A stretch of DNA of 64,000 bases from Macrostomum hystrix (taxonomy: Eukaryota > Animalia > Platyhelminthes): contig CATNEN010000003.1 in assembly GCA_950097015.1 (NCBI GenBank), positions 5,580,001-5,644,000 on the forward strand. Direction: 5' to 3'. The notes beneath the pieces are model-generated. The model saw nothing but the letters and a program-made list of their open reading frames with translations. It did no database searches and was not told where the DNA came from. The stretch's first letter is position 1. Each line of letters opens with the position of its first letter. This document shows positions 1 to 64,000 of the stretch, in pieces. A program made the translations under genes and the position numbers.

Positions 1-3000
1 ACCAGTCTCATGTGAGAGAGTGCCAGTCTCATGTGAGAGAGTGCCAGTCTCATGTGAGAGAGTGCCAGTCTCATTTGAGAGAGTGCCAGTCTAATGTGAG
101 AGAGTGCCAGTCTCATGTGAGAGAGTGCCAGTCTCATGTGAGAGAGTGCCAGTCTCATGTGAGACAGTGCCAGTCTCATGTGAGAGAGTGCCAGTCTAAT
201 GTGAGAGAGTACCAGTCTCATGTGAGAGAGTACCAGTCTCATGTGAGAGAGTGCCAGTCTCATGTGAGAGAGTGCCAGTCTCATGTGAGAGAGTGCCAGT
301 CTCATGTGAGAGAGTGCCAGTCTCATGTGAGAGAGTACCAGTCTCATGTGAGAGAGTGCCAGTCTCATGTGAGAGAGTACCAGTCTCATGTGAGACAGTG
401 CCAGTCTCATGTGAGAGAGTGCCAGTCTCATGTGAGAGAGTGCCAGTCTCATGTGAGAGAGTACCAGTCTCATGTGAGAGAGTGCCAGTCTCATGTGAGA
501 GAGTACCAGTCTCATGTGAGACACTGCCAGTCTCATGTGAGAGAGTGCCAGTCTCATGTGAAAGAGTACCAGTCTCATGTGAGAGAGTGCAAGTCTCATT
601 TGAGAGAGTGCCAGTCTCATGTGAGAGAGTGCCAGTCTCATGTGAGACAGTGCCAGTCTCATGTGAGACAGTGCCAGTCTCATGTGAGACAGTGCCAGTC
701 TCATGTGAGACAGTGCCAGTCTCATGTGAGACAGTGCCAGTCTCATGTGAGACAGTGCCAGTCTCATGTGAGAGAGTGCCAGTCTCATTTGAGAGAGTGC
801 CAGTCTCATGTGAGAGAGTGCCAGTCTCATGTGAGAGAGTACCAGTCTCATGTGAGAGAGTGCCAGTCTCATGTGAGAGAGTGCCAGTCTCATGTGAGAG
901 AGTACCAGTCTCATGTGAGAGAGTGCCAGTCTCATGTGAGAGAGTGCCAGTCTCATGTGAGAGAGTACCAGTCTCATGTGAGAGAGTGCCAGTCTCATGT
1001 GAGAGAGTGCCAGTCTAATGTGAGAGAGTACCAGTCTCATGTGAGAGAGTACCAGTCTCATGTGAGAGAGTACCAGTCTCATGTGAGAGAGTGCCAGTCT
1101 CATTTGAGAGAGTGCCAGTCTCATGTGAGAGAGTGCCAGTCTCATGTGAGACAGTGCCAGTCTCATGTGAGAGAGTGCCAGTCTAATGTGAGAGAGTACC
1201 AGTCTCATGTGAGAGAGTACCAGTCTCATGTGAGAGAGTGCCAGTCTCATGTGAGAGAGTGCCAGTCTCATGTGAGAGAGTGCCAGTCTCATGTGAGAGA
1301 GTACCAGTCTCATGTGAGAGAGTGCCAGTCTCATGTGAGAGAGTACCAGTCTCATGTGAGACAGTGCCAGTCTCATGTGAGAGAGTGCCAGTCTCATGTG
1401 AGAGAGTGCCAGTCTCATGTGAGAGAGTACCAGTCTCATGTGAGAGAGTGCCAGTCTCATGTGAGAGAGTACCAGTCTCATGTGAGACACTGCCAGTCTC
1501 ATGTGAGAGAGTGCCAGTCTCATGTGAAAGAGTACCAGTCTCATGTGAGAGAGTGCAAGTCTCATTTGAGAGAGTGCCAGTCTCATGTGAGAGAGTGCCA
1601 GTCTCATGTGAGACAGTGCCAGTCTCATGTGAGACAGTGCCAGTCTCATGTGAGACAGTGCCAGTCTCATGTGAGACAGTGCCAGTCTCATGTGAGACAG
1701 TGCCAGTCTCATGTGAGAGAGTGGCAGTCTAATGTGAGAGAGTGCCAGTCTCATGTGAGAGAGTGCCAGTCTCATGTGAGAGAGTGCCAGTCTCATGTGA
1801 GAGAGTGCCAGTCTCATTTGAGAGAGTGCCAGTCTCATGTGAGAGAGTGCCAGTCTCATGTGAGAGAGTGCCAGTCTCATATGAGAGAGTGCCAGTCTCA
1901 TGTGAGAGAGTGCCAGTCTCATGTGAGAGAGTGCCAGTCTAATGTGAGAGAGTACCAGTCTCATGTGAGAGAGTACCAGTCTCATGTGAGAGAGTACCAG
2001 TCTCATGTGAGAGAGTGCCAGTCTCATTTGAGAGAGTGCCAGTCTCATGTGAGAGAGTGCCAGTCTCATGTGAGAGAGTGCCAGTCTCATGTGAGAGAGT
2101 GCCAGTCTCATGTGACAGAGTGCCAGTCTCATGTGAGAGAGTGGCAGTCTAATGTGAGAGAGTGCCAGTCTCATGTGAGAGAGTGCCAGTCTCATGTGAG
2201 AGAGTGCCAGTCTCATGTGAGAGAGTGCCAGTCTCATTTGAGAGAGTGCCAGTCTCATGTGAGAGAGTGCCAGTCTCATGTGAGAGAGTGCCAGTCTCAT
2301 ATGAGAGAGTGCCAGTCTCATGTGAGAGAGTGCCAGTCTCATGTGAGAGAGTGCCAGTCCAATGTGAGAGAGTACCAGTCTCATGTGAGAGAGTACCAGT
2401 CTCATGTGAGAGAGTGCCAGTCTCATGTGAGAGAGTGCCAGTCTCATGTGAGAGAGTGCCAGTCTCATTTGAGAGAGTGCCAGTCTAATGTGAGAGAGTG
2501 CCAGTCTCATGTGAGAGAGTGCCAGTCTCATGTGAGAGAGTGCCAGTCTCATGTGAGACAGTGCCAGTCTCATGTGAGAGAGTGCCAGTCTAATGTGAGA
2601 GAGTACCAGTCTCATGTGAGAGAGTACCAGTCTCATGTGAGAGAGTGCCAGTCTCATGTGAGAGAGTGCCAGTCTCATGTGAGAGAGTGCCAGTCTCATG
2701 TGAGAGAGTGCCAGTCTCATGTGAGAGAGTACCAGTCTCATGTGAGAGAGTGCCAGTCTCATGTGAGAGAGTACCAGTCTCATGTGAGACAGTGCCAGTC
2801 TCATGTGAGAGAGTGCCAGTCTCATGTGAGAGAGTGCCAGTCTCATGTGAGAGAGTACCAGTCTCATGTGAGAGAGTGCCAGTCTCATGTGAGAGAGTAC
2901 CAGTCTCATGTGAGACACTGCCAGTCTCATGTGAGAGAGTGCCAGTCTCATGTGAAAGAGTACCAGTCTCATGTGAGAGAGTGCAAGTCTCATTTGAGAG

Positions 3001-5895
3001 AGTGCCAGTCTCATGTGAGAGAGTGCCAGTCTCATGTGAGACAGTGCCAGTCTCATGTGAGACAGTGCCAGTCTCATGTGAGACAGTGCCAGTCTCATGT
3101 GAGACAGTGCCAGTCTCATGTGAGAGAGTGCCAGTCTAATGTGAGAGAGTACCAGTCTCATGTGAGAGAGTACCAGTCTCATGTGAGAGAGTGCCAGTCT
3201 CATGTGAGAGAGTGCCAGTCTCATGTGAGAGAGTGCCAGTCTCATGTGAGAGAGTACCAGTCTCATGTGAGAGAGTGCCAGTCTCATGTGAGAGAGTACC
3301 AGTCTCATGTGAGACAGTGCCAGTCTCATGTGAGAGAGTGCCAGTCTCATGTGAGAGAGTGCCAGTCTCATGTGAGAGAGTACCAGTCTCATGTGAGAGA
3401 GTGCCAGTCTCATGTGAGAGAGTACCAGTCTCATGTGAGACACTGCCAGTCTCATGTGAGAGAGTGCCAGTCTCATGTGAAAGAGTACCAGTCTCATGTG
3501 AGAGAGTGCAAGTCTCATTTGAGAGAGTGCCAGTCTCATGTGAGAGAGTGCCAGTCTCATGTGAGACAGTGCCAGTCTCATGTGAGACAGTGCCAGTCTC
3601 ATGTGAGACAGTGCCAGTCTCATGTGAGACAGTGCCAGTCTCATGTGAGACAGTGCCAGTCTCATGTGAGACAGTGCCAGTCTCATGTGAGAGAGTGCCA
3701 GTCTCATTTGAGAGAGTGCCAGTCTCATGTGAGAGAGTGCCAGTCTCATGTGAGAGAGTACCAGTCTCATGTGAGAGAGTGCCAGTCTCATGTGAGAGAG
3801 TGCCAGTCTAATGTGAGAGAGTACCAGTCTCATGTGAGAGAGTACCAGTCTCATGTGAGAGAGTACCAGTCTCATGTGAGAGAGTGCCAGTCTCATTTGA
3901 GAGAGTGCCAGTCTCATGTGAGAGAGTGCCAGTCTCATGTGAGAGAGTGCCAGTCTCATGTGAGAGAGTGCCAGTCTCATGTGACAGAGTGCCAGTCTCA
4001 TGTGAGAGAGTGGCAGTCTAATGTGAGAGAGTGCCAGTCTCATGTGAGAGAGTGCCAGTCTCATGTGAGAGAGTGCCAGTCTCATGTGAGAGAGTGCCAG
4101 TCTCATTTGAGAGAGTGCCAGTCTCATGTGAGAGAGTGCCAGTCTCATGTGAGAGAGTGCCAGTCTCATATGAGAGAGTGCCAGTCTCATGTGAGAGAGT
4201 GCCAGTCTCATGTGAGAGAGTGCCAGTCCAATGTGAGAGAGTACCAGTCTCATGTGAGAGAGTACCAGTCTCATGTGAGAGAGTGCCAGTCTCATGTGAG
4301 AGAGTGCCAGTCTCATGTGAGAGAGTGCCAGTCTCATTTGAGAGAGTGCCAGTCTAATGTGAGAGAGTGCCAGTCTCATGTGAGAGAGTGCCAGTCTCAT
4401 GTGAGAGAGTGCCAGTCTCATGTGAGACAGTGCCAGTCTCATGTGAGAGAGTGCCAGTCTAATGTGAGAGAGTACCAGTCTCATGTGAGAGAGTACCAGT
4501 CTCATGTGAGAGAGTGCCAGTCTCATGTGAGAGAGTGCCAGTCTCATGTGAGAGAGTGCCAGTCTCATGTGAGAGAGTGCCAGTCTCATGTGAGAGAGTA
4601 CCAGTCTCATGTGAGAGAGTGCCAGTCTCATGTGAGAGAGTACCAGTCTCATGTGAGACAGTGCCAGTCTCATGTGAGAGAGTGCCAGTCTCATGTGAGA
4701 GAGTGCCAGTCTCATGTGAGAGAGTACCAGTCTCATGTGAGAGAGTGCCAGTCTCATGTGAGAGAGTACCAGTCTCATGTGAGACACTGCCAGTCTCATG
4801 TGAGAGAGTGCCAGTCTCATGTGAAAGAGTACCAGTCTCATGTGAGAGAGTGCAAGTCTCATTTGAGAGAGTGCCAGTCTCATGTGAGAGAGTGCCAGTC
4901 TCATGTGAGACAGTGCCAGTCTCATGTGAGACAGTGCCAGTCTCATGTGAGACAGTGCCAGTCTCATGTGAGACAGTGCCAGTCTCATGTGAGACAGTGC
5001 CAGTCTCATGTGAGACAGTGCCAGTCTCATGTGAGAGAGTGCCAGTCTCATTTGAGAGAGTGCCAGTCTCATGTGAGAGAGTGCCAGTCTCATGTGAGAG
5101 AGTACCAGTCTCATGTGAGAGAGTGCCAGTCTCATGTGAGAGAGTGCCAGTCTAATGTGAGAGAGTACCAGTCTCATGTGAGAGAGTACCAGTCTCATGT
5201 GAGAGAGTACCAGTCTCATGTGAGAGAGTGCCAGTCTCATTTGAGAGAGTGCCAGTCTCATGTGAGAGAGTGCCAGTCTCATGTGAGAGAGTGCCAGTCT
5301 CATGTGAGAGAGTGCCAGTCTCATGTGACAGAGTGCCAGTCTCATGTGAGAGAGTGGCAGTCTAATGTGAGAGAGTGCCAGTCTCATGTGAGAGAGTGCC
5401 AGTCTCATGTGAGAGAGTGCCAGTCTCATGTGAGAGAGTGCCAGTCTCATTTGAGAGAGTGCCAGTCTCATGTGAGAGAGTGCCAGTCTCATGTGAGAGA
5501 GTGCCAGTCTCATATGAGAGAGTGCCAGTCTCATGTGAGAGAGTGCCAGTCTCATGTGAGAGAGTGCCAGTCTCATGTGAGAGAGTGCCAGTCTCATGTG
5601 AGAGAGTGCCAGTCTCATGTGAGAGAGTGCCAGTCTCATGTGAGAGAGTGCCAGTCTCATGTGAGAGAGTACCAGTCTCATGTGAGAGAGTACCAGTCTC
5701 ATGTGAGAGAGTGCCAGTCTCATTTGAGAGAGTGCCACTCTCATGTGAGAGAGTGCCAGTCTCATGTGAGAGAGTGCCAGTCTCATGTGAGAGAGTACCA
5801 GTCTCATGTGAGACAGTGCCAGTCTCATGTGAGAGAGTGCCAGTCTCATGTGAGAGAGTGCCAGTCTCATGTGAGAGAGTGCCAGTCTCATGTGA
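1..5895. repeat. 21-bp minisatellite (GTGCCAGTCTCATGTGAGAGA)n, ~280 copies, truncated by window start; intronic in the C-type lectin gene
   Basis: Directly visible tandem unit. It explains the 1976-aa VRECQSH ORF and the PVSCERV ORFs. Confidence 0.98.
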
Positions 5896-5928
5896 AAATG
5901 AATAAATTGCTACGATCGCATGGCATAC

Positions 5929-7018
5929 CCCAGATGCTTTAATTGGCTCTGAATTTTTCGATCGCCTGCAAGGTTGCTGTCTAATTAGGCCAATCCAGAC
6001 CTGTCCTAAGTGACAAGTGTTAGTGTTCAATTCCAAGGTTGCAATAAACTTCGCCTCTGCTTGGCTGTGCACAGAAGCTAGGTGGCCCTTGAACTTTTCC
6101 TCGCAATACAGATTGGCGTCAACGAAGCTCGTGGCAAAGTCGGACAGCCAGTAGCAATGGTCGCCGTAGTGCTCCATCGGTAATTGACACCTGGAAAGAA
6201 TTGGATTGCCAGGAGAGAAACATAGTTACTGGGCAAAACGCTTAAATTCCTAGTCCTTCAGTCCATGTATTTTAGGACCGGCTATGCCAATGACTGTGCA
6301 ATCTGGTACTGGTGTGGTCTAGGTGTGATTTTGTATCTATCTAACTATTGAACAAAGCGCATTTGCAAGGTGTATATGCGAACAGTTTATAGTAGCCAAT
6401 TCTCGACCGGGTCTTGCATACGAATGGCAGCCTCTCGTGGTAGTGCGTGTTGAACCATAATCGATTTTCAGCTCGAAGCGCTCCGGCATGGTTATCCAAG
6501 GCCAGGTCTATGGCCTGCACTGCTGTCTTGTTGAGCTTAGTCGGCTGAAATGATCCGCTATTTTCCTTGACTTGATCCGACTCACTGTCGGTCCATTTGT
6601 AGGTGGATGGATCAGAAACGCGATAATATTCCGTGGCGAACCGTCCAATCCAGACACCGCGACAGTCAGTTAGTCTAGAAACCAGTTGATTCTCCTCCTG
6701 TGACCGGATGGAGACTAGATGGCCGCCCCAGGTGCGACAGGCCTTCTCAGCCGGGTACCAAGGAAGCTTAGTTAGCACGTATCGGTAGCAGTAGTCTCCC
6801 CGCTGCAGCCATGCTTCGTCAGCGGGCTCCGTCATCAGCTCACCTGCGTTGGACGCCGCAGTTGAGCTGTTGTTGGTGGATTCCGAGTCAACTATCAGAC
6901 TTTTAGAGGTTGGACACTGACCAAACGAAGGTGCTATCATTAGTTGGCTAATCAGTACAGTTAAGGCAAGAACTGCCAAGTTTTCCTGAATTTCCTGTCT
7001 TAAACCATGTCGATGCAT
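5929..7018 (-). CDS. Multi-domain C-type lectin protein, 5' part (exons 7018-6408 and 6190-5929; remainder lies beyond the window start)
   Basis: Hydrophobic signal-like N-terminus. CTLD1: WLQRGDYCY..W..AEKACRTWGGHLVSIRSQEEN..VWIG..LPFVCK. CTLD2: YGDHCY..ANLYCEEKFKGHLASVHSQAE..VWIGL. The phase-2 intron CG|GTCGAG...TTTCCAG|G joins as CKTRCQLPME. Next donor GG|GTATGC at 5928. Confidence 0.85.
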
Positions 7019-7678
7019 GTTCTGAAGTCTTATTCAGCTAGATAATTCGTTCAGTAAAAGTGCAATCTCTTGGTTCAATGTCGCAGCTCGAGTGTGCCCT
7101 CGGGTGAAAATTTATTGTAAAGCCTTGCCCGTGGTTTACTTAGGCTAAAATGTCTATGGCACAAAAACAGTAATGCCCATGCTTTGCGGGCGTGCTGAAT
7201 ACCATAAACTAAACATATCTCATCACCTCTCAACTTTATTGAACCTTTTGTCATAGATTTGCCAGCGAAAGAATAATCAGTAGACTATTTTGTGCTTTAA
7301 GTACTCAGCACAGATGTGTCCGTTTGTAAAGATAAATTTGCTATTGAAAACTAAAAAAATGAAAGAATTTTAGGAATATTCAATCGTGAAAAGACCAAAG
7401 AAAACATGTATCAGTTATGTCAGCAAAACGTTTTTTTAGAAGACAGGATAATCAAAAAAATCTTTGACGATTAGGTAGATAACAATTTCAGGAATAAGTA
7501 GCCAAGTATGTCACTAAATGGGTCAAGGTAGGTCTTAAGAAAGGTCAGGAAGAGGTCATTAAATTGGTTTCAGAATTGGTAACCGAAAATTTCGCTAAAG
7601 TTTTGCTAATTGGGTCAGTAATTTGTCATTTATAGTTCAAGAGCAGGTCACTAAGTGATGACGAATAGGTCAAAACTA

Positions 7679-8386
7679 GGTCAGGAACTGGTCACACAGC
7701 AAGTCAGGAGTGGGTCACACAGCAAGTCAGGAACGGGTCACACAGCAAGTCAGGAACGGGTCACACAGCAAGTCATGAACGGGTCACACAGCAAGTCAGG
7801 AACGGGTCACACAGCAAGTCAGGAACTGGTCACACAGGAAGTCAGTAACGGGTCACACAGCAAGTCAGGAACGGGTCACACAGCAAGTCAGGAACTGGTC
7901 ACACAGCAAGTCAGGAACTGGTCACACAGCAAGTCAGGAACGGGTCACACAGCAAGTCAGGAACGGGTCACACAGCAAGTCAGGAACGGGTCACACAGCA
8001 AGTCAGGAACGGGTCACACAGCAAGTCAGGAACTGGTCACACAGCAAGTCAGGAACTGGTCACACAGCAAGTCAGGAACGGGTCACACAGCAAGTCAGGA
8101 ACGGGTCACACAGCAAGTCAGGAACGGGTCACACAGCAAGTCAGGAACTGGTCACACAGCAAGTCAGGAACTGGTCACACAGCAAGTCAGGAACGGGTCA
8201 CACAGCAAGTCAGGAACGGGTCACACAGCAAGTCAGGAACTGGTCACACTGCAAGTCAGGAACGGGTCACACAGCAAGTCAGGAACTGGTCACACAGCAA
8301 GTCAGGAACGGGTCACACAGTAAGTCAGTAACGGGTCACACAGCAAGTCAGGAACGGGTCACACAGCAAGTCAGGAGTGGGTCACA
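7679..8386. repeat. 23-bp minisatellite (GGGTCACACAGCAAGTCAGGAAC)n, ~30 copies
   Basis: Visible tandem unit just 3' of the acyltransferase stop codon. Explains ORF 7655-8323. Confidence 0.95.
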
Positions 8387-8468
8387 AAAATAGGTCAGGA
8401 ATAGGTAACTTTATTTATAGTATTTTTTGGGTCACCATATAGTTTTGACCATGAATTGGGTCTTTAAT

Positions 8469-11400
8469 TCATTCCATCGCCAGCCGTTCGAGTGCAATAA
8501 ACGGCGACTCAAGCGCCAGAGAAGCTCCGAATGCCGCAGCATACGCAGCCATCAGGTACATGAGGTATGCCCCGACGGGAGTCCAGGCATTCCATTGGTA
8601 GGTGTCACGGCGGGCGATCTCCACCGCAGTCATGATGACCGGGTGAATCAGGTAGGCGCAGTAGCTTAGGCGCGACAGCGGAGCGAAAACTCGGGCCGAA
8701 AGAAACTCCGCGATGCAGCCGCCGTTTCCAGTGGCGCAGGCCAAAATAACCCACGCCACACCTGGTGGGTGAGCATGAGATGAGTTCAGATGGATTGGAC
8801 CCTGAAGCGAATCTAGTCGTGACTTCTAATTCATATCTAGTCGTGTCTTCTGAATCGAATCTAGTCGTGTTTTCTGAAGCGAATCTACTCGTGTCTTCTG
8901 AAGCGAATCTAGTCGTGTCTTCTAATGCGTATCTAGTCGTGTCTTCTGAAGCGAATCTAGTCGTGTCTTCTGAAGCGAATCTAGTCGTGTATTCTGAAGC
9001 GAATCTAGTCGTGTCTTCTGAAGCGAATCTAGTCGTGTTTTCTGAATCGAATCTAGTCGTGTCTTCTGAAGCGAATCTAGTCGTGTTTTCTGAATCGAAT
9101 CTAGTCGTGTCTTCTGAAGCGAATCTAGTCGTGTCTTCTGAAGCGAATCTAGTCGTGTCTTCTGAAGCGAATCTAGTCGTGTCTTCTAATGCGTATCTAG
9201 TCGTGTCTTCTGAAGCGAATCTAGTCGTGTCTTCTGAAGCGAATCTAGTCGTGTCTTCTAATGCATATCTAGTCGTGTCTTCTGAAGCGAATCTAGTCGT
9301 GTCTTCTGAAGCGAATCTAGTCGTGTCTTCTAATGCGTATCTAGTCGTGTCTTCTGAAGCGAATCTAGTCGTGTCTTCTAATGCGTATCTAGTCGTGTTT
9401 TCTGAAGCGAATCTAGTCGTGTCTTCTGAAGCGAATCTAGTCGTGTCTTCTAATGCGTATCTAGTCGTGTCTTCTGAAGCGTATCTAGTCGTGTCTTCTG
9501 AAACGAATCTAGTCGTGTCTTCTAATGCGTATCTAGTCGTGTCTTCTAATGCGTATCTAGTCGTGTCTTCTGAAGCGAATCTAGTCGTGTCTTCTGAAGC
9601 GAATCTAGTCGTGTCTTCTAATGCGTATCTAGTCGTGTCTTCTGAAGCGAATCTAGTCGTGTCTTCTAATGCGTATCTAGTCGTGTTTTCTGAAGCGAAT
9701 CTAGTCGTGTCTTCTGAAGCGAATCTAGTCGTGTATTCTGAAGCGAATCAAGTCGTGTTTTCTGAAGCGAATCTAGTCGTGTTTTCTGAATCGAATCTAG
9801 TCGTGTCTTCTGAAGCGAATCTAGTCGTGTTTTCTCAAGCGAATCTAGTCGTGTCTTCTGAAGCGAATCTAGTCGTGTCTTCTAATTCATATCTAGTCGT
9901 GTCTTCTGAAGCGAATCTAGTCGTGTCTTCTAATTCATATCTAGTCGTGTCTTCTGAAGCGAATCTAGTCGTGTCTTCTCAAGCGAATCTAGTGGTGTCT
10001 TCTAATGCGTATCTAGTCGTGTTTTCTGAAGCGAATCTAGTCGTGTCTTCTGAAGCGAATCTAGTCGTGTCTTCTAATGCGTATCTAGTCGTGTCTTCTA
10101 AAGCGAATCTAGTCGTGTCTTCTAATGCGTATCTAGTCGTGTCTTCTGAAGCGAATCTAGTCGTGTCTTCTAATGCGTATCTAGTCGTGTCTTCTGAAGC
10201 GAATCTAGTCGTGTCTTCTAATGCGTATCTAGTCGTGTTTTCTGAAGCGAAACTAGTCGTGTCTTCTGAAGCGAATCTAGTCGTGTCTTCTAATGCGTAT
10301 CTAGTCGTGTTTTCTGAAGCGAATCTAGTCGTGTCTTCTGAAGCGAATCTAGTCGTGTCTTCTGAAGCGAATCTAGTCGTGTCTTCTAATGCGTATCTAG
10401 TCGTGTTTTCTGAAGCGAATCTAGTCGTGTCTTCTGAAGCGAATCTAGTCGTGTCTTCTAATGCGTATCTAGTCGTGTTTTCTGAAGCGAATCTAGTCGT
10501 GTCTTCTGAAGCGAATCTAGTCGTGTCTTCTAATGCGTATCTAGTCGTGTCTTCTGAAGCGTATCTAGTCGTGTCTTCTGAAGCGAATCTAGTCGTGTCT
10601 TCTAATGCGTATCTAGTCGTGTCTTCTGAAGCGAATCTAATCGTGTCTTCTTAAGCGAATCTAGTCGTGTCTTCTAATGCGTATCTAGTCGTGTCTTCTA
10701 ATGCGTATCTAGTCGTGTCTTCTAATGCGTATCTAGTCGTGACTTCTGAAGCGAATCTAGCGCGAATCTGTTTCAGGTGGTATTTGGCACTGTATTTTTT
10801 AGCGCTAGTCGGCCCCCGCCAGCAAGGAGACAGTTCTACCCCCTCATTCTGATCTGTACTAAGATCTCTACCTCTAATTTTACAACACACGCGCACATCC
10901 GTGTAAGACCTTACCCAATGACCAAGCCAAACGAAAGGTAGCATTGTACAATGACGTAACTGGCTGGGACAATGTCACACGGCCATTCTGAACGTCGTAC
11001 AATCCGTACAGCACGCTTAAGCATAGAGCGGCAGCGGCGCCCCAGCCCAACAGTCGGAGGCTCCAGCGCAGTCGCCAGCGGACCGCAGCGTGTCGACGAC
11101 GAATCGGAAAGCCGAAGTCGTCAATAGATGGCGACAGCAACTTGTGCGCAAGCAGGCCTGTCAGACTGCCCACCAGGTAGGGTCCGATGCGAAACCAGGG
11201 CCGGGTGTAGATCTCACTGAAGGTGGCAGAGCTGCTGCCGGATCCGGCGGGACCAATGCCAGCTATCGTTGAGTAGAGTCCCAGACCCACCGATGTTGCT
11301 AGGATGCCGAGGATGACAAGCCCTGCGCCAATCTTTGGCCGTTTAGCCATCACGGTGAGGAATATTGGACTGATGATGTAGAACTGCATATCGTTGGCCA

Positions 11401-14400
11401 GGTACCAGCTCCACGGCATACACTGGAATGACAAAGGTTCCATGCTTTTTTAAACTCGAAACAAAGTTTGTCTTTGCTGAACGGAGCTACACCACGACTG
11501 TACCTGCTATTATGATTACGCACACAGGTGTGTACATCTGCCCTGACTTCCTCATCGTCAGGCAGTGTACACTCTGACTTCGCCTTAAATGTTGGCCCTT
11601 AAGGGCGTGAATTTCACGACAACTCCCCCCAGACTCCTATCAGCGGCTACGCCACAAATGAATGTGGCCTCGCAGAAGGACTTTGGACCGCTTTGCCACT
11701 CACCTCTACGTAGTAAAGCTTGGGTCTTTTTCAATTCTCGTACTGTGGTTAGGGCCTATCGGTTAGAGCGTCGGACTTAAGACCCGAAGGGCGGGGGTTC
11801 GATTCCTGACTCAGATGGAACAGTTTTTGTCCTCTATCTAGGACTTGCGCTGCCTAATAGTAAACTCACATTTAAAACTGCAAAATGCCACACCAGACGA
11901 TCAACTCACCATGTCTGCCAGGTCAAACATATTGTTGATATACAGCAGGTTCTGCCACCAGCTGTTGAAGCAGTTGGCATCGAGTCCGTGTCGCTGATAT
12001 CTTGGCCCGTCGTACGCATACTGAATCAACGTGGTGTAAACTCCCAGGATTATCATGTATGGCACAGTCAGCCTGCAGTACCTGTGCATATAGAACCTCA
12101 ACCAGTTAATTCGTTTCAACTGTCCTCGACGCCTATCAACTTCGCGCAGAAACAGGTAAGTTGCCAACAGGCCGCTGAGTACAAAGAACGTGTCAACAGC
12201 CACCGTGGCATTTAGAATAGCCTGGAACGTCCAGTCATTCAGCCATTTCGGCACCAACTGACCTAGATTTGACGCACTGATTAAGCCAATGATATAGGTG
12301 TGACCTAGGATGACCCAGGACATTGAAATGAACCGGATTCCGTTGATACAGCCGAGGCTGCCGCCAGCCTGACCTTGGTCGAGAAGCTTGACGGCATTGG
12401 CGCGAACAGAGAAGCACAGGAGGATTGCCCTGATGATGCCTGAGATTACAAGATTTTCAGGTAGAAATAAGACATGTTTTCTACAATAGTTAATAAATTA
12501 ATGAATTATGGATTACACCTTCCCAAATCTATCCAGTGTCTTACCTATCCCGTGGGGGGTCGGTGGCAGAGTGGCTAACGCGTTTGCCACTTGCACCACA
12601 GTCCCTAAGTTCGATTCCACGGCGAGGCCACATTTATTTGGGGCGCAGCCGCGGAGAGAAGGCTTGGGGGCTTGTCGTGCAATTTACGCCCTTGAGGGCC
12701 AACCTCCAAGGCACAGTTCGAGTGTACACTGTCTGACGATGAGAAAGTCAGGGCATATGTACACACCTGTGTGAGCGTGTGCCTGCGTACGGTATCTGTG
12801 TGCGTGTGTGCTCAGCGAAATAGGCAGAATTGCCTCCTCGCTGGCTGCGGGTCTAGTGTCACCAAACTATTTGTCATTGCCCGCAGCCCTCCTGCAATTA
12901 TTATTATTATTATTATTACCTATCCCGTGTCTTACCTATCCCGTGTCTTATCTATCCCGTGTCTCATCTATCCCGTGTCTTATATCTCCCGTGTCTCATC
13001 TATCCCGTGTCTTATCTATCCCGTGTCTCATCTATCCCGTGTCTCATCTATCCCGTGTCTTATCTATCCCGTGTCTTATATATCCCGTGTCTCATCTATC
13101 CCGTGTCTCATCTATCCCGTGTCCTACCTATCCCGTGTCTTATATATCCCGTGTCTCATCTCTCCCGTGTCTCATCTATCCCGTGTCTCATCTATCCCGT
13201 GTCTTATATCTCCCGTGTCTCATCTATCCCGTGTCTTATCTATCCCGTGTCTCATCTATCCCGTGTCTCATCTATCCCGTGTCTTATCTATCCCGTGTCT
13301 CATCTATCCCGTGTCTCATCTATCCCGTGTCTTATCTATCCCGTGTCTTATATATCCCGTGTCTCATCTATCCCGTGTCTTATCTATCCCGTGTCTCATC
13401 TATCCCGTGTCTCATCTATCCCGTGTCTTATCTTGTAGCTGACTTGCTACAAATGTTGCTGTTAAATTTAAGAGTCGGCAAAAGCTTGAGCTTGTTTATT
13501 TAGTTTTGTCGTGGGGTTACATTTAAGTCTTAACCGGGCAACTGTACCTATCGATAACAAGGGTCATAGACAAATTAGCCGTAAGGGGGGAAATAAAAGT
13601 ACCATTTGAATCTTTAAATATTAAGAGTTAAAAGAAAGAAGTGAATTTGCTGCTACAAGATACTCCCCCCACCCAAAACGGAGTTTATGCAAAGGTTTTG
13701 ATTGTTGTTATGAAACAGTTAGAAAACGATGCTTTTCAGTTAGGTTAATAATGGTTCAGTTGCGTAAAACAGTTTAACAGATGGTTCTGTGGAAAAACGA
13801 ACGTGGGAAGCGGTTTTAGCACGCATGTTTGCTGCCGGTGGGTTTTCCGGTGTTACAGTAGTTGCTGGTGCTTTGCTAATTGGTACCGGTGCTGGGAGTG
13901 TAGCTGGTTTCACTCGATCAATAGACACTACAGAAGGCTTGCCGTTGATTTCCAATGTAAATGTCGTTTCGTGTCTCTCCAGCACTGCATAGGGTCCCTG
14001 GTAGGGTGCTTCTAGGGGACGTCGAACTCGATCTAGTCGCAACCAGACGTGGGTGCATGCAGCCAAGTCTGCTGGCAGATGAATTCTTACCTCGCGCGTT
14101 CGTGGTTGGCGATACGGAAAAAAAAGTTGGTGCAGTCTTGTGGAAAGTTCCTTGACAGAGGAGGTGTCGGCAACTACAGGTGGGACTAATGGTTGTTCAC
14201 CGGTAACGATGGAGAATGGCGATGCACCTGTCTCGTCTGCAAAAATGCGCATTCCGAGAAGCACGATGGGTAGCTGCTGCAGCCAGTTCTTGCCACGTGC
14301 TTTCAGCCCGGACTTTAATGTTCGGTGGGTTCGCTCGACGATGCCATTTGCCCTCGGATTGTAGGCTGAAGTGCGGATGTGATGGATTCCGAGCAGTGTC

Positions 14401-17400
14401 GCCAGGTTTTGCATGAGCTCCGCGCGGAACTGCGCGCCTTGATCGGTCACCAGCGTCAATGGTGGGCCAAACCGAGAAATCCAGGATTCTAGGAAGGCGC
14501 ACGCGACTGAAGTGGCGGTGATGTCAATGAGAGGGGCAGCTTCAATCCAACGTGAATATGCATCGACCATTGTGAGCAAGTAGCGAGGTCTGGGACTAAC
14601 GTCGGTCGACTCTGGGGGTGGCAGTGGTCCGACTAAATCGATATGGACCGTCGTGAAGCGTTGAGAGGGTGCTGGAAGCTGTTGCAACGGGCGTTGGACG
14701 TGACGACCTGTCTTGCACTGCTGGCACTGTTGACATTCGGCTACCCACCTTTGGATGTCGTTAGCCATACCTAGCCAGAAAAAACGATAAACGATGAGTC
14801 GTTGCGTGGCTTTGCGGCCAGGATGTGCGAATGCATGCAGCGAGTCAAAAACAGCGCGTCGGAGAGTCCTAGGGATGACGGGACGTGGGTTTGTCTGCGA
14901 GATTTCGCATCGCAGTGGGAAGTCCTTGATTCCAATGTCGAAGTTGCTGAAACGGCCTGTCTGGGGTTCATCCTCCGGGTTTTCCTTCTGTGCTCGTGCA
15001 ATGGCTGGCAGGTCCACACATTGAGGAAGGTCAGACAGCAGTCGAATTGTGGTTGGTGGCGGGTTCTGGGATGGGTAAACCGGTCGTGATAGCGTGTCGG
15101 CTACGATGTTGTCCTTGCCGGAAATGTGGATGATGTCGCTCACAAACTCCGTGATGACGGATAGCTGGCGTTGTTGTCGATCGGAAAATCGTTCTTTCTT
15201 ATTTCTAAACGCTCCGCTGATGGGCTTGTGGTCGCAGAACACTGTGGTTTGTTGGCCTTGGATCATGTATTTCCATGTCTTGACCGCAGCAAAAATAGCC
15301 AGCAGTTCCCGATCAAAAGTGCTGTAAGCTGCTTCCGTGTCAGAGAGCTTGCGAGAGTAGAATGCCAATGGGGAAGATTGCTCGGCTACCACCTGATGCA
15401 ATGCTGCGCCGATGGCAGTGGCGCTGGCGTCGGTTGTGATTGTGAATGTGGCATTGGCTTGAGGAAAAGTCAGGGTGACTGCGTTCGCCAGACTGTCCTG
15501 GAGTTCTTTCCAAGCATCGTCGTGTCGCTTCGTCCAATTGAATGGCGCCGTGACGAGTTGTCGTAGCGGGGTGGCGATCTCAGCATAATTAGGAATGCAC
15601 CGCTGATAAAAACCGAACATGCCAAGGTAGCGCCGTAGTGATTGCATGTCAGTGGGAGCCTCGAGTTTCCGCAGTGCTTCGACTCGGTTCGGAAGCGGTC
15701 GGATGCCGTCAGCAGTGACGAAGTACCCAAGAAACTCCACTGAATCGCGAAAGAAATGGCACTTTTCAGAGTTGACGCCCAAGCCTTTGTCGCTTAGACG
15801 TCGCAGCACCTCTTCGATGTGCGCCTGATGTTCTTCGCGTGACTGGCTGTGTACCAAGATGTCGTCGATGTAAGATGTTACGAACGGGAGGTCGCTAAAG
15901 ACGGAATCTACGTATCGCTGGAATGTGCTGGCGGCGTTTCTCAGGCCGAATGGCATGCGAATGTATTCGAAAGAACCAAATGGCGTGCAAATCGCTGTTT
16001 TCTCAACATCTTCGTCTGCAATCGGGATGAAGTGGTAGGCCTTAACCAGGTCAAGGGTGCTGAACACTTTCGCTCCATGTAGACGATGGTGAAAATGATT
16101 GATGTTCGGAATAGGGTAACGGTCTGGTTTGGTTGCCGCGTTCAGTGCTCGATAATCTCCACATGGTCGCCAGGAGCCGTCCCTCTTCTTCACCATGTGA
16201 AGCGGGGAGGCCCAGGGACTGGCCGAGGGGCGAACGATACCGAAGCGGAGGAGCTTGTCGAATTCCAACTTTGCGATTTCGTACTTCGCTGGGGATAATG
16301 GGCGAGGTCGACAGAATACAGGTTCACCTGTCGTCTCGATGCGGTGTCGCACAGATGTGGCGGGTGGCGCGGTGTAGTCCGGTGCCTCCAGTAATCGCGG
16401 GAAATTTTTGAGTGGTGTGGTCGGTTCCAGTTGAGTTGTGGCGTTGATTTTGGGAAGTTGCGCACTCGATGGACTGAGGTTGGCGTAAAGAGATGTCGCT
16501 GGGTCTTGTATACGTCGTGTGTTCAGATCGATGAGGAAGCCAAACTTGAGGAAGAAGTCGGCTCCGAGAATTGGCGCAGTGTCGGTAACGATAAATGATG
16601 CAGGGTAGGGTCTACGGAGACCAGGAATTGTAAGAGTGACGCAGCATTGGCCGAAAGTTGGGATTTCTCGACCATCGATGCTACAGAGTTTCACATGTGT
16701 GGTTGTCAACAGATTTTGAGGAGCGAATTTTAGTGGGAGCAGCGATCGCTCAGCACCGGTGTCAACTATAAAGGAAACGGGTGAACGGAGAATTTGACAC
16801 AACAGTAATAACGTGTTGGCCTGGGAGGGGTCGCGGCTCGGCCGAGGCACGTGACCCACTAGTTTGACGCCGCTGTCGGCGTTGGGCTGCTTGAGCGGGA
16901 TTGAGTCGGGGTAGGTTGGCGGCTGGCGAGTGTTATCGTCGGCTTCGGTCCAGGCCACTGACACCACGGTCGGCAGGTGCGAGCTTCCGCGGCGTAGTAC
17001 AGGTGACCGTTGCAGATTTTAGGGCGGCGGAGAGAATTTCGGTTGGCTTGAAAATCAACGCGTCTAGCTCCTCGAAACGGACTTTTCTTGTTTCCTGCGG
17101 ACAACTGGCCGGGTGCGATGGCCCGGTTGATTGGGGCGAACGGCGTTGTGCTGGCTGACACGGCCAGCATGCTGTCGGCGATTTTAGAGAAAGCATCCAG
17201 CGGCGCGTCTTCGTGTCCGACTAATGCGGAACGGATGTGGGTCGGGAGTGCCGACAGGAGCCGAGACTTGACGATGCTATCATCGACTTGCAGACCGACT
17301 TCGCCGAACTTGCGCTTGATGTCGTTAACCAGTTGCGATGGACGGCGGTCGCCGAGTTCAACTGCAGCCAGTGCCTCTTCGATGCGCTGGTGCCGGTTTA

Positions 17401-20400
17401 CGCGTAACGATTCGAGCACCGCCGACTTAAGTGACGCATAGTCTCCCGTATCCAGATCGATTGAGCAAGCCACGTCTTCGGGTAGAGCGGCCAGTGTGTG
17501 GTGGAACTTGGTTGTCGGATTGACGATGCCGGCTAACGTGAACTGGGCTTCTAACTGACGGAACCATATTTCTGGGGACTTGCGATAGAACGCGGGTGGT
17601 TTGACTGCGTGCTGTGTGATTTTTCGCTCGGGAATTTGAGGCGTTTCATCGGGTTGCCGCTGTTGACGCTGGGCTTCTGCTGTGCCTGGTTCGTGTCTCC
17701 TGGTTTTTGGCATGATGAAACGCTCTGCTACCAATTTTGTAGCTGACTTGCTACAAATGTTGCTGTTAAATTTAAGAGTCGGCAAAAGCTTGAGCTTGTT
17801 TATTTAGTTTTGTCGTGGGGTTACATTTAAGTCTTAACCGGGCAACTGTACCTATCGATAACAAGGGTCATAGACAAATTAGCCGTAAGGGGGGAAATAA
17901 AAGTACCATTTGAATCTTTAAATATTAAGAGTTAAAAGAAAGAAGTGAATTTGCTGCTACAATCTATCCCGTGTCTTATATATCCCGTGTCTCATCTATC
18001 CCGTGTCTCATCTATCCCGTGTCCTACCTATCCCGTGTCTTATCTATCCCGTGTCTCATCTATCCCGTGTCTCATCTATCCCGTGTCTTATCTATCCCGT
18101 GTCTTATCTATCCCGTGTCTCATCTATCCCGTGTCTCATCTATCCCGTGTCCTACCTATCCCGTGTCTCATCTATCCCGTGTCCTACCTATCCCGTGTCT
18201 CATCTCTCCCGTGTCTCATCTATCCCGTGTCTTATCTATCCCGTGTCTCATCTATCCCGTGTCTCATCTCTCCCTTGTCTTATCGATTCTCACCTAAGCA
18301 TCGAAATCTACCAAAGTCTCGATTATCGCGATTAATCTCCGCGGCCGCAAGCAATGCCGCATCATCTCCCGCAGTTCCGCTGCAGTCGAAATTCTCATCA
18401 GCTGCCGCTGACGAACTCGCCGCCGATGATGACTCAGCAACAGGTGTGCCAGAGACGGTTGCAGCTGAAGCTGTTGCCGCTGCCGCCGCGGCTGCCGCGG
18501 CGGCACTGCGCGACCGACTTCGCTCCAGCAGGTCAATCAACGTGCCAGCAGCCAGGCACAGACAGATGCTGGCCAAAATGGCGCTAAAAGTTATTTGTTG
18601 ACTCGAAAATTCATAAATTTGTCAGCGAATAAAAGAATATTTAAGCCCTTTGTGTGACTTTTATTACCAACTGTTAAATGATGCAGTTTAGATTAATAAA
18701 CTACGTAAAATTCTACATGCTGAATAATAAAAAGATTAATAATTGACCTGCAATCAGAAGTCTGCGTACGGCTGTTCAGTCCATGGACTGCGGGGACGCC
18801 ACACCCACCTTCAATTATCCCAGCTAGTGCTGGTACCCATTTAACAGCTGGGTGAACTGAAATTCTAAAGGACACAAATTGTTTCAGTGCAGATGGAAAT
18901 CGAACCTCCGACCTTTAAGTCGCGAGTTCGACGCTCTAACCTCTAGGCTACAACTTCCTCCTCTTACTGCGAAGACTAGTGGGAACGGGAACGTTAACGT
19001 TGAACGGGATATTCAACACACTGAAGTCAAACGGGATATTAAACACACTGAAGTCAAACGGGATATTCAACACACTGAAGTCAAACGGGATAGTCAACAC
19101 ACTGAAGTCAAACGGGATATTAAACACACTGAAGTCAAACGGGATATTCAACACACTGAAGTCAAACGGGATATTCAACACACTGAAGTCAAACTGGATA
19201 TTCAACACACTGAAGTCAAACTGGATATTCAACACACTGAAGTCAAACGGGATATTAAACACACTGAAGTCAAACGGGATATTCAACACACTGAAGTCAA
19301 ACTGGAAATTCAACACACTGAAGTCAAACTGGATATTCAACACACTGAAGTCAAACGGGATAATCAACACAGTAAAGTCAAATGTGATACTCATCGCAGT
19401 GAAAGCAGACCACACTACAGAAATGAGTCTACTACAAAGTGAAATAGGTAAAAAACGATTGTCAAGTAACTCACAGCATAGCTAAGGCTCCAGTTGTCAG
19501 CTTATCGACATCAGTTTTCAGCTTTGATCGGCACTCGTTTGCGGCCGGTGCTATGCGAAATCTTTTCGCTAAATTAGGTATGATGCTTAGCAAGATCGAC
19601 GTAACATTCACAGCGTCTCCCATTGAACAGCTGTCTGGCCAGCACGAACCAAAGGTAATGATTCGAGTCAGTTTAAGCACAGGTTGGGTAGCAACAGATT
19701 GCAGCTCCAACAGACAGTAGGAACCAGAGAAGCCATCGGTGGTGTTGGTGTCATGGACTGTAGCAGCTTCGAGGCATTGATCGAAGCTGCCCAGCCAGGT
19801 GGTGGCTCCTTGAAGCAGACCGGGCTGCGGCTTGCCCATCGAGTCGAGAACTAAAGATTTTGATATATATTTTGAGTCTATCAAATTATTCTTCTAAGTT
19901 TTAATAATTAATTGATTACACTTGTCCCAATTGGGCCAGATGTGCAGCCGACAGCACAGCCGCAGCTATTGCGCGGCGCATCTGAAGACTGCGTACAGCT
20001 GTTCAGTCCATGGACTGGGGGGACGCTACACCCACCTTCAATTATCCCAGCTGATGCTGGCACCCATTTAACAGCTGAGTGAACTGAAGCAATGCAGAGT
20101 TAAGTGTCTAGCTAAAGGACACAAATTGTTTCAGTGGAGTCGGGAATCGAACCCCCCGACCTTCAAGCCGTGAGTCCGACGCTCTAACCACTAGGCTACA
20201 ACCTCTGTCTAAGTATCTAACTAAGACACAAACTATCGGCATTCTCAAAGATGTGTCTCAAACAATTGCTTCACATATCTGAAGAATCCTTAGCCTTGAA
20301 TAGTCAGTAAAGCTCAGTAATCCCAAAAGTATCACCAAATCCATGGTGGCACTTCCCCATCCTCAAATTATATCCATGGTGACACTACCCCATCCTCAAA

Positions 20401-21457
20401 TTATATCCATGGTGCCACTACTCCATCCTCAAATTATATCCATGGTGCCACTACCCATCCTCAAATTATATCCATGGTGACACTACCCCATCCTCAAATT
20501 ATATCCATGGTGACACTACTCCATCCTCAACTCCATGGTGGCACTACCCCATCCTCAACTCCATGGTGGCACTACCCCATCCTCAACTCCATGGTGGCAC
20601 TACCCCATCCTCAACTCCATGGTGGCACTACCCCATCCTCAACTCCATGGTGGCACTACCCCATCCTCAACTCCATGGTGACACTACCCCATCCTCAACT
20701 CCATGGTGACACTACCCCATCCTCAACTCCATGGTGACACTACCCCATCCTCAAATTATATCCATGGTGGCACTACCCCATCCTCAAATTATATCCATGG
20801 TGACACTACCCCATCCTCAACTCCATGGTGGCACTACCCCATCCTCAACTCCATGGTGACACTACCCCATCCTCAAATTATATCCATGGTGGCACTACCC
20901 CATCCTCAAATTATATCCATGGTGGCACTACCCCATCCTCAACTCCATGGTGGCACTACCCCATCCTCAACTCCATGGTGACACTACCCCATCCTCAAAT
21001 TATATCCATGGTGGCACTACCCCATCCTCAAATTATATCCATGGTGACACTACCCCATCCTCAACTCCATTCACTTACACGGCTGAGTCCATTTCTCCAG
21101 TCCAACTAAAGCCTTGACCAATCGGCGCAAATGTCGTTGGCAACGATTTGTAACAGTAAATTTGGTTTCCAAGAAAATAGTCGATACGGCTTCTCGCCAT
21201 TGTTGCTTCGGGTCTGTTAGCAGATCCAGTATATTTAGCAGCGTAGCGTTGCTTTCAAATGTTAGTCGATTGGTCTGCAAACTTGAAACACTTTTCATTG
21301 CTTGTAAATAAATCGATGGTGCATTGTAACGCCTAGCAAAATCTGCAGTAGCGAGTTCAGCAGCCGTTATTGTTGAAAACTCGAAAATGACGAAGAAGCC
21401 AATGTAGAGAACAACGACAGTTGCTATCTGGTATGTCATTTTGCTTATTAAAGACAT
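8469..21457 (-). CDS. NRF-6/OACYL-like O-acyltransferase (NRF domain + Acyl_transf_3); exons 21457-21079, 19850-19475, 18583-18294, 12439-11910, 11422-10915, 8761-8469
   Basis: NRF motif [23 protein letters not shown]3 motifs [75 protein letters not shown]. All five introns are GT-AG with matching phases. Confidence 0.92.
8801..10762. repeat. 24-bp minisatellite (GAATCTAGTCGTGTCTTCTGAAGC)n, ~80 copies, two interleaved variants; fills intron 5 of the acyltransferase
   Basis: Visible unit. Explains the 629-aa [11 protein letters not shown]. Confidence 0.96.
11520..11710 (-). mobile_element. SINE family A, partial/diverged copy
   Basis: CACAGGTGTGTACATCTGCCCTGACTT..GTGTACACTC matches the reverse complement of 12640-12775. 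Confidence 0.7.
12555..12917 (+). mobile_element. tRNA-derived SINE family A, full length, (TTA)n tail
   Basis: A-box GGTGGCAGAGTGGCTAA, B-box GTTCGATTCC, (TTA)n tail, flanked by TTACCTATCCCGTG at 12541-12554 and 12916-12929. Homologous copies near 30.2 kb and 38.2 kb. Confidence 0.85.
12916..13433. repeat. 16-bp minisatellite (CCGTGTCTYATCTATC)n, left part, split by the LTR element
   Basis: Visible unit, continuing in register at 17962. Confidence 0.95.
13434..13657 (-). repeat. 3' LTR (224 bp)
   Basis: TG...CA ends with a 6-bp inverted terminus. Polypurine tract GGGTGGGGGGAG on the minus strand at about 13663-13674. Confidence 0.95.
13740..16967 (-). CDS. pol: Gypsy pol polyprotein (protease, RT, RNase H, integrase), probably expressed by -1 frameshift
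   Basis: IVDTGA protease; [23 protein letters not shown]; TDAS..ELLAI RNase H; HAFAH..CQQC zinc motif; [18 protein letters not shown] integrase; GPY motif. Confidence 0.95.
16859..17713 (-). CDS. gag: Gypsy gag-like protein
   Basis: ATG at 17713 just after the [33 protein letters not shown] and the C-terminal C..H..Y...ARTCRPWC knuckle are typical of invertebrate Gypsy gag. Confidence 0.9.
17723..17733 (-). other. Primer-binding site, complementary to the initiator tRNA-Met 3' end
   Basis: TGGTAGCAGAG lies a few nt downstream of the 5' LTR. Animal tRNAi-Met ends CUCUGCUACCA. Confidence 0.85.
17738..17961 (-). repeat. 5' LTR (224 bp)
   Basis: Identical to 13434-13657. Confidence 0.95.
17962..18282. 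repeat. 16-bp minisatellite, right part
   Basis: Same unit as 12916-13433. Ends about 10 nt from the exon 3 donor. Confidence 0.95.
18765..18955 (-). mobile_element. SINE family B, internally deleted copy
   Basis: CAGTCCATGGACTG..CCCATTTAACAGCTGGGTGAA..TCGAACC..GCTCTAACC, shared with 19900-20200. Confidence 0.75.
19003..19382. repeat. 27-bp minisatellite (CGGGATATTCAACACACTGAAGTCAAA)n in intron 2 of the acyltransferase
   Basis: Visible unit, ~14 copies. Confidence 0.93.
19905..20203 (-). mobile_element. tRNA-derived SINE family B, near full length
   Basis: Minus strand: TAGCCTAGTGGTTAGAGCG (A box), GGTTCGATTCCC (B box), central CAGCTGTTAAATGGG, AT-rich tail. Further copies near 11.76, 18.8, 28.45, 41.6, 49.95, 54.6 and 58.7 kb. 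Confidence 0.85.
20340..21070. repeat. 28/33-bp minisatellite (CCATGGTGGCACTACCCCATCCTCAACT / ...AAATTATAT) abutting the exon 1 donor
   Basis: Visible array with two unit lengths. Confidence 0.93.
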
Positions 21458-22014
21458 TTTAGCTTGCTAATCCAATTAAAAACCTTCCATTGGTTGTCTG
21501 TAGTTGGAATTAATTTCTAAGTTCAAAATAAAAGTTATTTTGTCTGCTTTAGAAACAAAAAGTCTTAGAGATCAGCGCAGACTGAGAATGATGAACAGAA
21601 AGGTCTGGACCTAAAAGCTCTAACATTACGCTCGTGTTTACTTCACTTTTCTGCCTGTGACACTTGCGTGCAGTGGGAGACATTTGATGAATGTACATTG
21701 GAATGCAGCTGCCAAGGCTGGTGTACATTCATACTAAGCTACCGCACGCACAGAAAAGAAGGATGGAAAGTGTACAGAAGGAAAGTGTAATTAAACAAAC
21801 AAGATATTATCTTTGCACTAGAATACAGCAGAATGAATGTGCCTGTACTGTAAAGTTTTAAACTTTAAATCAAACTTTATCAAGTTTCAAACAAATTCAT
21901 TCATCAAATATCCATTCCAGTTGGTACTTAATTCCAAAGTGCATCATTTTCGTACTTATAGTTGTTCGATAAACTAGCTGTACTAGCTTCCCTTCTAGCT
22001 ATTAGTATATATAG

Positions 22015-22698
22015 CTATGATATGATGGGATTGTTACGCTCGTATAATGGGATTGGTATGATGGGATTGATCTTATGGGATTGGTATGATGGGATTGGTA
22101 TGATATGATGGGATTGGTATGATGGGATTGGTATGATGGGATTGGTATGATGGGATTGGTACGCTCGTATAATGGGATTGGTATGATGGGATTGATCTTA
22201 TGGGATTGGTATGATGGGATTGGTATGATGGGATTGGTATGATGGGATTGGTACGCTCGTATAATGGGATTGGTATGATGGGATTGATCTTATGGGATTG
22301 GTATGATGGGATTGGTATGATGGGATTGGTATGATGGGATTGGTATGATGGGATTGGTATGATGGGATTGGTATGATGGGATTGGTATGATGGGATTGGT
22401 ATGATGGGATTGGTATGATGGGATTGGTATGATGGGATTGGTATGATGGGATTGGTATGATGGGATTGGTATGATGGGATTGGTGTGATGGGATTGGTAT
22501 GATGGGATTGGTGTGATGGGATTGGTATGATGGGATTGGTATGATGGGATTGGTATGATGGGATTGGTGTGATGGGATTGGTATGATGGGATTGGTATGA
22601 TGGGATTGGTATGATGGGATTGGTATGATGGGATTGGTATGATGGGATTGGTGTGATGGGATTGGTATGATGGGATTGGTATGATGGGATTGGTATGA
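22015..22698. repeat. 14-bp minisatellite (GGTATGATGGGATT)n between divergent genes
   Basis: Visible unit, ~48 copies. Confidence 0.95.
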
Positions 22699-22862
22699 TA
22701 AAAGTGACGTTCTGGGATCGGTACGGTCCACATTCTATAGTGTTTAGAGAGAAACTTTACCGAGTGTCTATAGCAGATGGAACAGCTAGAATGGTTTTTA
22801 TTGGCTCATTGTTCAGGGGTGGTAGCAACAATAGATATTTTTTTAATCGATAGAATACTCAA

Positions 22863-23618
22863 ATGCTCTGTAGCTTCGTCACAACTCTACTGCCGCTGTC
22901 ACAAGCGATGGCATCAAAGCTGCTGTTTCATCATCTAACACTGTTGGGAACGCTCATTGCCATAGCTACAGGACATTGCATAAGTCCATTCACTGACAGG
23001 CTCGGTAGCTGCGTCTACATCAGCGAGGACCCGGATGCCTCAAGCTGGTGCGATGCAGCCAGACGGTGTCAGAATATCGGCGGGGAGCTGCTGATGGACC
23101 TGACTGCCATTCGAGCTGTGAACCGCTGGATAAACTCGGTCTACTACATCGGAGTGACGGACCTACTGGTTGAGGCTAGACGGTCTCGCAGTGGTTGGAG
23201 ATTCGCCAACGGCTCCCTGTTTCCTGAGCTCAGTGACGCTGACTGGATGACTTCACTGCCGAATAGTGCGAGCCAAGACGACGACTTTCTGGCAGTCAGT
23301 GCCGATGGCTTGCGAGACCGGCCTCCCAGAGAGGATAAAAAGTTTGTTTGCCAGCCAGTTGCCACGCCGAACAGTTCCTATTTTAATAGAATGGACTTTC
23401 TGAAGCTGGGCAACATCAGCCCTGTCTACTGCTACACTGACGCCTCTGCGAGCTCCGAGCTGCACTGCCTGTGGCCCTGTGCGCAGCGCTGGGAGTGTCG
23501 GGCCGCCCTGTTCAACCGTGTCAGCGGCGCCTGTCGTATGCTGGACTTCGCCGACGCCAGCGTTGGTAACGGCATCGAGACTGACCCGAGCTGGGTGAAG
23601 TTCGTCAAGAAATACTGA
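22863..23618 (+). CDS. Secreted C-type lectin domain + PAN/apple domain protein, intronless
   Basis: Signal-like N-terminus; C..F....GSCVY..SWCDAARRCQNIGGEL..YYIG..W..KFVCQ; C-terminal C...CAQRWECRAALFN...GACRM. The true start may be the second Met (MASKLL). Confidence 0.8.
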   Translation: MLCSFVTTLLPLSQAMASKLLFHHLTLLGTLIAIATGHCISPFTDRLGSCVYISEDPDASSWCDAARRCQNIGGELLMDLTAIRAVNRWINSVYYIGVTDLLVEARRSRSGWRFANGSLFPELSDADWMTSLPNSASQDDDFLAVSADGLRDRPPREDKKFVCQPVATPNSSYFNRMDFLKLGNISPVYCYTDASASSELHCLWPCAQRWECRAALFNRVSGACRMLDFADASVGNGIETDPSWVKFVKKY

Positions 23619-25577
23619 GAAATACATGTCATATGTGATCTGCTTATCAGAGTTAAGTGACATGATAAATATCAAATATACCCTCCACCAATACTGGCTA
23701 GTTTTCTAGAGTCTTAAGTCTCACAATTTCTTATCCTCAGCAAACAGTCACGATTGGCATGTGTTCGTCAAAATGTCCCTGTGATTTTAGGAAACGAATA
23801 AATGTGCCGAATATGTGGCAAATTTCTCTGCACATCATTTACAATTCTGGTTTGTTAGTGAAAGACAAAGCTTAGAATTTATGCTATATTTTCAGAAAAT
23901 GCTTCCAAGTCCAACTATCTTCTACGTACGAGTTCTGCAATCTCCCATCATGCAGGACGGAATAGGTAAGACATAGACACTACATAGCAAGTCCAGCAAG
24001 TGTTAAAGTGCAAAGGCAGGGAGTTCTGCCCGACAAACAGTCAAGATACGTCTGCAGTTACTCAATACTCCCCGACTTTGTAAGTCCATTATCGGGGTGT
24101 CTCTTATACCATCTTTTGTATTTTTTTTATCAAAAAAAGCAACTAGACCTCGGGCAGATTGTGCAAGTTACTCAGACGAAATAGCTAGAGAGGAAATCTC
24201 TGCATTAGACAAACTCCCGAGTAAATTTTGAGTTTTAAAGACGTCATGTCACCAGCACTCTGTTTTTTTAAAAGCCGTTAGTGCAAATGATGCAGATTTT
24301 TAAACGATCGATTTCAATATTTTTGCATACAGAAACTTAAAACGAATTATGGAGAGCATTCGATGAAGGAGATAAAATCGAAACAACCATTAAAAAATCT
24401 ATATTGACACTGAGAAATTTTATAAAGTAAAAAAAACTTTTAGCTCCCCATTTTTTCTGTACCACTTTTCAGCGGCAGTACTTACTCTTGAAACACAGTT
24501 TCGGTAGGATTAAGCACCAACCTAGCTCTAGCTCCATCATCAGCAGCGATGTATGCAACCATTTGACCGACATACTTTGCTTTACTTAATGGTTATGGTT
24601 GGTTACTTCATGCCTTGCAAATTTTATCTGGACTAGACGATAATGACAAGAACAACAGAATAAGTTTATTTTTAAAGCATATCCTTTGTTGGCAAAACGC
24701 ACGAGCACATGCGCATTCACAGTGATTTTCGTGTTAGCCTTCATTCATGCAAATTAAGGCTAACACGCGCACGGCGACAATATTAACAAAAAGTGAATCA
24801 GAGCTAAAGCCATACAACGACCATTCATACGATGCTCGGTAAATTTTGGGTCTTTTGTTCTTGCTTTCAGCGATATTGTACAGGCACTAAGAATGGCATA
24901 GACTATATTGCATCTTGCATGCATGGATGGGATGGGATGCAATCAAGTTGAGACTTTCCAGTTTATGGCACATGAACCAGCAAAGTCGAAGTCTGAATGA
25001 AAGATGATGCGCTCTTTAGTCTGATAACTTCATAAAAAACACAGACTTGAATCATAGGGCAACAGTACGTGCAACATTTAACTGGACCGAGACGTCCGGA
25101 GATTATTTCTATTATCGCATATACTTTAAATGCGTGCCATAAACATCTTATTAAATCAATGAAAAGGTAATGCCATTCTTTCAAAACTTGGTAACCTATT
25201 AGTATGACCTTGTTAGTATTTAAATGTCTTAAAATATTTTTACTTTTTTGCAACAGACTTTTTATTTTCATTTTATTTTGCATTACCATTATGTTCAACT
25301 TGAAAAATCTGTTACGTTTTCTGAGAGTAGACCTAACTTACAGAAATTTTATTTAGAACTGTAACTGTTTGCGGATACAGTTTTTGTGTACGACATATAA
25401 ATATATATAAGCCGTCCCGTCCCATTTGCTTTATCTAATAAAAGTCATTATTTTTTGCTAAACTTTTGTGTCGCAGTACTTTTTAGTTAAATATTAAAGT
25501 GGTTTATAATTTTTTGTAATGTATATAATTTATCCTAATTTTAGATAAATATTTTCTTTCTCCTAAATATTAAAGCT

Positions 25578-36083
<10,506 letters not shown>

Positions 36084-36567
36084 GGCCGGCTATAGAACTG
36101 CACTGCACCCAAACCAATCTAATGCAAACTAATCTAATACATTATCATGTATGGTGGACTGCTTACATAATGTCATTTTTGGGGCAAACTAACAATCGGC
36201 ATGCCCCTTCCAAAGGCTGTGTACAACTGTTTAGTCCATAGACGCCCATAGTCCATATATTGCTGTTTAATTTCTATCTCTCTTTTTCTCGTACTGTTTG
36301 AATACTGTAACAAAGTATGCCGTTTCTTCGCTTTGTTTGTTTTAATTTTATTCACAATACAATAAATGCAACTGCAATTAAATCTATTAAAAGCCTAATG
36401 CACAATGAAAATAATAGCACAAGCTTAAACTTGTTAATTCGTAGTTTCATACATCAATTTTTGGCAAAAATGGCACAAAAAGCATCACATAGATGCGAAT
36501 ATGATAATAAATTTCTATTTAGTAAAATTTAGCATGATTTCAAACAGAATAAATTCAACCAAAAGTT

Positions 36568-39204
36568 CTACAATACACCAAGAGCCTCGCCAACTTTCAC
36601 CCGTTGTCCTGCCTGCACTCTAAATTTAAATTCACCAGGAGCTTCAAACAGCAGTACAATTGTGCTGCCCAAATTGAATTCGCCAAATAATTCGCCTTTG
36701 CTTAGAGACAGGCCGTCAGAGTCTGATGTGAAATGCAAGTCTCGATAAGCTGCTAGCGGCTTGTCACTGTTAGTGGTCAGATCCTGAGAGGGTGAGAGAA
36801 ACATGTTTTATGGTGTTGCAATTTAACATCCCTGCCATCTCTACCCTCTCCCTGCCATCTCTACCCTCTTCCTACTATCTCTACCCTCTCCCTACTATCT
36901 CTACCCCTTCCCTGCCATCTCTACATTCTCCCTGCCATCTCTACCCTCTCCCTGCCATCTCTACACTCTCCCTGCCATCTCTACCCTCTTCCTACTATCT
37001 CTACCCTCTCCCTACTATCTCTACCCCCTCCCTGCCATCTCTACATTCTCCCTGCCATCTCTACCCTCTCCCTACTATCTCTACCCTCTCCCTACAATCT
37101 ACAGTCTCTGACTGCCATCTCTACCCTCTCCCTGCCATCTCTACCCTCTCCCTGCAATCTCCACCCTCTCCCTGCCATATCTACCCTCTCCCTACTATCT
37201 CTACCCTCTCCCTACTATCTCCCCCCTCCCCCCTACTATCTCTACCCTCTCCCTACTATCTCTACCCTCTCCCTACTATCTCTACCCTCCCCCTACTATC
37301 TCTACCCTCTCCCTGCAACAGTCTCTGACTGCCATCTCTACCATCTCCCTGCCATCTCCAGTCTCTCCCTGCCATCTCTACCATCTCCCTGCCATCTCTA
37401 CCATCTCCCTGCCATCTCTACCATCTCCCTGCCATCTCTACCATCTCCCTGCCATCTCTGTCCTCTCCCTGCGATCTCTACCCTCCCCCTACTATCTCTA
37501 CCCTCTCCCTGCAACAGTCTCTGACTGCCATCTCTACCATCTCCCTGCCATCTCCAGTCTCTCCCTGCGATCTCTACCCTCTCCCTGCAATCTACAGTCT
37601 CCCTGCCATCTCTACCATCTCCCTGCCACTCTCTGCCATCTATACTCTCTCCCTGCCATCTCTACCCTCTCCCTACCATCTCTACTCTCTCCCTACCATC
37701 TCTACCCTCTCCCAGCCATCTCTACAGTCTTTCCCTGTCATCTCCAGTCTCACCCTGCCATCTTCACCCTCCCCTCTGTCTAGCAATCCCATATAACTGA
37801 CCGAGTCAGCGTAGATCCGAATGGAGCCAACATTAGTAGCTCCAACAGCGGCATAGGCAAAGAAGCCATGCTCCCAATGGCCAGTGTAAATCGCTCGCTC
37901 GTTCAAACAGAAAAGGCCGCCTAGTTTAGCAGCCAGATACGGTGAGACTGACATCAGATAGCCTGGAAAATGTCGACGTTTCAACGCTTGCCAATCTGCA
38001 GCCGAATGGAATCTGTGATAGTCACCAGGGGACAAATAGATGACGCAATGGTACAGATCGTTACTGCCCTTGCTCTTTAGCTGAGAATAATAGCTTGAGT
38101 CTGGTACGCGCGAAGAAGCGGACACTGCATCTTCATCACCGCACAATGGACCGAGGAATCCCTGAAGAAAAAATTGTGTGAATGTGATGTTATGGTGGTG
38201 AATAATAATACTATTAACTGAATGAGGGCTGTGGGCGATTGCACAAGCTTGGGGACACTAGACCCGCAGCCAGCGAGGAGGCAATTCTGCCTATTTCCTG
38301 AACACACGCTCACACAGAAGTGTGTACATCTGCCCTGACTTTCTCATCGTGTCTTGAAGGTCGGCACTCAACGGCGTGAATTGCACGACAAGCCCCCAAG
38401 CCTTCTCTCCGCGGCTGCGCACCGAATGTGTGTGGCCTCGCCGCGGCTTCGAGCTCAGGGACCTTGGTGCGAGAGGCAAATGCTTTAGTCGTTCTGCCAC
38501 TCACCCTCAAGATGTTGGGTGAATGTCCGAGGGAGTTGATGAGGTTTGGGTCGGGTCGGGTGAATGTCTTTTAGATGATAAAGTGGAGGGTAAAAGGATG
38601 AGCTGAGGTGACGCTAATGGCTGCTCGAGTTAGCAAGATTACCTGAGCTTACCTGAAGCGTATAATCGACACCCTTGACTTGTTCCAATCGGCCATCGGG
38701 CTCAACCCGGCCCAGGTGCAATACCAGGCCGTCAGCGGGAGCCACAAGTTTGGTGTCAGTGTCCACAGGCCTGGCTCCGGGCACTAATTCGCGCCGGAAA
38801 AATTCTGATAAATTTTTGAATTTTGTCAGATTGTCACTGTTGACAGCTTCGTCCAGGTTGCAAGAGAACAGCCAAGCGTAGGAGTTGTAGATTGGCTGGC
38901 GAGCAAATTTTGGCAGATCCATTTGGTGGCAGCGACCCCACAGGCGGGACAGAGCATTGAGGGGCATTCGTCGGTATGCTTGAAGCTTTGGAAAATTTTT
39001 GGCTTCACTAATTGTATTTTGTGAATTCGAAATATCATGCCATTAAACCAGAACCTTAAAATTTCTCACCATCAATGACGAATCTTCCATGTAAATGGCA
39101 TTCCAATTTTCCTTTTCTTTAGTAGTCAGCGGTCTGAAGAGAACCCAAGAACTGTAAGCCAAGGAGCAGCCAACACTGGTGCCCAAAATACTTTTTAATC
39201 GCAT
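36568..39204 (-). CDS. PISD: Phosphatidylserine decarboxylase proenzyme, mitochondrial type; exons 39204-39070, 38985-38653, 38161-37802, 36783-36568
   Basis: SEFFRREL..RP, VAPADG, EQVKGVDY, YLSPGDYHRFHS, NERA, VGATNVGSI and the autocleavage motif GEFNLGSTIVL. All introns are phase-0 GT-AG. Confidence 0.95.
36829..37775. repeat. 20-bp pyrimidine-rich minisatellite (CCTGCCATCTCTACCCTCTC)n filling PISD intron 3
   Basis: Visible unit. Confidence 0.93.
38200..38510 (-). mobile_element. SINE family A copy in PISD intron 2
   Basis: Homologous to 12555-12917 including the head (GAGTGGCAGAACGACTAAAGC) and the TTA tail. Confidence 0.85.
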
Positions 39205-39540
39205 GGCTTATGAAATTGTTGAAATAAAAGCATAACATTATATTATTATACTATTAATATAAAATGCAATAAACCAATAAAGCCACAATTAGGTAGATAA
39301 CAGGTAATAAATATTAGTGAGGGAAGTAATTCTTATTATGATCAATCAAATAACTAACTAAAAGAAGATAATTCTTTTATTTTACAGAGAAATTTATAAC
39401 TAAGCAATAGTTCCTAATAATATGTCAATACAAAGAACTTCTTTGCAGCTATTCACACACAAAATCTACTTGCACTGAATAGGCTGGCATTTGCTATCCT
39501 TTAAATTGGCTAGGCCTACAAATCCTACAATCTTTATTCA

Positions 39541-39812
39541 CATACATGCGCAACACCCGGCCGAGCCGGCTGGGTGAAATGAGGGCCAAGCAAGGTAAGT
39601 CGCAAAAACCAATCGACCAAGCGCAAAAAAATCAAAGGGGGGACCAAGGGACAAAAAAGGAAGGCGTGAAGAAAAGGAAAAAAGGGAGAGAAAAAGAGAG
39701 CAAATGAGAGCAAACTAAGTCGTAAATAGAGCAATGAAACGAACTAAGTTGCAAATGAGAGCAAAAACTAAGTCGCACAGCCGGCTAAGATTTGGGAGGT
39801 TGCGCATGCATG
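39541..39812. mobile_element. Non-autonomous hAT-like MITE, copy 1
   Basis: TIR CATACATGCGCAAC...GTTGCGCATGCATG; 8-bp TSD TTTATTCA at 39533-39540 and 39813-39820. Confidence 0.85.
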
Positions 39813-41554
39813 TTTATTCAACATACAAATGGCTAATTATGTGATTTCAAAACTTTCTTGCTTTTTTGAAAGTGAACTTTGTTCTATTGCCAAATACTAG
39901 GTAGGTAACATACCTTTATGAGCAATGCCTATTATGACATTAAAATAATGCTGAGTAGGTATATTAATAACAATAATTTATCATTTAGATTCTGATCAAT
40001 TTAATATTTGGCCAGCTAATTAGCTATTTTGTGACCATTAAGAATATGTAGACATAGTAGTCCTTATGATATGCTAGCTGCCTAGCCATACTTTAAATGC
40101 TTAAAAGCTAAGCAAATATGAATGGCAAAGTAGCCAAGAGCACTTTAGGCTAGGCTAGGTTACACAAAATTGCTAAAACCATAAAAAACAGCAAGCAAGC
40201 AAGCTATCTAAAGTCAAAGCAGCATATAGCTAGCTAGAAACTAACTGGGTATATTTTAGGGCCTATGAAAACAACAAGACCTATCATTTGCAACTGCATA
40301 CTAGCCATGGCCACATTTTTTTCTGTTTAGTATTCTATTTTCAGCACATTTTATTTAGGACAATTTTTTTACTAGAGTTGAAGCCTTAGGTTAAAGCCTG
40401 AGCAATAAAAAAAGAAAGACAAAGCTACAAATAATAGTGTTGAACAGGTAAAAAGAGGCCAATAAAAAAGCACTGTACTCATTAAAAAGGTATCAGTTTT
40501 TTTCCATATTTGTTATTTAATGAATCTGTTGATGTGATTGCTTTGAAGTTATAGAATATTTTAATTAACACAAATGCATCTAGAAAATGCAATGAAAATG
40601 TATATGAAATTTTGTTCCAGATAAGTTAAGTACAAGTAAGACACAATGAAAGTGGTCAGTTTAGCACTTAAAAGTTTTAATAAAATTTTTAGCTGAAAAT
40701 ATTAACGTCTTTATGAATAAAATTCAAAGCACACTTGAAAATACTACATTTTGTTAGTATATAAATTACAACTTTAACAAAAAAATGTTTTGTAACAGCA
40801 AGAGCTCAATAAAAACAAAGAATATTCTATTCTAAAAAAAGAGGACGAAGAAGTTAATTAATTTTTCTACTTTATGACTCTTGATAAGGCCTAGTCAAGT
40901 CAGTTTGTATAAAGCAACACATTAAAGTGTTGTCTCGATCAATGCATGTGTCTGAATATGTCTAAGAAAATTACTAATTTGTACTTAAATTCTAAAACAT
41001 TATCAATATAATTTCCTTATAATCCTTATTGAAAGCTTTTGCTCAATAAAATCGAAAATATTTTTCGCCAAATAAACAATTAATAATATTTTTTGAGATA
41101 TTGTTAAACTTGTTGTATTTCTAAAAGTCGCGCGTGATTAAAAAAAAGAAAATAAAATTGAGCAAACCGCCCCCAAAGGTTTGCTTTTTTGCCGATGGAT
41201 ATTCAGATTGATATTTGATGAATCAATAATTCTATAAAATTAAACAAGCTCCGAGTGTCGAAACTTTATATTCTCCGTACAGCAACCGATAGGAATAATA
41301 ATAATGTGAATTGTGAACACTGAGTTTAAGCTAGTCCTATTTAAGTAATGAGATAGTAAACATGATTCAGTAGTACATTAATAAAAGTGAATGCCAAAGA
41401 CAAATATTAATGGCTTCTAAGATTTAATGACAATAGCTAGCCAAATATCCTAGTCCTTGCTAAGACTAGTCTAAGAGGCTTAGATAGATGCTTAATAAAT
41501 AAATAAATTGTAAATAAATGTATAATTAATTTGTAATTAAACTAATTATTAATC

Positions 41555-41730
41555 AATTCACCCAGCTGTTAAATGGGTGCTATTATCAACACGGGTAATT
41601 AAGGCTCGGTATGGCTTCAATCCAGTCCATGGAAAGCATTCAGCTGCACCATGCAATAGCTGTGACTGTGCTGTCAGCTTCATGTCTGGCCTAATTAGGG
41701 CAAGTGTAATCAATTATTATTATTATTATA
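41555..41730 (+). mobile_element. SINE family B, 5'-truncated
   Basis: TTCACCCAGCTGTTAAATGGGTGC..CAGTCCATGG..GGGCAAGTGTAATCAATTATTATT. Confidence 0.7.
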
Positions 41731-41897
41731 ATATTATTTTAGGACTGTGGGCTATGCTGCCTACCTTACAAGCTAATAGCATATATATTAGCTTTATTGA
41801 TATCCCCTTTCCAATCTGTTTTAACATTTTAAACAGTTTTCCAGCATTAAAATACTGACTTAAAATATTGATTTTGCTGAAATGAAATGACATATAT

Positions 41898-42219
41898 CAT
41901 ACATGCGCAACACCCAGCCTACCCGAATGAACCGGCCGGGTGAAACGAGGGCCAAGCATGGTAAGTTGCAAAAATCAATCAACCAAGCGCAAAAAAATCA
42001 AAGGAGGGACCAAGGGACAAAAAAGGAAGGCGTGAAGAAAAGGAAAAAGGGGAGAGAAAAAGAGAGCAAATAAGAGCAAACTAAGTCGTAAATAGAGCAA
42101 TGAAACCAACTAAGTCGCAAATGAGAGCAAAAACTAAGTCGCACGGCCGGCTAAGATTTGGGAGGTTGCGTGTATGCATGTATGTATGTATGTATGTAGG
42201 CCTATGTATTGCATGTATG
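41898..42219. mobile_element. Non-autonomous hAT-like MITE, copy 2 (TATG expansion at the right end)
   Basis: Near-identical interior to copy 1; 8-bp TSD ACATATAT at 41890-41897 and 42220-42227. Confidence 0.85.
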
Positions 42220-43649
42220 ACATATATGATTAGGTTACAAGGTTTTGAATAAGTTAGTTATCAGTGCTTTTTAATTTTATTTACATTTTAAAGCTTTGAG
42301 TTTAACTGTCAGACTTTAGAAAGATAAAAGTAGGCTTTACCAAACAAAATGTCTATTGTTTGGTATAGGCCCTAAGAATTCAGATTTGTAAGTAAGTCTT
42401 TTCAAAGCTTTGAAAGGAATTATTATTTTCATAACTATAACCTTTGCTAAGATTTCTTATGTCTTGGAATTAATGGACTATGGACAACAGCAAGCATGTT
42501 CAATGAGATATTTTAAGTACTAGATTTTCCTGTGCATCTAATATAATCTTTGTCTGCATGCTTGACAGGGTATCTTAAATATTAGGGTAATGTATCATCA
42601 ACCAAACAATAGTGTGTATTTTTTAACTTCAAACCTAAGCTACAGGTTTTCTATTTAAGATATGATGATAAATCAAACGCCAAGTTATAGAAAACAGTTA
42701 CATCTTTCTAAAAAGTATCTGCTTTTGCTATTTTGTCAAATAGAAAAAAGTTTTTCCTGCTTTTCATAAAAAACTGAACAATGATTTTCATGTATCCTTA
42801 AACCAAATGGAGAGTTTGATGTTCGGTTTTACAATTTGATTGAGTGGTTTAATCTTATTTTAAGGAGTGAACTATCATGAATTATGTCATTTGAAATCAT
42901 TTTTTGTTCTCTATAAATAACTGCATTTATGGTCATTTAATTGGCAAGCAACCACATACAATCTTCGTCTGAAGTACATACTGAAAAATGTTGTTAAAAA
43001 GTATGCTTTTGCAATAAATTTTTTTACTAAAACATCAATATCTTTCTTTCCAGTTAATGCTTCATTGCACGTCATGCCTCAGCTTGTAGATCATTTCTTT
43101 GACTTTCAAATTAGTTCTGTGAAACCCAATAGCTTGTTTCTGTCTTGCACGAGACCAAGGAAGGAGTCAAAATTATTGTTCAGTTTTGAAGATACACTGT
43201 TCGGTTGATGATACACTACCCTTTTGTAAACTAGCTATGTGTATAAACTTTTTAATTGTGGGATAAGTTTTGTGCAACCCACTTAGCCTTTAAAACTGAT
43301 CTATTTGTACATTTTACACTTTTTAGTTTAATAGTTATTTTAGAGTGCTGAGGTGTTACTGTAACTAACATTTTGTATGTTGGTTTTTGTAGTATTTAAT
43401 GGTGTGTAGTCTCTAGGTGGTATCTGGATTTTAGATATTTCAAGCTTACTTTCAAGTGAAGTTTCAATTATTTATATGTTTGGAATATTTCATTTTTCCA
43501 TTGCAGTACCATCAAATGTGCTCTGAACAGTGAAAAAAACTTAGAAACAGCAATTAACAACCTGTGTTGTGCCCTTGGAACTGTATTCATTAGTTTGTTG
43601 AATAATATTGTAAATCATTCAGACAATTGAACTTAAACAATCGACTCTA

Positions 43650-47442
<3,793 letters not shown>

Positions 47443-48194
47443 ACTGTAGGAATCTGTCCTTTAACTCTATTCACAAGTCTGTTTCATTATTACTTATAAA
47501 TTTAAAGTCATGTTTATTTACCATGTTATTAATTTGGGTCCATTGTAACTGCTTAGATGCATATTTAGTCATGCTAAACTAAATCTAAGTCTTAATACCG
47601 CGCGGTAAAATATTATAAGGGTAGTAGTTTTATCGGCTTTGAGATCTCCTTATAAATCGATCTTTTTTATACTTGGTCATATTTATATTTGTCTCATCCT
47701 ACTAGCAGTAGTACTGCTTTACTACTAAACAGTAAAAGCACGTCTCGACTTTGTTTATAAATTGTCGATGAAGTTGGCTCACTGTTTTTTGCAAATTATT
47801 ATTTATCTGGACCTAAAAAAGTTTCTTTTTTTTGTCAAAACTTGCAACAAGAAAACAGATTTTTTCTTTGAATTTAAATTCCTTTCAAGTCGTGTTTGTG
47901 TTTGTATTTGTATTACATTACATTACCTAACGTATCTGCTTGGAGCTTGCAACTCACTATCTTGTTTTAGAAATACATTTTCTAGGCCTTTTCCTTATTT
48001 CTCTGCAACGGTAGTCAATTTAGTCAATTTATGTCGGTCAGAAGCGGTCGAAGCAAGAGTTGATTTTTTGCAATTTATCTTATTTAACCGTTTTTAGTGC
48101 ATTATTTCATGTTGCAACATTTCTTTTTTTCGTAGCGGTAGCAATTTCCAGTCTAACAGCTTGCTTAGAGTGGGAATTAAAATAAAAATCGTAA

Positions 48195-48785
48195 TTGGAA
48201 TCGTACTAGGAATCGTAGCTAGAAAGGTAGCAAGAATCGTAAGGGAATCGTAGCTAGAGGGTAGCTAGAATCGTACTAGGAATCTTAGCTAGAGGGTGTA
48301 GCTAGAATCGAAGCTAGAATCGTAGCTAGGAAGGTAGCTAGAATCGTATTAGGAATCGTAGCTAGAATCGTACCAGGAATCGTAGCTAGAGGGTAGCTAG
48401 AATCGTACTAGGAATCGTAGCTAGGGGGTGTAGCTAGAATCGAAGCTAGAATCGTACCAGGAATCGTAGCTAGAGGGTAGCTAGAATCGTACTAGGAATC
48501 GTAGCTAGGGGGTGTAGCTATAATCGAAGCTAGTTGCTAGAGGGTAGCTAGAATCGTACTATGAATCGTAGCTAGAGGGTGTAGCTAGAATCGAAGCTAG
48601 AATCGTACCAGGAATCGTAGCTAGGAAGGTAGCTAGAATCGTATTAGGAATCGTAGGAATCGTACCAGGAATCGTAGCAAGAATGGAATCAGAAAATATA
48701 TCTAGAAAGAAACTAGGAATCGTACAAGGAATCGTAGCTAGAATTAAATCAGAAAAAATAACTAGAATGAAACTGATAATCGTAC
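48195..48785. repeat. Complex GAATCGTAGCTA-type minisatellite downstream of DYRK1
   Basis: Mixed 10-13-bp subunits (GAATCGTAGCTA, GAATCGTACTAG, GAGGGTAGCTA). The same family recurs at 60275-60611. Confidence 0.9.
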
Positions 48786-49924
48786 TTCAAACGTGTGTGC
48801 TTCATTGCAATAAATAGCCACTTGTTACTTTTGCTTATTTACTAAGCTGTAATGTTTCTGGGTAGCCGTTGCATATACTGCCTTGATGTACTGTCGAGCC
48901 GCTTATTTTGTCATTTTGTTGTCTGTTGTTCTGTTTGCCTTTTCAGTTTGAAAAAAACTTTTTCTCTTAAAGTTTTATATGCTGTTTTATTTAAGTGTGC
49001 AAATATATGGCATATAAATACATGATTGAGTATGGATTATATTTATTATTAAGCACAACCGCTTTATAGTTGCAGCGGGTTTTGTAAATTTTTATATAAT
49101 TCGCACTGCCTCCTCTCTCTCTCTCTCTCGATATGTTTATTTCTAATAACTTATTGCTGGTCAGACAAGCTGAGAGCTGTAGATTACATGCATTCATATT
49201 TATAACTACACTACTGTTAGTACCGCTTAGCGGTCTCGCGTCTCGTTCTGCTTTTGTTCTATAACTTTAAAAACTGTCGCGTCGTTTCTCTTGGTTTTAA
49301 TATGATAATTTGAATAAATCGATTGCAATGCACAGCAAATAAGTAGTTGCTTTCTTAAAAAAGCAGACGATGACGGATTTTCATACTAATAATAATCACA
49401 TTTTTGCCAATAAAATATCAGCTAATTCATAACTCATAATTGTTGCTTTTTTAGTCTTGTTTTGTTATATCTTTTGTTTCTTTAAAGTTGCATAGACAAA
49501 CAAGTTCTGAAAAGGTTCAGTTTCTGAAAACTATTTTAGCGTTTAACAATTTAAAAAATCGACAGTGGCACACAAAAGTGACACACAGAACTCTATGTGC
49601 TCAGAGTTCATAGCCAGGGCCCGTGACAGTGGGGTGCGCTCTCTAACACCCTCGAGAGGTCCTTGCTAGCACCCCATTGCCACCTCCCCTGGCAACGCCC
49701 CTGAGATAAAGATCAGCTGAGCCAGAACCGCCCCTTCTAGGCGAGGTTGTCTCTTAGCTCTTGCCCTGGATTCCAGCTTAACTTGACCATTAGCTTAACT
49801 GGCTAATAGTTAAAGAGAAGTTAAAGATTCGCACTACTTACCACGAGAGGTCGGAAGTTCAAATCCTGCCTTAGTTAATCTGTTTGTGTCCTTGAGCTAC
49901 CTTCCATCTAGTCCAAGGACTGAA

Positions 49925-50080
49925 AAGCTTAGAGCGTCGGACTCACGACTTGTAGGTCAGGGGTTCGATTCCCGACTCCTTGTGGAACAATTTGTGTCCA
50001 TTTAGCAACTCTGAATTGCTTAAATTCACCCAGCTGTTGAATGGTGTCAGCATTAGCTGGGTTAATTAAGGGTGGGTCTA
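49925..50080 (+). mobile_element. SINE family B, 3'-truncated
   Basis: TTAGAGCGTCGGACTCACGACTTG..GGTTCGATTCCCGAC..TTCACCCAGCTGTTGAATGG. Confidence 0.75.
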
Positions 50081-50812
50081 CATTGTCTACATTGGAATTA
50101 TAGTAAGCAAAAAAATCAATTACGTTAGAACCTGAATATAGAATATTTTGAGGTTTTTAATTGAATCTTCTGTGCTTAATTGAATCTAGTTAGATTGATT
50201 TGGGATAAGTACTTCACCGCCAAACATAAATTAGTCCCGTCTGCTCTTTTATTGTAGGCATAAAACCTTTTCCAGCTAATCACTTCATGTTTCATCGTCT
50301 CTGATTGTTTTGTTCCCTAATAAATCTGCCAGATTGAGAGGCCCGACTGCTCAAAGAAACAAGGCTAGACTCACTTCCAGTATCCGGTATGGCCATCAAT
50401 TTGCAATCAAACTAATTGGCATTATCGCTAAGTGTATCACAAGCCTCACAGCGTCAATATGGGCTAGATTGGCCTATAAACCTGGCGCCAAACATCTACG
50501 TTTTCCCCTTAATGCCGTTTGTGGCACGACATGCTCTCTAATATTAAGGCCACGCAGGAAAAACAAAGAACTGCACTTCCGATTGTATCATGCGGCCAAG
50601 GGTTGATGCAGAATTGGATGCGAGGAAAAGCTTGCCGAGTTGTCAAGACTCAATCAGGGAGAGTGCTTTTTGAGTAAATGAAAATTTACTACTTGCAGTT
50701 TCAACGCCTGTGTTAACCAGACTTAAACAAATGCGGTGTATAAAATGTATCCAACCAGACCAGAAATACAAACGCTGCCGATCGAAACATCATCTCGCCG
50801 AGCTGCATCGAA

Positions 50813-52866
50813 ATGTCCACACGAATGTTTGAGCTCATCCTCAACAATGGGCAGCTCTCAAAAACAGACCTGCAATCGCAATATGACATTGCTGGCATCA
50901 TGCAGACTAGCAAGGAGTGGCTGGCATTCGTCAAATGCATCTCACAGGACGATGCTGACGACCTTCGGTTGGCCTCCGAGCACCTCAACTGGAAGGAGTT
51001 CTTGCAGAGCGCCGACATAAGCGGTGCGTGGTCCGATTGTGACTTTGCCGAGACAGCGCCAAAGCTGCTACTGGCTCACAATGCCGAGGTGGGAAATTCA
51101 AAGCACCCGTTTCCGACCAACCCGTTCTTCGTCGCCATCTTCTACAATGCCCAGCGCTGCCTCAAGTTCATGCTCGAGTCCGGCGTCGACTTCTCGACAA
51201 TCAACGACAACGGGTTCACAGCGTATCATGTTCTGATGAGCGCGATCCGGTTCTTGGCTGATGAAAGCGGTGAGAACGCTTCGTGCGTGACTGACGAGTG
51301 CAAGAGCCTCATAAACCTGTTCCATCAGACCCTATTCTCCGTTGAGCAGCAGCAGAGAATGCTGCAGGTGACTTGCAAGCTCGGCATGAGACCTTTGAGT
51401 TGGGGAGTGTTCCTAGGTCTGGCGAACTACGTTGAGTACATGATGGCCTACTGCGTTCCCACTTCAGTCGTTCAGTCCGATGCGGTGGGTCTAAACGAGC
51501 GCATCACGATTGACGTCTCCGACATGATCGGTGAAAACACCTGTTTCTACACGAGTCCGATCTGTGTTCTCCTGGACATGTATGGTCAGAGTACGTTGTC
51601 GGAAATTAAGGCACTCGGTATTTTCCGCACCGGCTTCATTTGGAAGCAGTGGGCCGAGGTGCTCTACGACCGAAATAGATTTTTCACTGCTCTGTTATTG
51701 TCTAACGTGATCTGTCTCACAGTAGCGACAGTGTCAGTTGTTGGTGGCGGTGTCAACGAGTTTCTGAGGGCCAGGTGCTCAGGAAAAAGTTTTCCATTTC
51801 CAGTTGGAGTCATTTTCATTTTGGTTTACTGGTTCTTCTACGCCACCTTTGGCACTGCGGCTAGCGGCTATAGTTTATGGCGGAAGGAACAGTACAGGTG
51901 GGTAAATTAAACTTTCCCTATAACTTAAATTTAATGATTGAGTTTCATAGTTATTTCAAGTTCAAGACGGCTAGAGAATAATTTGCTTCACAATTACTGT
52001 TTCGTTCTAGAAAAAAAATAGGCTATCCAGTGTCGCCTAGGCACGCCCACGTGGACATGCTGTTCTGGTTTCTGCCCTGGATGTTGTCGATTCCTATTTC
52101 GACATTCCTGCTATGGCTCTACATTGATACCAGGAGAAGTTGCATGCTCTTTGGAGAGAACATTTGTGCGGCAAGTGGCTGCTGCATTCTGCTCTTGCTG
52201 CTAACGAGTGTGTCTCTGATTGTAGCTTACCTTCGGCTAGTCCCGTCGCTAACAACACTAATGACAAGCATGTACAAGAGCATCGGCACATTCACGGTGT
52301 TCATCATGCTCTACCTGGTCTTGACTGGTGTTTTTACGCGAATATTTCAAGTGCGTCTATTCTCCGCAGAAATCGATTCGGGTATTGACAGAAGCAATTT
52401 CACTTTCAGCAGTGAAAGCAGAGTCAATATTGTAGACTTCTTCACTGCATTCTACCAGACATTTCTGGTCTCGCTAAACATAATCGACACGAACATGTTT
52501 TCTGCCTCCAGCGATCGAGTAGACATGAAAATCACGCACATGATCTACATCCTGTTTGTTCCTGTACTGTTTTTAAACTTCGCCATCGGCATCCTGGCAT
52601 CGGTGGTATCGCATGTCCACGAGCACAGCGCAGAGAACCGGTACCTTCTGATCCTGTCCGTGGCGGAGTTCTCAGAAATGATTCTGTCGCCAACTCGCTC
52701 GGCGATGCGCAAGCTGCTCGGTCGCAACGGTGATCAGATTGTGCTCCGATGCTGCAGGCCGATGAGCAAGAGAAGTCGGCTGCTGGCAATGAACAGGGAT
52801 CTATTGTCTACGGTTTGTGAGGCTAAAAAGTTTTCAAAAGAGATTAGCGTCGGCGCCCAATACTAA
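50813..52866 (+). CDS. Divergent TRPV-like 6TM cation channel, copy 1; exons 50813-51897, 52011-52866
   Basis: Degenerate ankyrin repeats (NPFFVAIFYNAQRCLKFMLESG, NGFTAYHVL, GMRPLSWG), six hydrophobic segments, pore FYQTFLVSLNIID and S6 VLFLNFAIGIL, aligning gaplessly by eye to TRPV5/6. Single phase-2 intron. Confidence 0.75.
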
Positions 52867-53302
52867 ATCAGTCTGCTCTAATTGATGAACTCTTTTTTGT
52901 GTGTATAAAAAGGCTTTCTATTCATCTTTTATACAAAAACGTGAAACAACAAGACACCAGACATTACACTTCTCATAAGTAACTAAGCGATTCATACTGC
53001 AAATATTATTTCAACTGAAAACATTGTACACATTTTAGTCACCATAGCCTAATAATTACCACTGAGCCAACTCAAACCATTTTTTCTTCTCGTGTGAAAT
53101 ATTCAAATCGCTGTTAACCAATGGCCAGTAATCTTCACTAACCGCACTTAAGGGCTAACCAATGAAGCTATGCCATCCAGATTTAAAACTGCATCGTATG
53201 TGAGTATTTAAACAAAATCTCAGAAATCGATTGCAGTCGTCCATACTTCGTTGTTGCAAACAAGGCCCTACAAAACCATAAAAGCCATCGACAATTGCAA
53301 GC

Positions 53303-55640
53303 ATGGCCAAGGTGCACGAAGGGCTGCCAAATCGAATCGATTCGAGAATGGAAATTACAAAGCAAATTTCAAGCAGAAAACAGTGGCTGGCTTTCGTCAA
53401 GTGCATCGCGCAGGACAATGTGGACGACTTGCAGTCGGCTTCAAAACACCTCAACTGGACGGACTTCCTGCAGAGCACCGACGCCAGTGCCGCATGGTCT
53501 GAATGTGACTCGAGCTTCACTCACGCCTTCAAAGTCGGCGACTCAAAGCACCCGATGCCGACCAACCCGTTCTTCGTCGCCATCTTCTACAATGCCCAGC
53601 GCTGCCTCAAGTTCATGCTCGAGTCCGGCGTCGACTTCTCGACAATCAACGACAACGGGTTCACAGCGTATCATGTTCTGATGAGCGCGATCCGGTTCTT
53701 GGCTGATGAAAGCGGTGAGAACGCTTCGTGCGTGACTGACGAGTGCAAGAGCCTCATAAACCTGTTCCATCAGACCCTGTTCTCCGTTGAGCAGCAGCAG
53801 AGAATGCTGCAGGTGACTTGCAAGCTCGGCATGAGACCTTTGAGTTGGGGAGTGTTCCTAGGTCTGGCGAACTACGTGGAGTACGTGATGGCCTACTGCG
53901 TTCCCACTTCAGTCGTTCAGTCCGATGCGGTGGGTCTAAACGAGCGCATCACGATTGACGTCTCCGACATGACAGGCGAAAATCCGGCCTTCTTCACGAG
54001 TCCGATCAGCGTTCTGCTGGATGTCTACGGCGAGAACTCACTGGCAGAGATCAAAGCAGTCGGCATCTTTCGGACTGGCTTTTTCTGGAAGCAATGGGTT
54101 GAGGCTCTGTATAATCGTAATCGACTGCTTTTTGTGATGTTATTCATCAATATTTTTGCTCTGTCCCTGCTGAGTGTTACCTTCTCTGGAGCCAATCTGA
54201 ATGACTATCTTAGAAGTCGATGCGCTAATGAACTGCACGCGCCTCCCTACGGACTTTTAGCAGTTTTGGTTAACTGGCTGCTTTCTGGACTCTTTGGACT
54301 GTTCTGCATCATCTATGGTCTCATGCGAAAGGAGCGGTATCGGTAAGTTGTTCATTGTTGTAAGCTGTTCATTATTTTGGCTGCGGGTCTATAGTGTTGC
54401 TTAATTGTGTGCCAGTGCCCACGGCGTTCCTGGAAATATTATTATTATTAATATTATATATTTACCAAGTAGAGTAAAGAAGTTTTTTATTACTTATAGT
54501 GCGTCAGGAGAAAACTAAAATAAAGTAGAAATGAGACCTAGCTGAGTTGGGCCAGATGCACAGCCAGACAGCCGCAGCTAATTCTTGGCGCTTCTAAAGG
54601 TTGCGTAAAGCTGTTCAGTCCATGGACTGGTTGGCCGCCACACCTTCTATTCCGGGTCTTGCTCATGGGCAAACATTTTTTTTGGGCCTAGAGACTAGAA
54701 CTCTCGACCTGTCAGTCAAACTTCTGAAGCTCTAACCACAGGACTGTAAGCTCTCTTAGAAGGAATAAATCAGTATTGTCTCGCCATGGTATATTGTTTT
54801 TTCAGCCTGTCTGTTGGCTATCCTTGTACGCCGAGAAAAGGCCTAGCCGACATTGTCGCCTGGTACCTGCCCATTGCATTCTCGACTCCCACCTCATGCT
54901 TCCTTCTATGGCTCTACCTGGACACTGATAGAAGCTGCGTCACATTTGGTGTGCAAATTTACCAAGTCAGTGGCTGCTGTATCATGCTGCTTCTAGTGGC
55001 AGCCAATTCATTGTTAATTAGCTACCTGCGTCATATTCGATGCCTCATCACAATTATGAGCAGTCTGTACAGAAGCATTGTTGCTTTTGGACTATTTGTC
55101 CTGATGTACATGATGCTCGTTGGTGTGTTTGCTCGTATATTTCAATCGAGTTTTGCTTTTTCAAAAGCGTTAAACTCGACCAGCACACGACCTGACGACA
55201 TCTACGAGTTTCTCAAAGCCTACTATCAGACCTTTCTGGTTTCGCTAAACATTGTGGACCCTGGAGTATTTTATGCAGCTGGTGATCGAATCGACCTGGT
55301 CATCACTCACGTTTTCTACATCCTGTTTGTCCCTGTTCTGTTCATCAACTTCGTAATTGGCATTCTGTCGTCCATTGCGTCGCATGTACAGGAGCACAGT
55401 GTCGAAAATCGCTACATGCTGATGCTAGTCGTGGCGGAATTTGCAGAAACTTGCTTTTTCATTCGACACAAGCTGACTTTGTGGTGCCAGCCTCGGCAGG
55501 AGATTTTGATCTGTCTCTGCAGACCAGTCAGCAAACACAGCAGACTTATAACGAAGTGCAATGACTCATTTGAGTCTGCGCTGGGTGAGTTGAGTTACGA
55601 ATTGCCGACCTATTCAATCTATCGGTACGCATTAAATTAA
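53303..55640 (+). CDS. Divergent TRPV-like channel, copy 2; exons 53303-54342, 54806-55640
   Basis: Paralog of copy 1 with the same intron position (YR|..GYP); pore YYQTFLVSLNIVD. Confidence 0.75.
54540..54748 (-). mobile_element. SINE family B, diverged copy in the copy-2 intron
   Basis: TGGGCCAGATGCACAGCCAGACAGCCGCAGCT..GCTGTTCAGTCCATGGACTG..GCTCTAACCAC. Confidence 0.65.
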
Positions 55641-56624
55641 TGGTATCGTTGCATCGCTTTAACACTCGTTTTTCAGAACCTGACACTAACAGCGGAATTG
55701 TAATTTCTAATTTATCAGACGAAGAATTCCAATCACAGACAACTGCTTGTTAGATTGTGGATTTTTGACTACTAAATTTTTACCAAAAACTTGATTAAGA
55801 TGTGTACAGTAAAAAACAAACTCATATCCAGACTCTATATATTAATTATGATTATTTTACGCATATGTCTATGGCAAATCCGTGCTTTTTCTAGAACTTT
55901 AACTATAAGAACACGTAGTAGTTTTTTTAAATGAACTCTTGTTTATCGATCTGATTGTGTTTCTTCCAATAACTCTTTGGCTTAAAATTAAGTCGATAAA
56001 TTCGTCATTTACGACACTCAGAGTCAGAGACCGAATGTAATAATCCGGAGCTTTAGCTTTTCTTCTTCTTATAACTGACGTACGGCTAGTTTTACTAAAA
56101 TCTATCTTTAATTACACTTGATCACTATTTTTCACTATACAATTAACGAAATACACAGCCAAATATCACAAACAATTGTCTCTGACATTAATTAATTTAG
56201 TGGAACTTTGTGCCGCCAATGCAAAATAACTTGATAGCTCTTCATTATCTGTGCAGTTTCTGCTGCATTCCATCAGGAGTCTCATTGTTCTGCGGTTGAG
56301 ATTATAGATTACTGATTGGGATTCTAACTATAATTAAGTGTGGCAATTCGTCAATTTGTCCGGCCGTCAGACAATAGACCCAATTACAAAACTGATTTGA
56401 TGAATAAAATGATCAGATTGAGTTATAAAGCACGGAAATGAATAAGCTAATTGTTTAGTTTTACAGGGCCTGGTAGTTAATAAAGTACATATATATTTGA
56501 GTGGCTACTCAGACTCTGCAGCTCTCTTTAAGGAGACGTTCAATTAGTACAACACAAGAACTGGCTTGAATACCTGTCAGATATTTCAACTACGACTATA
56601 TTGTTCGATTTCCTTTGTTTAGTC

Positions 56625-56840
56625 CAGGGGTAGGCAAACTTATTTGCTGGCGGGCCAAAGAGAGAACCTAAAAGACGACAGCGGGCCGCATTAACTGCAT
56701 AAATATGAGATAGGGGAGAGATGAGATTAGACACGGGAGAGATGAAACAGGACTCTGTAGATGTCAGAAGGGGCAACGGGCCGGATTTGGGAGCTTCGAG
56801 GGCGGCATCTGGCCCGCGTGCCGGAGTTTGCCGACCCCTG
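56625..56840. mobile_element. hAT/Charlie-like MITE
   Basis: TIR CAGGGGTAGGCAAACT...AGTTTGCCGACCCCTG; 8-bp TSD GTTTAGTC/CTTTAGTC (7/8); GGGCCG subterminal motifs. Confidence 0.85.
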
Positions 56841-57507
56841 CTTTAGTCTGTTGTGTATTGTTCGCGTCAATACTTAGAAAATGTTATACTCTCTGCTTCC
56901 GCGTTGTCAGGTGCATACCATTGTTGGATGCTCTGGAAGTTTCAAGATGTGTTTAAATAATGGAACATCTAAAATCTGAAATTCCAATATATTCCAATAT
57001 TCCAATGTTCCAATATATTTAATCCACTGAGCTAGCAACAAAAGCTAAATTGTACAGCATTTATTGGTAATTTAGAGTTCTTCCTGTTCGGTTTTTAGCC
57101 ACCTAAATGGTCAGCAAGAGCAGCAAATGCAGATAAAAAACTTAACTTCAATTTAAATTGCATAATCCAGTCAAATGAAACTTCGTTCAAAGTGCACCTT
57201 TTCCTCAATCATATCGGGATATGGCTGTGTAAAACGTAAGAACATCTGATTATTGAGGATCAATAAAGCGGTCGCTTGACCCCGAGTAAACGCTATGCAA
57301 ACTGGTCTTGACCAATCGAGGCGAAGCGATAACCAGTTTGGCACTGGAAGCCAATGGTTAGTAACTTACCAAGGATAAATTTCTCATTAATAATTGAGTG
57401 ACATTCGATTATCAACTGAAGTTAAGCTGGTAGAGCCAGGACTAAGTTCTACGCTCGCAGTTGTAAAATACAGTGGTCAGAAAAAATATTGTTACAATTG
57501 ATTGTAA

Positions 57508-59865
57508 ATGACTTCTAAAGTAATCCAAGTGACGGAAAGAAGCTGCAAAAGCTTGAAGCTTAACGCCTCAGTGAATGCTTCCAAAATCCCCCTAAGCCAA
57601 AAACAGTGGCTGGCTTTCGTCAAGCTAATCGCGAATGATCACGTCGATGAGTTGAGATCGGCTTCAAAACACCTCAACTGGACGGACTTCCTGCAGAGCA
57701 CCGACGCCAATGCCGCATGGTCTGAATGTGACTCGAGCTTCACTCACGCCTTCAAAGTCGGCGACTCAAAGCACCCGATGCCGACCAACCCGTTCTTCGT
57801 CGCCATCTTCTACAATGCCCAGCGCTGCCTCAAGTTCATGCTCGAGTCCGGCATCGACTTCTCGACAATCAACGACAACGGGTTCACAGCTTATCATGTT
57901 CTGATGAGCGCGATCCGGTTCTTGGCTGATGAGAGCTGTGAAAACGCTTCGTGCGTGACTGACGAGTGCAAGAGCCTCATAAACCTGTTCCATCAGACCC
58001 TGTTCTCCGTTGAGCAGCAGCAGAGAATGCTGCAGGTGACTTGCAAGCTCGGCATGAGACCTTTGAGTTGGGGAGTGTTCCTAGGTCTGGCGAACTACGT
58101 GGAGTACGTGATGGCCTACTGCGTTCCCACTTCAGTCGTTCAGTCCGATGCGGTGGGTCTAAACGAGCGCATCACGATTGACGTCTCCGACATGACAGGT
58201 AAAAATCCGGCCTTCTTCACGAGTCCGATCAGCGTTCTGCTGGATGTCTATAGTCAAACCACTTTGACGGAGATCAAGAGAATCGGCATTTTTCGTACAG
58301 GTTTTATTTGGAAGCAGTGGGTTGAAGCCCTGTACAATCGAGGCCGAAAGTTCAGTGCAACATTTTTCCTCAATGCAATCTTTCTGACCATCGGCAGTGC
58401 AGCGTTTTCCGGCGCGAATGTGAATGACTATCTCCGCAATCGCTGTGCAAGTCAAGCCTACACGTTTCCTTTCGCACTCACTGTTATTCTCATCGACTGG
58501 CTGGCTACTGGGTTTTTAGGCTTCGTTGGAATTGCATACGGGATTGCGCGTAAGGAAAGCTACAGGTAGGGCGATCGACCAAGGATGCTGCCCTTTAGAT
58601 TTGTAGAAGAATATTGAAAATCATATTTTAAGCGTCAAATTGCCAGTACCATGTTCGATTTAAAACCAAGCTTATAATTTTTTTGTTTTTTAAATGTTTG
58701 GATGAGGTTGTAGCCTAGCCCTTAGAGCGTCATACTTACGACTTGAAGATCCGGGGTTCGATTCCTGTGATTCCACTGAAACAGTTTGTGTTCTTTAGCA
58801 AGACACGTAACTCTGCATTGCTTCAATTCATCCAGCTGGGTTAATTAAGGGTGGGTGTGGTGTCCTCCCAGTCCATGGACTGAACAGCCCTATACGAATC
58901 CTTCATATGGTCGCACAATTGCTGTCGGCTGCACATTTGGCCGAATTTGGGCAGGTGTAATCAATGATTACTATTATCAATTATCATTAAGCGATGAATA
59001 ATGAATTAATGAAAGCGTTATTTTTGTAATGTTATAGCTTTTTACTTTCAGAAAGTCCGTTGGGTATCCCAGAGCACCAAGGCGTGGTTTAAACGACATC
59101 CTTTATTGGTACCTGCCATACGTCTGGGCATGCCCAACAACCAGCCTCCTGCTCTGGCTCTACCTCGATCCTGACAGAAGTTGCGCTTTACTAGGCGATA
59201 AGATCTACCCAGTCAGTGGCTGCTGCATTTTGATCCTGCTTGTAGCCGCCATTTCTCTCCTAGTCAGCTACCTTCGCTTGCTTCCATGCCTGACCACCAT
59301 GATGAGCAGTCTGTACAGAAGCTTGCTCGCGTTTACATTTTTCATCATGATGTACATGATGCTGACCGGATTCTATGCCAGAATATTTCAGTCCAGCTTC
59401 GTCTTTTCGAGAGCGTCAAACTCATCCAGCACACGACCTGACGACATCTACGAGTTTCTCAAAGCCTACTATCAGACCTTTCTGGTTTCGCTAAACATTG
59501 TGGACCCTGGAGTATTTTATGCAGCTGGCGATCGAATCGACCTGGTCATCACTCACGTTTGCTACATCCTGTTTGTCCCTGTTCTGTTCATCAACTTCGT
59601 AATTGGCATTCTGTCGTCCATTGCGTCGCATGTACAGGACCACAGTGTCGAAAATCGCTACATGCTGATGCTAGTCGTGGCGGAATTCAGCGAGACGATT
59701 CTAGTTGTGCTCCACCGGATGTGCGACAGATGCTTCGGTCGGCAAGAAATCAAAATTAAACTCTGCAGGCCCATGAAGAAGCAAAGTAGACTTCTTGAGC
59801 ACTGCAATGAGTCTCTTGAATCGTTGCTCTGTGAGAGAAGCACGCTCGATACTCATCACTTCTAA
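57508..59865 (+). CDS. Divergent TRPV-like channel, copy 3; exons 57508-58565, 59052-59865
   Basis: Paralog of copies 1 and 2 with the same intron position (AG|GTAGGG...TTTCAG|A) and an intact frame. Confidence 0.75.
58706..58975 (+). mobile_element. SINE family B, near full length, in the copy-3 intron
   Basis: GTTGTAGCCTAG..TTAGAGCGTC..GGTTCGATTCC..CCAGTCCATGGACTGAACAG..GTGTAATCAAT. Confidence 0.8.
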
Positions 59866-61107
59866 GTGCAAGTCTATTTGCTGTCATTCGATGACGATCC
59901 AGGGATCGAGTTACACCCTGGTAGTTTTTGTTGAAAAATTCAGTAATAAATTGTACTGAATAGTACGACGTCGAAAACGTTATGAATATTACGCAGATTT
60001 CTCTACTTTGTAAGTACATTATAAGTACTTTTTCATTGTATTGCATTGCAATGAGAAAGAACCTCGACTTCTATTCTTAAAGTTGTATTTTCTCTATTAA
60101 TTTCATTTCATAATTTCATAGAACATTATAAATTTAAACTTTTCAACCATTTATAATGACATGAAAATGTTTTCAACAATAAATAGCTATTCAATTCTGC
60201 AATTAAAAGATAATTTCTCCAACCTAAACGCTAGCCTTTTAGTTTCATTTCTTAGAAAGTACATAGCGTACATATCGTACCAGGAATCGTAGCTAGAGGG
60301 TAGCTAGAATCGTACTAGGAATCGTAGCTAGGGGGTGTAGCTATAATCGAAGCTAGAATCGTACCAGGAATCGTAGCTAGGAAGGTAGCTAGAATCGTAT
60401 TAGGAATCGTAGCTAGAATCGTACCAGAAATCGTAGCTAGAGGGTAGCTAGAATCGTACTAGGAATCGTAGCTAGGGGGTGTAGCTAGAATCGAAGCTAG
60501 AATCGTACCAGGAATCGTAGCTAGAGGGTAGCTAGAATCGTACTAGGAATCGTAGCTAGGGGTGTAGCTAGAATCGAAGCTAGAATCGTACCAGGAATCG
60601 TAGCTAGGAAGGCACGCTCGATACTCATCACTTCTAAGTGCAAGTCTATTTGCTGTCATTCGATGACGATCCAGGGATTATGATTGTAGGTAGCTGAGGC
60701 AGGGATTACGATCCAGGGACATCGAGTTACCCCCCTGGTAGTTTTTGTTGAAAAATTCAGTACTATAATAGTACTGAATAGTACGACGTCGATAATGGCG
60801 TCGACGTCGAAAACGGTATGAATATTACGCAGATTTCTCTGCTTTGTAAGTACATTATAAGTACTTTTTCATTGTATTGCATTGCAATGAGAAAGAACCT
60901 CGACTTCTATTCTTAAAGTTGTATTTTCTCTATTAATTTCATTTCATAATTTCATAGAACATTATAAATTTAAACTTTTCAACCATTTATAATGACATGA
61001 AAATTTTTTCAACAATAAATTGCTATTCAATTCTTCAATTAAAAGATAATTTCTCCAACCTAAACGCTAGCCTTTTAGTTTCATTTCTTAGAAAGTACAT
61101 AGCGTAC
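59840..61107 (+). repeat. ~430-bp direct duplication (59840-60271 and 60612-61107) separated by a GAATCGTAGCTA satellite block (60275-60611)
   Basis: GCACGCTCGATACTCATCACTTCTAAG...ACATAGCGTAC occurs twice. The second copy carries short insertions. Confidence 0.92.
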
Positions 61108-61962
61108 TACGATTATACTCTCTATAGGAAAGCTACATCATATTGAAAGAGCACTGGGTTTTTTGCCTAAAAATGTTCAGAGTTTGCTCGTGCACGTTAA
61201 ATACACAAGGCCGTGGCTTCTGTACAGTTAAAATTAACTGTTTGTCCAAAAACGCGAACAAACACGAATCTAAGAGTTTAGGTAGGTAGCGATTGAGTCT
61301 GAGCAAATAAGTATGGATCACCAGCCCGATCTTTGTTCATAATTAATTACACAAGTCCGTTTGTCCGCGCACCTCAAATACAAATCAGAGTCAGTGTGAT
61401 TTATGACAGAATATTGCGATCGCTTGTGTTTGCTTATTATAGTTTCTGCTGGTACCGCAGCCAGACAAGCAGGAAGTCTCTTTATCTTAGTTGTACATAA
61501 CAGTCATGAATCGGTAACTAAGCTATGTACGAAATGCAATGATCCTTAATATGTACCAAAACTCAAGAGGCTGCAATTCTTCTGTTTCACCTCAACACTC
61601 AAAATAACTGCATGCACATTTAGCTATCCATGCGGGATAGTTTAACCATGTCACATAGATAAATATGACCTTTCATGCCTGTGGCTGTGTTACTTTTTAA
61701 TCTTTGAGATAAAAGCAACAACTCAGCATATCATTTTTGAGGTGCTTGATCATTGACATAGCGCGAAGAGGACACAGATAATTATTAAATCGAGCATCAC
61801 CGGAAAGTCAAGGCGAACATTATTGGCAAAGTCACCTATGATAGTGGTTGCAGCTATTTTTTGTTGTAAAAATTAATTAGAATCAAACCTTAATTAATTA
61901 GAATTAATTTATCAAAATTGTCATCTCATCAGCAAATCATTCTTTTAAAAATGTAATAACGA

Positions 61963-63309
61963 TCATCCTTCGAGTAGATTTGCCATATCCACCACGCCTA
62001 GGCCCATTAGTATGTCCCACAATATCAGGCGGCCGGAGACCATGTAGCTCTGGCTCACGACCGACACGGATGCCACAGTAGGTAGCTGAGGCAGGTTAGA
62101 CCAATGGGACCTTAATTGAAGCAGGAACTCATCAGTCAGACCCAGGTCATGCAGGCCATCTTGAAGTTTTCGCAGGTTTTCAGACGGAAGAGTGCTCATG
62201 GGTTCGAGAAGACGGCAATGTCTTCGCAGTAGGCTCCTAACAGAGCAGCTGAGAGTCACCTGCAGCCACATGTCGAGGTGCTCGTGCAAGTCGATGCCAA
62301 CTAGACAATGTTGCAAAAGAAAGCGACACGCATCAACAGATTCTGCTCTGGCGGCCAAAGCCAAGGGCGTCAAGCGATCGCCAGCGCTTTGGCGGAGGTC
62401 CCAGTCAAGTTCAAGGCTCTGTCGGAGCGAAAATTCGTGAACGGCCTTCAGCATCAGGATTTTATTTTCGCGGGCCATGTAGTGAAGTGCCGAGAAGCCA
62501 TCGCAGTCGCTGGTATATAGAGCAGCAGTGAAGCATGCCGGAGCCAGCTCGTGTCGGTTCAGCAGGTCGGCCAGCGAATCCAGGATCAAATCCAGGATCC
62601 TGCTACTAGATCCAAGTGCACACAGGTGCAGGCAATTCCTTCCGCTAGCGTTGTAGTGAAAGCAGACAAAGCGACTAAATTGAAGATCTAGAAGTTGCTG
62701 TGCAACAGCTTCGACTCCGCCAGCAATGGCCAGCATCAGCGCATCATCGCCGCTAGATGTGCGATGAAGAAGGGCTCTGGGATTCCTGCGAGCGGCCAAA
62801 TCCAGTAGATGCGCTGCTGCTCTCCATTTGCCTTGAACTAGTGCCGCTTCAATAGGCGTCCGACCTTGGCGATTCAGCACACTAAGCAGCTCTGGCGTCT
62901 GCTCCAACAAATTCGTGATGACAGCGACCGAGTTACCATCAGACTCGCTGTAGTTGAAGTAGGCGCACTTCACAGCCAAATAGTAACGCCGCAGCGAATC
63001 CAAATGTTCTCGAAGGAAAATAATCGCGTCGGGTTTATCTGCCACCGTCGCGTTCTGCGCGTCAATCGTTCTGCATTCCATTTTTCTTTTTTCATAACTG
63101 CCGTAGGCTGCAAGCCCTTTCGAAAATTTTGGCAACTGTTCGTATCTTATGGTCACAGAATCAGTTTCGTGCTGTACATGATGAGTCATGTCTAAGACTT
63201 CCAACACTCCAAATAGCACTCCTAACATGTACCTTAAGAGACTCGGTTGTCGCTCAAACTGATTTCGAGACACGTTGAGGCTATCCCCGCCAACGCGAGA
63301 GAAAATTTT
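61963..63309 (-). CDS. Ankyrin-repeat protein, last coding exon (probable upstream exon 63833->64000)
   Basis: GRTPIEAAL, GDDALMLAIAGG, GRNCLHLCA, GFSALHYMAREN, LTPLALAARAE. In-frame acceptor TTTTAG at 63310; candidate phase-0 donor TTG|GTAGAT at 63832. Confidence 0.75.
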   Translation of the reverse strand, partial: KIFSRVGGDSLNVSRNQFERQPSLLRYMLGVLFGVLEVLDMTHHVQHETDSVTIRYEQLPKFSKGLAAYGSYEKRKMECRTIDAQNATVADKPDAIIFLREHLDSLRRYYLAVKCAYFNYSESDGNSVAVITNLLEQTPELLSVLNRQGRTPIEAALVQGKWRAAAHLLDLAARRNPRALLHRTSSGDDALMLAIAGGVEAVAQQLLDLQFSRFVCFHYNASGRNCLHLCALGSSSRILDLILDSLADLLNRHELAPACFTAALYTSDCDGFSALHYMARENKILMLKAVHEFSLRQSLELDWDLRQSAGDRLTPLALAARAESVDACRFLLQHCLVGIDLHEHLDMWLQVTLSCSVRSLLRRHCRLLEPMSTLPSENLRKLQDGLHDLGLTDEFLLQLRSHWSNLPQLPTVASVSVVSQSYMVSGRLILWDILMGLGVVDMANLLEG

Positions 63310-64000
63310 CTAAAATTTGTCTCTAAACTTGCTGGCTCGAAACTCATCTCTATAAATATTTGCATAGCCGACCAAGTGGCAACGTGGCTAGGGGTTTGGA
63401 GTTTTACCCGCGTGTTTACCTATAGCAGGGGTCTGTGCACAATAAAATGTGTTTTTACTTAAAAAAACCCGCGTAACTGTTGATGTTTCACGCGGGTACA
63501 TTAGGTGGAAATCTGAACTTTCTGTAGCGTCCTCTACAAAAAGCTAGAGAAATATAAACTAAACTAACTGCTATACTGTGCAATAGGTTTTTTTTCAACG
63601 TCGTAGGGTACGAAATTTAGGTTGCAGAATCCGCTTCTCATAAAAAATTAAGCTTATATGAGATAGAAAACTGTCTCAACAACACACCACTAATAATGGT
63701 GGTGAGTTGGCAATAATAAATTGTCAGTTATAAATTTTTTTGTACAATTTATATACCACTAATACGCTCGACATCAATACTCATGTGTGTGCTTCATCCT
63801 TCATGACGAAAGAAGTTTAACAGTAGATCTACCAATAAGTTTTCTTTCATTTTTAGTGCTGCACCCGAACGGAACAACGCAAGCACAGGAAACTCAAGAG
63901 CACAGTCCAAATTTTTTTGCACATCTTCTGGAACAACAATCAAGTCGCCAGCTCTACAGAACGCCAAGATATTCAATGTTTCTGGCTAAAAGTTTTCCCA

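What the first reader, a model, noticed from the sequence alone, without database searches (positions are those of the whole stretch)
51098..59687. Block-wise gene-conversion mosaic: homogenised ankyrin and pore/S6 modules around diverged S1-S5
Seen: a ~430-nt ankyrin-coding block is nearly identical in all three paralogs (51098-51527, 53543-53972, 57766-58195; I count about 5 differences between copies 1 and 2). Copies 2 and 3 also share a ~260-nt pore-S6-TRP-helix block (55180-55441 vs 59426-59687, about 3 differences). The intervening S1-S5 region, N-termini, C-termini and introns are heavily diverged even at synonymous sites, with sharp boundaries. Inference: selective ectopic conversion keeps the assembly and conduction parts compatible, while the S1-S4 region (the ligand pocket in TRPV1-type channels) diversifies. 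This would give a receptor repertoire with constant and variable modules.
Basis: partly seen in the sequence, partly recalled or inferred. Interest (0 to 1): 0.8.

Follow-up and report, generated by a model that had tools for sequence, protein, structure and literature searches.

The report
Flatworm channel genes swapping domain blocks
Three neighbouring flatworm genes for predicted TRPV-type ion channels share near-identical ankyrin blocks, and two share a pore block, likely copied between them by gene conversion, while the membrane core differs between the genes and, in the one gene with a clear counterpart in a related species, is strongly conserved; this is a clean new case of a pattern known from Toll-like receptors.

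Summary
Three tandem TRPV-like genes (g1-g3; closest proteins from Macrostomum lignano) share a 430-nt block with 5, 10 and 5 differences, and g2/g3 share a 262-nt block with 3. dS is 0.02-0.06 inside the blocks and 0.9 to saturated in nearly all regions outside. Contigs of public runs from two studies break at the block edges with no other letters, so assembly error is very unlikely. The tracts are staggered: g2/g3 share 593 nt, and a probable fourth paralog outside the window shares about 255 nt. Block A covers the last ankyrin repeats plus the linker beta-hairpin; block B covers pore helix, filter, S6 and TRP helix. The 'variable ligand module' reading fails: g1's S1-S5 is 88% identical to its M. 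lignano ortholog versus 75% for block A, and dN is below dS. g1's pore is not homogenised, and the filter is TRPV5/6-like. M. lignano proteins hint at independent homogenisation of both blocks (protein data only). Best reading: recurrent interlocus gene conversion, filtered by selection that protects each paralog's S1-S5 core, as in TLR1/TLR6. Co-assembly is untested.

The parts
50813..52866 (+). g1, TRPV-like channel gene, 646 aa; CDS 50813-51897 + 52011-52866; start codon inferred (first ATG of the open frame)
   Evidence: open spliced frame; intron skipped with GT..AG in contigs of X2 and X3 and X5; ortholog P0007, 411 of 525 aa identical
53303..55753 (+). g2, TRPV-like channel gene, 631 aa; CDS 53303-54342 + 54806-55584 + 55677-55753; start codon inferred
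   Evidence: intron 1 bridged by an X5 contig, intron 2 skipped (GT..AG) in X2, X5, X6
57508..59865 (+). g3, TRPV-like channel gene, 623 aa; CDS 57508-58565 + 59052-59865; intron predicted from GT-AG sites and homology, not seen spliced
   Evidence: open spliced frame, intron at the same codon position as in g1 and g2
51098..51527 (+). block A in g1 (g1 codons 96-239): last ankyrin repeats plus linker beta-hairpin
53543..53972 (+). block A in g2, three-way core; no site is unique to g2
57766..58195 (+). block A in g3, three-way core
53435..54027 (+). longer g2/g3 tract A (partner 57658-58250), 8 differences in 593 nt
53447..53701 (+). stretch probably also shared with a fourth paralog outside the window: one contig enters at 53447 and one leaves at 53701, going on at about 83% identity; that both are one locus is inferred
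   Evidence: X1 records 3 and 7, X2 record 13; only three paralogs lie in the window
55180..55441 (+). block B in g2: loop before the pore helix, pore helix, filter, S6, most of the TRP helix
59426..59687 (+). block B in g3, 3 differences from g2
54028..55179 (+). unconverted core of g2 (end of linker, pre-S1, S1-S5, intron 1); equivalents in g1 and g3; silent sites at or near saturation between paralogs

Best explanation
Three tandem genes for predicted TRPV5/6-like channels carry near-identical ankyrin/beta-hairpin blocks (all three) and pore-S6 blocks (two), likely written by repeated gene conversion between neighbours, and selection likely removes any conversion that would overwrite a gene's own S1-S5 membrane core. 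Shown: near-identity including silent sites, staggered tract ends, presence in read-derived contigs, opposite trees for block A and S1-S4, and stronger ortholog conservation in S1-S5 than in block A for g1. Inferred: (1) the duplicates are old, g1 having split from g2/g3 before the split from M. lignano; (2) repair of breaks from a neighbour 2-7 kb away copies tracts of a few hundred bases; (3) tracts in the ankyrin region, and in the pore for g2/g3, are tolerated because these parts are interchangeable, and each event keeps them similar enough for the next; (4) tracts entering S1-S5 damage a paralog-specific function and are purged, after which silent divergence also blocks pairing there. The blocks are thus constant within a species and drift between species, while S1-S5 marks each paralog's identity. 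That conversion made the blocks is about 0.93 likely; the confidence below is for the whole chain.
For: dS 0.02-0.06 in tracts vs pS 0.53-0.95 in the regions between and after them; run test p<1e-4 in 3 of 3 pairs. Contigs of X1 end or begin about 30 nt inside each block edge with 0 other letters (8 of the 8 X1 pieces shown); single contigs have depth about 71 (unique), 143, 227, 234 (block A) and 112 (block B; 1.58x against 1.60x predicted for two copies). The g1/g2 block-A junctions recur in runs of a second study (X5, X6, X7). Tree for S1-S4: (g1,P0007) vs (g2,g3,P0003), three species-grouped trees rejected at p-AU <= 2e-6; first half of block A: that ortholog tree rejected at p-AU 0.003. 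g1/P0007: 163 of 186 in S1-S5 vs 92 of 123 in block A. M. lignano P0007/P0003: 54 of 63 in the first half of block A vs 37 of 62 in the second (p=0.001; 4 of 4 control pairs p>=0.30); P0002/P0004-N: 53 of 61 in the pore vs 84 of 140 in block A (p=1e-4; 4 control pairs p=0.06-0.67). GC3 in block A is 0.74-0.76 vs 0.49-0.56 in the core, as GC-biased conversion would give. The linker is highly conserved as protein (dN 0.11-0.18) yet silent-diverged (pS 0.53-0.95), so amino-acid conservation alone does not place the tracts. Precedent: PMC2077338, PMC3924837.
Against: Only g1 has a clear ortholog; P0003 is about equally far from g2 and g3 (261 and 258 of 413), so fast S1-S5 change in the g2/g3 clade is not excluded. 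The M. lignano evidence is protein-only, from partial or fused gene models; the (P0007,P0003) clade has 75% bootstrap and ties with two other placements (p-AU 0.66, 0.41, 0.40), the ortholog tree is not rejected for the second half of block A (p-AU 0.051), and 54/63 vs 45/61 is not significant (p=0.12). The chance that three tracts all miss S1-S5 under random placement is only about 0.04. The GC excess at fourfold sites is significant in 1 of 3 genes, and block B shows none. Block A contig depth (3.2-3.3x) exceeds the 2.4-2.6x predicted from three copies, which a further copy or coverage bias could explain; the tool warns that contig depth is not a copy number. X1 may be the sample the window was built from, and block B's g3 side is covered only in study P1.
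Confidence: 0.6

Rival explanations
1. Selection for homogeneity: the paralogs form mixed tetramers, and conversion is favoured because it keeps the ankyrin/beta-hairpin skirt and the pore-S6 bundle compatible while the subunits bring different S1-S5 cores.
For: Block A ends 5 codons after the second hairpin strand (g1 228-234 vs 239), and this sheet takes part in intersubunit contacts with the ankyrin domain in TRPV3 (PMC10218142). Block B is pore helix to TRP helix. TRPV5 and TRPV6 form heteromers (PMC12799467). The same regions recur in M. lignano pairs. g1 and g2 are both spliced in the same runs and single contigs run from g1 into g2.
Against: g1's pore/S6 (53 of 80 aa with g2, 67 of 80 with its ortholog), its loop before block A, and the third strand of the sheet (3 of 7 identical g1/g2) are not homogenised. 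S5, part of the pore domain, is excluded in all pairs. Tract ends are staggered and some fall inside predicted helices (53435, 53701, 55441). Block A changes faster between species than S1-S5.
Confidence: 0.2
2. Purely neutral: conversion continues only where the DNA is still similar, and S1-S5, termini and introns escaped early by chance, with no selection on where tracts lie.
For: Conversion needs similar sequence and stops once divergence or indels build up (PMC3924837). g1's 5' edge lies about 20 nt from a 21-nt insertion. The placement test is marginal (p about 0.04). Tracts are nested, as shrinking tracts would be.
Against: S1-S5 of g1 is under strong constraint (88% to its ortholog) while only about 44% identical to paralogs, so overwriting it is unlikely to be neutral. 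No indel lies at the g2/g3 tract edges in the alignment. The same two regions recur in other pairs.
Confidence: 0.15
3. Assembly or polishing artefact: reads of one paralog overwrote the others.
For: X1 may be the source sample; no long reads could be laid; the whole genome is not held.
Against: Read-derived contigs break at the block edges and show no diverged version of any block; depth rises stepwise; an X5 contig from a second study carries the g1-type letters at 53878 and 53885 within the shared block.
Confidence: 0.02
4. RNA-level constraint: an antisense RNA over g2 pairs with the shared block in all paralog mRNAs, so nucleotide identity is kept for co-regulation.
For: X2 and X3 contigs skip 54085-54180, a canonical GT-AG intron on the minus strand, 58 nt beyond the g2/g3 tract.
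Against: Seen in 2 of the 5 spliced runs laid, one study only; whether it reaches into block A is unknown; a genomic deletion allele is not excluded; it does not explain block B.
Confidence: 0.03

Closest known systems
Mammalian TLR1/TLR6 domain-restricted gene conversion (PMC2077338; abstract and first part of the Discussion read)
   Same: Tandem paralogs; one region more alike between paralogs (over 96%) than between orthologs (80%); the rest more alike between orthologs; independent events per lineage; explained by shared partners versus paralog-specific recognition.
   Different: There one 300-aa tract with nearly fixed ends in nine species and known ligands and partners; here two separate blocks around the core, three or four paralogs, staggered ends, one other species seen as proteins only, no function known.
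Divergence peaks under conversion: red/green opsins, RHD/RHCE, protocadherins (PMC3924837; passages read)
   Same: Selection against conversion preserves a paralog-specific region among homogenised sequence.
   Different: In opsins the introns are converted and a small exon stays divergent; here introns and flanks are unalignable (apart from a 50-nt inverted match) and the converted tracts are islands in saturated sequence.
TRPV5/TRPV6 and invertebrate TRPV5/6-like or TRPVC/D channels (PMC9664204 passages; PMC12503276 abstract; PMC12799467 passages)
   Same: TRPV fold (Foldseek E 2.6e-8 to TRPV6; VIA Z 18.5, rmsd 5.4, 464 aligned to TRPV2); L-N-I-V/I-D filter aligned with TRPV5 L-T-I-I-D; tandem duplicates.
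   Different: 10-14% identity; shorter ankyrin domain; subfamily not placed by tree; PMC9664204 has 0 occurrences of 'conversion' or 'platyhelminth' in its main text.
Macrostomum lignano uncharacterised 'Ion_trans domain-containing' proteins P0001-P0009 (e.g. PAA64149.1, A0A1I8HKA1, A0A1I8HLH7)
   Same: Same family; P0007 is the g1 ortholog (411 of 525 aa); two paralogs are fused in one gene model, which suggests a tandem layout there too.
   Different: Their shared blocks are older or shorter (86-87% protein identity); no function or evolutionary analysis found in the searches made.

Membership tests
Interlocus gene conversion (concerted evolution) | Near-identity at silent sites inside a tract, high divergence outside | tested here: met
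   dS 0.02-0.06 vs pS 0.53-0.95; run test p<1e-4 in 3 of 3 pairs
Interlocus gene conversion (concerted evolution) | Tree of the tract differs from tree of the rest | tested here: met
   ortholog tree alone accepted for S1-S4, rejected (p-AU 0.003) for first half of block A; not rejected for second half (0.051)
Interlocus gene conversion (concerted evolution) | Identity exists in the organism's DNA, not only in the assembly | tested here: met
   short-read contigs only, no long reads
Interlocus gene conversion (concerted evolution) | GC enrichment in converted tracts | tested here: inconclusive
   GC3 higher in block A in 3 of 3 genes (not independent), GC4 significant in 1 of 3, none in block B
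TLR1/TLR6-type domain-restricted conversion | Unconverted region more alike between orthologs than between paralogs | tested here: met
   S1-S5 163 of 186 for g1/P0007 vs 81 of 186 for g1/g2; testable for g1 only
TLR1/TLR6-type domain-restricted conversion | Independent conversion of the same region in several lineages with conserved ends | tested here: inconclusive
   one other species, proteins only; same regions, different ends, clade support 75-85%
TLR1/TLR6-type domain-restricted conversion | Converted region binds a shared partner; unconverted region sets specificity | not testable with these tools
   needs expression, co-assembly and recording
TRPV channels | Six transmembrane helices, pore helix, TRP helix | tested here: met
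   model of the relative P0002 (pLDDT 70.3); fold matches to TRPV1-6 and Nanchung; Pfam Ion_trans below cut-off in g2 and g3, no hit for g1 exon 2
TRPV channels | Linker beta-hairpin plus C-terminal third strand | tested here: met
   strands 207-213, 216-222 and 581-587 in the model; feature described in PMC10218142
TRPV channels | Six ankyrin repeats | tested here: not met
   model residues 19-30 align from TRPV2 about 145, TRPV1 about 193, TRPV5 100; only about 235 residues precede the hairpin end; about four repeats inferred (repeat numbering recalled); Pfam Ank hits below cut-off
TRPV1-4 (vanilloid/heat type) | I-G-M/L-G-D/E selectivity filter | tested here: not met
   motif from PMC12799467; g1-g3 have L-N-I-I/V-D
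TRPV5/6-like | L-T-V/I-I-D type filter ending in aspartate | tested here: met
   L-N-I-I/V-D aligns column for column with TRPV5 L-T-I-I-D, N for T; P0002 has N for the D
TRPV5/6-like | Calcium selectivity, constitutive opening, tetramer | not testable with these tools
   no functional data
TRPVC/D or TRPVL clade | Placement in a metazoan TRPV tree | not tested
   no reference set was fetched

The most novel reading that the evidence does not exclude
Macrostomum keeps an interchangeable-parts system for TRPV-like channels: repeated conversion standardises the cytoplasmic assembly skirt and the pore within each species, so that old paralogs with distinct, conserved S1-S5 cores co-assemble into mixed tetramers. 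If so, tandem TRPV duplicates elsewhere that look like independent recent duplications (such as vertebrate TRPV5/6 pairs) could partly be old pairs masked by conversion.
Probability: 0.2. Interest if true: 0.7.

Novelty: new member of a known kind. Interest (0 to 1): 0.45.

Why it matters
It is an unusually sharp natural chimera experiment on a TRP channel: evolution shows which parts can be exchanged between paralogs (ankyrin/hairpin, and the pore for one pair) and which cannot (S1-S5). That points to where paralog-specific function lies in an unstudied flatworm TRPV-like family, in a genus with laboratory models. It also warns that whole-gene trees of tandem TRP genes can misdate duplications. 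The mechanism itself is known from TLR1/TLR6 and opsins, which caps the surprise.

Tried and rejected
No whole genome is held, so other paralogs were seen only as contig pieces. No run was on record as RNA; X2, X3, X5, X6 are treated as RNA-derived because they skip introns, X7 by its breaks. g3 has no cover in X5 and X6 and little in X2: no conclusion on its expression. The single-sequence fold of P0002 was useless (pLDDT 41); phmmer of P0002 against solved structures found nothing, the profile did. A third homolog search added nothing. A metagenome scan found no relative (one search failed on the alignment). No spliced-leader loose end appeared at g2 among those shown (5 not shown), so an operon is not claimed. 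No long antisense ORF across the minus-strand splice (longest from ATG 83 aa). No complex prediction was run: a TRPV tetramer would pass by likeness to solved structures. Positive selection on S1-S4 was sought only as regional dN/dS (all below 1); site models were not possible with three sequences and saturated dS. The ankyrin ORF at 61963-63309 is not a paralog. Literature searches listed no paper on conversion among TRP paralogs or on this family, judged from titles and abstract openings; of the listed papers only PMC11526382 was opened (passages), and the library lacks most subscription papers. No supplements were read.
Full report
Observation. The blocks lie in three same-strand genes with open spliced frames and a first intron at the same codon position. 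Contigs of public runs confirm g1's intron and g2's first intron, and reveal a second g2 intron at 55585-55676, giving 631 aa. g3's intron was not seen spliced. dS is 0.02-0.06 in block A and 0.04 in block B, while pS is 0.53-0.95 in all other regions apart from the g2/g3 N-terminal part (0.20); runs of identical codons among same-amino-acid codons beat all 20,000 shuffles in 3 of 3 pairs. Introns and upstream regions share only a 50-nt inverted match.

Not an artefact. Eight runs from two studies hold the stretch; six were laid (both tables of pieces are cut, 32 shown and 33 more hidden). In X1 the eight long pieces shown match the window with 0 other letters; those that meet a block stop about 30 nt inside its edge, as expected when several loci share the same words. 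Single-contig depth is about 71 in unique DNA, 143-234 in block A and 112 in block B; two copies predict 1.60x for block B and 1.58x is seen, while block A is deeper (3.2-3.3x) than three copies predict (2.4-2.6x). The tool warns that such depth is not a copy number, and X1 may be the source sample, but the g1/g2 junctions recur in the second study and an X5 contig carries g1-type letters inside the block.

Anatomy of the tracts. They are nested, not one module. The three-way core is g1 codons 96-239; g2/g3 share 593 nt with 8 differences; two X1 contigs suggest a fourth paralog outside the window that joins at 53447 and leaves at 53701. g2, the middle gene, has no private site in the core, which fits exchange with both neighbours. 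GC3 is raised in block A but the fourfold-site test is significant in only 1 of 3 genes.

What the proteins are. Close relatives were found only in M. lignano. A profile of the family hits TRPV3-6 and Nanchung structures (best E 2.4e-10); language-model features point to TRPV-like clusters (0.97). A model of the relative P0002 (pLDDT 70.3, 13 sequences) matches TRPV chains over its length. Mapped to the window genes, block A is the last ankyrin repeats plus the linker hairpin, ending 5 codons after the second strand; block B runs from just before the pore helix to near the end of the TRP helix; S5 is outside. The filter, L-N-I-I/V-D, aligns with TRPV5 and not with TRPV1-4. The ankyrin domain is short, about four repeats (numbering recalled).

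The test that changes the reading. P0007 is g1's ortholog. It matches g1 at 163 of 186 residues in S1-S5 and 67 of 80 in the pore, but only 92 of 123 in block A (p=0.006, sites treated as independent). In S1-S4 the tree groups g1 with P0007 and rejects three species-grouped trees; in the first half of block A that tree is rejected. So S1-S5 is old, paralog-specific and conserved, not a fast-changing pocket, and regional dN is below dS throughout. This is shown for g1 only: g2 and g3 have no one-to-one ortholog in the data.

Recurrence. M. lignano P0007/P0003 are 86% alike in the first half of block A but 60% in the second; P0002 and the upstream part of P0004 are 87% alike in the pore but 60% in block A; eight control comparisons show no significant step (p 0.06-0.87). 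This suggests independent conversion of the same regions. Against it: proteins only, a truncated and a fused gene model, 75% and 85% bootstrap, tied root placements, and p=0.12 for paralog versus ortholog distance. The far proteins P0057, P0066, P0070 and the fragments P0008, P0009 were left out of the trees. Random placement would miss S1-S5 three times with probability about 0.04.

Mechanism. Most likely (0.6): repeated conversion between neighbours, tolerated in interchangeable parts, purged in S1-S5, and then locked out there by silent divergence. Rivals: selection for co-assembly (0.2), which fits the domain limits and the known hairpin-ankyrin contact (PMC10218142, passages) and TRPV5/6 heteromers (PMC12799467, passages) but not g1's separate pore, loop and third strand; neutral escape (0.15); antisense pairing (0.03); artefact (0.02).

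Comparison. TLR1/TLR6 show the same logic in nine mammals (PMC2077338, abstract and first part of the Discussion; PMC3125219, abstract and outline), and divergence peaks under conversion are reviewed in PMC3924837 (passages). A survey of metazoan TRPV treats tandem TRPV5 pairs as independent duplications and does not use the word conversion (PMC9664204, passages). A coral TRPV5/6-like channel passes calcium (PMC12503276, abstract). Operons are common in M. lignano (PMC8629364, passages). Searches listed no report of this in TRP channels; the library is partial and no supplements were read. Earlier scan notes held nothing on this locus; two notes on the same genome also call it a flatworm.

Verdict. 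Real, clean, a new member of a known kind; the constant/variable repertoire reading is half right. Interest 0.45.

Noticed in passing
window 54085-54180 (- strand): Contigs of X2 and X3 skip 96 nt whose ends form a canonical GT-AG intron on the minus strand (depth 65 vs 49.6 and 26 vs 17.3), suggesting a spliced antisense RNA over g2 exon 1; absent in X1, X5, X6, X7 pieces shown; a deletion allele is not excluded.
   Followed up: partly
window 52867-53302: Only 436 nt separate g1 from g2, and single spliced contigs (X2, X3, X5) run across; M. lignano also has two paralogs fused in one gene model. Operon or read-through is possible but not shown.
   Followed up: partly
window 51103-51150 and 52545-52580 (loose ends): Contig ends point to at least one more, distant paralog elsewhere in the genome.
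   Followed up: no
window 59840-60271 and 60612-61107: The end of g3 and its 3' flank are duplicated at 85% identity behind a short tandem-repeat array (about 60280-60610) that also matches 48367-48624.
   Followed up: no
window 61963-63309 (-): 448-codon open frame with ankyrin repeats (Pfam Ank_2 E 5e-13), unrelated to g1-g3.
   Followed up: no
window 13740-17018 (-): 1092-codon pol frame of an LTR retrotransposon: protease, reverse transcriptase, RNase H, integrase.
   Followed up: no
window 1-6200 and about 44700-45700: Large tandem arrays: 274 copies at 21-nt spacing at the start, and an array related in inverted orientation to 12911-13433.
   Followed up: no
window about 54600-54640, 56625-56845, 58720-58980: High-copy interspersed repeats in the g2 and g3 introns and between g2 and g3 (very high contig depth).
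   Followed up: no
runs X1 and X2: X2 is coded as a different organism from X1 yet its long contigs match the window with 0 other letters, so it was not counted as a second species.
   Followed up: no
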